NCBI RefSeq assembly: GCF_032191835.1
Contig: NC_083237.1
Coordinates: 18,166,001 to 18,230,000 of the forward strand
DNA length: 64,000 bases
DNA from: Heteronotia binoei
Lineage: Eukaryota
Direction of reading: 5' to 3'
In this document: positions 1 to 64,000 of the stretch, piece after piece
Numbering within the stretch: position 1 is the stretch's first letter
Layout: each line of letters starts with the position of its first letter
Position numbers and translations under genes: made by a program
The notes under the pieces: model-generated
The model's input: only the letters and a program-made list of their open reading frames with translations
Database searches by the model: none
What the model was told of the DNA's origin: nothing

Positions 1-3000
1 ACTTAAAATCTTAATATTAAAGGTACCCTTAATTAATAAGAACCAAAATTAATATCCTCCTCCCTCTTGTACTTAGTCATTATCAAAAATTGTCCAATGT
101 CCTTTTATTTTCCACTCTTTTTCTACGTATCTTCTGAACTTTTTCCACTCCATCTTAATTACTTCTAAATCATAGTATCTTAAGGTTCATGTTAACTTGC
201 CCATTTCACCCCCAAGTGTCATAACTTTTACAATCCAAACCCATTTCTCTGGTATTTTTTTCCTGCTTCCACAACCGCGCATACAACGTCCTAACTTTTT
301 CCACACCATCTTAATTACTTCTAAATCATAGTCTCTTATGGTTCTTGTTAACATGTCCATTTCACTCCATGTCATAACTTTTACAATCCAATCCCATTTC
401 TCTGATATTTTTTCTTGCTTCCACAACTGCACATACAACGTCCTAACTTTTTCCACTCCATCTTAATTACTTCTAAATCATAGTCTCTTAAGGTTCATGT
501 TAACTTGCCCATTTCACCCCAAGTGTCATAACTTTTACAATCCAAACCCATTTCTCTGGTATTTTTTTCCTGCTTCCACAACCGCGCATACAACGTCCTA
601 ACTTTTTCCACTCCATCTTAATTACTTCTAAATCATAGTCTCTTATGGTTCTTGTTAACATGTCCATTTCACTCCATGTCATAACTTTTACAATCCAATC
701 CCATTTCTCTGGTATTTTTTCTTGCTTCCACAACTGCACATACAACGTCCTAACTTTTTCCACTCCATCTTAATTACTTCTAAATCATAGTCTCTTAAGA
801 TTCATGTTAACTTGCCCATTTCACCCCCAAGTGTCATAACTTTTACAATCCAATCCCATTTCTCTGGTATTTTTTCTTGCTTCCACAACCGCGCATACAA
901 CGTCCTAACTTTTTCCACTCCATCTTAATTACTTCTAAATCATAGTCTCTTAAGGTTCATGTTAACTTGCCCATTTCACCCCAAGTGTCATAACTTTTAC
1001 AATCCAAACCCATTTCTCTGGTATTTTTTTCCTGCTTCCACAACCGCGCATACAACGTCCTAACTTTTTCCACTCCATCTTAATTACTTCTAAATCATAG
1101 TCTCTTATGGTTCTTGTTAACATGTCCATTTCACTCCATGTCATAACTTTTACAATCCAATCCCATTTCTCTGGTATTTTTTCTTGCTTCCACAACTGCA
1201 CATACAACGTCCTAACTTTTTCCACTCCATCTTAATTACTTCTAAATCATAGTCTCTTAAGATTCATGTTAACTTGCCCATTTCACCCCCAAGTGTCATA
1301 ACTTTTACAATCCAATCCCATTTCTCTGGTATTTTTTCTTGCTTCCACAACCGCGCATACAACGTCCTAACTTTTTCCACTCCATCTTAATTACTTCTAA
1401 ATCATAGTCTCAAGGTTCATGTTAACTTGCCCATTTCACCCCAAGTGTCATAACTTTTACAATCCAATCCCATTTCTCTGGTATTTTTTTTTTCCTGCTT
1501 CCACAACTGCACATACAACGTCCTAACTTTTTCCACTCCATCTTAATTACTTCTAAATCATAGTCTCTTAAGGTTCATGTTAACTTGCCCATTTCACCCC
1601 AAGTGTCATAACTTTTACAATCCAAACCCATTTCTCTGGTATTTTTTTCCTGCTTCCACAACTGCGTATACAACGTCCTAACTTTTTCCACACCATCTTA
1701 ATTACTTCTAAATCATAGTCTCTTAAGGTTCTTGTCAACATGTCCATTTCACTCCATGTCATAACTTTTACAATCCAATCCCATTTCTCTGGTATTTTTT
1801 AATGCTTCCACAACTGCGCATACAACGTCCTAACTTTTTCCACTCCATCTTAAATACTTCTAAATCATAGTCTCTTAAGGTTCATGTTAACTTGCCCATT
1901 TCACCCCAAGTGTCATAACTTTTACAATCCAAACCCATTTCTCTGGTATTTTTTTCCTGCTTCCACAACCGCGCATACAACGTCCTAACTTTTTCCACTC
2001 CATCTTAATTACTTCTAAATCATAGTCTCTTATGGTTCTTGTTAACATGTCCATTTCACTCCATGTCATAACTTTTACAATCCAATCCCATTTCTCTGGT
2101 ATTTTTTCTTGCTTCCACAACTGCACATACAACGTCCTAACTTTTTCCACTCCATCTTAATTACTTCTAAATCATAGTCTCTTAAGATTCATGTTAACTT
2201 GCCCATTTCACCCCCAAGTGTCATAACTTTTACAATCCAATCCCATTTCTCTGGTATTTTTTCTTGCTTCCACAACCGCGCATACAACGTCCTAACTTTT
2301 TCCACTCCATCTTAATTACTTCTAAATCATAGTCTCTTAAGGTTCATGTTAACTTGCCCATTTCACCCCAAGTGTCATAACTTTTACAATCCAAACCCAT
2401 TTCTCTGGTATTTTTTTCCTGCTTCCACAACCGCGCATACAACGTCCTAACTTTTTCCACTCCATCTTAATTACTTCTAAATCATAGTCTCTTATGGTTC
2501 TTGTTAACATGTCCATTTCACTCCATGTCATAACTTTTACAATCCAATCCCATTTCTCTGGTATTTTTTATTGCTTCCACAACTGCACATACAACGTCCT
2601 AACTTTTTCCACTCCATCTTAATTACTTCTAAATCATAGTCTCTTAAGATTCATGTTAACTTGCCCATTTCACCCCCAAGTGTCATAACTTTTACAATCC
2701 AATCCCATTTCTCTGGTATTTTTTCTTGCTTCCACAACCGCGCATACAACGTCCTAACTTTTTCCACTCCATCTTAATTACTTCTAAATCATAGTCTCAA
2801 GGTTCATGTTAACTTGCCCATTTCACCCCCAAGTGTCATAACTTTTACAATCCAATCCCATTTCTCTGGTATTTTTTTTTTCCTGCTTCCACAACTGCAC
2901 ATACAACGTCCTAACTTTTTCCACTCCATCTTAATTACTTCTAAATCATAGTCTCTTAAGGTTCATGTTAACTTGCCCATTTCACCCCAAGTGTCATAAC

Positions 3001-4285
3001 TTTTACAATCCAAACCCATTTCTCTGGTATTTTTTTCCTGCTTCCACAACTGCGTATACAACGTCCTAACTTTTTCCACACCATCTTAATTACTTCTAAA
3101 TCATAGTCTCTTAAGGTTCTTGTTAACATGTCCATTTCACTCCATGTCATAACTTTTACAATCCAATCCCATTTCTCTGGTATTTTTTAATGCTTCCACA
3201 ACTGCGCATACAACGTCCTAACTTTTTCCACTCCATCTTAAATACTTCTAAATCATAGTCTCTTAAGGTTCTTGTTAACTTGTCCATATCACCCGTCTCA
3301 TAACTTTTACAAGCCAATCCCATTTCTCTGGTATTTTTTCATGCTTCCACAACCGCGCATACAACGTCCTAACTTTTTCCACTCCATCTTAAATACTTCT
3401 AAATCATAGTCTCTTAAGGTTCTTGTTAACTTGTCCATATCACCCGTCTCATAACTTTTATAAGCCAATCCCATTTCTCTGGTATTTTTTCATGCTTCCA
3501 CAACAGCGCATACAACGTCCTAACTTTTTCCATTCCATCTTAATTACTTCTAAATCATAGTCTCTTAAGGTTCATGTTAACTTGGCCATTTCACTCCGTC
3601 TCATAACTTTTACAATACAGTCCCATTTCTCTGGTATTTTTTCATGCTTCCACAACTGCGCATACAACGTCCTAACTTTTTCCACTCCATCTTAAATACT
3701 TCTAAATCATAGGCTCTTAAGGTTCTTGTTAACTTGTCCATTTCACCATGTGTCATAACTTTTACAATCCAACCCCATTTCTCTGGTATTTTTTCATGCT
3801 TCCACAACTGCGCATACAACGTCCTAACTTTTTCCACTCCATCTTAAATACTTCTAAATCATAGGCTCTTAAGGTTCTTGTTAACTTGTCCATTTCACCA
3901 TGTGTCATAACTTTTACAATCCTACCCCATTTCTCTGGTATTTTTTCTTGCTTCCACAACTACGCATATTATGTCCTAGCAGCTGAAAGCAAGTATCAAA
4001 TTATAGTTCTATCTTCTTTTGGATTTTTTTTCCATTTGTAATCCCGACAGAAAAGTCTCTGCAACTTTCTTAAATTCGTATCCCAAGATCTTAGAAATTT
4101 CTTGTTGAATCATCCGCCAATACTTTTTTTTTGCCCTTTCACAAGTCCACCACATACGGTAGAAAGAACCTTCATGTTTTTTACATTTCCAACACCGGTC
4201 TGGCATCTTATTATTCATCTTTGCCAATGTCACCCAGTGAGTTGCATTTGAACACGAGTCTCCTGGTTTCTTGTTTAACACTTAA
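1..4285 (-). mobile_element. 5'-truncated L1-clade LINE (ORF2 C-terminus plus start of 3' UTR), internally expanded into a satellite
   Basis: 3977-4281(-) encodes DRCWKCKKHEGSFYRMWWTCERAKKKYWRMIQQEISKILGY, the L1 ORF2 C-terminal Cys-rich region. 73-136(-) encodes the terminal ..HWTIFDND*, matching the end of ORF 40548..41366 (..HWTIF*). Confidence 0.9.
137..3976. repeat. Tandem satellite, ~154-bp monomer x ~25, derived from L1 ORF2 C-terminal coding sequence, with a 9-mer (~1387 bp) higher-order repeat
   Basis: The motif cccatttctctg recurs at 240, 393, 547, 700, 855, 1009, 1162, 1317 and onward (153-155 bp spacing). The minus strand reads RTLYAQLWKQEKIPEKWDWIVKVMTWSEMDKLTRTLRDYDLEVFKMEWKK. 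Diagnostic variants recur 1387-1388 bp apart. Confidence 0.97.
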
Positions 4286-4387
4286 CCCGCTAGAGCCAGT
4301 GGAGTATTTTACATACTTTACTGTAGCCCCCCCCTTTTTTGTTTTTGTTTTTGCTGAGACTGAAATGTAAGAACAATGTTCTCAACT

Positions 4388-4532
4388 AGGATAGGCATTA
4401 GAGGACCACACTAGGATCCGGAACCATCAAGTTCAAATCCCGACTCTGCCGCGCAAGATTGCCGGTGACTTTGAGCCTATCACGCTCTCTTGCCTTAGCC
4501 TACCTGACAAGGTCACTTTTGCGAAGATAAAA
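4388..4532 (+). mobile_element. Old tRNA-derived CORE/MIR-like SINE remnant
   Basis: B-box-like gttcaaatccc, followed by cttagcctacctgacaagg...gaagataaaatgg, the MIR-type 3' part. Confidence 0.5.
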
Positions 4533-4773
4533 TGGTACCTATTGCACCATAGAGTTTTCCCTCCCAAATGGCTAGAACGTCCAGGGAAACCATAGAGTTT
4601 TCCCCAAAACACCTAGAGTGGTCACTGCTCAACATCACTGGTGCAATGATGTCACTTTCAGGTGGCGTCATTGTGCCAGCGACGTAGGGGGAGGTAATCC
4701 CCGCCAGCCCAATGTGGGTTGGGAACCTCCCAGGTGGGGAAACCTCCACCCGGACTGGGAGCTTGGCAGCCCT

Positions 4774-4971
4774 ATTTGCACATTAGGCCTCACACCCCTG
4801 ATGTAGCCAATCCTCCAAAAGCTTTAAAAGGGAAAGGTAATTCCCTGTGCACGCACCAGTCATTTCCGACTCAGGGCTCTTATGACAGGGTCTACGGTAA
4901 GCTCTTGGAAGGTTGGCGACATCAGGGGTGTGTGGCATATGCAAAGGAGTTCCTGCTACCAAAGAAGCCCT
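4774..4971. mobile_element. Palindromic hAT-type MITE with a short Sauria-SINE 3' fragment inserted in its loop
   Basis: Arms tttgcacattaggcc..cccctgatgtagccaatcctcc / ggaaggttggcgacatcaggggtg..atatgcaaaggag. The centre carries aaaggtaattccctgtgcacgcaccagtcatttccgactc, the same sequence as 60221-60257. Paralog at 26971-27171. Confidence 0.7.
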
Positions 4972-5294
4972 ACTGTTAAATAATTAAATTAGTTGGTGTC
5001 TCATGTCTTCATCTGGGGGATGCTGGGGCAAATATCTAAGTACCAGGGCTTGGTTCTAATGATGTGATCCTAAACAAAATGACTACTTTTAAAGTCCATT
5101 GTCTTAAATGGATTTAGAAGTTTTGTCTCTGCTCAAGATTACACCATAAATCTCCTAAACTTTGTAAAGTTGAACACAACTTCCTTGTATATCTGGATAA
5201 AAGAAACAAGGGAGAAACTAAGCATTCTAAAAGAGCATGCCATTTTATCCCTTCCCTGGATAGCCCTGGGAAGCCCAATCTCATTTGATCTCAT

Positions 5295-5632
5295 CCAAAG
5301 GGTGATGAACACATAGAGTTCACTGCCACAGGAGATGGTGGCAACTATAAGCATAGACAGCTTCAAGAGGGAATTAGATCAACATATGGATCAGAGGTCC
5401 ATCAGTGGCTATTAGCCACAGCGTATTGTTGGAACTCTCTGTCTGGGGCAGTGATGCCCTGTATTCTTGGTGCTTTGGGGGGCACTGTGGGAGGGCTTCT
5501 AGTAGTCCTGGAGCCACTGGTGGACCTCCTGATGGCACTTGGGGTTTTTTGGCCACTGTGTGACCCAGAGTGTAGGACTGGATGGGCCACTGGCCTGATC
5601 CAACATGACTTCTCTTATGTTCTTATGTTCTC
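5295..5632 (+). mobile_element. CR1 LINE 3' end fragment
   Basis: caaagggtgatgaacacatagagttcactgccacaggag...ggcctgatccaacatgacttctcttatgttcttatgttct; the same 3' UTR and tail as the RT-bearing CR1 at 54844-56366. Confidence 0.85.
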
Positions 5633-6041
5633 AGTAGCTAAGCAGGGGCAGCTCTGGTTGATACTTGGACAGGAGACCACCAAGGAATACCAGGGCTGCT
5701 ATGCAGAGGCAGGCACTGGCAACCAATCTCTGAATGTCTCTTGCCTTGGCTTCTCTTATGTTCTTATGTTCCTAATATTAGGGTTGCTATGCAGAGGCAG
5801 GCACTGGCATCGCTCAATGTCTCTTGCCTTGAAAACCCTGCATGCTCGCCCGAAGTTAGCTGTGATTTGACGCCAGAAAAAGTCATGTTATTGGGATTCA
5901 AAGCAAGGCTTTTTCCTTGTCTCATTGGTAATCTGTTCTTGTTCTCCATCTAACAATGTTTTTGCATTTAATGTCTGTTTGTTGCTATGAATACTTATTG
6001 CATTCGAAGGTTCCACAGGATTCTGTCTTCTTCCTGGATAG

Positions 6042-6168
6042 GACCTGCCTGTTTCGAGATGTAGCGATGCCTGTCAGCCTGGTTATCAGAAAAGAAAGAA
6101 AGAAGGGGAGCCCTTTTGCTGCTACGAATGTGCTCCTTGCCCAGAAGGGAAAGTTTCATTCCAGAAAG
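6042..6168 (+). CDS. V2R (vomeronasal type-2 receptor, class C GPCR) penultimate exon, cysteine-rich domain
   Basis: Acceptor ggatag|, 127 bp encoding DLPVSRCSDACQPGYQKRKKEGEPFCCYECAPCPEGKVSFQK plus g. Donor AAG|gcaagt; the phase-1 join to 8114 gives [11 protein letters not shown]. Confidence 0.92.
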
Positions 6169-6195
6169 GCAAGTGACTGTGACTTCCCCAAGACT

Positions 6196-6330
6196 TAAGA
6201 GAAGCCATGTTGCATCAGGCCAATGGCCCATCCAGTCCAACACTCCGTGTCACACAGTGGCCCAAAAAACCAAGTGCCATCAGGAAGTCCACCAGTGGGG
6301 CTAGAAGCCCTCCCACTATGCCCCCCTGCA
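6196..6330 (-). mobile_element. CR1 3' end fragment
   Basis: ttaagagaagccatgttgcatcaggccaatggcccatccagtcc is the reverse complement of the CR1 3' UTR. Confidence 0.8.
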
Positions 6331-6383
6331 AGCACACTTAAGTACACACATCCCCTGGGATTAAAAACAGATGGCACAGAAGT

Positions 6384-6545
6384 CAGGACCGACCCTAGGC
6401 TGTCTGGCACCCTAGGCAAGGCTAACATCTGGCGCCCTCTCCCCACACACTAACATCCCTGAGTCACAGGGACGGGCACCCAACTTGGTGCCCCAGAAGG
6501 CCGGCACCCTAGGCAATTGCCTAGCTTGCCTAGTGGTCGGCCCTG
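6384..6545. mobile_element. hAT (Tip100-like) MITE
   Basis: TIR caggaccgacc / ggtcggccctg; degenerate 8-bp TSD acagaagt / actgaggt. Confidence 0.65.
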
Positions 6546-6639
6546 ACTGAGGTACAAGTAACCATTTGGGGACAGTTGATAGAATGCATGCACCTGCTAG
6601 GCAGGAAGAACACCCCAGTTCAGTCCCTGACATTCCCAA

Positions 6640-7462
6640 TTAAAATCTGGATCCGCTTCAGGGTTTTAGTACTGACATTCAAAACCTTACGTGGCCTGGG
6701 ACCGAGATACCTGCGGGACTGCCTCTCTCCATATGAGCACCGAAGGCAGCTGCAATCCGCCAACCAACATCTTTTGGTTATCCCTAGCCCAAAGGACGTC
6801 CATCTTGCCTCGACCTTTTTGGCCCTGGCCCCATCCTGGTGGAATCAGCTCCCAGTAGAGATAAGGGTGCTACCAGATTTATTACATTTCCGTAGGGACT
6901 GTAAGATGGAGCTGTTCCTCCAGGCATTTGGGTGAGGCGGGTTGGCGTCCTTTGCTTTATTGCCTATACCATAGACTAGGGGAAGGGACGGTGGCTTAGG
7001 GAAAGGGACCGTGGCTCAGTGGTAGAGCATCTGCTTGGTAAGCAGAAGGTCCCAGGTTCAATCCCTGGAATCTCCACAAAAAGGGTCCAGGCAAATAGGT
7101 GTGAAAAACCTCAGCTTGAGACCGTGGAGAGCCGCTGCCAGTCTGAGTAGACAATAATGACTTTGATGGACCAAGGGTCTGATTCAGTAGAAGGCAGCTT
7201 CATATGTCATATGTAGGTATTTGAATATCCTCCCCCACAGTGATCTGTTAATGAATGATTGTATCTGGGCCACTGATTATACTCCAACCTGCACTATGAG
7301 CCCGCCCTCCTTTGTTATACTGTACTGTGCTGTGTTGCTGTTTTAATTGTATTTTATTGGTTTTATTGTATTGTATTTGCTTGGTTTTATTTGAATGTAA
7401 TCCACCCTGAGCCCGCCTGGGAAAGGGGGGAATATAAATTAACCTAAATAAATAAATAAATA
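6640..7462 (+). mobile_element. L2 LINE 3' end, interrupted by a SINE
   Basis: Translation ..LAPSWWNQLPVEIRVLPDLLHFRRDCKMELFLQAFG*, the same family as ORF 57017..57301. Ends in gtaatccaccctgagccc...(taaa)n. Confidence 0.85.
6990..7214 (+). mobile_element. tRNA-derived SINE (Squam2-like)
   Basis: tRNA-like head gtggctcagtggtagagcatctgcttgg..ggttcaatccctgg (A and B boxes), body, and tail gcagcttcatatgtcatatgt. Reverse copies at 25926-26135 and 58074-58275. Confidence 0.75.
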
Positions 7463-7651
7463 ATTCTCAGTCAACACATCTGAGAAAAATTACTTGACTT
7501 TCACAAACAATTTGATAACAGTAAAATGCCTTTTAGGAGATGCTCCTTAGCATAGGGATCCCAAGTGTTTGAGCCTGTTGATACTATTGGAATTCTGACC
7601 TAGGGTGGTGGGAAACACTGATAAACAGCAGCAGCAGCAGTGGAAGGGGAG

Positions 7652-7924
7652 GAGGAAGAAGAGATTGGATTTATACTCCATCCTTCGCTACCTGAAGGCG
7701 TCTCAGAGAAGCTTACAATCTCCTTTCCCTTCCCACAACAGACATACTATGAGGTAGGTGGGGATGAGAGAGCTCTGACACAAACGGCTCTTCAACAGCC
7801 TCGGACAGAGTTATGACTGACCCATGGTCTATACCAGCAGGTGCAAGTGGAGGAGTGGGGAATCAAACCTGGTTCTCCCAGTTAAGAGTCCACACACTTA
7901 ACCACTGCACCAAACTGGGTCTCT
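7652..7924 (-). mobile_element. tRNA-derived CORE-SINE (Ther1/MIR-related, Squam3-like gecko family)
   Basis: Reverse complement of agagaccagtttggtgcagtggttaagtgtg..ggtttgattcccc..(ctt)n. Confidence 0.8.
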
Positions 7925-8113
7925 AACTGGTGCCAGAAAAGTTCTCAGTGGGTATTACGCCATTCAGGGCTATGGGGACCCCTACCTAGCACATAACCAT
8001 TTGCTGGAATTCAGTATGAAGAATATCTCGCACATTGCAGGGAGTCAGATGAAATATCCCTTTACTTCCTATGAACTGAAACTGAGATGGTCACTCTTCC
8101 TTTTTTTTTTCAG

Positions 8114-9015
8114 ACATGGATGTCTGTTTTAAATGTCCAGAAGATCAATGTCCAAGCATAGACCACGATCAATGTATTCCCAAGAAGATAAACTTTCTCT
8201 CCTATGAAGAACCAACGGGGATCTGTTTAAATTTAGCTGCTGTTTCTTTCTCCATAATCACAGTCCTGATACTAAGAACTTTCATTAAGCACAAAGACAC
8301 TCCCATTGTCAAAGCCAACAACAAAGATGTCACCTACACTCTCCTCATTTCTCTCCAGCTTTGCTTTCTCTGTTCTTTCCTCTTCCTTGGAAAACCAAGC
8401 ATGTTGACCTGTTTCCTCCGACAATCTGTTTTGGGCATCATCTTCACAGTAGCAATTTCTTGTGTGTTGGCCAAAACAGTCACTGTGGTTGTCGCTTTCA
8501 TGGCCGCCAAACCAGGGTCCATCTTGAGGAAGTGGGTAGGGAAAAGACTTACAATCTCCATTGTCCTTTTTTGCTCCATGATCCAAATATGTATCTGTAC
8601 AGTGTGGTTAGGAACCACTCCCCCCTTCCCCCATGTGGACACAAAGTCAATGACGGAAGAGATCATAGCAGAATGCAACGAAGGGTCTTCTGTTATGTTT
8701 TATATCGTTCTGGGCTACATGGGTCTTCTGTCCTCCATTAGCTTCGCTGTGGCTTTCTTTGCCCGGAAGTTGCCAGACACTTTCCACGAGGCCAAATTCA
8801 TCACCTTCAGCATGATGATGTTTTGTAGTGTTTGGTTGTGTTTTGTCCCAACCTACCTGAGCACCAAAGGGAAATATATGGTTGCCGTGGAGATCTTCTC
8901 TATCTTGGCCTCCAGTGCTGGGTTACTGGGTTGTATGTTTTCCCCCAAATGTTTCATGATCGTTCTGAGGCCTGAACTGAACAAAAGAGAACAAGTAATA
9001 ACAAGAAAACATTAA
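8114..9015 (+). CDS. V2R last exon (7-TM domain), intact
   Basis: Polypyrimidine tract + cag| acceptor at 8111-8113. Uninterrupted 299-aa ORF with class C GPCR/V2R motifs [66 protein letters not shown]. Confidence 0.97.
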
Positions 9016-9257
9016 ATAGTCAAGTTATCCCAGGTCTTTTTTTTTCTTGTGGAACAAAGATAATGTGCCAAATTAGGGACCATATTTGGCTAGAAAGGTA
9101 GCATATGTATGTTTTAAGTAAGCAAACAAATAAAAAGAAGTAGTCTAGGACTTCCTTTGGTTTTTGATTTGTAACACTCCTTTCTACTCATATGTTTTAG
9201 TGTGTAACCACTTATTCAGTTTGGAGAAATACAAAGCAGTTGGATAGACGTTCAATT

Positions 9258-9710
9258 TAGGTTGCCAGGTCTGAAACAAGAAATATCTGGGGACTTTGGG
9301 GGCAGAGCCAGGAGCTCCAAAGGGAGTTCTGGAAGTCACATTTAAAGGGACAGCACACCTTTTAAATGCCTTCCCTCCATTTGGAAAGAATGAAGGATAG
9401 GGGCTCATTGGGGGCTGATAGAATTGGAACCCCTGGTCCAATCTTTTTGAAACCTGGGAGACAAGTTGAGGAGAGGCACAAGATGCTATGATGAAAATTT
9501 GGTGCCTCTACCTCAAAAAATAGCCCCCCCCCTGTGCCCCACATACCCACAGATCAATTCTCCATTATACCTTTTCGGAATTGGTTTCCAAAGGGTATAA
9601 CGGAGTGCCCAGCAAACAACCCCACCCCACAGTTTTCTGATGACCCTGAAGTGGGTCAAGGGCCTCCAAACTGGGGGATCCCCTTCCCCCACCTGGGAGT
9701 TGGCAACCCT
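9258..9710. mobile_element. Non-autonomous DNA element with tagggttgcca-type termini (hAT-like)
   Basis: taggttgccagg ... gagttggcaaccct. Paralog ~28590-29025; related pieces near 4530-4774, 10048-10210 and 18893-19210. Confidence 0.55.
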
Positions 9711-10233
9711 CATTCAGTTGCTCCGTTGACAAAACAGATTGAGTGATCAGCTTACGCCTGATCACCTCCTTAAAACATAGTGAGTTCTACTGTCGAATAT
9801 GTTTCCTGCAAAAATTGCAGCCTCTTTACGTAGAGCCCATTGAAATTTGCAGACATGTTCTCTATTTCAGTCCCCCAGCCAGGGAAAAATTAAGACACGC
9901 TGAGGCCCAGAGTTACTCCAAATTTAAGAAGCCACCTCATTAACATAAACATGCTAGACAGTGTCTGAAAGACTGTTTAGGAAGACATTTATTTGGTTCG
10001 TAGTTTTTTTATTCTGCCCTTTCTCTAAGGAGGTCAAGGTGACATAAAAAGTTGCCAACTCTGGGTTGGGGAATTCCTGGAGATTTGGGGGTGGAGCCTG
10101 GGGAGGGTGGGGTTTGTGAAGGAGAGAGACTTCAGCAGTAGAGCAGGGTAGTGTAGAGTCCATACTCCAAATCAGCCATTTTCTTCAGGGGATCTGATGC
10201 AAATTGGCTGTAATTTCAAGAGGCTGGCACACC

Positions 10234-10540
10234 AGAGCCAGTTTGATGTAATGGTTAAGTGTGCGGACTCTTATCTGGGAGAACCGGGTTTGATTCCCCA
10301 CTCCTCCACTTGCACCTGCTGGAATGGCCTTGGGTCAGCCATAGTTATCACAGAGGTTGTCCTTGAAAGGGCAGCTGCTGTGAGAGCCCTCTCCAGCCCC
10401 ACCCACCTCACAGGGTGTCTGTTGTGGGGGAGGAAGGGAAAGGAGATTGTGAGCTGCTCTGAGACTCTTCGGAGTGGAGGGCGGGATATAAATCCAATAT
10501 CTTCTTCTTCTTCTTCTTCTTCTTCTTCTTCTTCTTCTTC
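10234..10540 (+). mobile_element. Young Squam3-like SINE with (CTT)n tail, present in copy A only
   Basis: Full-length agagccagtttgatgtaatggttaagtgtgcggac...aatccaatat(ctt)n. Absent from the paralogous site at ~29535. Confidence 0.85.
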
Positions 10541-10561
10541 TACCTAGTGGTGTGCATTACC

Positions 10562-11025
10562 CACTCTTTGGTGTAGTGGTTAAGTGTGCAGATTCCTATA
10601 TGGAAGAACTGGGTTTGATTCCCCACTCCTCCATTTACAGCTGCTGGAATAACCTTGGGTCAGCCATAGCTCTCGCAGGAGTTGTCCTTGAAAGGGCAGC
10701 TGCTGTGAGAGCCCTCTCAGCCCCACCCACCTCACTGACAATACTCCCTCTAAGCTGTGGAGTCTTGTGAGCAAAAATTCTGCTTCGTGAGCTACTGGCA
10801 TTAAAACTGAGAGCTACTTGCTCCGGGGCCATTTTTCCTTAGCTAAGACAAAAATGTGGGAGCCAGGAGCTAAAAACCTGTGAGCTAGCTCATGTTAACT
10901 CAAGTTAGATGGAACACTGCTCACAGGGTATCTGTTGTAGGAGGAGAAGCTAGAAGAGATTATAAACTGCTCTGAGTCTCTGATTCAGAGAGAAGGGGGG
11001 GTATACATCTGCAATCTTCTTCGTC
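10562..11025 (+). mobile_element. Squam3-like SINE containing a hAT MITE (10739-10919)
   Basis: The SINE is split at ctcac(t/a)g by caatactccctctaagctg...caagttagatggaacactg. Paralog 29557-30425, with its MITE at 30135-30315. Confidence 0.8.
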
Positions 11026-12403
11026 TTCTCTCTCATTTTATCGTCACAACCATCCTGTAAGGTAGGCTAGGCTGAGAGACAGTTATTAGCCTGAAGTCAC
11101 CCAGGGAGCTTCATGGCAGAGCAGGGTGAACCATACCTGATTCTGACACAAACTCTACATCATACTGTGTTGAGTCCTTTCTCGCCTATCTGCCTCTGAT
11201 GTCAGGAGATTTTAATCACTGTCTGAGAGGAGTCTCAGAACTGGGCCATTTGCTTTCATTCAGACTAATGGCCTGTGGGCAGGTCAGTTGCCACAGAGAT
11301 GTGTGGTGAGGCCTAGGTGCAAAAGGGTTTGGAAGCTTTGGTGGAAATGTGGGCAGAAAGTCCAGCACAGCTGCCTTAAGAGATGTATTTCACTGGCTTT
11401 CCCTGTCCTTCTTTCCCCATTCACCTCCTTATTACAGATCTCATCCCCTGTGACTTTGATCCATCGTGCAGGTGTCATGATCCTTAGCATAGCCATTTTG
11501 GGTGGTTACGGGTGTCTCTTCCTCCTTTCTTCATCAGCAGAAAAGTTGATGAGATACAAATTCAATTCTAGACCCAGGGGTTCCACCTCTCCCGCTTGGA
11601 GTCATCAATACTCATGACAACAAAAGACTTGTTAACTGTTTATTCTTCAGTAAGGGAAATTAGTCTCTGAGGAGATCCTGTTTTGATAGGAAGAAGAACT
11701 ACCCTCCACAGACAAGTTCTCAAGGGTCCTGTATTTCTTGTAATTTTAAGAAGTCTGTTAAGGAACTCTAAAATGGCTTGCAAAAAACCAGATATGAGCA
11801 CCATAGCAATTTACAATCTGACCTTCCCAAAGCTGTCTTCTCTATCCTCTAACAAGACTACATTTAAGCTCAGAGTAAGACACACACACACCAGATTTCA
11901 TCACTAGGTTATGTCCTGAGTTGGTTAGAGAGCACTTCGCCTTGTACCAAAGAGGCACAGAAATGTGGATGATTACCAAAGCAAGAGGGGCCGAGATAAG
12001 AAACTCAGAGGAAAGTTTCTTAGAGTGTCATTTCTGAAGAACAGATGGAAAGGTCGTGCAGCATTCTGCATTCCCAGGACACAACAGATGGTTTCACACC
12101 ACCTTACGCTGGTGTTCTGTAGTTACTTAACCTGCTATCCAGAACCTTGCAAGAGAACCTTGGGGTCAATTTTTAGCCGTCTGCCTAGTGTTAGCTAATA
12201 TTTTGGCAAATAATTCTGAACTTTATTAGCCTCATGTCGACCCAACGGGCACTTTGCTAGCAAGTGCAAGTTGGAGATAACACTGATACATTGAGATGGA
12301 ATTTCATTCTTATTTTGGATCGTGGTTTTTAGGGAAACAAAGAAGACCATGCAGGATTCAAGTCTGGTCTAAGTCATACCAGCTATTAGTAAGGACTCAC
12401 AGT

Positions 12404-12619
12404 CAATGTTTTCTCTAAGCTGCAGAGTTCTGTGAGCAAAAATCCTACTTTGTGGGCTACTGGCATTAAAGTCGTGAGCTACTGACTTTAAAGTTGTGAG
12501 CTACTGCATAAATTAGTGTGCTCTGGGGCCATTTTTCCTAAGCTAAGACAAAAATGTGTGAGCTGGAGGCTAAAAACCTGTGAGTTACCTCATGATAACT
12601 CAGCTTAGGGAGAACAATG
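12404..12619. mobile_element. hAT MITE (cagtgttccctctaagctg family)
   Basis: TIR caatgttttctctaagctg / cagcttagggagaacaatg; perfect 8-bp TSD ctcacagt (12396-12403, 12620-12627). Paralog 31797-32012. Confidence 0.85.
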
Positions 12620-14061
12620 CTCACAGTCCATCCAAACCTCATTGAGTTTTGAAATATATTAATCATTCACCACCCTGTTTGCATGTGCTAACAAAATGAT
12701 CGGTTCACAAATGACTGCTCTAATGCAGCAATAGTGTGATAGCTATTAATGTGTGACCGCAAACTTAGAAAACATATAGACAATGATTATACTCCCAAGC
12801 TGGCTTCCTTCTCATGCAAAGGCTATTTTTACATACAGTGGTGCGTCCTTCAACAAACACCTGCATGCTCTATGTGGCATATAAGCCACGCCATATCTGC
12901 AGATGTTTTATCCATTCTGAACATCCGAGGGAGCACCTTTGGTTTACCATTGAATGCTGGAAGACCAGCGTTGCCGCAGATCAATTCTGTGCCCCAGATT
13001 GAACTGGCCAGTCAGACCACAGCAAAGGAAACCTTTCTGCTGGATAAATCGATGCTTTGGTTCTGACTTGAGGTAAAGAAAATGGGAATGAGTACCCGGG
13101 CAAAGGAGGCTGAGGTAGGAACCACAGCAGTATGGGTGTGAATGGCACCAGCTTCTAGGAAAAAGGTGAGTTTCCCCAAACCAATCTTGATATTCTTTAT
13201 AAAATTATAGCCAGAGAGAGAAAGGGTGGGGGGGGGACTGAAAGAACGGATCACGCATAGCATCATACACTGTCAGTCACATTTCATTTCTGATCTTTCC
13301 TGGTTACTTTGACTCACTTGATCATCATTCCAAAGAATTGCTGTGTGTTAAATTCTTGCAAAAGGAGGAAGGTGCAGCTTGAGAATGGGAGTAGGGCGCA
13401 AAGAACAGCCATGTGAAGAAGCCTGAGGGCCAAAGCAGATGGGGTCCTTAGAGAAGAAAACAAGGCGTGGGTGCTTGTATGTCAGTGCTAAATGTCTCTG
13501 AGCCAAGATAGGGAAGCTGAAGTTGGCACCGAATGACAATATAGATACAGTGGGCATTTCAGAAAACTGGAGGAAAAGGGAAAGTCAATCGAACACCATT
13601 ATTCATGGATAGTCTACAGAGAGGACAGGAAGGAACATATTTGTGTGGTGTTCTTCTGCATCTAATTTTCAACATATACTCACACATCCTCCTTTTTTCA
13701 CACTCACAATTAGTCAACAGTTGGCTAGCTGGTTTGACTGAGACATAGGATGAGATGAACTACTGGTTTGTTGTACCCAAGAATTTTTTAGATTTTTTTT
13801 AAAAAAAGTATGCCCTTTTCCCAATTTTAGTGATTACTGGATTTATATTTTGTATATTTGGTTATTTCTAATAGACCAGTCTTTTTAAATTGAAGAACTC
13901 TGTATGCAGCTGTTCTACAACTATGCAATGTATATCCTCTTCAATTATTGTATTATCTTTTGCACAATCTTAATAAATAATTTAAAGAAAAAATTTAAAA
14001 GAAGGAACAAGAAGTAATGGTTGTGTCCAAAGGGGAGAATATTGCAATACTGCATGACTTC

Positions 14062-14314
14062 AGAGAATCAGTTTGGTGTAATGGTTAAGTGTGCAGTCTC
14101 TTATCTGAGAGAACCAGGTTTGATTCCCCATTCCTCCACTTGCAGCTGCTGGAATGGCCTTGGGTCAGCCATAGCTCTCGTAGGAGTTGTCCTTCTGTCA
14201 GAGATCTCTCAGCCCACCTACCTCACAGGGTGTTTGTTGTGGCGGAGGAAGGTAAATGGGATTGTGAGCCGCTCTGAGACTCTGAGTGGAGGGTGGAATA
14301 TAAATCCAATGTCT

Positions 14315-14346
<32 letters not shown>

Positions 14347-14404
14347 TTCTTCTTCTTCTTCTTCTTCTTCTTCTTCTTCTTCTTCTTCTTCTTCTTCTTC
14401 TTCT
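14062..14404 (+). mobile_element. Squam3-like SINE with expanded compound (TCG)n(TCT)n tail (14311-14404)
   Basis: SINE head and body followed by ~94 bp of trinucleotide repeat; the paralog at 34311-34586 has a short tail. Confidence 0.88.
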
Positions 14405-14429
14405 GCTATTCTCTCATTGATTGGTGCAA

Positions 14430-14800
14430 ACATGTGCTCAGGTATTGCCATAGAAGCAAGCTTTTTAGTTATAAATTACTGTGCCCTGGAGCAGTTCATC
14501 AAAGAGCCAACTAGAGATGTAGCAAATCTGAACTTGAAGGGGGGCTGGAGATCTGGTGCCAGATGTCAATGTTGGTGCACCAGCTGGGAACACTGGCCAC
14601 AATGCTATTAACTTCAGCATTCAGATCAATGAGATAGCAGAGAAACCAAATGAACTCTCCACAGCTGTATTCAGTGTGTATTCAGGATCTGGAGCACATA
14701 TCGAGGCCAGAGCCACTGTTTTTCTTAAGGATTTCTGAGGAACTGAGTCAAATTGAGGTAACAAAAGATGACATTCTAGGACTACTAGGCAAACTTAAAA
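14430..14800 (+). mobile_element. Decayed CR1 ORF2 internal fragment (endonuclease-RT linker)
   Basis: Frames give CALEQFIKEPTR, GNTGHNAINFSI, EELSQIEVTKDDILGLLGKLKT. The longer paralog 34610-35410 keeps ~450 bp deleted in copy A. Confidence 0.75.
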
Positions 14801-14955
14801 CTAAGTCTTCTGGTCCAGTGTCTCAACCTAGCCTACTTAAAGGCACTGTTGTGAGGATAAAATGGAGAGAAGAACTCTACAATCTACACAAAGTTGTGTG
14901 GGTGGGCTAAACAGGTGGTAGACAGACTAGTGACATCCGTATTATTTGATTCCAG

Positions 14956-15894
14956 ATGGAGTTGGCCAATGGGACTGGAGTGCAGGAATTCATTCTGATG
15001 AGCTTTGGTGGTGGACAACAGAAGCGGCTCCTGCTCCTTGTCTTTTTCACCATTCTCTATGTGCTCACATTGGCTGAGAACATCACCATCATTACACTGG
15101 TGTTTTTAGATATCCACTTGTCCCGGCAGCCCATGTACAACTTGCTGAGCAACTTCTCCTGGCTAGAGATTTGTTATGTGAGTGCCACAGTGCCCCGGAT
15201 GCTTTATGACCTGACGTTCCCTCATGGGATCATCACTTTCCGCTCCTGCTTCCTTCACTTCTACGTCTTCTTCTCACTGGGCACCACTGAATGCTTCTTC
15301 CTCTCAGCCATGGCCTTGGATCGGTACTTGGCTATCTGCCACCCTCTGCAATACCCACAAATTATGTCCCAAGACTTCTGCTGTTCTCTAATGGTCCTTT
15401 GTTGGATCCTTGGCTTTCTGTGGCACATTTTCCCAGTGATTTTGATCTCCAGGTTGTCCTTCTGTGGCCCCAATGTCATTGACCATCTCTTGTGTGATCC
15501 TGGACCAATTCTATCCTTGGCCTGCCCGCCACTAGGAATCGCCCCCAAAGTCTGTGAGATTTTTATGAATGTGGGGATTTTAGGTAATGCTTTCTTCGTT
15601 GTGCTGTCCTATAGTGTTGTGATTCTGACCCTACTGAAAGCTTCCTTCCAAGGCAGTCGAAGGAAGGCCTTCTCTACTATATCTTTCCACGTACTGGTGG
15701 TGACACTTTTCTATGGCTCAGTGGCAGCGGTGTATTTAACTCCAGCTGGAGAGAGTTTTTCAGAGTTGACTAAAGCAGTGACTGTTTTCTACACAGCTGT
15801 TACACCTTTTCTCAACCCCTTGATCTATTGTTTGAGGAATGATCAGGTGAAGGAGGCATTCCACAGGCTGCTGAGAAGAATGACATCAGTGTAA
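14956..15894 (+). CDS. Olfactory receptor, class II (family-11-like), intact, 312 aa
   Basis: Single-exon ORF with N-glycosylation site NGT, PMY, MALDRYLAICHPLQY, HLLCD, KAFSTISFH, PFLNPLIYCLRN. Acceptor ttccag lies immediately before the ATG. Confidence 0.97.
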   Translation: MELANGTGVQEFILMSFGGGQQKRLLLLVFFTILYVLTLAENITIITLVFLDIHLSRQPMYNLLSNFSWLEICYVSATVPRMLYDLTFPHGIITFRSCFLHFYVFFSLGTTECFFLSAMALDRYLAICHPLQYPQIMSQDFCCSLMVLCWILGFLWHIFPVILISRLSFCGPNVIDHLLCDPGPILSLACPPLGIAPKVCEIFMNVGILGNAFFVVLSYSVVILTLLKASFQGSRRKAFSTISFHVLVVTLFYGSVAAVYLTPAGESFSELTKAVTVFYTAVTPFLNPLIYCLRNDQVKEAFHRLLRRMTSV

Positions 15895-16649
15895 GATTGC
15901 AGAAGCAAAGGAGGAGGAAAAACAAAACATTCAACTGACCAGGCTAAAAGACAGAATGCATATATTCACCAGACCTCGGATTCAGTGGGCGCTCACAGGA
16001 GCACAGTTCCTGAACCTTTCTGAGAGTTTCACCTCCTCCTTCCCACCTTGTCCATTGAATAGTAGGTGCAGCTGCATAACAATCCTGGATGAGCTCCATC
16101 ACCTATTTTTCTACAAAATGACCCCTGATATTCACTATTGGTCAAGAGAGGCATGTCTTAACCTTTCATTTGTGTTTTGCATTGCCCAATCAGGGTGCAG
16201 AAAAATTAAGCTAGGATTAGGGGGAGTTCAGCTGTAGAGACAACCTGCCACTAGAACAAAGTTTTCTTCTCCCTTTGAAAATGAATTGCAGGTGGTTGCT
16301 TTTAAAAAAAGAGAGGTATGGTTCTCCTGCAGTTTTTTGGGAGCTAAAGAAAGAGCCAAAGAATCTGGGTTCTAGGTCTTCATGTTGATAGAGCCTGCGT
16401 CAACTCTTATCTGGCAGTAGAGAATTATGGTCAAAATTCTGTTCAAGCAAATTAACTTTATGCCTTAGAATTTCCTAAATATCTCAGCATTTACTTTGGT
16501 CTGTTTCAACATTCTGCTTTCAGCTCAGGTGCAATGCAAATATTTAGGTATCCCTTATTTCTACTGTTTTGTGTTTTTGCTAACCAAATACTATGGAAGC
16601 AATTGAATATGTATGGAATTCACTGAGTGCAATTTAATATGAATGGAAT

Positions 16650-16942
16650 GCACTGCCACTTGAGGTGGTGATGGCTGCCAGCATAGACAGCTTCAAGAGG
16701 GGATTGGATAAGCATATGGAGAAGAGGTCAATCAGTGGCTATTACCACAGCATATTGTTCGTACTTTCTGTCTGGGGTATTCTTGGTGCGGGGGGGGGGG
16801 CATAGTGAGAGGGCTTCCAGTGTCCTGGCCCCATTGATGGACTTCCTGATGGCGCCTGGTTTTCTTGGCCACTGTGTGACTACAAAGTGTTGGACTGGGT
16901 GCGCCATTGGCCTGATTCAACATGGCTTCTCTTATGTTCTTA
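16650..16942 (+). mobile_element. CR1 3' end fragment
   Basis: cactgccacttgaggtggtgatggc...caacatggcttctcttatgttctt. Paralog 38612-38902. Confidence 0.8.
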
Positions 16943-17714
16943 CTTCATGGTTCGTTTTATTAGGATATTTGTTCCCTGTATATTATCCAAATTTTATCTA
17001 CGTTTCCAGGAAAATCTGATAAATTTTATATGTCCACTCTCCTTGTAGATTACCTTAATTAAATCATACTTAAGGTAGCCACATTTTGCACTTTAGCTCA
17101 GATGATGAGGAAACAGATGTTTCAATTCTTTCATTAACTGCCTTGCATTACTAACACTGGCGCTTAACAGGGTTATTGGTTTTATATGCTGTTATCTAAT
17201 TTAGCTTGTACTCTTAGGTTGGCTGACCTTGGATCATAATAAATAAAACAAAATGAAATCTTCTGCTTGCTTAAGAAATAAAATATAACTGTTTCTTCTT
17301 TTATGTGGCAACCTCAATTGTGTGATTTTTGTAGGCTCTATGAAATGCAATTAAAAACTTAGTTACAAAGATCAAATGCTATTGATTTTAAATTAGACCA
17401 TGATTGTAGACACTGTGTGCATACAGACGTACACATGCGTACTTGAACCAGGGCAAAACTTCCCCTTCCCTGCACTATTTCGGCATGAAAAACATTTTAG
17501 ATATTTCATCACCTTTAAGATATATCACATTAACATTGTTTTATTTTTTTTTAAAAAAAAAACCTTAAGTTTTATGTTTGATCTTGTCCTCAGAGCAAAA
17601 GAGAAAGAGCTCATTCCAGAAAAATATCCAAAGCAAACATTCTGATTAATACAACTCCCTCCCCCCCCCCCCAGTGACATTAACCAGAAAATGACAAATA
17701 CAACAAACTGGTTG

Positions 17715-17930
17715 ATAGGTAGTGTGACGTAGTGGTGAAATTGTTGGACAAAGAGTGATGAGACCTGAGTTCAAGTCTCTCTGCTGCCACGCTATTCACT
17801 GCATGACCTTGGGTAAGTTACCTTCTTTTGCTCTAATTTTCCTTATAGGTTATTGTGAAGATCAAATAGAGGAGAGATGAAAGTTGTATGCCACTCTGAG
17901 CTCCTTAAGGGAAACGTGGGCTACAAATTG
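17715..17930 (+). mobile_element. Old MIR/CORE-like SINE
   Basis: gtgacgtagtggtg..agacctgagttcaagtc..gaccttgggtaagtta..ttgtgaagatcaaat. Paralog ~39660-39830. Confidence 0.6.
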
Positions 17931-19404
17931 GGCAAAACCAGAAGTGATCTCATCACGTCAGAGTAATGTTCCTAGAGTGTAACACTAATGTACTGACATC
18001 ACTTCTGGTTTTGTGTCAGAAGTAACATCATGTATCAGCCTGATGCTGAATTCCACCCCCTCCCCAATTTCCATTCACCAGCCTGTCAAGGAGTGGTAGG
18101 AAAGGGGATCCAGGCCAGGTGGTCTCCAAATATAGTGGGAGACCTGCCCTGCAATGACTACCCCCACTGCAACAGAGCTCATTCTCCCACCCACATTCAC
18201 CTATTGTGTTTATAATCTGTAGCACTGATGAAATCGGAGTCCAGAATTTCCCAGGGAGAGGAGAAGAAGAAAGCAGTGTGTACTGCTGTGTACAGGGCTG
18301 GTATCATATATCTAAATCTGAACTAGAGAGTCATAGAGTGTGGATCAAGAAATGTACAAAATGGGCTAGGGACAAATGGGGGGAGGGGATTTCTCTACAA
18401 CCTGAAGGAAGTCCCAAGTTTGAAGGGGGAGAACGCCTTGAATTCTAAGAAAAGATACATCGTAAATCAAAAAAACTAAAACTCCCTAAAATAACAGAAA
18501 CAGTGCCTGGAGCTCTAAGAAAAGAATGCCTACTGAGCTCTCAGTCACCATGTTGGAGATTGCCAGGCAACCACAACAATACTGTTGAGCCCTCAAAGTC
18601 TTGGTTTTTGTAAAGCATAACCATGGGGGTTGCAACCCCGGTAGCCACTGTGCAACTTGGCCTTCCTCTGTGGCCATCATGCAGCTGGGCCCAGTCACAG
18701 CAGGGTGTGCACCATGCAGCTGGGTCAGACTTTTCCTGGGGCGAGACTACCAAGAGGAGGAAAGGAGGGAAAGTTGAAGTCCGGGGAGCCAATGAAGGTA
18801 GATTGGCTGGTGGGTTGGAAAAAAGAGAAGGAACCACAAATCTTTGCAGGTCCCCCACTTCTTTGATTCTAAACAGCACAGTGGGGTGGGACTACGGTTG
18901 CCAGGTCCTACATGGCTGCCATGGTGGGGGGTGGATCCTGGGTCCTCTCCAGGATCTTCTGCTGTGTGTGCTTTGTGTGCATGGTACAATGACATTGCCC
19001 AGAATTGATGTTATCACTTTGGGGGTGATGCTCTAGTTTCTGGTCAAAACTCTATGGTTTGTAGCCAAATTTGCCATAGAATTTCCCCCAAAAAACTAGA
19101 GCATTGTCATGTGACATTGGTGACATGATGATATCACTTCCCGGCATTGTCATCATATCACCTTTTGGGAGAGTTGGGGGCAGGATTTCCCCCCTGCCAG
19201 CCTGCTGGCTGATGATTGAGAACCGCCACCACAAAGGCAGGAGTTCCCTTGTCCCCAGCGGTGACCATAGGTGGGATGGCATCTAGACTGAGCCAATAAT
19301 CCTGAGGGAAAAGAAGATCAGTTCTTTCTCACCACAAATAAACAATTTTCCATGGAAGATGGACAAATATCTCATATATCCCACTGTGACTGTGTTAATT
19401 AAGA

Positions 19405-19665
19405 ACATCAGAGAAGCCATGTTGGATCAGGCCAATGACCCATCCATTCCAACACAGTGGCCAAAAAAAACAAGTGCCATCAGGAGGTTCCATCAGTGGG
19501 GCCAGGACACTAGAAGCCCTCTAACTGTGCCCCCCCTTCCAATCACAAAGAATATAGAGCATCACTGCCCCAGACAGAGAGTTCCAACAATAAGCTGTGG
19601 CTAATAGCCACTGATGGACCTCTGCTCCATATGCTTATCCAATTCCCTCTTGAAGCTGACTGTTT
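19405..19665 (-). mobile_element. CR1 3' end fragment
   Basis: aagaacatcagagaagccatgttggatcaggcc...ccctcttgaagctg. The longer paralog is at 42992-43345. Confidence 0.8.
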
Positions 19666-19974
19666 TCATTTTATCCATAATCCCACCACCCTATGGTTGA
19701 AGGGATTGAGAAATGAAATAAAAATGAGCATAAATAAAGATTAGTATAAAGATTAGTATTGATAAATGAAATAAAGATTAGTAATATTTAGGGCAGTGGG
19801 GTCAAACGTGCAGCCCAAGGGCTGAATCAGGCCCCCAGAGCGCTGCTATCAGGCCCATGAACAAGTCTGTTTCCTTCTCCCTTTTTCTTGCTTCCTTCAG
19901 TTATCAAAGGCTGTTAAATAAAATATTCCAAGAGTGCTATAAATAAAACATAAAGCATGTTTTATTTAAAGTTT

Positions 19975-20293
19975 TGCTGTATATGTGATCGGTTATACGT
20001 ATAACGTATGGTGTTCTTGCCTGGCTCACTGGAGCCTGTAGGACTGAGCTTGGGGACTCGGGACCAATAGGCAGCAGGATTCAAATCCCTGCTGCCCTGC
20101 TCCAATCACGGCCCCCCTGCTGGTTTGAATGTCCCAATAGCAGGCTAGCGTGGGAACCTTGAGTGTATATATAGTTGACCCTGTTGGCCCAGTTTTCTGT
20201 CTTAGAGCACAGCCTATACAATGCTGTGATAATAATAAGAGCTATGATCACTACCACCTCACCTCATCATTGTGTTGAACCCACTCTATTATA
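19975..20293 (+). mobile_element. Putative solo LTR
   Basis: Begins TG and ends tata (degenerate TACA); flanked by agttt / agttt (19970-19974, 20294-20298); three CCAAT boxes followed by tatatatag. Paralog 44361-44679. Confidence 0.4.
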
Positions 20294-20489
20294 AGTTTAA
20301 AAAAAAAAAAAAGCTTTGTCTTTGTCTGTGTCCATTATAAAGTTTATGTCTCTTCTACTTTGCGTTACATTTTATGACACACATGGCCCGGCCCAACAAG
20401 CTCACATTTCTGTCAGATCCGACCCTCTTAACAAATGAATTCAACACCCCTGGTTTAGGGTTTGGTTTTTCCCCGTTTCTTCCTTTTTT

Positions 20490-21458
20490 TCACTTTGTCG
20501 CTTTGCTCCTCAGGAATTTCCCCCTTCTCTTCCACAGCCTTCCCAGTGCCTCCTTCACCTGATCGTTCCGCAGACAATAAATCATGGGGTTGAGAAAAGG
20601 TGTGACAGCCGTGTAGAAGACCGTGACCACTTTAGTGACCGCTGAGGAATTCTCTCCAACTGGAGCTAAGTACATCCCAGCCACAGAGCCATAGAAAAGG
20701 GTCACCACCAGCAGATGGAAAGAGATAGTGGAGAAGGACTTCTTAAAACTGCCTTGGAAGGACCTTTTTGTAACGGTTAGAATCACAGCACCATAAGACA
20801 GCGAAACAAATAAGACATTGCAAAAAACCAACGCATTCATAAACACTTTGCAGACACTGGGGACAATTCCTAGTGGAGGGCAGGCAAGAGACAAAATGGG
20901 CACAGGGTCACACAGGAAGTGGTTGATGATTTGGGGGCCACAGAAGGACAACCTGGAGATCAAAATCACAGGGATAAGATACCACAGGAAGCCAAGGATC
21001 CAACAAGCAGCCACCAGAATGTAGCAAGAATCTGGGGACATAATTTGTGGATAGCGCAGAGGATGGCAGATAGCCATGTACCTATCCAAGGCCATGGCTG
21101 ACAGGAAGAAGCATTCAGTGGTGCCAAGTGAGAAGAAGACATAGAACTGAAGGAAGCAGACGTGAAAGGAGATGATTCCTTGAGGAGATGTCAAATCAAA
21201 CAGCATTCGGGGTACTGTGGCACTCACGTAACAGATCTCCAGCCAGGAGAAGTTGCTCAGCAGGATGTACATGGGAAGCCGGGACAAGTGGGTGTCTAGA
21301 ACCACCAGTGTGATGATGGTGATGTTCTCAGCTAAAGTGAGCATGTACAGAACGGCAAAAAAGATGAGGAGCAGGAACCGCGCCTGTTGCGCAACTCCAA
21401 ACCCCAGCAAAATGAACTCCTTCACTGTGGTCCCATTGATCAAGAGGCCCAACTCCAT
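20490..21458 (-). CDS. Olfactory receptor, class II (family-11-like), intact, 322 aa
   Basis: NGT, PMY, MALDRYMAICHPLRY, NHFLCD, KSFSTISFH, PFLNPMIYCLRN; ttccag acceptor before the ATG. Confidence 0.97.
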   Translation of the reverse strand: MELGLLINGTTVKEFILLGFGVAQQARFLLLIFFAVLYMLTLAENITIITLVVLDTHLSRLPMYILLSNFSWLEICYVSATVPRMLFDLTSPQGIISFHVCFLQFYVFFSLGTTECFFLSAMALDRYMAICHPLRYPQIMSPDSCYILVAACWILGFLWYLIPVILISRLSFCGPQIINHFLCDPVPILSLACPPLGIVPSVCKVFMNALVFCNVLFVSLSYGAVILTVTKRSFQGSFKKSFSTISFHLLVVTLFYGSVAGMYLAPVGENSSAVTKVVTVFYTAVTPFLNPMIYCLRNDQVKEALGRLWKRRGKFLRSKATK

Positions 21459-21609
21459 CTGGAATCAGAAAAGAACAATGTCTTTTTCCAGGACTTTTTT
21501 TTTTGTAGAAAAAGCACAGTGGGAACTCATTTGCATATTAGGACACACACCCCGATGTCACCATTGTTTCACACAGGGCTTTTTGGTAGAAAAAGCCCAG
21601 CAGGAACTA

Positions 21610-22219
21610 CCGTATTTTTCGGTCCATAAGGCGCTCTGGACCATAGGACGCACCTTCCTCCTGGGGGGTGATCCGCTGCCTCCGCCTCCAATCCCGGCGC
21701 TTCCCCCGTGCCTGCCTGCCTGGCTCCAGCTCTGCTTCCAGCAAGCACTGGGATCGCTCCACGCTGCCCCCACCGCAAACCCAGCGCTTCGCGAGTGATG
21801 GCTGCGGAGGGGGCAGAGTGCTTCCTCCGTGCCTGTCTGCCTGGCTCCAGCTCTGACGCTTACAGCAAGCGCCAGGATTGCTCCCTCCGCCCTCCGATCC
21901 CGGCGCTTTCTTTAAGCATCAGAGCTGGAGCCAGGCAGACAGGCACGGAGGAAGCACGTTGCCCCCTCCGCAGCCGGATCTCGCGAAGTGCTGGGTTTGC
22001 AGTGGGGGCAGTGTGGAGCGATCCCAGCACTTGCTGGAAGCAGAGCTGGAGCCAGGCAGGCAGGCGCGGGGGAAGCGCCGGGATCGGAGGCGAAGGCAGC
22101 GGATTGCCCCCCCCCAGAGGAAGGTACGACCTATCGTCCCTTCGCTCCATAAGACGCACACACTTTCCCCCACACTTTTTTTGGGGGGGAAAGTGAGTCT
22201 TATGGTCCAAAAAATACGG
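21610..22219. mobile_element. Tc1/mariner Tc2-like (CCGTATTT termini) non-autonomous transposon, nearly fully palindromic, GC/CpG-rich
   Basis: TIR ccgtatttttcggtccataag / cttatggtccaaaaaatacgg; TA TSD on both sides. The paralogous empty site is aacTAatttgcat at ~45977-45990. Confidence 0.85.
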
Positions 22220-22487
22220 TAATTTGCATATTATGCCACACCCCCGGACACCATGCAAGCAGGAATGGTGTTCCTATGCATTCCTGCTCAAAAAAGCCCT
22301 GTCTTTTTCAAATACGAAAAGCAGTTACTACTACCTGTTGATCTTTTCTGCTTAAAAGTAGAAAAGTGATGGGAAATACACGTTAAATTCAGAGGTTTGG
22401 AGTGGCAAGTGAGGGGGGCTGTATAAGACGACCCCCCAACATTTCCACTCAAAATATTTGTAGAAGACTCCCTTTATGCCCTGGAGA

Positions 22488-22772
22488 ACCAGTTTGGTGT
22501 AGTGGTTAAGTGTGTGGACTCTTATCTGGGACAACTGGGTTTGATTCCCCGCTCCCCCCCACTTGCACCTGCTGGAATGGCCTTGGGTCAGCCATAGCTA
22601 TCACAGAGGTTGTCCTCTAAAGGGCAGCTGCTGTGAAAGCCCTCTCAGCCCCACCCACCTCACAGGGTGTCTGTTGTGGCGGGGGGGGGAGGATATAGGA
22701 GATTGAAAGCTGCTCTGAGTCTCTGATGGGGTATAGGGTGGGGTATAAATCTGCAGTCCTCTTCTTCTTCTA
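22488..22772 (+). mobile_element. Squam3-like SINE
   Basis: gagaaccagtttggtgtagtggttaag...cttcttcttc. Paralog 46311-46592. Confidence 0.85.
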
Positions 22773-23179
22773 AAAGCTGCAGGGTGGCAACTGCGATAAG
22801 TGGCAATGGCATGGAAAAGAGTTACACAAAGCCGTTAGGACGTGCCCCAGCCCTAGTGTAAGCTGCAGGGAGGATCCCATTACAGCCCCCCTCACTCACT
22901 GAATGTAATCTTTGGATACAATATGTTGACATTGACTTCAATTACACTTACCTTATTTGCTTAGTTTCTGGACGCCGTCATTTTTACTGGAGGGTAGCGA
23001 TTTTATATTGTGATATATTAAATGTATTAAATGTATACTTTATTATTTTGAATGGTTATGTTGTAACCCACCCTGAGCCTGTTCATGGGAAGGGGCAGGC
23101 TAGAAATCAGATCAGATCAATCAAATCAGAGCATATTGTGGGTAAATGCAACCTTATAAGCAGATAGCACAGCTGCTTC

Positions 23180-23367
23180 CAGTGTCCCTTCTGAGTTAGT
23201 GGAAGCTAGCTCAGTTTTTTAACCTCCGGCTCACACGTTTTTGTCTGAGCTCATGGAAAATGGCCCCAGAGCAAACTAACGTATGCAGTCGCTCACAACT
23301 TTAATGCCAGTAGTTCACATAGTAGAATTTTTGCTCACAGGATCCCACAGCTTTAGAGGGAGCACTG
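23180..23367. mobile_element. hAT MITE (cagtgttccctctaagctg family, reverse orientation)
   Basis: cagtgtcccttctgag ... agctttagagggagcactg. Paralog 47002-47189. Confidence 0.7.
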
Positions 23368-23921
23368 GTACTAATCCTGTTTCAGTTCCCCCAAGTCAGC
23401 AACAGCCATTTAGAACTTTTGCTATCACAGACAACTCAACAGTTCTCTGCTTCAAAAATCTGCCAGTCTGAGGAGTGACGGTTTCCCAAAGGAGGAAAGG
23501 CCCTAATGGGAACATCTCCCATCCTAGCTTCCACTAATGAAGCACCTATTGACCATTCTGAACAATCAACAAATGGTCAGCCTCACAGAGAATGCTCTCC
23601 AGGGCTCATTTTCTAGCAGGAGTTCTTTTGTATATTAGGCCACAAACCCCTGATGTAGCCAATCCTCCAATGAGCTTCCAGGGCTCTTAGCACATTAAGC
23701 CTCTATTAAAAGGGCAGGATTTCTTTTCCTGTCCAGCTGACAACTTTATTCCAGAGTCCTATTAAAATTATGCTGCAACCCATAAAAAAGCAGTTAGGAA
23801 TCCTTGCATGGCATACCAGAGATCTTTGAGGATACTGTAGAGGTGTGCTCACCACACCCATGTAGTGACTTTGCATGGGTTGCACAAAGAATCTCTTTGC
23901 CTTGCCAGCCTCATACTAAGA

Positions 23922-24576
23922 AACACTATAAATAAACCACTGCATTTTTATGTTGCAAATAAATGCTTAAACAATTTATTTCATAATGATGCAATTATAT
24001 TATTATCATCACAAACCAAAATTCATTAAATGTCCATAGAAAAATCAAAAAGATACTTCACACCACTCTTATAAGGTAGCACTTTACAGTCCACTGTCTC
24101 AGTTCTCCTTTGCTTGAAAGACGCAGAGAGCCATTTGTGCAAGCTGCAAAGTAACATTGTATTGTAATGTGTGAGCAATTGCCTTTAGCACGGGTTTCAA
24201 AGCTAAACGAAAAGCGGCCAGCGGAAGGTGAACGAAACACAGAACTGAACCCAGGACCTGTGTAGCCACCGCACCTGCCAGACTTCAGTCTGCCACCCAT
24301 AGGAGGCATCATATACAAGCGCGGTGCTATCTACGTCTTTCAAGCAAAGGAGAACTGAGACAGTGGACTGCAAAGTGCTACCTTACAAGAGTGATGTGAA
24401 ATAACATTCTGATTTTGAAAGTACTACCTTACAAGAGGGGTGTGAAATAACTTTTTGATTTTCCTATGGACATTTAATGAATTTTGGTTTGTGATGGTAA
24501 TAATATAACTGCATCATTATGAAAGAAATTGTTTAAGCAATTGTTTAAGAACAGTGGTTTATTTCTAGTGTTTGCT
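23922..24576. mobile_element. Foldback element with ~200-bp inverted arms, unclassified
   Basis: 23925-24123 is the reverse complement of ~24335-24572 (e.g. cagtccactgtctcagttctcctttgcttgaaag / ctttcaagcaaaggagaactgagacagtggactg). Paralog ~48362-48975. Confidence 0.65.
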
Positions 24577-25130
24577 AATCAGTACACTGCAGTTTCTGGT
24601 TTGCCCAGCCTCATATTAAGATCAGGCCTGTCCATAATTTTATAATGAGCATTCCTCTGAAGAAGCCCAAATGTGTTCATATCCACCCTCCCAGCCCCCT
24701 TTGGTCTGGCCACAGTTCCCATTTCTATACCTTGGCAGCAGTCGAAACAGACGATCCATCCAGCAGAAGGCTCCCTGCAGCGTCTGGGGAAGAAGTACGT
24801 TCTTCTTTGTGCCTTACGGTGGTGCTCAATTCCTTTATTAATGGAGTGAAGGATGGGAAGCACCATATTTTTGCCTTGGCAGAAGAAAGCGTCAGTGTGA
24901 GTGTGTGCAAGGCAAGGCAAGGCAAGAGTACTGCTGCATAAGGAGGGCTGCAGTTTTAATCAGTCACCTGCATCAACTGCGGGATCATATATCCTGGAGG
25001 GCAAAGCCACTTTCCAACAAAAACAGCATCTCTTGGGACAACAGCTCCTCTCCCTCTTCATTATGGTGTGCGATATTTCTGAAAGACTTTCAGAGACAGA
25101 GTAGTGCTCACCACATAATGAATACCTTTG

Positions 25131-25161
25131 AGAAGAAGAAGAAGAAGAAGAAGAAGAAGAA

Positions 25162-25215
<54 letters not shown>

Positions 25216-25472
25216 ATTGGATTTATACCCTGCTCTCCACTCTGAATCTCAGAGCGGCTCACAATCTCCTTTACCTTCCTCCTCCACAACAGACACCCTG
25301 TGAGGTGGGTGGGGCTGAGAGGACTCTCACAGCAGCTATCCTTTCAAGGACAACCTCTGCGAGAGCTATGGCTGACCCAAGGCCATTCCAGCAGCTGCAA
25401 GTGGAGGAGTGGGGAATCAAACCCGGTTGTCCCAGATAAGAGCCCACACACTTAAGCACTACACCAAACTGG
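25131..25472 (-). mobile_element. Squam3-like SINE with expanded (GAA)n(GAT)n tail
   Basis: Reverse SINE ending cactacaccaaactgg; repeat at 25131-25215. The paralog at 49528-49818 has a short tail. Confidence 0.88.
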
Positions 25473-25925
25473 TTCAAGCAGCAAAGCACATCTATATCTT
25501 TTTGTACTCATTTGCTTGAAAATATGGATAACCCGCACTTCAGGTGGCTTGCCTTGGCAGCACTGAAACACCCCTCAGAACAGAATGTCAAAACACAACA
25601 ACTCCGCAAACAAGCACCAGCAATGGATGTCAGAAAGTCAAAGCGGAACAATCCAAAAACTGCATGAACATGAATAAAACTAAGAGCCAAAAAAATCATG
25701 TGGCAATAAAATCATGTGATAAAATAGCAAGAATTTGGAAACAAAGGAATAGAAGGCAGGGGAAAGGGGGGAGGGAGAGGAGGAGAAGGAGGTGACACCA
25801 GTCACAGTTCAACGAAATGCTTAGGAAATGAACCTAGCACCTAACTTCACAAAATGGTCACCAGGTGAACTTCTAGAAGGAGAGAATTGCAAAGCAGACT
25901 ACAGAGATCAGTTGTTCCCCTGGAG

Positions 25926-26135
25926 AAACATATGAAGCTGCCTTATACTGAGTCAGACCCTCAGTCCATCAAACTCAGTCTTGTCTACTCAGATTGGCAG
26001 TGGCTCTCCAGGTTCTCAAGCTGATGTTTTTCACACCTATTTGCCTGGACCCCTTTTAGTTGGAGATGCCGGGGATTGAACCTGGGGCCTTCTGCTTACC
26101 AAGCAGATCCTCTACCACTGAGACACCATCCCTCC
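25926..26135 (-). mobile_element. Squam2-like SINE
   Basis: acatatgaagctgccttatactgag...ggattgaacctgggg..taccactgag is the reverse complement of the 6990-7214 family. Confidence 0.75.
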
Positions 26136-26617
26136 CAAATGGCTGATTTGGAGGGTGAACTGTAAGGTATTTATATCTCCCTGGGGTCCCTTGCCAATCT
26201 CTGCCCCAAATGTCCAGGAATAGAGCTGGCATCCCTAACCTGAAAAGATATGGGAGGGAGGAAACAAGAGTGCCTCAGCCTGACTGACTCTTGCTTGATT
26301 TTAAAATCACTTTGAAATGAAGGCAGCATCCTTGAGGTGGCTATGAGGATGCCAACACATCTAGTTGGGCTCCAACATGCTGCCATTGCAAGTTTGAAGG
26401 TATGTTTGGGGAAAGAACCGGGTTTGATTCCCCACTGCTCCACTTGCAGCTGCTGGAATGGCCCAGGGTCAGCCATAGCTCTCGCAGAGGTTATCCTTGA
26501 AAGGGCAGCTTCTGTCACAGCTCTCTCAGCCCCACCCACTTCACAGGGTTGTTGTGGGGGAGGAAGATAAAGGAGATCATGAGCAGCTCTTTGCATTATA
26601 GCATTGATGTCTACCCA

Positions 26618-26852
26618 GAAGTGACATCATCATGCCGGTGACATTGTGTGCAGTTGCTCTAGGTGTTTCCGGGAAAACTCTATGCTTTTTTCAAATGCTC
26701 TAGCCATTTGGGAGGGGAAAACTCTATGGTACCTATTGCACCATAGAGTTTTCCCTCCCAAATGGCTAGAACGTCCGGGGAAACCATAGAGTTTTCCCCA
26801 AAACACCTAGAGTTTTCCTCAACATCACTATTATGATGATGTCACTTTCAGG
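26618..26852. mobile_element. Palindromic MITE-like element at the duplication junction
   Basis: ctctaggtgtttccgggaaaactctatg..tagccatttgggagggg / ccctcccaaatggcta..catagagttttccccaaaacacctagag, with apex atggtacctattgcaccat. Confidence 0.65.
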
Positions 26853-27794
26853 TGGCATCATTGTGCCAGCAACATAGAGGGAGGTAACCCTCGCTGGCCC
26901 AGTGTGGGCCAGCAGGTTAGGAACCTCCCAGGTGGGGAAACCTCCGCCCAGACCGGGGGCTTGGAAGCCCTATTTGCATATTAGGCCACACACCCCTGAT
27001 GTAGCCAATCCTCCAAAAGCTTTAAAAGGGAAAGGTAATCCCCTGTGCAAGCACCAGTCATTTCCGACTCAGGGCTCTTATTACAGGGCCTACTGTAAGC
27101 TCTTGGAGGATTGGCGACATCAGGGGTGTGTGGCATATGCAAAGGAGTTCTTGCTACCAAAAAAACCCTACTGTTTAAATAATTAAACTCGCTGGTGTCT
27201 CATGTCTTCATCTGGGGGATGCTGGGGCAAATATCTAAGAACCAGGGCTTGGTTCTAATGATGTGATCCTAAGCAAAAGGACTACTTTTAAAGTCCATTG
27301 TCTTAAACGGATCTAGAAGTTTTGTCTCTGTTCAAGATTACACCATAAATTTCCAAAACTTTGTAAAGTTGAACACAACTTCCTTGTAAATCTGAGTAAA
27401 AGTAACAAGGGGGAAATTAAGCATTCTAAAAGAGCATGCCATTTTATCCCTTCCCAGGATACCCCTGGGAAGCCCAATCTCATTTGATCTCACCCAAAGG
27501 GTGACGAACACATGAAATTCATTGCCACAGGAGATAGCGGCTACAAGCATAGCCAGCTTCAAGAGGGAATTGGATCAACATATCGTCCATCAGTGGCTAT
27601 TAGCCACAGTGTATTGTTGGAACTCTCTGTCTGGGGCAGTGATGCTCTGTATTCTTGGTGCTTGAAAGGGGGCACAGTGGGAGGCTTCTAATTGTCCTGG
27701 CCCCAATGGTGGACCTCCTAATGGCACTTGGGGTTTTCTAGCCACTGTGTGACCCAAGGGTTGGACTGGATGGGCCACTGGCCTGATCCAACAC

Positions 27795-28346
27795 GTGTTG
27801 GCCAAAACAGTCACTGTGGTTGTCACTTTCATGGCCACCAAACCAAGGTGCATCATGTGGAAGTGGGTAGGGGAAAGACTTACATACTCCATTGTCCTTT
27901 TTTGCTCCATGATCCAAGTGTGCATCTGTACAGTGTGGTTAGGAACCACTCCCCCCTTCCCCCATGTGGACACAAAGTCAATGATGGAAGAGATCATAGC
28001 AGAATGCAACGAAGAGTCTTCTGTTATGTTTTATACCATTCTGGGCTACATGGGTCCTCTGTCCTCCATCAGCTTCACTGTGGCTTTCTTTGCCCGGAAG
28101 TTGCCAGACAGTTTCAACGAGGCCAGATTCATCACCTTCAGCATGATGATGTTTTGTAGCATTTGGTTGTGTTTTGTCCCAACCTACCTGAGCACCAAAG
28201 GGAAATATACGGTTGCCGTGGAGATATTCTCTATCTTGGCCTCCAGTGCTGGGTTACTGGGTTGTATCTTTTTCCCCAAATGTTTCATGATCGTTCTGAG
28301 GCCTGAACTGAGCAAAAGAGAACAAGTAATAACAAGAAAACATTAA
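27795..28346 (+). pseudogene. V2R pseudogene (3' part of the 7-TM exon only)
   Basis: Paralog of 8464-9015 ([10 protein letters not shown]...[10 protein letters not shown]), fused directly to a CR1 3' fragment. The Cys-rich exon, splice acceptor and TM1-3 are deleted. Confidence 0.93.
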
Positions 28347-29585
28347 ATAGTCGTTATCCCAGATATTTTTTTTTCTTGTGGAACAAAGATAATGTGCCAA
28401 ATTAGGGACCATATTTGGCTGGAAAGGTAGCATATGTATGTTTTAAGCAAACAAACAAATAAAAAGAAGTAGTCTAGGACTTCCTTTGGTTTTCGATTTG
28501 TAACACTCCTTCTTTCTACTCATATGTTTTAGTATGTAACCACTTATTCAGATTGGGGAAATACAAAGCAGTTTGATACACGTTCAATTTAGGTTGCCTG
28601 GTCTGACACAAGAAATATCTGGGGATTGTGGGGCGGAGCCATGAGCTCCAAAGGGAGTTCTGGAAGTCACGCTTAAAGGGACAGCACGCCTTTTAAAAGC
28701 CTTCCCTCTATTTGGAAAGAATGGATAGGGGCTCATTGGGGTCTCATAGTATTGGAACCCCTGGTCCAATCTTTTCGAAACCTGTGGGACCAGTTGAGGA
28801 GAGGCCACAGATGCTATGATGAAAATTTGGTGCCTCTACCTCAAAAAATAGCCCCCCCCCAGTGCCCCACATTCCCACAGATACCTTTTGGGAATCGGTC
28901 TCCAAAGGGTATAACGGAGTACCCAGCAAACATCCCCACCCCCAGTTTTCTGATAACCCTGAAGTGGGGGGGAGGCCACCAAACTAGGGGATCCCTTTCA
29001 ACCACCTGGGTGTTGGCAACCCTCATTCAGTTGCTCCGTTGACCAAACAGATTGAGTGATCAGCTTATGTCTGATCACCTCCTTCAAACATAGTGAGCTC
29101 AACTGTCGAATATGTTTCCTGCAAAGATTGCAACCTCCCTACATAGAGCCCATTGACATTTGCAGACGTGTTCTCTATTTGAGTCCCCCACCCACGGACA
29201 AATTAAGATACGTTGAGGCCCAGAGTTACTCCAAATTTAAGAAGCCACCTTATTAACAAAAATATGCTAGACAGTGTCTGAAAGACTGTTTAGGAAGAAA
29301 TTCATTTGTGTGGTAGTTTTTTATTCTGCCCTTTCTCTGAGGAAGTCAAGGTGACATACAGAGTTGCCAAATCTCCAGAATTCCTGGAGATTTGGGGGTA
29401 GAGCCTGGGAAGGTGGGTTTTGTGAAGGAGAGGGACTTCAGCAGTAGAGCATGGTAGTGTAAAGTCCATACTCCAAAGCAGCCATTTTCTTCAGGGGATC
29501 TGATGGAAATTGGTTGTAATTTCAGGAGGCTGGCACCCCTAGTGGCATGCATAGCCCACTCTTTGGTGTAGTGGTTAAGTGTGCA

Positions 29586-30007
29586 CAGGGCCGGTGCATG
29601 GGAGTAGGCAAAGTAGGCGGTCACCTAGGGCGCCACATGGCCTAGGGTGCACCACTGGGTGTCCCCTCCCTGACACATGACTCTGGCTCCTGACCGCTGT
29701 CACCTTGTTCTTTCCCATCGCCAAGCTGCCCTCAACAAAGCCAAGCCACCCCCTCTCCCCACTGTGTGACTTTGCCTCCCACCTTATCCTATCCTGCCAC
29801 CCTCCTTCCTAACATGACTGGCAAGCACCTCTTCTCACAATTTTTAATAACATCACTTTTATAAAAAAAATTAAAAATCAGTATATTAAAAATGTGAAAA
29901 GTTTCAAGTTTGGCGCTCTTCAATTTCCCTATATTTTTAAATAATGGGGGGGGGGGGTGCTAGTGGGTGATTTGCCTAGGGCGCCAGAAAGCCTAGCACC
30001 GGCCCTG
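29586..30007. mobile_element. hAT Tip100-like MITE inserted in a SINE head, copy B only
   Basis: Perfect 12-bp TIR cagggccggtgc / gcaccggccctg. Absent at paralogous 10588-10612, where ~23 bp present in A are missing in B. Confidence 0.75.
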
Positions 30008-32862
30008 CATTTGATTCCCCACTCCTCCGCTTACAGTTGCTGGAATAGCCTTGGGTGAACCATAGCTCTCGCAGGAGTTGTCCTTGAAAGGGCAGCTGCT
30101 GTGAGAGTCCTCTCAGCCCCACCCACCTCACAGACAATACTCCCTCTAAGCTGTGGAGTCTTGTGAGCAAAAATTCTGCTTCGTGAGCTACTGGCATTAA
30201 AGCTGAGAGCTACTTGCTCCGGGGCCATTTTTCCTTAGCTAAGACAAAAATGTGTGAGCCAGGAGCTAAAAACCTGTGAGCTAGCTCACACTAACTCAGC
30301 TTAGAGGGAACACTGTTCACAGGGTATCTGTTGTAGGAGGAGAAGATAGAAGAGATTATAAACGGCTCTGAGTCTCTGATTCAGAGAGAAGGGCGGGGTA
30401 TACATCTGCAGTCTTCTTCTTCTTCTCTTTCATTTTATCGTCACAACCATCCTGTAAGGTAGGCTAGGCTGAGAGACAGTTATTAGCCTGAAGTCACCCA
30501 GGGAGCTTCATGGCAGAGCAGGGTGAACCATATCTGAGTCTGACACAAACTCTACATCATACTGTATTGAGTCCTTTCTCGCCTATCTGCCTCTGATGCC
30601 AGGAGATTTTAATCACTGTCTGAGAGGAGTCTCAGAACTGGGCCATTTGCTTTCATTCAGACTAATGGCCTGTGGGCAGGTCAGATGCCACAGAGATGTG
30701 TAGAGAGGCCTAGGCCCAAAAGGGTTTGGGAGCTTTGGTGGAAATGTGGGCAGAAAGTCCAGCACAGCTGCCTTAAGAGATGTATTTCACTGGCTTTTCC
30801 TGTCCTTCTTTCCCCATTCACCTCCTTATTACAGATCTCATCCCCTGTGACTTTGCTCCATCGTGCAGGTGTCATGGTCCTTAGCATAGCCATTTTGGGT
30901 GGTTACAGGGGTCCCTTCCTCCTTTCTTCATCAGCAGAAAAGTTGATGAGATACAAATTCAATTCTAGACCCAGGGGTTCCACCTCTCCCGCTTGGAGTC
31001 ATCAATACACATGACAACAAAAGACTTGTTAACTGTTTATTCTTCAGTAAGGGAAATTAGTCTCTGAGGAGATCCTGTTTTGATAGGAAGAAGAACTACC
31101 CTCCACAGACAAGTTCTCAAGGGTCCTGTATTTCTTGTAGTTTTAAGAAGTCTGTTAAGGAACTCTAAAATGGCTTGCAAAAAACCAGATATGAGCACCA
31201 TAGCAATTTACAATCTGACCTTCCCAAAGTTGTCTTCTCTATCCTCTAACAAGACTACATTTAAGCTCAGAGTAAGACACACACCAGATTTCATCACTAG
31301 GTTATGTCCTGAGTTGGTTAGAGAGCACTTCACCTTGTACCAAAGAGGCACAGAAATGTGGATGATTACCAAAGCAAGAGGGGCCGAGATAAGAAACTCA
31401 GAGGAAAGTTTCTTAGAGTGTCATTTCTAAAGAACAGATGGAAAGGTCATGCAGCATTCTGCATTCCCAGGACACAACAGATGGTTTCACACCACCTTAC
31501 GCTGGTGTTCCGTAGTTACTTAACCTGCTATCCAGAACCTTGCAAGAGAACCCTGGGGTCAATTTTTAGCCATCTGCCTAGTGTTAGCTGATATTTTGGC
31601 AAATAATTCTGAACTTTATTAGCCTCATGTCGACCCAACAGGCACTTTGCAAGCAAGTGCAAGTTGGAGATAACGCTGATACATTGAGATGGAATTTCAT
31701 TCTTATTTTGGATCGCAGTTTTTAGGAAAGCAAAGAAGACCATACAGGATTCAAGTCTGGTCTAAGCCATATCATCTATTAGTAAGGACTCACAGTCGAT
31801 GTTCCCTCTAAGCTGCAGAGTTTTGTGAGCAAAAATCCTACTTTGTGGGCTACTGGCATTAAAGTCATGAGCTACTGACATTAAAGTTGTGAGCTACTGC
31901 ATAAGTTAGTGTGCTCTGGGGCCATTTTTCCTAAGCTAAGACAAAAATGTGTGAGCTGGAGGCTAAAAAACTGTGAGCTACCTCACGCTATCTCAGCTTA
32001 GGGGGAACACTGTTCACAATCCATCCACACATCATTGGGTTTTGAACTAAAATAATAATCCAGTCGGACCACTGCAAAGGAAACCTTTCTGCTGCATAAA
32101 TCGATGCTTTGGTTCTGACTTGAGGTAAAGAAAATGGGAATCAGTACCTGGGCAAAGGAGGCTGAGGTAGGAACCACAGCGGTATGGGTGTGAATAGCAC
32201 CACCTTCTAGCGAAAAGGTGGGGAAGACTGAAAGACGGGAACACTCATAGCATCACCCACTGTCAGTCACATTTCTGATCTTTCCTGGTTACTTTGACTC
32301 ACTTGATCATCATCCCAAAAAATTGCTGTGTGTTAAATTCTTGCAAAAGGAGGAAGGTGGAGCTTGAGAATGGGAGTAGGGCGCAAAGAACAGCCATGTG
32401 AAGAAGCCTGAGGGCCAAGGCAGATGGAGACCTTAGAGAAGAAAACAAGGCGTGGCTGCTTGTATTTCAGTACTAAATGTTTCTGAGCCAAGAAAGGGAA
32501 GCTGAAGAACTTGGCGCCGAATGACAATATAGATACAGTGGGCATTTCAGAAAACTGGAGGAACAGGGAAAGTCTATCCAACACCATTATTCCTGGATAT
32601 AAAGTCTACAGAGAAGACAGGAAGGAACATACTTGGGTGATGGTGTTCTGTATATCAAATAGGAAGACAGTCTAATTTTCAACATATACTCACACATCCT
32701 CCTTTTTTCACACTCACAATTAGTCAACAGTTGGCTAGTTGGTTTGACTGAGACGTAGGATGAGATGAACTACTGGTTTGTTGTACCCAAGAATTATTTA
32801 GATTTTTTTTAAAGTATGCCCTGTTTTCCAATTTTAGTGATTACTGGATTTATATTTTGTAT

Positions 32863-33529
32863 CCTTAGCACAGGGATCCCAAGTTTTTGAGCCTCTTGAT
32901 ACTATTGGAATTCTGGCCTAGGGTGGTCGGAAACATTGACAAACAGCAACAGCAGCAGTGGAAGAGAAGGAGGAAGAAGAGATTGGACTTATACCCCATC
33001 CTTCGCTACCTGAAGGAGTCTCAGAGAGACTTGCAATCTTCTTTCCCTTCCCCCAACAGACACACTGTGAGGTAGGTGGGGATGACACAGCTCTGACAGA
33101 AACGGCTCCTTAACAGCCTCAGACAGAGTTATGACTGACCCAAGGTCTACACCAGCAAGGGCATATTGAGGAGTGGGAAATTAAACCCGGTTCTCCCAGT
33201 TAAGAGAACGCATACTTAACCACTACACCAAACTGAGTCTCAAACTGGTGCCAGAAAAGTTCTCAGTGGGTATTATGGCATTCAGGTCAATGGGGACCCC
33301 TGCCTAGCACATAACCGGTTGCTAGAATTCTGTATGAAGAATATCTCGCATATTGCAGGGGAGTCAGATGAAATATCCCTTTACTTCCTATGAACTGAAA
33401 CTGAGATGGTAACTCTTCCTTTTTTTCAGACATGGATGTCTGTTCTAAATGTCAAGAAATCAATATCCAAGCATAGACCATGATCAATGTATTCTCAAGA
33501 AGATAAACTTTCTCTCTTATGAAGAACCA
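32863..33529 (+). pseudogene. Displaced V2R intron/last-exon 5' fragment (exon part 33430-33529)
   Basis: Homologous to 7547-8213, including ttttcag|acatggatgtctgtt...tatgaagaacca; frameshifted; flanked by two copies of the 13316-13845 homolog. Confidence 0.88.
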
Positions 33530-35569
33530 CTTGATCATCCTCCCAAAGAATTGCTGTGTGTTAAATTCTTGCAAAAGGAGGAAGGTGGAGCTTGCGAATG
33601 GGAGTAGGGCGCAAAGAACAGCCATGTGAAGAAGCCTGAGGGCCAAGGCAGATGGGGTCCTTAGAGTAGAAAACAAGATATGTGTGCTTGTATTTCAGTA
33701 CTAAATGTTTCTGAGCCAAGAAAGAGAAGCTGAAGAACTTGGCGCCGAACGACAATATAGGTACAGTGGGCATTTCAGAAAACTGGAGGAACAGGGAAAG
33801 TCTATCGAACACCATTATTCCTGGATATAAAGTCTACAGAGAGGACAGGCAGGAACATACTTGGGTGGTGTTGTTCTGTATATCAAATAGGAAGACAGTC
33901 TAATTTTCAACATATACTCACACATCCTCCTTTTTTCACACTCACAATTAGTCAACAGTTGGCTAGTTGGTTTGACTGAGACATAGGATAAGATGAACTA
34001 TTGGTTTGTTGTACCCAAGTATTTTTTAGATTTTTTTAAAGTATGCCCTGTTTTCCAATTTTAGTGATTACTGGATTTATATTTTGTATCTTTGGTTACT
34101 TCTAATTGACCACTGCAAGTTCCAGTCTTTTTAAATTGAAGTACTCTGTATGCAGCTGTTCTACAACTATGCAATGTATATCCTCTTTAATTATTGTATT
34201 ATCTTTTGCACAATCTTAATAAATACTTTTTAAAAAAAATTAAAAGAAGGAACAAGAAGTAATGGTTGTGACCAAAGGGGAGAATGTTGCAATACTGCAT
34301 GACTTCAGAGAGGCAGTTTGGTGTAGTGGTTAAGTGTGCAGACTCTTATCTGGGAGGACCAGGTTTGATTCCCCATTCCTCCACTTGCAGCTGCTGGAAT
34401 GGCCTTGGGTCAGCCATAGCTATCGCAGAGCTTGTCCTTGAAAGGGCAGCTTCTCTCAGAGCTCTATCAGCCCCACCTACCTCACAGGGTGCTTGTTGTG
34501 GGGGAGGAAGATAAATGGGATTATGAGCCGCTCTGAGTGGAGGGTGGAATATAAATCCAATGTCTTCGTCTTCTTCTTCTTCTTCAGCTATTCTCTCATT
34601 GATCGGTGCAAACATGTGCTCAGGTATTGCCATAGAAGCAAGCTTTTTAGTTATAAATTACTGTGCCCTGGAGCAGTTCATCAAAGAGCCAACTAGAGAT
34701 GTAGCAAATCTGAATTTGAAGGGGGGCTGGAGATCTGGTGCCAGATGTCAATGTTGGTGCACCAGCTGGGAACACTGGCCACAATACTATCAACTTCAGC
34801 ATTCAGATCAACAGAAATTTGCCCCCAAGGTCCAAAACAATCCCTTTTGATTTCAAAAGAGGGAAATTTGCTAAAATGAGACAACTAGTCAGGAGAAAGA
34901 TAAACAGAATCATGTTAAGAGAGTCAAATTCTTCCAGAATGCCCAGAAACTAAGCTGATCGAGGCCTGGATAAAATCCATACCTCAAGAAAGGTACCAAC
35001 AAGTCTAAGGGAATGTCTGCATGGTTAACAACTGCATGGTTAAGTCAAAGAAGCAATAAAAGGCAAAAAAGATTATTTTCCTAGTAAAGGTGAACAGAAA
35101 GGAGCACAAGTGAATGTAAGTCGACAATAAGCAGAAAAAAAAATTGACGAGTGGGTGGTCAAAAATGTTTAGACAAACGATAAGAATTTTTCCAGATATA
35201 TCAGGTGCAGGAAACTGTCTTAGATTACAGGAATAAAAGGATTGCTAATGAGAAACCAAATGAATTCTTCACAGCTGTATTCAGTGTGTATTCAGGACCT
35301 GGAGCACATATCCAGGCCAGAGCCACTGTTTTTTCTTAAGGATTTCTGAGGAACTGAGTCAAATTGAGGTAACAAAAGATGACATTCTAGGACTACTAGG
35401 CAAACTCAAAACTAATAACTATTCTGGTCCAGTGTCTGAACCTAGCCTACTTAAAGGCACTGTTGTGAGGATAAAATGGAGAGAAGAACTCTACAATCTA
35501 CACAAAGTTGTGTGGGTGGGCTAAAGAGGTGGTAGACAGACTAGTGACATCCGTATTATTGGATTCCAG

Positions 35570-36508
35570 ATGGAGTTGGCCAATGGGACTGGAGTGCAGG
35601 AATTCATTCTGATGAGCTTTGGTGGTGGACAACAGAAGCGGCTCCTGCTCCTTGTCTTTTTCACCATTCTCTATGTGCTCACATTGGCTGAGAACATCAC
35701 CATCATTACACTAGTGTTTTTAGATATCCACTTGTCCCGGCAGCCCATGTACAACTTGCTGAGCAACTTCTCCTGGCCAGAGATTTGTTATGTGAGTGCC
35801 ACAGTGCCCCGGATGCTTTTTGACCTGACGTTCCCTCATGGGATCATTACTTTCCGCTCCTGCTTCCTTCACTTCTACATCTTCTTCTCACTGGGCACCA
35901 CTGAATGCTTCTTCCTCTCAGCCATGGCCTTGGATCGGTACTTGGCTATCTGTCACCCTCTGCAATACCCACAAATTATGTCCCAAGACTTCTGCTGTTC
36001 TCTAATGGTCCTTTGTTGGATCCTTGGCTTCCTGTGGCACATTTTTCCAGTGATTTTGATCTCCAAGTTGTCCTTCTGTGGCCCCAATGTCATTGACCAT
36101 CTCTTGTGTGATCCTGGACCAATTCTATCCTTGGCCTGCCCGCCACTAGGAATTGCCCCTAAAGTCTGTGAGATTTTTATGAATGTGGGGATTTTAGGTA
36201 ATGCTTTCTTCGTTGTGCTGTCCTATAGTGTTGTGATTCTGACCCTACTGAAAGCTTCCTTCCAAGGCAATTAAAGGAAGGCCTTCTCTACTATATCTTT
36301 CCACCTAGTGGTGGTGACACTTTTCTATGGCTCACTGGCAGTGGTGTATTTAACTCCAGCTGGAGAGAGTCATTCAGAGTTGACTAAAGCAGTGACTGTT
36401 TTCTACACAGCTATTACTCCTTTTCTCAACCCCTTGATCTATTGTTTGAGGAATGATCAGGTGAAGGAGGCATTCCACAGGCTGCTGAGAAGAATGACAT
36501 CAGTGTAA
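35570..36508 (+). pseudogene. Olfactory receptor pseudogene (paralog of 14956..15894)
   Basis: In-frame TAA at 36272-36274 (CGA in copy A). The frame continues to the same stop at 36508. Also SWLEIC->SWPEIC in TM2. Confidence 0.93.
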
Positions 36509-36937
36509 GATTGAAGAAGCAAAGGAGGAGGGAAAACAAAACATTCAGCTGACCAGGCTAAAAGACAGAATGCATATATTCACCAGGCATCGGATTCAGT
36601 GGGAGCTCACAGGAGCACAGCTCCTGAACCTTTCTGAGAGTTCCACCTCCTCCTTCCCACCTTGTCCATTGAATAGTAGGTGCATCTGCATAACAATCCT
36701 GGATGAGCTTCACCACCTATTTTTCTACAAAATGACCCCTGATATTCACTATTGGTCAAGAGAGGCATGTCTTAACCTTTCATTTTTGTTTTACATTGCC
36801 CAATCAGGGTGCAGAAAAATTAAGCTAGGATTAGGGGGAGTTCAGCTGTAGAGACAACCTGCCACTAGAACAAAGTTTTCTTCTCGCTTTGAAAATGAAT
36901 TGCAGGTGGTTGTTTTTTAAAAAGAGAGGTATGGTTC

Positions 36938-38285
36938 GGGAGGGCGAGGCGTCGCTGAGCTATGGTGGATGCATTCAAGTGAAGCTCTGACTCTTCCCCT
37001 CCTAATTCTGGGCGCTTCGCCTACAACACGGACTCAAAATCGTTTTGCAGATGGGAAAATCTCTCAAACCTTAATCCACAGCGAAAGCCAAGATCAAAAA
37101 CAGGGGGAAACCCACAACAGAAGCTTCGCAATCGGTAAGAGATTTTTTCATACCGGGATCTCCCCCTATTCAAATGGGCTCTTCTCCCTCTGCAGATCCT
37201 ATAATGGCCCCTGGGCAAAACGTTACTGATGGCCCACAAGAGGAGGGTGAAGAAGCCCCAATTTGTAGAAGAGATCTGAACATGCTGCGAGAAGACATTC
37301 ATACTTATTTTACAAAAACAGTGGAAGCCTTGTTGGTTCCTGTTAATAAACACATTGATGAAGTGGCTAGTGAACTAGAAGTCACTTCGAAAATGGCGGA
37401 ACGGTCTGCTGAAATATCTTTGTCGTTGCAAGAAGAAGTAAAGCATTTAAAAGCAAAAGAGTCTTTGCTCAACACTAGAATAATATCCTTGGAAAATCGT
37501 TGGAGAGCCCTGAATTTAAAATTTCGAGGGATCAGAGAGGGCGCGGAGGAGAATATGGATCTTGCTGCTTTCCTATCACAATGGTTAGCTCGGGTTTTTA
37601 AACAAGAAGGTGGCGCATCTCCAGCCATTGCTAAAGCTCTGAGGCTTGGACCCTTAGTAATGGCGCGCAAAGAAAAACTGCGGGACATTTAGGTGCAGTT
37701 TCTCTACCCCAAGACAAGAGAAAAAATTCTGAGGGAAGCCCGGCTGCGAGGCTATTTTTTGTTTGAAGGGCAGAAGGTGATTGTGCTACTAGACCTGCCA
37801 CCAGAGGCATTAGAAAAGCAGAAGAGCCTAAAGTTTTTTGCTTCAAAATTGTACCATGCTAATATAAAGTTTCATTGGAGCCGCATCTCAGATATCTTGG
37901 TGTATAAAGGAGGCACGCTGTTTAAAGCTTCGAACATCACTACAGGGAAGTTACTTCTTCAAAATTTGAACTTAAGTCTATCAAAAACAGAAGAGGAAGA
38001 ACTGAGCGCTGATGCTCCCATATCAGAGGAACCACGCATGCCTGAAGCTACTTGAACTCTCAGCTTTATAATTAGATAGTTTAGCATCACCATTTGAACT
38101 TGTGTATTTGAGTTGCTGAGTTGCCATTGCACAAACAATGGAATTAAAGCATTCACCTTTCAAGTTTTTTATTTTTTATAGGATAAAGCATATAATAAGT
38201 TTTATAGAGTGTTAAAAATTAATGAATGATGCATCACATATCCTGGTTTTATAATCATTGATGAATTTTCTTACTTATATTTTTT
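36938..38285 (+). mobile_element. ORF1-only non-autonomous L1 derivative (HAL1-like), 1348 bp
   Basis: TSD aaagagaggtatggttc (36921-36937, 38286-38302); empty site in copy A at ~16308-16325. It carries a complete L1-type ORF1 and no ORF2 sequence. Confidence 0.8.
37174..38055 (+). pseudogene. L1 ORF1p homolog (coiled coil, RRM, CTD), 293 codons with one in-frame TAG
   Basis: ORFs 37174..37692 and 37693..38055 are in the same frame. SLENRWRALNLKFRGIREG resembles the L1 ORF1 RRM start LENRSRRNNLRIxG; ..LRDI*VQF..; LDLPPEALEKQKSLK resembles the CTD motif. Confidence 0.85.
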
Positions 38286-40250
38286 AAAGAGAGGTATGGT
38301 TCTCCTGCAGTTTTTTGGGAGTTAAAAAACAGCCAAAGAATCTGGGTTCTAGGTCTTCATGTTGATAGAGCATGCGTCAACTCTTATGTGGCAGTAGGGA
38401 CAATTCTGTTCAAGCAAATTACCTTTATGCCTTAGAATATCCTAAATATCTCAACATTTACTTTGGTCTGTTTCAGCATTCTGCTTTCAGCTCAGGTGCA
38501 AAGCAAATATTTAGGTATCCCTTATATCTACTGTTTTGTGTTTTTGCCAACCAAATACTATGAAAGCAATTGAATATGTATGGAATGAACTGAGTGCAAT
38601 TTAATATGAATGGAACGCACTGCCGCTTGAGGTGGTGATGGCTGCCAGCGTAGACAGCTTCAAGAGGGGATTGGATAAGCATATGGAGCAGAGGTCAATC
38701 AGCCACAGCATATTGTTGGTACTTTCTGTCTGGGGTATTCTTGGTGCGGGGGGGAGGGCATAGTGGGAGGGCTTCTAGTGTCCTGGCCCCACTGATGGAC
38801 TTCCTGATGACGCCTGGTTTTTTTGGCCACTGTGTGACTACAGAGTGTTGGAATGGATGAGCCATTGGCCTGATTCAGCATGGCTTCTCTTATGTTCTTA
38901 CTTCATGGTTCGTTTTATTAGAGTATTTGTTCCCTGTATATTATCCAAATTTTATCTACTTTTCCAGTAAAATCTGATAAATTTTATATGTCCACTCTCC
39001 TTGTAGATTCCCTTAATTAAATCATACGTAAGGTAGCCAGATTTTGCACTTTAGCTCAGTTGATGAGGAAACAGATGTTTCAATTCTTTCATTAACTGCC
39101 TTGCATTTCTAACACTGGCGCTTAACAGGGTTATTGGTTTTGTATGCTGCTATCTAATTTAGCTTGTACCCTTAGGTTGGCTGATCTTGGATCATAATAA
39201 ATAAAACAAAATGAAATCTTCTGCTGGTTTAAGAAATAAAATATAATTGTTTGTTCTTTTATGTGGCAACCTCAGTTGTGTGATTTTTGTAGGCTCTATG
39301 AAATGCAATTAAAAACTTAGATGCAAAGATCAAATGTTATAGATCTTAAATTAGACCATGGTTGTAGACACTGTGTGCATACAGATGCACACATGTGTAC
39401 TTGAACCAGGGCAAAACTCCCCCCTCCCCACACTATTTCGGCATGAAAAACATTTTAGATATTTCATCACCTTTAAGATATATCACATTAACATTGTTTT
39501 ATTTTTTAAAAAACCTTAAGTTTTATGTTTGATCTGGTCCTCTGAGCAACAGAGGAGCTCATTCCAGAAAAAATATCCAAAGCAAACATTTCTGATTAAT
39601 ACAACTCCCTCCACCCAGTGACATTAACCAGAAAATGACAAATACAACAAACTGGCTGATAGATAGTGTGAGGTAGTGGTGAAATTGTTGGACAAAGAGT
39701 GAGGAGACCTGGGTTCAAGTCTCTCTGCTGCCATTCTATTCACTGAATGACCTTTGTCCAGTTACCTTCTTTTGCTCTCATTTTCCTTATACGTTATTGT
39801 GAAGATCAAATGGAGGAGAGATGATGGACACTGATGGACTGAGATCACTTCTGGTTTTGTGTCAGAAGTAACATCATGTATCAGCCTGATGCTGAATTCC
39901 ACCCCCTCCCCAATTTCCATTCACCAGCCTGTCAAGGGGTGGTAAGAAAGGGGATCCAGGCCAGGTGGTCTCCAAATATAGTGAAAGACCTGCCCTGCAA
40001 TGACTATCCTCACTGCAACAGAGCTCATTCTCCCACCCACATTCACCTATTGTGTTTATAATCTGTAGCACTGATGAAATCGGGGTGAGGAGAGGAGAAG
40101 AAGAAGGCAATGTGTACTGCTGTTTACAGGACTGGTATCATATATCTAAACCTGAACTAGGTCATAGAGTGCGGATCAACAAATCTACAAAATGGGCTAG
40201 GGACGACTGTGGGAGGGGATTTCTCTACAACCTGAAGGAAGTTCCAGGTT

Positions 40251-42393
40251 TGTGTTTTAACAATTTATTGATATCATATCGTTATACAACTTAGTTATTT
40301 CTTAATTATCTCAATATTAATCCGTATGACATTTCAATCCCCCCTCCCTCCAATGTTGTATTTTAACAATTCATTAATAACCTACGGTTACGATGTTTAG
40401 TTATATCTTTTCTATCCCTAACCCATATGATATTTTCAATCCCCCCTCCCTCCGTTATAAGACTTACCCCGAAGTTATATATTTAAATCCAAATATAAAG
40501 GTATCCCAAACCCATCAAAACACACTATCTTTTTCTTCTCATTCATATTAAAAGATTGTCCAATGTCTTTTTACGTTCCATTCTAACTCTATATATTTTT
40601 TAAATTTCTTCCACTCCTTTTTAAACACTTCCAGATCATAGTCTCTCAGAGTTCTTGTTAATTTATCCATCTCGCTCCACGATAAAACTTTCACAATCCA
40701 GTCCCATTTCTCTGGTATTTTTTCTTGTTTCCACAGCTGCGCATACAATGTCCTAGCAGCTGAGAGCAGATACCAAATTAAAGTCCTATCTTCTTTTGGA
40801 AATTTTTCTATTTGTAATCCTATCAGAAAGGTCTCTGCCACTTTCTTGAAGTCATAGCCCAAAATTTTAGAAATTTCTTGTTGTATCATCCGCCAAAAGT
40901 TTTTTGCTTTTTCACAGGTCCAAGCTTTTTGAAAGCCTTTATTTATGATTTTTCCTGCTATGTCCTTGGACCTTAGTTTCACAACGATATCTCTGGGTAG
41001 GCCTTTGTTTTTTGCATATGATGAGTTGACTCTATAGACACTGTCCAGCATACTTCTGAATTTTTCAGGATCCTCTTCTAAGTATTCAGCAATGATTTTC
41101 ACCATGTAGTCCATTAAATCTGTTTCCTCTCTTTCAGGTAGTCCTCTCAGACGCACTTGTGTTTCCATCGATCTGCAGTCGTGGATTGTAACCCTTTCTT
41201 GAAGTTTTAACAAAGTAGAGGCTTGTGTATCCACTTTCTCTTCAACTTGTTTAACTCTGTTTCCCAGTTCATCTTTAAAGCCCTCAATATCTTTCCTAAG
41301 ATCACCAATATCTTTTTTCAGTTCTTTTTTAAGGGCCAATAACATTTTATCCATTCCTTTCATCATCTTGGGTTCTAATACATCAAATTGATTTGCATCT
41401 TGCCAAAAGAATGAGCCCTTGATCGGGTTACTCTCTCTTCTGACATAAAAAACTCACCAAACCTAAAAAGGTCTCCAAATTAAAATTCAACACCAAGTCC
41501 AATAGCTTAGAGTGTGCTGTTTAAAATAAAGCTAATTTCATCTTCCTCCCATCTTCCTGGGCTGAGATATTGATTTTCAACAAATTTGGCTATTTTCCCC
41601 CATTTTAAAATGGCAATCGTTCTTTGTCTATGGTTACACAGAGTCTTAGAGAGGTCCTTCTTCAATCTTGGTTTTAATTCCTTCCTGGTTCAAGTGTAAC
41701 AACTTTGTAATCCTTGTAGGCTTCACCTCATTGGCCAGTAGGTTTTACTTCCCAGTTCAGGTTACTCAGTTCCCGTCTTTCAAATATCGCAGCTTTTGAA
41801 ATTTGCAGATAAGAATGTGGAGTGTTGAACAGAAGAGCCTGCGTCATCAACCTCAGGAATGTAAACAATTTCCTTCTTTTACAAATTCTATTTAAGTCTT
41901 TAGTTTCCAAAAGTTCAAATTTAGCAGGCAGTTATCTCCTTCTCTTTCGCTTCACTTCTATTTATTTTTAATTTTCAAGGCTATTCAGATTAGCTTAAAG
42001 AGTCTCAGGAGCAAAAACATTGAATAACGGTACCTTGTCAGCTTATGCTCTTTCACTTCGGCTTCTTAGTTAGTTATCTTGCAGTTATAAATCAGTCCTT
42101 GAAGTGCCTGGGTTCCGACAGGCTTAGGTCAATTTAATGGCTTTTTAATCCTTTGTAGATGATGGAAGACGCTCCCCCACCGTCGGATCTCAAAGCTCAA
42201 AAAAAGGGGGCTTCAGCCACCTAATTTCAGCTGAGATCAGCAACTAAAGGAGTTTAGGCGTCATCTTTGTCTAATCTCTGGCTGAGATGAGTGAGCAGGG
42301 CCCCCGAAAGGGTCTTTCTGCCCTAAACAAAGGAAAAAAAATCCCCCTTATTTAGAGGGCTGCAGCTCTGCCGTCAGCTCAGACCGGAAGTCC
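40251..42393 (-). mobile_element. Internally deleted mini-L1 (5' UTR, ORF1::ORF2-C-terminus fusion, 3' UTR), 2143 bp
   Basis: 14-bp TSD ggaagttccaggtt (40237-40250, 42394-42407); empty site in copy A at ~18410. 5' end ggacttccgg; 3' end aataaattgttaaaacacaa. Confidence 0.9.
40548..41366 (-). CDS. Chimeric ORF: L1 ORF1 (coiled coil + RRM) fused in frame to the last ~125 aa of ORF2
   Basis: ..QVRLRGLPEREETDL..LPRDIVVKLRSKDIAGKIINKGFQK|AWTCEKAKNFWRMIQQEISKILG..HWTIF*, with no internal stop over 272 aa. The native ATG is probably 41446 (MSEERVTRSR..), now separated by a 1-bp frameshift. Confidence 0.75.
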   Translation of the reverse strand: MMKGMDKMLLALKKELKKDIGDLRKDIEGFKDELGNRVKQVEEKVDTQASTLLKLQERVTIHDCRSMETQVRLRGLPEREETDLMDYMVKIIAEYLEEDPEKFRSMLDSVYRVNSSYAKNKGLPRDIVVKLRSKDIAGKIINKGFQKAWTCEKAKNFWRMIQQEISKILGYDFKKVAETFLIGLQIEKFPKEDRTLIWYLLSAARTLYAQLWKQEKIPEKWDWIVKVLSWSEMDKLTRTLRDYDLEVFKKEWKKFKKYIELEWNVKRHWTIF

Positions 42394-43345
42394 GGAAGTT
42401 CCAGGTTGGAAGGGGGGAAACGCCTTGAATTCTAAGAAAAGATACATCGTAAATCAAAAAAACTAAAACTCCCTAAAATAACAGAATGCCTGGAGCGCTA
42501 AGAAAAGAATGCCTACTGAGCTCTCAGTCACCATGTTGGAGATTGCCAGGCAACCACAACAATACTGTTGAGCCCTCAAAGTCTTGGTTTTTGTATCACT
42601 TTGGGGGTGATGCTCTAGTTTCTGGTCAAAACTCTATGGTTTGTAGCCAATTTTGCCATAGAATTTCCCCAAAAAAACTAGAGCATTGTCATGTGACATT
42701 GGTGACATGATGATATCACTTCTGAGCAATGTCATCATATCACCTTTTGGGCCAGTTGGGGGCAGGATTTCCCCCCTGCCAGCCTGCTGGCTGGTGATTG
42801 AGAAGCGCCTCCACATAGGCAGTGGTTCCCTCATCCCCAGCGATGACCTTAGGTGGGATGGCATCAAGACTGAGCCAATAATCCTGAGGGAAAAGATCAG
42901 TTCTTTCTCACCACAAATAAACAATTTTCCATGGAAAATGGACAAGTATCTCATATATCCCACTGTGACTGTGTTAATTAAGAACATCAGAGAAGCCATG
43001 TTGGATCAGGCCAATGACCCATCCATTCCAACACTCTGTGTCACACAGTGGCCAAAAAAACCAAGTGCCATCAGGAGGTCCCATCAGTGGAACAGGACAC
43101 TAGAAGCCTTCCTACTGTTGCCCCTCTCCCAAGCACCCAGAATACAGAGCATCACTGCCCCAGACAGAGAGTTCCAACAATACACTGTGGCTAACAGCCA
43201 CTGATGGACCTCTGCTCCATATGCTTATCCAATTCCCTCTTGAAGCTGTCTATGCTTATAGCCACGACTACCTCCTGTGGCAGTGAATTCTATGTGTTAA
43301 TCACCCTTTGGGTGAAGTACTTCCTTTTTTCAGTTCTAACCACAC

Positions 43346-44045
43346 TGTTCAGCAAATTACTCACACAAGCTTGTTTTCTTGAACAAAGTTCTGGTTCAGT
43401 GGCACCTTTAAGACCAACAAAGTTTTATTCAAGGTATAAACTTCTGTGTGCATGCACACTTCCTCAGATACATAGAAATGGAAGTTACCAGTCCAAACAT
43501 ATAGGTAAAGCTTGAACAGCAAATTAGCATACAACATATTGAAAACGTTTTATGCTTGGTTTCTTAGTATTGTTGAAATAACAGAAGCAATTTTATCACA
43601 TGATTCATATAGGCAGTGTTCTCCTTTGTATTATGGGTATGTCCCTACAACTTCCTTTATAGTTGCTAATCATTTTGGTTACTATTTAAAAAATCTCAAA
43701 CATAGACATTTGATTATCTTTTTTTTGCAAGATGCAATTCACTCCCAACAGCTGAAAACACAGGAAGGCTTAAAGGAAATCCCTGGACTGAAAGAAATGG
43801 TTCTGGTGTCATCTTCAGCAACAGAAACCATCTCACATGTGCTATTACATGACCCTTGGCTTATTGAAGTTAGGCACGATATAGTGGAATCTCTTGGCAA
43901 CTCTGACATTCGGTGCTCTAATAATTACATTATTCTGCAACGGCTGTTTTCAAATGATGCGGGCTGGCTGGAAGCTGTTATTCGATTTCTTACATACATT
44001 TTTAAATGATCTTAGTATTTATTGGTTGTTTTTTTAAAAAAAAAA
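43346..44045 (+). mobile_element. Decayed RTE-X-like LINE 3' end
   Basis: Adjacent frames give ARCNSLPTAENTGRLKGNPWTER and ETISHVLLHDP..LEAVIRFL, resembling non-LTR C-terminal zinc-knuckle regions; ends in an A run. Deleted in copy A. Confidence 0.5.
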
Positions 44046-44886
44046 CTTGCACTGTTTTCATTTTATCCATAATCCCACCACCCTATGGTTGAAAGGATTG
44101 AGAAATGAAATAAAAATGAGCATAAATAAAGATTAGTATAAAGATTAGTATTGATAAATGAAATAAAGATTAGTAATATTTAGGGCAGTGGGGTCAAACG
44201 TGCAGACCAAGGGCTGAATCAGGCCCCCAGAGAGCTCCTGTCAGGCCCATAAGCAAGTCTGTTTCCTTCTCCCTTTTTCTTGCTTCCTTCAGTTATCAGA
44301 GGCTGTTAAATAAAACATTGCAAGAGTGCTACTCTTTGAAGCATGTTTTATTTAAAGTTTTGCTGTATATGTGATCGGTTATACGTATAACGTATGGTGT
44401 TCTTGCCTGGCTCACTGGAGCCTGTAGGATTGAGCTTGGGGACTCAGGACCAATAGGCAGCAGGATTCAAATCCCTGCTGCCCTTCTCCAATCACGGGCC
44501 CCCTGCTGGTTTGAATGGCCCAATAGCAGGCTAGCGTGGGAACCTTGAGTGTATATATAGTTGGCCCTGTTGGCTCAGTTTTCAGTCTTAGAGCACAGCC
44601 TATACAATGCTGTGATAATAATAAGACCTATGATTACTACCACCTCACCTCATCATTGCGTTGAACCCAAAATATTATAAGCTTTGTTTTGTTTTTTTGT
44701 TTTTTAAAAAAAGCTTTGTCTTTGTCTGTGTCCATTATAAAGTTTATGTCTCTGCTACTTGGCGTTACATTTTACGACACACATGGCCCAGCCTGACAAG
44801 GTCTCATTTCTGTCAGATCCGACCTTCGTAACAAATGAATTCACCTGGTTTAGGGTTTGTTTTTTCCCCCTGTTTCTTTCTTTTTT

Positions 44887-45855
44887 TCACTTTGTCACTT
44901 TGCTCCTCAGGAATTTCCCCCTTCTCTTCCACAGCCTTCCCAGTGCCTCCTTCACCTGATCGTTCCTCAGACAATAAATCATGGGGTTGAGAAAGGGTGT
45001 GACTGCCGTGTAGAAGACCGTGACCACTTTAGTGACCGCTGAGGAATTCTCTCCAACTGGAGCTAAGTACATCCCAGCCACAGAGCCATAGAAAAGGGTC
45101 ACCACCAGCAGATGGAAAGAGATAGTGGAGAAGGACTTCTTAAAACTGCCTTGGAAGGAGTTTTTCATCAGGGTTAGAATCACAACACCATAAGACAGCG
45201 AAACAAATAAGACATTGCAAGAAACCATCGTATGCATAAACACTTTGCAGACACTGGGAACAATTCCTAGTGGAGGGCAGGCAAGAGACAAAATGGGCAC
45301 AGGGTCACACAGGAAGTGGTTGATGATTTGGGGGCCACAGAAGGACAACCTGGAGATCAAAATCACAGGGATAAGATACCACAGGAAGCCAAGGATCCAA
45401 CAAGCAGCCACCAGAATGTAGCAAGAATCTGGGGACATAATTTGTGGATAGCGCAGAGGATGGCAGATAGCCACGTACCTATCCAAGGCCATGGCTGACA
45501 GGAAGAAGCATTCAGTGGTGCCAAGTGAGAAGAAGAGGTAGAACTGAAGGAAGCAGACGTGAAAGGAGATGATTCCTTGAGGAGATGTCAAATCAAACAG
45601 CATTCGGGGTACTGTGGCACTCACGTAACAGATCTCCAGCCAGGAGAAGTTGCTCAGCAGGATGTACATGGGAAGCCGGGACAAGTGGGCGTCTAGAACC
45701 ACCAGTGTGATGATGGTGATATTCTCAGCTAAAGTGAGCATGTACAGAATGGAAAAAAAGATGAGGAGCAGGAACTGCGCCTGTCGCGCAACTCCAAACC
45801 CCAGCAAAATGAACTCCTTCACTGTGGTCCCATTGATCAAGAGGCCCAACTCCAT
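44887..45855 (-). CDS. Olfactory receptor, intact, 322 aa (paralog of 20490..21458)
   Basis: All OR motifs present; 16 aa differences from copy A by manual alignment. Confidence 0.97.
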   Translation of the reverse strand: MELGLLINGTTVKEFILLGFGVARQAQFLLLIFFSILYMLTLAENITIITLVVLDAHLSRLPMYILLSNFSWLEICYVSATVPRMLFDLTSPQGIISFHVCFLQFYLFFSLGTTECFFLSAMALDRYVAICHPLRYPQIMSPDSCYILVAACWILGFLWYLIPVILISRLSFCGPQIINHFLCDPVPILSLACPPLGIVPSVCKVFMHTMVSCNVLFVSLSYGVVILTLMKNSFQGSFKKSFSTISFHLLVVTLFYGSVAGMYLAPVGENSSAVTKVVTVFYTAVTPFLNPMIYCLRNDQVKEALGRLWKRRGKFLRSKVTK

Positions 45856-47545
45856 CTGGAATCAGAAAAGAACAATGTCTTTTTCCAGGACATGTTTTTT
45901 GTTGAAAAAGCACAGTGGGAACTCATTAGCATATTAGGACACACACACCACGATGTCACCATTGTTTCACACAGAAACTAATTTGCATATTATGCAACAC
46001 CTCCAGACACCATGCCAGCAGAGATGGTGTCCCTATGCGTTCCTGCTCAAAAAAGCCCTGTCTTTTTGAAATACGAAAAGCAGTCACTACTACCTGTTGA
46101 TCTTTTCCACTTAGAAGTAAAAAAGCTAGCAGGACTGCCCTCTAGGAATGGCAGGATCCTTTCCTTGGTTCTTCAGAAGCAACCTCTCCCTCATCAGTTC
46201 TACATTATTGTATAAGCACAACCCAACAGATGCTCTTGAGATGCACTGAGAAGCATTGCTGTCAGGCAACTTCATTCAAAATATTTGTAGAAGACTCCCT
46301 TTATGCCCTAGAGAGCCAGTTTTGTGTAATAGTTAAGTGTGTGGACTCTTATCTGGGACAACCGGGTTTGATTCCCCAGTTCCCCACTTGCATCTGCTGG
46401 AATGGCCTTGGGTCAGCCATAGCTATCACAGAGGTTGTCCTCTAAAGGGCAGCTGCTGTGAGAGCCCTCTCAGCCCCACCCACCTCACAGGGTGTCTGTT
46501 GTGGGGGGAGAAGATATAGGAGATTGTAAGCCGCTTTGAATCCCTGATGGGGTATAGGGTGGGGTATAAATCTGCAGTCCTCTTCTTCTTCTAAAAGCTG
46601 CAGGGTGGCAACTGCGATAAGTGGCAATGGCATGGAAAAGAGTTACACAAAGCCGTTAGGACGTGCCCCAGCCCTAGTGTAAGCTGCAGGGAGGATCCCA
46701 TTACAGCCCCCCTCACTCACTGAATGTAATCTTTGGATACAATATGTTGACATTGACTTCAATTACACTTACCTTATTTGCTTAGTTTCTGGACGCCGTC
46801 ATTTTTACTGGAGGGTAGCGATTTTATATTGTGATCGTTTAAAATATATTAAATGTATACTTTATTGTTTTTAATGGTTATGTTGTAACCCACCCTGAGC
46901 CTGTTCATGGGAAGGGGCAGGCTAGAAATCAGATCAGATTAATCAAATCAGAGCATATTGGAGGTAAATGCAACCTTATAAGCAGACAGCACAGCTGCTT
47001 CCAGTGTTCCCTCTGAGTTAGTGCAAGCTAGCTCAGTTTTTTAGCCTCCGGCTCACACGTTTTTGTCTGAGCTCATGGAAAATGGCCCCAGAGCAAACTA
47101 ATGTATGCAGTCACTCACAACTTTATTGCCACTAGTTCACAAAGTAGAATTTTTGCTCACAGGATCCCACAGCTTTAGAGGGAGCACTGGTACTAATCCT
47201 GTTTCAGTTCCCCCAAGACAGCAACAGCCATTTAGAACTTTTGCTATCGCAGACAACTCAGCAGTTCTCTGCTTCAAAAATCTGCCAGTCTGAGGAGTGA
47301 CGGCTTCCCAAAGGAGGAAAGGCCCTAATGGGAACATCTCCCATCCTAGCTTCCACTAATAAAGCATCTATTGACCATTCTGAACAATCAACCAATGGTC
47401 AGCCTCACAGAGAATGCTTGATATTATGCTTCTCCAGGGCTCATTTTCTAGCAGGAGTTCTTTTGTATATTAGGCCACAAATCCCTGATGCAGCCAATCC
47501 TCCAATGAGCTTCCAGGGCTCTTAGCACAGGGCTCTTCCAAACAG

Positions 47546-47833
47546 AATGCCAGTTTGGTGTAGTGGTTAAGTGCGTGGACTCTTATCTAGGAGAACGAGG
47601 TTTGATTCCCCACTCCTCCACCTGCACCTGCTGAGATGGTCTTGAGTCAGCCATAGCTCTGGCAGAGTTGTCCTTGAAAAGGCAGCTGCTGTGGGAGCCC
47701 TCTCAGCCCAACCCACCTCACAGGGTATTTGTTTTGGGGGGAGAAGATATGGGAGATTGTAAGCCACTCCGAGTCTCTGATTCAGAGAGGAGGGCAGGGT
47801 ATAAATCTGCAATTCTTCTTCTCTTCTTCTTCT
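47546..47833 (+). mobile_element. Squam3-like SINE with probable TSD cagggctcttc(c)aaa
   Basis: Full SINE flanked by cagggctcttccaaa / cagggctcttcaaa. Confidence 0.8.
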
Positions 47834-50800
47834 TCCAGGGCTCTTCAAAGGCTGGCTGGATCCCACTCCATGTCAACTCTGCTTTTTCTGCAAAAACAGA
47901 TGTCATTAGCCAGCAGCTTTGAATGAGAAGACTAGGAACAATCTCTGTTCTGTGCTCTCTAGAGATCATTGGCAAGCAGGGACTACTGAACGCCCGAAAT
48001 GTGGTGCATTGCACAAATAAGAAAATAAATCAGATAAACTTATGGAAACCTGGGCCTTTTGCTTATGCTTTAAAATATCAGTTAGATCTGCAAGCAAACA
48101 TGTGAAGGCTTCATGCCACAGGAAGCTGCAGCTGTCCATTTCAGCCCATTAAGCTTCTATTAAAAGGGCAGGATTTCTTTTCCTGTCCAGCTGACAACTT
48201 TATTCCAGAGTCCTATTAAAATATGCTGCAACCCATAAAAAGGCGGTTAGGAATCCTTGCATGGCATACCAGAGATCTTTGAGGATACTGTAGAGGTGTG
48301 CTCACCACACCCATGTAGCGACTTTGCAAGGGTTGCACAAAGAATCCCTTTGCCTTGCCAGCCACTAGAAATAAACCACTGCGTTTTTATGTTGCAAATA
48401 AATGCTTAAACAATTTCTTTCATAATGATGCAATTACGGTACATTATTATCATCACAAACCAAAATTCATTAAATGCCAAAGAAAAAATCAAAAAGTTAC
48501 TTCACACCACTCTTGTAAGGTAGCACTGTACATTCCACTGTCTCAGTTTTCCTTTGCTTGAAAGACACAGAGAGCCATTCATGCAAGCTGCAAAGTAGCA
48601 TTGTATTGTAAAGTGTGAGCAATTGCCTTTAGCACGGGTTCTGAAGCTGAAAGAAAGCGTCCAGTGGAAGGTGAACAAAACACAGAACTGAACCTAGGAC
48701 CTGTGTAGCCACTGCACCCGTCAGATTTCAATCTGCTACCCACAGAAGGCATCATATACAAGCGTGGTGCTGTCTGCGTCTTTCAAGCAAAAGAGAACTG
48801 AGACAGTGGATTGCAAAGTGCTACCTTACAAGAGTGGTGTGAAGTAACTTTTTGATTTTTCTATGAACATTTAATGAATTTTGGTTTGTGATGGTAATAA
48901 TATAATTGCATCGTTGTGAAAGAAATTGTTTAAGCATTTATTTGCAACTTAAAAACACAGTGGTTTATTTCTATTGTTGGCTAATCAGTACACTGCAGTT
49001 TCCGGTTTGCCCAGCCTCATATTAAGATCAGGCCTGTCCATAATTTTAGAAGTCCAAATCTTCTTCCTCTGAAGAAGCCCAAATGTGTTCATATCCACCC
49101 TCCCAGCCCCCTTTGGTCTGGCCACAGTTCCCATTTCTATACCTTGGCAACAGTCTAAACAGAAGATCCCTCCAGCAGCTCCAAGTCAGCGTCTGGGGAA
49201 GAAGTATGTTCTTCTTTGTTCCTCTTTATTAATGGAGTGAAGGATGGGAAGCACCATATTTTTGCCTTGGCAGAAGAAAGTGTCAGTGTGTGTGTGTGCA
49301 AGGCAAGGCAAGGCAAGGCAAGAGTACTGCTGCATAAGTAGGGCTGCAGTTTTAATCAGTCACCTGCATCAACTGGGGGATCATATATCCCTGGAGGGCA
49401 AAGACACTATCCAACAAAAACAGCATCTCTTGGGACAACAGCTCCTCTCCCTCTTCATTATGGTGTGTGATATTTCTGAAAGACTTTCAAAGACAGAGTA
49501 GTGCTCCGCCACATAATGAATACCTTTGAGAAAAAGAAGATGATGATGATATTGGATTTATACCTTGCTCTCCACTCTGAATCTCAGAGTGGCTCACAAT
49601 CTCCTTTACCTCCTCCCCCCCCCCGCACACACCACAACAGACACCCTGTGAGGTGGGTGGGGCTGAGAGGACTCTCACAGCAGCTATCCTTTCAAGGACA
49701 ACTCTGCAAGGGCTATGGCTGACCCAAGGCCATTTCAGCAGCTGCAAGTGGAGGAGTGGTTAATCAAACCCGGTTGTCCAAGATAAGAGCCCACACACTT
49801 AAGCACTACACCAAACTGGATAAGAACATAAGAGAAGCCATGTTGGATCAAGCCAATGGCCCATCCAGTCCAACACTCTGTATCACACAGTGGTATATAT
49901 TTATACACACACACATATAGACAGTGGCTAATAGCCACTGATGGACCTCTGCTCCATATTTTTATCCAATCCCCAAGCAGCAAAGCAAATCTATATCTTT
50001 TTATACTTATTTGCTTGAAAATATGGATAACCTGCACTTCAGGTGGCTTGCCTTGGTAGCACTGAAACACCCTTCAGAACAGAATGTCAAAACACAACAA
50101 CTCCGCAAACAAGCACCAGCAATGGATGTCATAAAGTCAAAACGGAACAATCCAAAAACTGCATGAACATGAATAAAACTAAGAGCCAAAAAAATCAAGT
50201 GGCAATAAAATCATGTGATAAAATAGCAAGAATTTGAAAAAAAAGGGATAGAAGCCAGGGGAAAGGGGGGAGTGAGAGGAGGAGATGGAGGTGACACCAG
50301 TCACAATTCAACGAAATGCTAAGGAAAAGAACCTAGCACCTAACTTCACAAAATGGGCACCCGGCGAACTTTTATAAGGAGATAATTGCAAAGCAGACTA
50401 CAGAGATCAGTTGTTCCCCTGGAGAAACATATGAACATGGACTTCTGGGCTTTGGTCATGGAGGATTGAGCTGCTTCTCAGCCAAAGAGCAGACCAGAGC
50501 CTCTATTCTGGGCAGAGAAGATGATCCTAACACCTGCTGCCTACTTCTTCCAGATAAGGAGAAGGCCAAGACATGCATATTAAGTTCTGAGGGGATTTAC
50601 TTTGGCTGATGACGAGTTCCAATGGGGTTCCTTTTTGGCTTTGAAGAGTTCCTGGAGAAGGATTGCATTCAACTGTCTACAGAGGATTTCTGAGGTCATT
50701 AAATTGACTTAAATTCACCAAGATTCAAGGCTTCTTTGGAACTGATCAACATTAATCTTTGAAAAGAGCAGTGTGCATAAGGATAGCGGCAAAAAAGGTA

Positions 50801-53800
50801 AAAGATCTATATCTAACACTCCGGGACTAATATAAGACCAATTTAAAATAAAAACAAAGGTCTAGATCCAGTTATATTATCTTAAACTAAGGAAGATAAA
50901 GGAGGGGGTAATTTTGGGACTAATAAAATTGGAGGAATAAGGATAAAAGTGGAAAAACAAACTTTGTTTTGAATACCTGCGGTCGGGTCAGACAACCCCC
51001 TCCGAAATAGAACTGCTGACTTGGTGAAGATATCACAGGAAATGGCATCACAGAAACAACATGAGACTTCTTAACCATTGAAAACGAGACTTCTTGGCAA
51101 GAGAGGAAGGAAATAGCCATTAAGAGAAGGGAAAACTGCAAGCCTCCCAGCCCTCTCTAGGACTTTAAATCATAGAGAAGCACTGGCGGCCATTAAAAGA
51201 AGGTCAAAATTTTAAAAATTAATCAAAAGAAAATGGGACTTTAAAAAATAGTGGAGCCGGCAGATATCATCATTAAAAAGTGAAATCTATTGGATTATAT
51301 GTTTTGAATCAATTTTGGTGCAGTTCAGGAGAAAAAAGGAAAAACTTTTTTAAAGGGACAGAAAAGTCTCGAGCGCCATTTTGAAGAAATAAAAACTTTT
51401 AAAAATTAATATTTGGACTTAGGAGCCTCTGGGAATGGTGATTTTAGGCTCATATAAAAGGGCATGCTCCAGTCTACAAGACTGTGTAATTGAAAATTGA
51501 ATTTGTGAGGTCAACATTGGCGCCTATTTAAACAATGGGCGGGCAGTGATGTCTATGCAAAAACCAGGAGCAAAGCAGATTCGAACGAGGGCTGGGTCAC
51601 TTGAAGAAGCAAAAATGGCTAAATGGCAGGAGGCAATTGATGCTATGGAAGCAAGACTGGTAAAAATAATAAAGGAGTCATTAATACAATGCAAGAAGGA
51701 AATAAAAAAAACAGAATCGAATGCAGAAGAAGTCAAAAAAGAAATTAAAAAAGAAATTGAAGATCTCAGAAAGGATTCTCAAGCAGTGTTAAAGAAAGTT
51801 CAGGAGGTGGAAGAAAAGGTGAAAGGCCAAGATTTAAGAATAGACACAGTGGATTCCACTATTCAAAAAATGCAGGAGAAAGCAGTACTACAAGATTGTA
51901 AAGTAATGGAAAATCAGATACGATTGAGAGGGGTGCCTGAATCTGTTGAGACTGATTTAAGGACATATATTATAAAAATCATTGCTGAATTTTTGGATGA
52001 AAACCCAGATGAAACCAACTATTTTTATGACTACATTTATAGGGCAAATTTGGATTATGCCAGAAAAAAACAAATTACCAAGAGATGTCGTAGTAAGATT
52101 TGTGACAAAAGATATGGTGGGGAAAATTTTGAGCAAACAATTTGAAAAAACATTGGAGGTGGATGGCAGCAGTGTAAGAATCATGAAAGAATTGCCAAGG
52201 AAAGTCATCAACGACAGGAGATTGCACAAAAAATTGCCAGAAAAGCTGAGAGAAAATGAAATGAGATACAGATGGATACTTCCAGAGGGTTTAAGTTTTG
52301 AATACAAAGGAAAGAGATTCACAATTACAAACACCCAGGAAATGACAAAGTTCTTGGGGGATTGTAAAGAATTTGGAGAAACAGATTAAGAATAAAAAAT
52401 CATTATGGATTACAAATTAATATCTTGAAATGTAAATGGACTAAATTCACCACAAAAAAGAAGGGCAACCTTTCATTGGACTGGGAAACAAAAATGTAAT
52501 ATAATTTGTCTACAAGAAGTACATATTAAGCAAATGGATTACAATTTTTTATGGAATAAACAACTTGGTATGGAATTTTGTTCATTGGCCAAGGAGAAAA
52601 AAGGGGCATGGTTTTTTATATTAAACAAGATTTAGACCCAAAATTGATTTTTTTTAAAGACGATAATGGCAGATATATTGCGGTGGAAGTGACGTTGAAT
52701 TATAAAAGAACTTAGTTCTTGGGAGTGTGTGCCCCAAATGGAGCAAAAGACTTCTTTTTTAAAGACATTATACAACAATTAGACCAAGTGGTGTATGAGC
52801 AAATTATGATAATGGGAGACTTTAATGGAACAGTTAAAAATATTTTGGACAGGTCTGGAAAAAAAAATAATGAAGGGAAGCTACCAAAGTCATTTTTTGA
52901 TTTGGTAAAACAAGAGAGTTTGGAAGACATTTGGAGGGAATTTAACCCCAAAGAATGTGATTATACTTTCTTTTCAGCAAGGCATAATTCTTTTTCGAGA
53001 ATTGATATGTTATGGATTACAAAGGATCTTGGACTATTAACAAAGAAAATAGAGATACTTTCTAAAATAGGGGCAGACTACAATCCAATAATGTGGTCTG
53101 CAAAACCAGTGAAAAAGACTATAATGGCGGATAAATGAAGATTTGCTACAGAAGCAGGAGGTAGTGGCGTCTCTGGAAAAGGAGACTAAATTCTTCTTTC
53201 AAATAAATGAAAAAGAAGACACTCAATTTCAAATTGTGTGGGGTGCCTATAAAGTGGTAATGAGGGGCATTTTAATTACATTGAATAGTAAAAAGAAAAG
53301 AGCGAAAAATAAGCAACTGCTGGACGTTCAGAAAGAAATTGGAATAAAGGAGAAGGAGCTTAAAAAATGACCTGGGAAAAAGAAAAATATAAGGGAGATT
53401 ACAATATTACAAAGCCAATTGAGACATTTGTTGAATAAAGAAGTGGAATGGAACTTAGAAAGACTTCAAAAGAAATCTTTTGAAGGAGCGAATTAACCTG
53501 GAAAATACTTGGCATGGCAAATGAAGAAAAAAAGGGAGAATAAAGTTATTAATAAAATTGTATCGGGAGGAAAGGACATTGTTGATCAGGAAGGAACTAA
53601 AAGAGAATTTTATAAATACTATGCCAAGCTATTTAAAAGTCAAAAGGTGGATAGAAAAAAAATTGATGCATATCTACAGAAAATTAAGGTAAATCCCTTA
53701 ACAGAAAATATGGAGAAGGTACTGAATGAACCAATCGAAAAAGGAGAAATAGAGGTGGCGATTAATTCAATGAAGATAGGAAAAGCACCTGGTCCAGATG

Positions 53801-54843
53801 GCTTTACGGTAAAATTTTATAAAGTCCTCGCGGAGGCGTCATTACCAAAACTTTAGAAATTGATGAATATAAGAATAGATGGGAAAATTCCTAATATATG
53901 GAAAGAAGCAGTAATTTTGTTGATACCAAAAGAAGACAGAGATGCTACAAATGTAAAAAACTATAGACCAATTTCATTACTTAACAATAATTATAAAATA
54001 TATGCCAGAATTTTAGCAGAACGCCTGAAACAGCATTTGAACAATTTTATTAAAGAGCAAACAGGATTTCTTCCCAGCAGGCAAATTAGAGATAATATCA
54101 GAACAGTTATAGATATTATTGAATATTATGAGAAAGATCCTGAAAAAGAAGAAGCATTATTTTTTGCTGACGCAGAGAAAGCATTTGACAATGTGCATTG
54201 GGACTTCATGTTTGCCGTGATAGAGAAACTGAGATTGGGAGAAGATTTTATAAGAATGGTGAAGGCGATATATACTGAACAACAAGCAAGGCTCTGTGTA
54301 AATGCAGATTTGACAGAAAAAATGATAATTAGTAAAGGAATAAGTCAAGGTTGCCCTCTATCTCCATTGATATTTATAATGACTTTAGAGGTTTTGCTAA
54401 TGCAAATTCAAGAAGATAAAGAGATAGAGGGACTGAAATTGAAAGGTTTTTCTTATAAATACAGAGCGTTTGCAGATGATGTAATGTTTATAAATGAAAA
54501 TCCCACTCATGTAAAACCACTGTTGCTTCGTAATATACAATATGGAGAATTGACAGGCTTTTATATAAACAAAGAAAAATCAAAAATGTTGTGCAAAAAA
54601 AATGTTAAAAAGTAAACAGGAAGAACTACAGAGGCTAACAGAGTGTGAAGTTACTTCCAAAGTAAAATATTTAGGTGTGGAAATAACAACAAAAAATCTG
54701 AACTTGTACAAAAATAATTATGAAAAGCTTTGGCGTAAGATCGATGGAGATTTGATAAAATGGAATAAGTTGAATTTGTCTATGCTGGGCAGAATTTCTG
54801 CAATCAAGATGAATGTCTTACCGGGAATTATGTTCCTGTTTCA

Positions 54844-56366
54844 TAAGAACGTAGGAACATAAGAGAAGCCATGTTAGATCAGGCCAATGTCCCATCCAGT
54901 CCAACACTCTGTNNNNNNNNNNNNNNNNNNNNNNNNNNNNNNNNNNNNNNNNNNNNNNNNNNNNNNNNNNNNNNNNNNNNNNNNNNNNNNNNNNNNNNNN
55001 NNNNNNNNNNNNNNNNNNNNNNNNNNNNNNNNNNNNNNNNNNNNNNNNNNNCTGTGGCAGTGAATTCCACATGTTAATCACCCTTTGGGTAAAGAAGTAC
55101 TTCCTTTTATCCGTTTTAAACTGTCTGCTCAGCAATTTCATCGAATGCCCACGAGTTCTTGTATTGTGAGAAAGGGAGAAAAGTACTTCTTTCTCTACTT
55201 TCTCCATCCCATGCATTATCTTGTAAACCTCTATCATGTCATCCTGCAGGCGACGTTTCTCCAAGCTAAAGAGCCCCAAGCGTTTCAGCCTTTCTTCATA
55301 GGGAAAGTGTTCCAGCCCTTTAATCATTCTAGTTGCCCTTTTCTGGACTTTCTCCAATGCTATAATATCCTTTTTGAGGTGCAGCGACCAGAACTGCACA
55401 CAGCACTCCAAATGAGACCGCACCATCGATTTATACAGGGGCATTATGATACTGGCTGATTTGTTTTCAATTCCCTTCCTAATAATTCCCAGCATGGCGT
55501 TGGCCTTTTTTATTGCAAACACACACTGTCTTGATATTTTCAATGAGTTATCTACCATGACCCCAAGATCTTTCTCTTGGTCAGTCTCTGCCAGTTCACA
55601 CCCCATCAACTTGTATTTGTAGCTGGGATTCTTGTCCCCAATGTGCATTACTTTGCACTTGGCCACATTGAACCACATCTGCCACGTTGACGCCCACTCA
55701 CCCAGCCTCAACAGATCTCTTTGGAGTTCCTCACAATCCTCTCTGGTTCTCACCACCCTGAACAATTTAGTGTCATCCGCAAACTTGGCCACTTCACTGC
55801 TCACTCCCAACTCTAAATCATTTATGAACAAGTTAAAGAGCATGGGACCCAGTACCAAGCCCTGCGGCACCCCACTGCTTACCGTCCTCCACTGTGAAGA
55901 CTGCCCATTTATACTCACTCTCTGCTTCCTATTACTCAGCCAGTTTTTGATCCACAAGAGGACCTGTCCTTTTACTCCATGACTTTCAAGCTTTCTAAGG
56001 AGCCTTTGATGAGGAACTTTATCAAAAGCTTTCTGGAAGTCAAGGTAAACAACATCTATCGGGTCTCCTTTGTCCACATGTTTGTTCACCCCCTCAAAGA
56101 AATGTAACGGGTTAGTGAGGCAAGATCTTCCCTTACATAACCCATGCTGAGTCTTCCTCAATAACCCATGTTCAACAATGTGCCTACTCATTCTGTCCTT
56201 GATAATGCTTTCTACCAACTTTCCCGGTATTGAAGTCAGACTCCCACAGTGGACAACTCTGATCCATTACCCGGTAGAAAAATAGCAGCCAACCCTTCAT
56301 CTCTTTGAGATGAGACCTCCCGAACCAGAGACATTTCATCTCCTGTCGGCTTTCCTCCAAGATTTA
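54844..56366 (-). mobile_element. CR1 LINE 3' part (RT domain plus 3' UTR) nested in L1 ORF2
   Basis: ORF 54818..56218(-): YLDFQKAFDKVPH, SGVPQG, KFADD, FNVAKCKVMH. TSD gtttca (54838-54843, 56367-56372). Confidence 0.95.
54913..55051. other. Assembly gap or masked run of 139 N
   Basis: Run of n inside the CR1 3' UTR. Confidence 1.
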
Positions 56367-57009
56367 GTTTCAAACAATTCCAATAGTGAAAGACAACAAA
56401 CAATTTAATAAATGGCAAAGGAAACTTTCAGAATTTGTATGGGTCAGGAAAAAACCAAGAATTAAAATGAAAATCTTGACTGATGCAAAAGAAAGGGGAG
56501 GATTTCAACTGCCTAATTTGAAGTTGTATCATGATGCAGTATGCCTGGTGTGGATTAAGGAATGGATGACATTACTAAATAGAAAATTACTAGCACTAGA
56601 AGGCCATGGAAATGTCTTTAGTTGGAATATTTACATGTATTATGGGAAAAATAAGATGGAAGGGTTTTTTCGCATCATTATATAAGAAGCAATCTGTTAA
56701 ATACTTGGCCAAAATATAAAAGATATGGGGATGAGAGGAAACCACTTTGGATTGTGCCAACAGAAGAAATAAAATTGTATTCAGATACTAAAGAAGATAA
56801 GTGGTTATCATATAAACAAGCTTTTAAAAATACATGGAGGAAAGGTGGAATTAAAATCGGCTGAAGAATTACAGTATAAATATAATTGGTTTCAATTGCA
56901 ACAAATTAAAGTTTGCTTGAACAGGACATCAAGAATGATGGAATAAGACAAGAACAAACAGAATTGGAGAGAATGCTGTTTGGTGAAAATGAAAAATTGA
57001 TTTCAAGAA

Positions 57010-57494
57010 CTTAAAGGTGCTGGTTATCACCTTTAAAGCCCTATATGGCTTGGGACCTGTCTACCTGAAGGACCGTCTTTCCTCGCATGTTCCCCAGAGA
57101 GTACTGAGGTCGGGAACACAAAATCTCCTTACTGTCCCTGGGCCGAAAGAAGCCCGCTTGAAATCCACCAGAGAAAGGGCTTTCTCTGTTATGGCCCCTA
57201 CATGGTGGAATCAGTTGCCGGAAGAGGTGAGGGCCCTGCGGGACCTTCTTCAGTTCCGCAGGGCCTGTAAGACGACCCTCTTCCGGCTAGCCTATACCTA
57301 GCTTGAGAACTTAATGCAACTTGCCAGATTTCTTTTATATATATTTCGAATATTTATTAATATTTATGGTTTTATCTGTTTTATCTGTTTTAAATGTTTA
57401 TTCCCTTATATGTTTAAATATTGCTTAATTTTATGCTGGATCTATTGTTGGAAGCCGCCCTGAGCCACCCGTGGGAAGGGCGGGATATAAATTC

Positions 57495-57525
<31 letters not shown>

Positions 57526-57526
57526 A
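57010..57526 (+). mobile_element. L2 LINE 3' end nested in L1 ORF2
   Basis: LVITFKALYGLGPVYLKDRL..APTWWNQLPEEVR..; (taaa)n tail. The L1 frame resumes after it (ENEKLISR..LLKWSTEDE). Confidence 0.9.
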
Positions 57527-58073
57527 TTATTGAAATGGTCTACAGAAGATGAAATAGTTAAATCTCAAATGATAAAATGGGCGATAAATATAAATAAGGA
57601 AATACAGATGGAGTCATGGGAATACTTATGGAAGAATTCTATGAAAATATTGACATGTTACAATATTAAAGAAAATTATTTCAAAATGTTATATAGGTGG
57701 TATATGACACCCAAGAAACCAGCAAAAATGAATAATCAGGTGTTGGATAGATGTTGGAAATGCAAAAAACAAGAAGGATCTTTCTACCATATGTGGTGGA
57801 CTTGTGAAAAGGCAAAACAATTTTGGCAAATGATTCAGCAAGAGATTTCAAAAATTTTGGGATATAATATCAAGAAGGCACCAGACATTTTTCTGTTGGG
57901 CTTACAAATGGAAATATTTCCAAAACAAGATAGAACAATAATTTGGTATATGCTTTCAGCTGCTCGGACATTATATGCGCAGATGTAGAAGCAAGATAAA
58001 ATACCAGAAAAGTGGAAATGCACTTTAAAAGTTATGCATTGGCGTGAAATGGACAAGCTTACAAGAATCTTAT

Positions 58074-58275
58074 GAACATATGAAGCTGCCTTATACTGAA
58101 TCAGACCTTCAATCCATCAAAGTCAGTCTTGTCTACTCACTGGCAGTGGCTCTCCAGAGTCTCAAGCTGAGGTTTTTTACACCTATTTGCCTGGACCCTT
58201 TTTAGTTGGAGATGCCGGGGATTGAACCTGGGGCCTTCTGTTTACCAAGAAGATCCTCTACCATTGAGACACCAT
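58074..58275 (-). mobile_element. Squam2-like SINE (paralog of 25926-26135)
   Basis: acatatgaagctgccttatactgaatcagacc...ggattgaacctgggg. Confidence 0.75.
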
Positions 58276-58454
58276 CCCTCTCAAATGGCTGCTTTGGAGG
58301 GTGAACTGTATCGTATTTATATCTCCCTGGGGTCCCTTGCCAATCTCTGTCCCCAAATGTCCAGGAATAGAGCTGGCATCCCTAACCTGAAACGATATGG
58401 TCATTACACTTTCCCCCCAACATGCTGCCATTGCAATTTTGAAGGTATGTTTGG

Positions 58455-58700
58455 GAAAAAAAACGGGTTTGATTCCCCACTCCTTCACTTGCAGCTGCTG
58501 GAATGGCCCAGGGTCAGCCATAGCTCTCGCAGAGGTTGTCCTTGAAAGGGCAGCTTCTGTCACAGCTTTCTCAGCCCCACCCACTTCAAAGGGTGTTTGT
58601 TGTGGGGGAGGAAGATAAAGGAGATTGTGAGCCGCTCTGAGACTCTGAAATTCAGAGTGGAGGGTGGGATATAAATTCAATATCATCATCATCATCATCA
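58455..58700 (+). mobile_element. Squam3-like SINE with (ATC)n tail
   Basis: gggtttgattccccactcc...ataaattcaatatcatcatcatc. Confidence 0.8.
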
Positions 58701-58737
58701 AAAGAAGGTACATGAACTCAGAAATAATCTGAGTTTT

Positions 58738-59010
58738 AAAAGGTAAAGGTAGTCCCCGTGTAAGCATCAGTTGTTTCCGATTCTGGAGTGATACCGCATC
58801 ACGTTTTCACGGCAGACTTTTTATGGGGTGGTTTGCCATTGCCTTCCCCAGTCATGTACACTTTCCCCCCAGCAAGCTAAGTGCTCATTTTACCAACCTC
58901 GAAAGGATGGAAGGCTGAGTCAATCTTGAGCTGGCTATCTGAACCCAGCTTCTGCTGAGATCGAACTCAGGTCGTGAGCAGGGAGCTTGGACTACAGTAC
59001 TGCAGCTTTG
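58738..59010 (-). mobile_element. Sauria-SINE-like element
   Basis: aaaggtaaaggtagtcccc..tcattttaccaacctcgaaaggatggaaggctgagtcaa; the tail is (accttt)n on the element strand. Confidence 0.7.
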
Positions 59011-59389
59011 GGGAAGGGCAATTATGGGGCTGCATCCCTCCAAAAAAGGATGGATTTGTACCGTGCTGTGAGATCAGTTCAGGTCTTTCCTTTAGTAGAC
59101 GGCACCTATCGCCAGGTATGGTTGGCACACCAGCCCTTGCTGTATACATATGATCTAGCCACAGTGCATGCTTCCATCACATCAAAAGTAAATCATGACA
59201 GTGTGGTCTTCTTGGTGCTGACTTTCAGGACCATTCGGGAGACTGAAGCAGTGCAGAATGGGGCAAGTTGTTCCCACTGGAAAGAGATGGAAGATCAAAA
59301 GGTGGCCTTGCAAGGGGAATGAAAAGAAGTCATCCCAGGACACAGGTCTTTATCTTTTTGGGCCTCAGACCCTTCTTCAAACCCAGAGA

Positions 59390-59571
59390 CAGGGCTTTCT
59401 TTGTAGCAGGAACTCCTTTGCATATTAGGCCACATACACCCTGATGTATCCAACTCCTGGAGCTTACAGTAGGGCCCTGTACTAACAGCCCTGTAAGCTC
59501 TTGGAGGATTGGCTACATCAAAGGGTGTGGCCTAATATGTAAAGAAGTTCCTGCTACCAAAAAAAGCCCTG
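59390..59571. mobile_element. Palindromic hAT MITE (cagggcttt termini)
   Basis: Whole-element inverted repeat; TSD cccagaga / cccagagt. Confidence 0.85.
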
Positions 59572-60212
59572 CCCAGAGTAGAGCAAGGAGATTCTTTGCA
59601 TGAGTCCCTCTCACAGGAGACATGTCAGGGAGAAAAGGATCAAGATCACTTTTCCCTGTGCAAGGAGGGAGGGGGTTTTTTTAATGGATCTGTGACAACA
59701 CAGTGTATCTGACGCACAAGGAGACCATGTTTATTCTTAGATTAATCTTGTTTCTTCACAAAAGGTCCTCCCATCCACTAAAGCATTCTCCACACCCGTT
59801 CAGTGTTACTGCTAATTGCTGATAACAATCTAGCAATATACGACTTGGGAGAAATGGTTGCTAGTGGAAATTACTGGCATTCCACCAGGAGGAGGGTGTC
59901 AACCTCTCCCCAGCAAGATGCTATTTTAGTTAGTAATAACATTGTTCCTGAGGGACACCATTTCAAGAGCCACCAAAGGCTTAACACTGAGATTCAAACT
60001 CCAATCAGCAAAGCACCCATTCTTCATTCCCAACAGGGCAGGAAACTGTGCCGCAGCCATGCACCACTCTGAGTCACAGCAATTCGATTCACACATCTCC
60101 TGAAATGGCCCGTTGTGGTGAGCCTTCTGATGGACAGAGCAGCACTTTGAATGCGACCAAGATAATGACACTGGAATTACCAGGAAAGCAGAGGAGAATG
60201 GGTTAGGAAACT

Positions 60213-60510
60213 GGGAAAGGAAAGGTCCCCTGTGCAAGCACCAGTCATTTCCGACTCTGGGGTGACACTGCTTTCACAATGTTTTCACGGCAGACCTTTT
60301 TCGGGGTGGTTTGCCATTGCCTTCCCCGGTCATTACACTTTCCCCCCAGCAAGCTGCGTACTCATTTTACCGACCTCGGAAGGATGGAAGGCTGAGTCAA
60401 CCTCGAGCCAGCTACCTGAACCAGCTTCCATTGGAATCGAAGTCAGGTCATAAGCAGAGTGCTCCAACTTCAGTACTGCAGCTTTACCACTCTGCGCCAT
60501 GGGGCTCTTA
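60213..60510 (-). mobile_element. Sauria-SINE-like element, near full length
   Basis: aaaggtcccctgtgcaagcaccagtcatttccgactc...ttttaccgacctcggaaggatggaaggctgagtcaacc...ttaccactctgcgcca. Confidence 0.75.
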
Positions 60511-62001
60511 GGAAACTGAATGGCCAGCAAATTCAAGAGAAGCATATCACTTTCAGTAGCAAATTAGATCAAAGATGAGAAGGAAGATGACACTGTGAGA
60601 AGAATCTATGGTGCTCATCAGCATTCCTGATTCTAATTTAGCTAACACAAGCCAAGGATTTTGACCTGTCACTTTCTTTCAGACATCCCTTCTTTTTCAT
60701 ATAAAACCATGCATTCTTTTTTAAATAAAGAAAATAATTTTATTAAAAATAAAATAATATCATATAATAAAAATACATACACACACTAATATACTAACAC
60801 ACACACACACACAAGAACACCAGAAAAATAGTAGTTAGAAGAGCTTAGAGCATGGGGGGAGGGGGGGATTCATAGCTACCTGTCCAGATGTGGTCCTGGG
60901 TCTAGAGGGAGAAGGACAAAAAAGCCACCATCTTTGGTGTGTGGTTGGATCCAGGAACACACAACACAGAAAGCATGGGCAAAGCTGTGTATATTTATCC
61001 CCCAAAATGTATCCTGACGGTATGGCTGGGTGCGTTAAGTGGTTTATACAATACCTTGTTTGTCTTAGGAGATCTTAACAAAAACCATATCTGTGTTCTC
61101 CCAGGTGTTAAACAAAAACGAGGGCATATCATAATCGGTGTGATAGCAAATTCTACAGGGTGGCAGCTGGGTGGAGCTGCACAGGTGATGGTTTCTTGCT
61201 AGCCTGATCTATAGAGAGAAATGCGGATTTAGACAGATATTTAGAAGAACTGTGTTTCAGGTGTAAAGTAATTACTTGGAGGAGAAATGTACTGGATTTT
61301 GTATGTCCCTCGTTCGTAGATGTAGGGTGGACCCTTCATCTCAAGAAAACAGAGCTTTTTCTGTGTCCCCCTTCAACACAGGAGAAAGCTCAATCCCACT
61401 TTTTTTCCAGTCCTCTTGGATTACCCACTCGGCTGCAGAAGAAAATAGAGGGTCATCTGGCAATCCACAGATTTGGTACCCATTGGAAAAACAGTAGCCT
61501 CCAAATAGTAAGTAGCATACGACCAAAAAGCACAGAGAAGACCAGCAGCAAGCATTGACATTGGTCTGGCAAGGAACTGGGGGTGAGGTGAGGGAGAACA
61601 GATTATCTTACAGTATTCTATTACATCTCATCCAATTCCCCTCCTTATGACATTACAAAAGCGGAGCTGGGTTTTCCGCTCAGGAATGAAGACTCAGGTG
61701 TCCTGAGGAAACTACTTTCCTTAGAATCCTCAATGTATGGCATGCCCTGTTGCAATGTTCAAGGCCCCATGAAGGGAGAGAGGCATGCTACCAACTCCAT
61801 CAGAGCCAGAAAAGAACTTTTTCAGAGAAGGGACACTTGCATCAAAATGCTGTTGAGTAGTGTGAACAGGAGACCCTCATATCCACAGACAGCTAATTAG
61901 GTGACCCAAATAGATAGACAGACAGCTTGGAAGGAAGTGATATTCTCTTTCTAAATGGGCAGGTTCTCAGCTTGTGATGTCCATTACATCACTGTTTCAC
62001 G

Positions 62002-62174
62002 CAGGGGTGGAATTCTAGCAGGAGCTCCTTTGCATATTAGGTCACACACCCCTGATGTAGCCAATCCTCCAAGAGCTTACAAAAAAGAGCCTTGTAAAAC
62101 TCTTGGAGGATTGGCTACATCAGGAGGTGTATGGCCTAATATGCAAAGGAGCTCCTGCTAGAATTCCACCCCTG
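62002..62174. mobile_element. Palindromic hAT MITE (caggggtggaattc termini)
   Basis: ~80-bp near-perfect arms; perfect 8-bp TSD gtttcacg (61994-62001, 62175-62182). Confidence 0.9.
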
Positions 62175-62304
62175 GTTTCACGACAGAGGCTGAGATCTCA
62201 GCAGTGGCATGCAGCACCATCAGCAAGCTTTGGATTGCACTCCACTTGCTGATCCAGACATGAGAATCTCCAGGTCAGATTCTTGTAATGCACTCTACAT
62301 GGTG

Positions 62305-62332
<28 letters not shown>
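62305..62332. repeat. (CT)n microsatellite
   Basis: gctctctctctctctctctctctctcc. Confidence 0.9.
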
Positions 62333-62335
<3 letters not shown>

Positions 62336-63008
62336 TGCAAGCTGACTGTAGACTAACACAGCTGCCCCTCAGGAATGATCTCCATGCTTTGGACTCAGGA
62401 GTTCTCTTCAGTGGCAAAGATTCCCTCCATCCCAAAAGCATGTCATGGCAAAAATGTAGCCAAGACACTTCCTTGTGGTGAACTTTCTGGATGGATGGAG
62501 CAGCCCTTTGAATGCTATTGAGGTTCTGAAATTTGAAACATCTGGAAAGCAAAGGAGATTAAGGTGGGAAACAGAGCGAATGGCACTGTCAAGGGGAAAA
62601 AAACATATGGGTGATCTCCAGGCAATTTAGATAGATCAAGTGTGGCCAAACTGTGGCTCGGGAGCCACTTGTGGCTCTTTCATAGAATCAGACCGATTTC
62701 GCACTACGCTTGTTCCGGGTGGAGAGCCCTTTTGCTACCAAGGCTTCTCTCTGTTTTTGCACAAGTTGCCCCAGAGCTGTGAGTTGATGTGCTGTTATTC
62801 CGCAGCAAGCGAGATCCTCTGACAAGTGGTTTCCACTTGCTGCGGAATAGCGGCACGCTATTCGCAGCTCTGGGGCAGCTTGTGCTTCCTTATCCTTTGT
62901 CAGTAGCATAACTCTTCAGTCTTTCTCTTCCACTGGAAACAGTTACGTAGAAAAAATACCTTTTACTTGCTAATGCTGTGTGATGTCATTTCTATTGTCC
63001 AATTCCAG

Positions 63009-63965
63009 ATGGAGACGGCCAACAGAACTGAAGTACGCGAATTCATTTTGGTGGGATTTAGAGTTGGGCAACAGGAACGATTGCTGCTCCTCATCTTTTT
63101 CACCATTCTCTACCTGTTCGCTGTGGCTGAGAACCTCACCATCATCCTACTGGTGTTTCTGGACACCCACCTGGCTCAGCTTCCCATGTACATCCTGCTG
63201 AGCAACTTCTCTTGGCTGGAGATCTGTTATCTGAGCTCCATTGTGCCTCGAATGCTCTTCGACCTGCCTTCTCCTCACAGAGTCATCTCTTTCCATTCCT
63301 GCTTCCTTCAGTTCTACTTCTTCTTCTCATGTGGAAATACCGAATGCTTCTTCCTCTCAGCCATGGCCTTGGATCGTTACTTGGCCATCTGCCACCCACT
63401 GCGTTACCCACAACTTATGTCCAAAGATTCCTGCTACACTCTTGTGGTTGCTTGTTGGGTTGGTGGTTTACTGTGGTACCTTTTCCCAGTGGTTTTGATC
63501 TCCAAGATGTCCTTCTGTGGTTCCAACATCATAGACCACTTTTTGTGTGATCCCGGGCCAATTTTGTCTCTGGCCTGCCCTCCGCTAGGGATTACTCCCT
63601 ATATCTTCCAGGTTTTTATGAATACTGTGTGTGTAGGCAATGTCTTGTTCATTGTACTATCCTATGGCAATGTGATTTTCACCTTGATGAAGACCTCAAA
63701 CCGAGGCAGTCGTAAGAAAGGCTTCTCCACCATATCAATGCACCTTGTGGTGGTGACCATTTTCTATGGCTCTGGGTCAGGGATGTATTTATCTGCAGGT
63801 TCAGAAAATCCAACAGAGGTCACCAAGGCTATAACACTGTTCTACACTTCCATTACACCTTCTCTCAACCCCATGATTTACTGCCTGAGGAACGATCAGG
63901 TAAAAGAGGCGCTGGGCAATTTGCGGAGGACAATGATATTGCCAAGAAGAAAAGTGTTGGTGTAA
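63009..63965 (+). CDS. Olfactory receptor, class II (family-11-like), intact, 318 aa
   Basis: ttccag|ATG at 63009, as in the other ORs. METANRT (N-glycosylation), PMY, MALDRYLAICHPLRY, HFLCD, KGFSTISMH, PSLNPMIYCLRN. Confidence 0.96.
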   Translation: METANRTEVREFILVGFRVGQQERLLLLIFFTILYLFAVAENLTIILLVFLDTHLAQLPMYILLSNFSWLEICYLSSIVPRMLFDLPSPHRVISFHSCFLQFYFFFSCGNTECFFLSAMALDRYLAICHPLRYPQLMSKDSCYTLVVACWVGGLLWYLFPVVLISKMSFCGSNIIDHFLCDPGPILSLACPPLGITPYIFQVFMNTVCVGNVLFIVLSYGNVIFTLMKTSNRGSRKKGFSTISMHLVVVTIFYGSGSGMYLSAGSENPTEVTKAITLFYTSITPSLNPMIYCLRNDQVKEALGNLRRTMILPRRKVLV

Positions 63966-64000
63966 AGAGTGGGGAGAAAATCAAGGGGGAAAACCTAAGC

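Follow-up and report, generated by a model that had tools for sequence, protein, structure and literature searches.

The tandem array at the left end of the window, the 64,000-nucleotide stretch of Heteronotia binoei DNA analyzed here, is a transposon-borne tandem repeat rather than a satellite block. On sequence homology its units are derived from L1 (LINE-1), and they have probably been carried and spread by a non-autonomous element of Maverick/Polinton type, of which the window would hold one arm with an enlarged array.

Tandem Repeats Finder reports a single array at 137-3968 (periods of 155, 307 and 462; 24.9 copies; 93% matches), and our own split resolves 135-3978 into 25 head-to-tail units of 151-157 bp, starting at 135, 291 and onward to 3824, close to the roughly 25 copies of a 153-155-bp unit given in a preliminary description of this DNA. 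Each unit corresponds to the final ~51 codons of L1 ORF2 on the minus strand. As a whole the array is non-coding: all frames contain stops and the unit length is no multiple of 3. It is most likely a functionless by-product that the carrier transposon disperses. Pairwise identity between units ranges from 85.5 to 100% (median 92.2%). A 152-bp variant (..ACATGTCCATTTCACTCCATG..) makes up units 2, 4, 7, 11, 13, 16 and 20, which reproduces the spacing of 2, 3, 4, 2, 3, 4 noted earlier, and the private marks said to recur 1387-1388 bp apart, CTC--AAGG and a T10 run, are found in units 9 and 18. The proposed 9-unit higher-order repeat built from smaller multimers likewise stands. Single units form a 3-unit block that occurs four times (99.6-100% identity) inside two copies of a 9-unit block, and both kinds of block are more alike than the median pair of units. 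The first 9-unit copy (443-1829, units 3-11) holds the 3-unit block twice; the second (1830-3217, units 12-20) is 99.71% identical to it, with three substitutions and one indel over 1,387 bp. The inner units 21-25 (3218-3978) are more divergent and belong to types common to arrays at C8:111.49 Mb, C1:144.6 Mb and C14:4.96 Mb.

The sequences flanking the array on both sides are also of L1 origin, in the arrangement described before, with upstream ORF2 on the right and the ORF2 end and 3' UTR on the left (minus-strand translations of 3977-~4270 and 76-136 agree). Positions 1-72, on the minus strand, are the first part of an L1 3' UTR, aligned to the 3' end of a single-copy L1 at 40250-40620, and 73-136 encode the end of ORF2 on the same strand (...EWKKFRRYVEKEWKIKGHWTIFDND*; stop codon 73-75), in parallel with the ORF2 end of the L1 copy at 40552-40922. 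The 3' UTR continues leftward past the window start to about window -135, as does the repeat-bearing element, an extension absent from the preliminary description. On the right, a 5'-truncated piece of ORF2 (3977-4270, minus strand) covers the region of the C-x2-C...H...C motif, translates as ...KMNNKMPDRCWKCKKHEGSFYRMWWTCERAKKKYW... with R at the His position, and shares 80% DNA identity with 57722-58083 and 40603-40922; the intact homologous region matches residues 1068-1180 of human ORF2p. The monomer has the L1 homology on which the earlier reading had been staked, at 77-83% DNA identity to the 3' ends of single-copy L1s in other parts of the window. One of these, an ordinary L1 3' end in which the unit is present once (40250-40922, minus strand), serves as our model for the progenitor. 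The family is fixed as L1 by a longer copy (51546-58083, plus strand) that contains ORF1, RT and C-terminal domain together with a nested insertion and an N gap. RVT_1 is present in this copy, and two parts of its ORF2 match solved human LINE-1 ORF2p: the RT, with E=1.5e-48, and residues 1068-1180 of the C-terminal domain, with E=2e-8. A Pfam search of the ORF2 C-terminal pieces and ORF1 returned nothing useful, and the L1 identity is drawn from the matches to human ORF2p in its place.

The same array recurs throughout the genome. A 21-mer spanning the unit-to-unit junction has 213 forward and 197 reverse matches (~410) in Heteronotia binoei, compared with 0 for the control, and the first six contigs by themselves contain it at 25 loci, for the most part in mirror-image pairs. 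Scoring in these genome searches is limited to the best candidates, and the counts of junctions and arrays are lower bounds. In total, ~65 kb of array sequence is dispersed genome-wide, at loci seen scattered along chromosome arms. Arrays range from 2 to 25 units, the two arms of one copy may be unequal (e.g. 5 vs 14), and an identical 16-unit array is found at five loci. The arrays in the window, on C8 and on C1 have unit types in common, and all window types but one (23 of the 25 units) recur at other loci. A maximum-likelihood tree was built from 197 units with the window's two single-copy L1 homologues as outgroups; since one of these is truncated, we take the single origin of the junction from the shared junction itself and not from the tree.

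These results contradict the view of a satellite being born at this locus through in-place expansion of one L1 copy's sequence. A stand-alone L1 insertion amplifying here would explain the L1 sequence on both sides of the array, as well as the two features private to the locus: unit type E (units 9 and 18) and the 9-unit duplication, which was seen at no other locus examined. Such an insertion should not, however, share its junction and unit types with dozens of other loci, nor should the L1 remnant, together with the adjoining 3.1 kb on the left and 0.26 kb on the right, lie within a multi-copy element with defined ends. We consider in-place amplification extremely improbable. The search for larger arrays that had been suggested as a check found none longer than the window's own 3.84 kb among the candidates scored, the next longest being 2.43 kb. 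As for classical satellite DNA, a head-to-tail unit of ~150 bp is present, whereas a high copy number in long homogeneous blocks is not (410 junctions, a lower bound).

The L1 remnant and array are internal cargo of the long terminal inverted repeats of a mobile element. Full-length carriers measure 15,389 bp and consist of two 5,471-bp arms, which account for 71% of the length and are packed with transposon debris, around a 4.4-kb centre; the arms are 99.0-99.75% identical to one another and contain mirror-image arrays of 2-3 units. The foldback derivatives, which have undergone internal deletion, are close to pure palindromes; their centre is ~75 bp long, and they have 13-16 units. In H. binoei the carrier ends read 5'-AGAAGA...TCTTCT-3', and a 6-bp target-site duplication is perfect in 13 of 14 full-length copies and retained at 5 of 6 bases in the 14th, all sampled from outside the window's own subfamily. 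The centre encodes a BCL2L10/NR13-like ORF, intact in many copies of one lineage, and a few unknown ORFs; a Pfam search of ORFs >=90 aa in a full carrier copy gave only the Bcl-2 domain, in the centre, and no Maverick core gene. Two other origins of the copies were considered and rejected: segmental duplication on account of the target-site duplications at unrelated sites, and twin-priming or L1-made inverted dimers on account of arms that run 2.6 kb past the L1 3' end and terminate in transposon termini.

The window's copy is a single carrier arm, a 7.8-kb half-element. Its homology to other copies ends sharply at L035:~2737 and at window position 4535. The carrier terminus lies at C15:18162737, 3.26 kb left of the window, at the insertion site ...AATAAATCATGGG|. 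On the other side, SINE-like sequence of the carrier arm (4281-4535) continues past 4535 in every other copy, and here it is broken off at 4535|4536 with a 4-bp microhomology (ATGG). The host flank that follows (4536-5605) is paralogous to window 26726-27793. Host sequence amounting to 6.1 kb, which corresponds to window 20589-26725 in the paralogous unit, is missing at the break, and the paralogous units retain the empty insertion site.

The 25-unit length, the 9-unit duplication and the 4535 breakpoint are given as they stand in the assembly. Mis-joined or collapsed repeats, or a palindrome wrongly resolved, could in principle have produced any of these features or the half-element, given that tandem arrays and palindromes assemble poorly. 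Eight sequencing runs covered small shares of the array/L1 stretch, and four of them, when assembled, yielded 57-436-bp contigs of related L1/SINE copies, mostly 90-95% alike; none of these contigs bridges 4535 or spans units, and no run is listed for the breakpoint stretch. Several observations nonetheless speak against an artefact, which we judge very unlikely. The two 9-unit copies differ at four positions, the break joins the carrier cleanly, through microhomology, to sequence that is paralogous to the next unit, the only N gap in the window (54913-55051) is nowhere near the array, and arrays at other loci have many differing, internally consistent lengths.

The assignment of the carrier to Mavericks, whose core genes it lacks, is based on its target-site duplications, end motif, size and terminal homology. 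The terminal 66 bp of the window copy (90%) and its bases 119-233 (88-91%) match both ends of two elements of 16.3-16.5 kb (C14:43848613-43864875 and C6:96486937-96503454) that enclose protein-primed PolB ORFs (PF03175), a homology checked by coordinates only. A homologous 14.6-kb element of Gekko kuhli has 5.7-kb arms, the ends AGTAGTAGT...ACTACTACT and the target-site duplication TATGTG; these ends and the 6-bp duplication are the published signature of vertebrate Mavericks, in which the end motif is (AGT)2 or (AG)3 (PMC8097293). The H. binoei motif, (AGA)2, is also an AG-starting trinucleotide repeated twice, and it falls outside the published pair to which the AGTAGT of the Gekko homologue belongs. 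A carrier unrelated to Mavericks, either a foldback DNA transposon from another superfamily that happens to duplicate 6 bp of its target site or a family of palindromic segmental duplications, would be in keeping with this divergent AGAAGA end and with an element that has no polymerase, integrase or capsid gene. The genome search for Maverick gene sets with Peptidase_C5 (PF00770) found no match, and it was silent in the controls too. Against this explanation stand the termini shared with PolB-bearing 16-kb elements and the canonical ends of the Gekko homologue; segmental duplication, moreover, gives neither target-site duplications nor sharp common ends. On balance an unrelated carrier seems unlikely, and we read the carrier as probably a Maverick/Polinton derivative, at best a non-autonomous one, which would have been mobilized in trans by autonomous Mavericks. 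A more speculative idea, which we hold to be unlikely, sees in the carriers a genomic trace left by a Maverick virus-like element through defective 'snap-back' genomes, which would have kept only the replication and integration ends, rebuilt their length with giant inverted arms and captured an anti-apoptotic BCL2L10/NR13-like gene. Growth of the arms and of the array might then serve as stuffer, with amplification of the array driven by a limit on length (set by capsid packaging, for example) and not by drift. The sizes cited for this idea are 15.4 kb for the Heteronotia carriers, 14.6 kb for the Gekko element and 16.3-16.5 kb for the PolB-bearing relatives.

With a Maverick-type carrier as the preferred reading, a history of the array can be proposed, in which both the order of events and unequal exchange as the mechanism of growth are inferred. 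A 5'-truncated L1 (~0.7 kb without the array, comprising the ORF2 end and 3' UTR) would have come to lie inside the long terminal inverted repeat of the carrier, where a ~153-bp piece of the ORF2 3' end was presumably duplicated once in tandem; a single initial duplication is suggested because all arrays have the identical junction. The carrier would then have dispersed to dozens of loci with the repeat in both arms. Unit number may have shifted by unequal exchange or replication slippage within the array, as indicated by unit types that are shuffled yet shared and by arms of differing unit number. A foldback derivative would have inserted at the window locus after a local tandem duplication of ~19-24 kb, an order suggested by the empty site in the paralogous units. 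One deletion at 4535|4536 could have removed the centre, the other arm and the 6.1 kb of host DNA, and growth to 25 units may have preceded or followed it. The last step would be the 9-unit (1,387-bp) duplication, by unequal exchange.

If this history is correct, the locus provides a clean, datable case in which a piece of retrotransposon coding sequence became a tandem repeat, and in which a second mobile element, unrelated to the first, spread this repeat and diversified it. All the intermediate states co-exist in one genome: ordinary L1s have a single unit, full carriers 2-3 and foldback derivatives 13-16, and the window's copy has 25, with a recent 9-unit duplication. The carrier represents a gene-poor Maverick-type family with 5.5-kb inverted arms in two gecko genera, for which no description was found in the literature searched. 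The large perfect palindromes that carriers form could give rise to hairpins, double-stranded RNA and rearrangements, and the half-element of the window and its 6.1-kb flanking deletion may be one rearrangement scar of such palindromes.

The gecko element shares features with three known systems. As in transposon-derived satellites and higher-order repeats of the alpha-satellite type (PMC12628747, PMC9659126), a sub-segment of a transposon has become a tandem repeat dispersed by a transposon, and blocks (99.6-100%) are more alike than neighboring units (~92%). The scale differs, with ~410 junctions, arrays of <=3.8 kb, a 9-unit block in two copies and nothing that indicates a centromeric or heterochromatic block. 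Vertebrate Mavericks (Barreat & Katzourakis 2021, PMC8097293) resemble the carrier in size (~15-16 kb), in their 6-bp target-site duplications and in terminal inverted repeats whose end motif is a short repeat starting with AG, and the carrier's termini are homologous to those of PolB-bearing elements in its own genome; intact Mavericks, however, have eight conserved genes (PMC8097293) where the carrier, with its 5.5-kb arms, has zero. The third system is Tetris, a foldback transposon of Drosophila virilis with TIR-220 repeats (Dias et al. 2014, PMC4079207). Although Tetris is an insect cut-and-paste foldback element whose 220-bp unit is without known retrotransposon origin, both elements are non-autonomous and consist mostly of long terminal inverted repeats with internal tandem repeats of copy-variable number, in the gecko carrier two arms of 5,471 bp in 15,389 bp with 2-25 units. 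Both also form kilobase-size arrays from these internal repeats, occur in many rearranged forms and share their termini with another element.

The array at 135-3978 of the window comprises 25 head-to-tail units of 151-157 bp each when split at the unit start (length as assembled), and Tandem Repeats Finder, run on the window, returns a single array at 137-3968 with periods of 155, 307 and 462, 24.9 copies and 93% matches. Its unit types follow the order A B / A B C A B C D A' B' / A B C A B C D A' B' / E E F G G, and translation meets stops in all frames. Individual units are 85.5-100% identical (median 92.2%), and the four copies of the three-unit A-B-C block are 99.6-100% identical to one another. 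The details of the array and its variant unit in the preliminary description are all present in the sequence: the variant is the 152-bp type B/B' (units 2, 4, 7, 11, 13, 16 and 20; spacings 2, 3, 4, 2, 3, 4). The nine-unit higher-order repeat proposed there is likewise found, units 3-11 (443-1829) and 12-20 (1830-3217) differing in the assembly by 3 substitutions and 1 indel (99.71% identity). Array length, the nine-unit duplication and the half-element state described below are given as they stand in the assembly.

The flanks of the array translate on the minus strand as ...KMNNKMPDRCWKCKKHEGSFYRMWWTCERAKKKYWRMIQQEISKILGYEFKKVAETFLSGLQ... (3977 to ~4270) and ...EWKKFRRYVEKEWKIKGHWTIFDND (76-136), the latter followed by a stop codon at 73-75 and an L1 3' UTR that continues for ~135 bp beyond the left edge of the window. 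Array units share 77-83% DNA identity with the 3' ends of two ordinary L1 copies in the window, each of which has the unit once, at 40546-40922 (same orientation as the array L1) and 57722-58083 (opposite orientation). The second ends a longer L1 copy (51546-58083) whose ORF2 contains RVT_1 (E=4e-35), with a reverse transcriptase matching the solved human LINE-1 ORF2p (E=1.5e-48) and a C-terminal domain matching its residues 1068-1180 (E=2e-8). These translations and matches, with the family anchored by human ORF2p, uphold the proposed L1 ORF2 origin of the monomer and indicate that the unit represents the final ~51 codons of ORF2 (...ARTLYAQLWK... through ...EWKKF). Nested in the longer L1 is a 466-aa RT ORF of CR1/other LINE type (54818-56218, minus strand), broken by a masked N run at 54913-55051.

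The array had been described as a satellite born in place at this locus, a reading against which the genome-wide distribution argues strongly. Matches to a 305-bp two-unit probe, 91-98% identical, lie at many sites on numerous chromosomes, and a striking number form plus/minus pairs with 1.3-10 kb between partners. The 21-mer across the unit-to-unit junction, which is impossible in ordinary L1, has 213 forward and 197 reverse occurrences in the genome, with 0 for a control pattern; among the first 100 junction matches listed are 25 loci on contigs C1-C6, 17 of them inverted pairs. The array is not private to the window locus, nor is its family a satellite in the usual sense, because the ~410 junctions are dispersed and arrays reach at most 3.8 kb. 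Since one junction is common to all arrays, the first tandem duplication of the unit probably happened once. The larger arrays for which a genome search had been suggested did not appear: a whole-array query showed no block longer than the 3.84 kb of the window among the best candidates scored, the next longest being 2.43 kb (16 units, four loci) and 2.15 kb, and counts and lengths from this search are lower bounds because the best candidates alone were scored. On contig C10 (85094926-85176468), three same-strand arrays of 6-7 units each lie 36-45 kb apart, which looks like local duplication of an arm rather than an inverted pair.

At the loci examined, mirror-image arrays sit within long inverted arms of 99.0-99.75% identity. 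Full-length copies of this carrier measure 15,362-15,427 bp, with 5,471-bp arms (99.73% identity), a 4,446-bp centre, ends 5'-AGAAGA...TCTTCT-3' and 2-3 array units. These features mark the carrier as a transposable element rather than a segmental duplication or an assembly artefact. Its arms are non-coding and packed with transposon debris, including an L1 remnant ~2.6-3.7 kb inside the terminus with its 3' end facing outward.

The window locus appears to hold half of such an element. Homology to other copies begins at L035:2737 in the sequence adjoining on the left (C15:18162737, 3.26 kb from the window edge), at a genuine terminus, ...AATAAATCATGGG|AGAAGATAAGG, and stops sharply at window 4535. 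The surrounding host DNA is a tandem segmental duplication (window 4536-49549 plus L035:737-2736) of three units, 87-97% alike, with a period of ~19-24.5 kb. The carrier interrupts one unit only; the other two retain the uninterrupted site ...AATAAATCATGGG|GTTGAGAAAAGG (window 20588/20589 and 44985/44986), so the insertion should be younger than the local duplication. No inverted partner arm was seen in the window or 6 kb to its left, nor nearby in genome searches. In the assembly the arm stops within a SINE at 4535|4536, where it joins sequence equivalent to position 26731 of host unit 2 with ATGG microhomology, and 6.1 kb of host DNA is absent relative to that unit. A single deletion that took the inner arm, centre, other arm and flanking DNA would explain both the half-element and the loss of flank.

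In several carrier subfamilies the centre is mostly gone, leaving little but a palindrome. In the copy at C8:111490311-111502625, arms with 14 and 13 units join across an asymmetric centre of ~75 bp. This centre (L036:4461-4633, C8:111496460-111496632) is a ~75-bp single-copy stretch with one arm slightly longer, as a fold-back (snap-back) event or an asymmetric deletion would leave it. An identical 16-unit array, with the unit-type string W X X U W W Y X U I Z a, is present at each of five loci, namely C14:4.96 Mb, C15:9.2 Mb, C13:43.2 Mb, C4:108.35 Mb and C8:66.59 Mb; whole arrays are therefore copied together with the element. Once the element is in place its arms are not kept identical, since those of the palindrome at C1:144607292-144610479 carry 5 versus 14 units. 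Arrays of the window, C8 and C1:144.6 Mb have in common the outer unit A, inner units F-G-...-J and the three-unit block, whereas the duplication pattern of these units differs among them; private to the window are only the unit type E of this comparison (units 9 and 18) and the nine-unit duplication. This pattern fits growth by unequal exchange or slippage acting upon an inherited array.

Vertebrate Mavericks have 6-bp target-site duplications and terminal inverted repeats with ends (AGT)2//(ACT)2 or (AG)3//(CT)3 (PMC8097293). Two segments of the window-copy terminus, its initial 66 bp (90%) and bases 119-233 (88-91%), match both ends of 16.3-16.5-kb elements, placed by match coordinates at C14:43848613-43864875 and C6:96486937-96503454, which enclose protein-primed DNA polymerase ORFs (PF03175). 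With at least 164 PF03175 matches in the genome, many in long open frames, Mavericks appear to be abundant in H. binoei. All Maverick core genes are absent from the carrier, which therefore fails as an autonomous Maverick; it is probably a non-autonomous element of the Maverick type. Its centre encodes an intact, intronless Bcl-2-family ORF (PF00452, E=1e-21; L037:6088-6666, C3:164524587-164525165), 98% identical to H. binoei proteins annotated 'anti-apoptotic protein NR13-like' and 72% to H. binoei BCL2L10. Besides BCL2L10, the annotation lists nine or more NR13-like proteins that are 73-98% identical to the carrier ORF, from which it seems that the carrier captured and multiplied a host anti-apoptotic gene. 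A second central ORF has one database homologue, in a 14.6-kb element of Gekko kuhli (CM122935.1, L091:4228-18809). The 5.7-kb arms of that element are 99.67% identical, and each contains a tandem repeat of its own (253 bp x 2.4); its ends are the canonical AGTAGTAGT...ACTACTACT, and its target-site duplication is TATGTG. Three ORFs are common to the two centres: one with a KEN box, one of ~175 aa (60% identity) and one that is acidic. The Gekko copy showed no Bcl-2 ORF.

Satellites born from transposon segments and spread by transposons are listed in reviews (PMC12628747). Among described cases, Tetris of Drosophila virilis comes nearest: in this non-autonomous foldback element, tandem repeats in the inverted arms seeded kilobase-size arrays (PMC4079207). 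New here are a unit cut from L1 ORF2 coding sequence; its vehicle, in our reading a Maverick-type element with 5.5-kb arms; and the preservation of a full series of intermediate states.

What the first reader, a model, noticed from the sequence alone, without database searches (positions are those of the whole stretch)
40237..42407. TSD-flanked mini-L1 encoding an in-frame ORF1::ORF2-C-terminus fusion protein
Seen: 2143 bp with both authentic ends (ggacttccgg 5'; aataaa plus A-rich 3') and a perfect 14-bp TSD, absent from copy A. About 4 kb (ORF1 CTD, endonuclease, RT) is missing, and the junction (..NKGFQK|AWTCEKAK..) keeps a 272-aa open frame to the ORF2 stop. Inference: either a post-insertion deletion that is in frame by chance (1 in 3), or a non-autonomous family or spliced L1 RNA producing an RNA-binding ORF1 coiled-coil/RRM joined to the ORF2 C-terminal segment, which could act as a parasite or dominant-negative of L1. 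A 1-bp frameshift near the native ATG (41446) shows this copy has begun to decay.
Basis: partly seen in the sequence, partly recalled or inferred. Interest (0 to 1): 0.75.

Follow-up and report, generated by a model that had tools for sequence, protein, structure and literature searches.

The report
Internally deleted gecko L1 retrocopy
This is a 2.1-kb copy of a gecko L1 jumping gene that kept both ends but lost its middle 4 kb, leaving an open hybrid reading frame probably by chance; it is an ordinary dead copy unless other copies with the same joint exist elsewhere in the genome, which I could not test.

Summary
A 2143-bp L1 lies on the minus strand at 40251-42393. It is flanked by a perfect 14-bp target-site duplication, and the paralogous copy A of a segmental duplication has a precise empty site at 18407-18420. 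The 272-aa ORF joins the L1 ORF1 N-part to the last 126 residues of ORF2.

Both domains at the joint are cut. The ORF1 RRM loses its last strand and the whole C-terminal domain. The ORF2 zinc knuckle keeps only its last cysteine.

In-window relatives share a 4-nt patch (TGGA) at the joint. The ORF2 side lies in two invariant Trp codons, so no AG acceptor is possible and splicing is rejected.

My best reading is a one-off internal deletion, made by template switching at insertion or lost afterwards, with a frame that is open by a 1-in-3 chance.

The decisive test is a count of this junction across the genome. Earlier notes of this scan list three more TSD-bounded, internally deleted L1s in this genome, one of them a similar 2-kb ORF1/ORF2-tail fusion. 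A mobile family therefore stays open at about 25%.

The parts
40237..40250 (.). Left copy of the 14-bp target-site duplication (3' side of the element)
   Evidence: Exact 14-mer found only twice in the window. Aligned to the empty site.
40251..42393 (-). The whole internally deleted L1 copy, 2143 bp
   Evidence: Bounded by the TSD. Absent from paralogous copy A.
40251..40547 (-). 3'UTR of 297 nt. AATAAA lies at 40264-40269 and there is no poly(A) tail. It holds two imperfect units of about 100 nt, each ending in the same terminal motif.
40548..40922 (-). ORF2 C-terminal tail (fusion residues about 148-272) with its stop codon. It starts at the last Cys of the CCHC knuckle.
   Evidence: tblastn and blastn to the in-window ORF2 tails at 57785-58096 and 3786-4149. 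Profile hit to human ORF2p 1110-1259 at E=5e-20.
40919..40925 (-). Deletion junction. TGGA (40919-40922) is shared by the ORF1 and ORF2 sites of the in-window relatives.
   Evidence: Four-way DNA alignment; sequence extracts.
40923..41366 (-). ORF1 N-part of the fusion ORF: a coiled-coil helix (residues 2-68) and an RRM that runs through helix alpha-2. Strand beta-4 and the C-terminal domain are missing.
   Evidence: Profile hit to human ORF1p 2ykp/2yko at E about 1e-13. AlphaFold pLDDT 95 with its secondary structure. Foldseek top hits are 2ykp, 2yko and 2w7a.
41367..41446 (-). Region upstream of the first in-frame ATG. The ATG at 41444-41446 is in a different frame that closes after 23 codons. 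The fusion frame stays open for 29 codons upstream without an ATG.
   Evidence: Three-frame translation.
41447..42393 (-). 5'UTR of 947 nt. Its first roughly 40 nt resemble the 5' terminus of the L1 at 50438.
42394..42407 (.). Right copy of the 14-bp target-site duplication (5' side of the element)
   Evidence: The target and the element's 5' end share ACTTCC.
18407..18420 (.). Empty (pre-insertion) site in paralogous copy A
   Evidence: A single copy of the target with 2 mismatches; the flanks align on both sides.

Best explanation
This is a one-off, internally deleted copy of an autonomous gecko L1.

Shown:
- An L1 was inserted by target-primed reverse transcription into copy B of a segmental duplication, after that duplication arose. 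The marks are a 14-bp TSD and an intact empty site in copy A.
- The copy keeps the 5'UTR, the first half of ORF1, the last 126 codons of ORF2 and the 3'UTR.
- It lacks about 4 kb: the end of the ORF1 RRM, the ORF1 C-terminal domain, the endonuclease, the reverse transcriptase and most of the zinc knuckle.

Inferred:
- The two breakpoints were joined at a short patch of matching letters (TGGA in the relatives available).
- One route, which I put at about 40%, is that the reverse transcriptase switched from the ORF2 tail to ORF1 while copying a full-length RNA during insertion.
- The other route, about 28%, is a large deletion after insertion.
- Both breakpoints fall after the first base of a codon, so the frames join. 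That is a 1-in-3 accident.
- The copy encodes no enzyme, so it cannot copy itself. The hybrid protein, if it is made at all, has both flanking domains cut through.
For: - TSD and empty site.
- The two halves are L1 ORF1 and the L1 ORF2 tail.
- The breakpoints ignore domain borders. The RRM stops after helix alpha-2. The in-window ORF2 has its knuckle cysteines and histidine just upstream of the joint, and the fusion keeps only the last Cys.
- The ORF1 and ORF2 sites of the relatives share TGGA, set in a wider A-rich patch of similarity.
- No protein covering both halves exists among 1.8 billion representatives. All 150 listed hits match one half only. Nothing was found in the word-indexed collection or by exact look-up.
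- The same window holds two other aberrant TSD-flanked L1 insertions that are absent from copy A. Both have intact 5' ends and are 3'-truncated without a tail: 36921-38302 and 50438-58071. Irregular reverse transcription by this L1 therefore seems frequent.
- Literature: internally deleted L1 insertions arise in cell-culture assays, and cis preference explains why no L1-derived deletion family had been seen (PMC3414825). Large deletions are a major route of LINE decay in fish and were reported in a lizard (PMC3381678).
Against: - The decisive copy-number test could not be run.
- Earlier notes of this scan, which I could not check, list another TSD-flanked 2-kb mini-L1 with an open ORF1/ORF2-tail fusion on another piece of this genome (s1-335893). 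Two more TSD-bounded internally deleted L1s are also listed (s1-340795, s1-330243). If the first shares this junction, the copy belongs to a family.
- The ORF is still open over 301 codons, and all nearly invariant residues of both halves are kept. That fits a young copy, but it would also fit a recently active lineage.
- The element ends in a specific motif without poly(A). In other LINE clades such 3' ends go with recognition of the 3' end by the reverse transcriptase, which makes mobilisation in trans easier.
- The microhomology was read from diverged relatives: 38% amino-acid identity in ORF1 and 81% nucleotide identity in the tail. The true parent was not available.
Confidence: 0.68

Rival explanations
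1. It is a member of a mobile, non-autonomous L1 deletion family (an 'L1 SIDE'). A source copy carrying this deletion is transcribed from its intact 5'UTR, and its RNA is copied into new sites by the proteins of autonomous L1s, which recognise the retained 3' end.
For: - Both termini, a 947-nt 5'UTR and a 297-nt 3'UTR are retained, and the TSD is clean.
- The ORF shows little decay.
- The specific, tail-less 3' terminus could allow recognition in trans.
- Earlier notes describe a second 2-kb ORF1/ORF2-tail mini-L1 and two other TSD-bounded deleted L1s in about 48 Mb of this genome scanned so far. I did not check them.
Against: - There is no second copy of the junction or of the 5'UTR/ORF1 part in this 64-kb window.
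- No fusion-type protein is in any collection searched.
- The other noted mini-L1s differ in size and build (1199, 2036 and 3469 letters). That fits repeated independent deletions better than one family.
- L1 cis preference disfavours RNAs that do not encode ORF2p (PMC3414825).
- The follow-up on s1-335893 judged that copy an ordinary internally deleted retrocopy, silent and with no sign that its hybrid protein is used.
Confidence: 0.25
2. It is a retrotransposed spliced L1 mRNA, like a SpIRE. A donor in ORF1 was spliced to an acceptor in the ORF2 tail, and the spliced RNA was then inserted.
For: The copy has a TSD and both ends, as SpIREs do (PMC5860796). In the in-window L1, a GT lies one base beyond the shared patch on the ORF1 side.
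Against: - At all five registers allowed by the junction, the bases before the ORF2-derived part are GG, GT, TG, GG or GA. None is AG.
- Those bases lie in two Trp codons that are conserved in every relative and in human ORF2p.
- No register gives GT on the ORF1 side in the relative available.
- Known SpIREs splice within the 5'UTR or from the 5'UTR into ORF1, not from ORF1 into the ORF2 tail (PMC5860796).
Confidence: 0.03
3. The fusion gene is kept because its protein works. For example, it could enter ORF1p trimers through its coiled coil and poison L1 particles, as a dominant negative serving either the host or the parasite.
For: The predicted coiled-coil helix (residues 2-68) is intact. 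[quoted passage not shown] The frame is open for 272-301 codons.
Against: - This is a single copy inside a recent TE insertion that the paralogous locus lacks.
- The upstream ATG is out of frame, and the 5'UTR holds seven ATGs.
- The RRM, the ORF1 C-terminal domain and the zinc knuckle are truncated or lost.
- No homologous fusion protein is found anywhere.
- I could obtain no expression data.
Confidence: 0.03
4. It is an assembly artefact: a full-length L1 collapsed between two similar short stretches during assembly.
For: The window contains an N run at 54913-55051, and the region is rich in repeats.
Against: The joint rests on only about 4 nt of identity, far too little to mislead an assembler. 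The flanks, the TSD and the paralogous empty site are coherent.
Confidence: 0.01

Closest known systems
Internally deleted L1 insertions seen in cultured-cell retrotransposition assays (cited in PMC3414825, its reference 38) and among 'uncharacterized' species-specific insertions with TSDs (PMC2912911)
   Same: They are TSD-flanked L1 copies with authentic ends and a missing middle. They are thought to arise when the reverse transcriptase leaves its template and resumes elsewhere. They are dead on arrival.
   Different: This is a reptile L1 lineage without a poly(A) tail. The breakpoints here happen to join ORF1 and ORF2 in frame. The time of the deletion, at or after insertion, is not established.
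SpIREs, spliced integrated retrotransposed elements of human L1 (PMC5860796)
   Same: They are L1 copies with an internal deletion, TSDs and both ends, and they cannot sustain further rounds of retrotransposition.
   Different: SpIRE deletions are bounded by splice donor and acceptor sites and lie in the 5'UTR or between the 5'UTR and ORF1. Here the ORF2 side cannot be an AG acceptor, and the deletion runs from the ORF1 RRM to the ORF2 zinc knuckle.
SIDEs: short internally deleted non-LTR elements such as the R2 and R2/R1 SIDEs of Drosophila, TbRIME and Ag-Sponge (PMC3414825)
   Same: The 5' and 3' ends of a LINE are joined by an internal deletion. A template jump or DNA-level recombination has been proposed as their origin.
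   Different: SIDEs are multi-copy lineages that persist for millions of years and mostly lack coding sequence. Here only one copy is known and 272 codons remain. In 2012 that paper stated that an L1 SIDE had not been observed.
HAL1 'half-L1' elements of mammals (named in PMC5753468 among others; their architecture is given from my own knowledge)
   Same: They are L1 derivatives that lack the enzymatic ORF2.
   Different: HAL1 keeps a complete ORF1 and no ORF2 sequence, and it forms families. This copy has a truncated ORF1 fused to the ORF2 tail.
Truncated ORF1 proteins that suppress L1 in trans (PMC5605252)
   Same: The N-terminal and coiled-coil part of ORF1p is kept without the C-terminal domains, so co-assembly with intact ORF1p is conceivable.
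   Different: Those proteins arise from stop codons in otherwise full-length human loci and were tested experimentally. Here nothing shows that the protein is made, and part of the N-terminus is out of frame with the upstream ATG.
Decay of LINEs by large deletions in non-mammalian vertebrates (stickleback, PMC3381678, which cites the same for a lizard); internally deleted helena copies in Drosophila (PMC2330053)
   Same: Young LINE copies lose kilobase-size internal segments.
   Different: Those studies describe populations of fragments. Most such deletions remove a terminus, whereas this copy keeps both termini and a TSD.

Membership tests
L1-clade LINE copy inserted by target-primed reverse transcription | ORF1p-type protein: coiled coil followed by a non-canonical RRM | tested here: met
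   A profile of the N-part hits human ORF1p 2ykp/2yko at E about 1e-13. The AlphaFold model (pLDDT 95) is a long helix plus beta-alpha-beta-beta-alpha. Its top fold matches are 2ykp, 2yko and 2w7a. The RRM is incomplete (no beta-4) and the C-terminal domain is absent.
L1-clade LINE copy inserted by target-primed reverse transcription | ORF2p sequence (endonuclease, reverse transcriptase, C-terminal segment) | tested here: inconclusive
   Only the last 126 residues are present. They match human ORF2p at about 1110-1259 with E=5e-20. The endonuclease and reverse transcriptase are absent from this copy. They are present in the related in-window L1 at 52719-54615.
L1-clade LINE copy inserted by target-primed reverse transcription | Target-site duplication and a precise empty site | tested here: met
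   A 14/14 TSD. A single target in copy A at 18407-18420.
L1-clade LINE copy inserted by target-primed reverse transcription | 3' poly(A) tail | tested here: not met
   The copy ends in a 13-nt A-rich motif after AATAAA. The same motif ends an internal 3'UTR repeat unit, so it appears to be the lineage's normal terminus.
SpIRE (spliced L1 retrocopy) | Deletion bounded by a GT donor and an AG acceptor of the parent RNA | tested here: not met
   No register gives AG on the ORF2 side, which lies in conserved TGG TGG codons. No register gives GT on the ORF1 side in the available relative. The true parent was not available.
SpIRE (spliced L1 retrocopy) | Deletion within the 5'UTR or from the 5'UTR into ORF1 | tested here: not met
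   The deletion runs from the ORF1 RRM to the ORF2 zinc knuckle.
SIDE / non-autonomous LINE deletion family | 5' and 3' termini of the parent LINE retained around an internal deletion | tested here: met
   The 5' end matches the terminus of the L1 at 50438. For the 3' terminus motif.
SIDE / non-autonomous LINE deletion family | Several copies with the same junction at different sites, each with its own TSD | not testable with these tools
   There is one copy in the window. No collection on hand holds this genome.
HAL1 (half-L1) | Complete ORF1 and no ORF2-derived sequence | tested here: not met
   ORF1 is cut about 83 residues before its end, judged against the in-window L1 ORF1. An ORF2 tail is present.

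The most novel reading that the evidence does not exclude
The copy is one member of an active, trans-mobilised L1 deletion family in geckos. That would be an 'L1 SIDE', a class reported as never observed for L1 because of cis preference (PMC3414825). Its RNA would keep the promoter-bearing 5'UTR and the tail-less 3' recognition end. Its conserved coiled-coil fusion protein might interfere with the parent L1.
Probability: 0.22. Interest if true: 0.5.

Novelty: new member of a known kind. Interest (0 to 1): 0.2.

Why it matters
As a single dead copy it matters little. It documents one more way in which L1 copies are born defective or decay.

The pattern around it is more useful. One 64-kb window holds three TSD-flanked, 5'-complete but otherwise aberrant L1 insertions. 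Earlier notes list three more internally deleted ones elsewhere in the genome. This suggests that gecko L1 reverse transcription often starts or resumes at internal sites of its RNA.

If the junction proved to be multi-copy, it would be an L1-derived deletion family that escapes cis preference. That would bear on how reptile L1s choose their templates.

Tried and rejected
- **Pfam.** A scan of the fusion ORF gave only coiled-coil noise. Only 5 of 32 ORF1-type relatives touch Transposase_22, and weakly. I established identity through profiles against solved structures instead.
- **Direct search of solved structures.** phmmer of the ORF against the PDB found nothing.
- **Word-indexed protein searches.** Searches with the whole ORF and with the tail alone found nothing. 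The exact-protein look-up found no contig.
- **Exhaustive HMMER search.** It returned only distant relatives (at most 55% identity), each matching one half. No close parent could be fetched, so the breakpoints could only be read against in-window relatives.
- **Sequencing runs.** There are therefore no copy-number, expression or assembly checks.
- **Junction search in public collections.** Those collections hold viruses, metagenomes and prokaryotes, and could hardly contain a gecko L1.
- **Earlier findings by sequence and by relatives.** Both look-ups came back blank.
- **Combined alignment.** An alignment of both halves (A6) misaligned the ORF1 relatives, so I did not use it for folding. Only the ORF1 part was folded.
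- **Mending the copy.** I did not try to mend the frame near the upstream ATG or build any consensus.
Full report
**What is there**

The element lies on the minus strand. The 14-mer GGAAGTTCCAGGTT occurs exactly twice in the 64-kb window, at 40237-40250 and 42394-42407, against 0.05 matches expected by chance. The two copies bracket 2143 bp.

The window holds a tandem segmental duplication. Copy A runs 4532-25936 and copy B 26726-50435, with 16.8 kb aligned at 92.9% identity. In copy A the flanks of the element meet at a single copy of the target, 18407-18420, which differs from the copy B target at 2 of 14 positions. The chain of A/B alignments shows the signature of a TSD-type insertion here: an overlap of 16 in A and a gap of 2141 in B. 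The element is therefore a true insertion by target-primed reverse transcription into copy B, made after the duplication.

**Anatomy in the element's own orientation**

| Part | Length | Window coordinates |
|---|---|---|
| 5'UTR | 947 nt | 42393 down to 41447 |
| ATG in another frame (that frame closes after 23 codons) | 3 nt | 41446-41444 |
| 272-codon ORF | 819 nt with stop | 41366 down to 40548 |
| 3'UTR | 297 nt | 40547 down to 40251 |

The frame of the 272-codon ORF is open for 301 codons from stop to stop. I could not verify it, because no close parent is available. I describe the break only.

**The two halves**

*ORF1 part.*
- An exhaustive HMMER search of 1.8 billion representatives gave 392 hits. 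Every one of the 150 listed matches either residues about 3-155 or residues about 130-272. None matches both.
- A profile of residues 1-146 with 31 relatives hits the solved human L1 ORF1p trimer (2ykp and 2yko, E about 1e-13) and 2ldy.
- An AlphaFold model of this part is confident (pLDDT 95). It shows a helix over residues 2-68, then strand, helix, strand, strand, helix.
- Its best fold matches in the PDB are the human ORF1p trimer and its RRM, with E of 5e-3 to 5e-2 and probability 0.94-1.00.
- The profile alignment puts the last ORF1 residue at the end of RRM helix alpha-2. Strand beta-4 and the whole C-terminal domain are missing. That is about 83 residues, judged against the in-window L1 ORF1.

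*ORF2 part.*
- A profile of residues 147-272 hits human ORF2p at about 1110-1259 of 1275, with E=5e-20.
- The related in-window ORF2 reads Cys-x2-Cys-x10-His-x4-Cys just before this point. The fusion retains only the final Trp-Thr-Cys.

Both domains next to the joint are cut through. That is what a random break predicts. It is not what a selected domain fusion predicts.

**The junction**

No close parent could be found, so I used three in-window relatives:
- the ORF1 and ORF2 of the L1 at 50438-58071 (38% amino-acid identity in ORF1; 65% amino-acid and about 82% nucleotide identity in the tail);
- an ORF2 fragment at 3786-4230 (about 81% nucleotide identity).

In the four-way alignment, ORF1 homology runs up to and into TTGGA, and ORF2 homology starts at TGGAC. 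The shared TGGA lies at window 40919-40922, which is also where the blastn matches to both ORF2 relatives stop. Around it the two sites share a looser A-rich resemblance.

I tested splicing register by register. The two bases before the ORF2-derived part would be GG, GT, TG, GG or GA. They belong to two Trp codons, which can only be TGG. These codons are conserved in the 30-sequence alignment and in human ORF2p. On the ORF1 side no register gives GT in the relative available. Canonical splicing is therefore rejected. That conclusion is firm for the acceptor and tentative for the donor.

**Ends**

The first 40 nt resemble the 5' terminus of the L1 at 50438. That terminus is itself defined by a 10-bp TSD and an empty site in copy A. 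The 5' end is therefore authentic.

At the 5' junction the target and the element share ACTTCC. Such microhomology is usual for 5'-end attachment.

The 3' end has AATAAA 13 nt before the end and no poly(A) tail. The terminal motif recurs at the end of an internal 3'UTR repeat unit of about 100 nt. This suggests that a tail-less terminus is normal for this lineage.

**When and how the middle was lost**

Three scenarios share the same junction chemistry. Only the copy number, or the orthologous site in other individuals or species, can separate them:
- (a) a template switch by the reverse transcriptase during insertion;
- (b) a large deletion after insertion;
- (c) descent from a deleted source copy, that is, a family.

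*For (a).* The same window holds two further TSD-flanked L1 insertions with complete 5' ends that lack their 3' ends right at the TSD. A later deletion cannot produce a truncated end that abuts a TSD, so they were made that way at insertion. This shows that this L1's reverse transcription often engages internal RNA sites. Internally deleted L1 insertions are known from cell-culture assays (PMC3414825).

*For (b).* Large deletions are a main route of LINE decay in fish and were reported in a lizard (PMC3381678).

*For (c).* Earlier notes of this scan, which I could not check, list:
- a TSD-flanked 2-kb mini-L1 with an open ORF1/ORF2-tail fusion on another piece of this genome (s1-335893), judged by its follow-up to be a microhomology deletion with a chance open frame;
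- a 1.2-kb mini-L1 joining the 5'UTR to a zinc-knuckle ORF (s1-340795);
- a 3.5-kb TSD-bounded L1 without ORF1, endonuclease or reverse transcriptase (s1-330243).

Their different sizes and builds argue for a recurrent process rather than one family. The two 2-kb fusions still deserve a direct comparison. Cis preference of ORF2p argues against (c) (PMC3414825). The specific tail-less 3' end argues mildly for it.

My split is: (a) about 40%, (b) about 28%, (c) about 25%, and the remainder for splicing, a selected protein or an artefact.

**The protein**

The open frame needs no special explanation. Both breaks fall after the first base of a codon, which is a 1-in-3 event, and both halves were open before the break.

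[quoted passage not shown] Here, however:
- the upstream ATG is out of frame;
- the 5'UTR has seven ATGs;
- the RNA-binding parts are truncated;
- no similar fusion exists in any protein collection searched;
- I could obtain no expression data.

**Limits**

**Verdict**

This is a new member of a known kind, of low interest unless the junction proves to be multi-copy.

Noticed in passing
window 50425-58081: An L1 on the plus strand has a complete 5' end (three extra bases, CAT, before the usual terminus) and a frameshifted ORF1. It carries endonuclease and reverse-transcriptase pieces and a nested minus-strand RT element that contains the N run. It ends abruptly inside the ORF2 tail at 58071, with no 3'UTR or tail. 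It is nevertheless flanked by a 10-bp TSD (AACATATGAA at 50425-50434 and 58072-58081), and copy A has a precise empty site near 25925-25934. It is therefore a 3'-truncated, tail-less L1 retrocopy.
   Followed up: partly
window 36921-38302, 40251-42393 and 50438-58071: Three TSD-flanked L1 insertions, all absent from copy A and all with complete 5' ends, are each aberrant. Two are 3'-truncated and one is internally deleted. This suggests frequent internal priming or template switching by gecko L1 reverse transcriptase.
   Followed up: partly
window 4532-25936 and 26726-50435: A tandem segmental duplication of about 22-24 kb, with 16.8 kb aligned at 92.9% identity. It has many copy-specific gaps of 0.3-2.9 kb. 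Copy B's homology ends exactly where the L1 at 50438 begins.
   Followed up: partly
window 40251-40462: The mini-L1 3'UTR holds two imperfect tandem units of about 100 nt. Each starts with a G-rich run and ends in the same motif as the element's very 3' end. This looks like an old duplication of the terminal unit.
   Followed up: partly
window 77-4230: A tandem array of about 152-nt units derived from the ORF2 tail (fusion residues about 204-259). A 5'-truncated ORF2 fragment that still has the full zinc knuckle lies at about 3786-4230. It is about 81% identical to the mini-L1 tail.
   Followed up: no
window 42384-42399: At the 5' junction the target end and the element start form a perfect 8-bp tandem (CCGGAAGT twice), which is 6 nt of microhomology between the target and the L1 5' end.
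   Followed up: no
window 7176-7201, 25934-25959 and 58082-58107: Three copies of a SINE-like start motif (GAAGCTGCCTTATACTGA...). The L1 at 50438 inserted immediately upstream of one of them.
   Followed up: no
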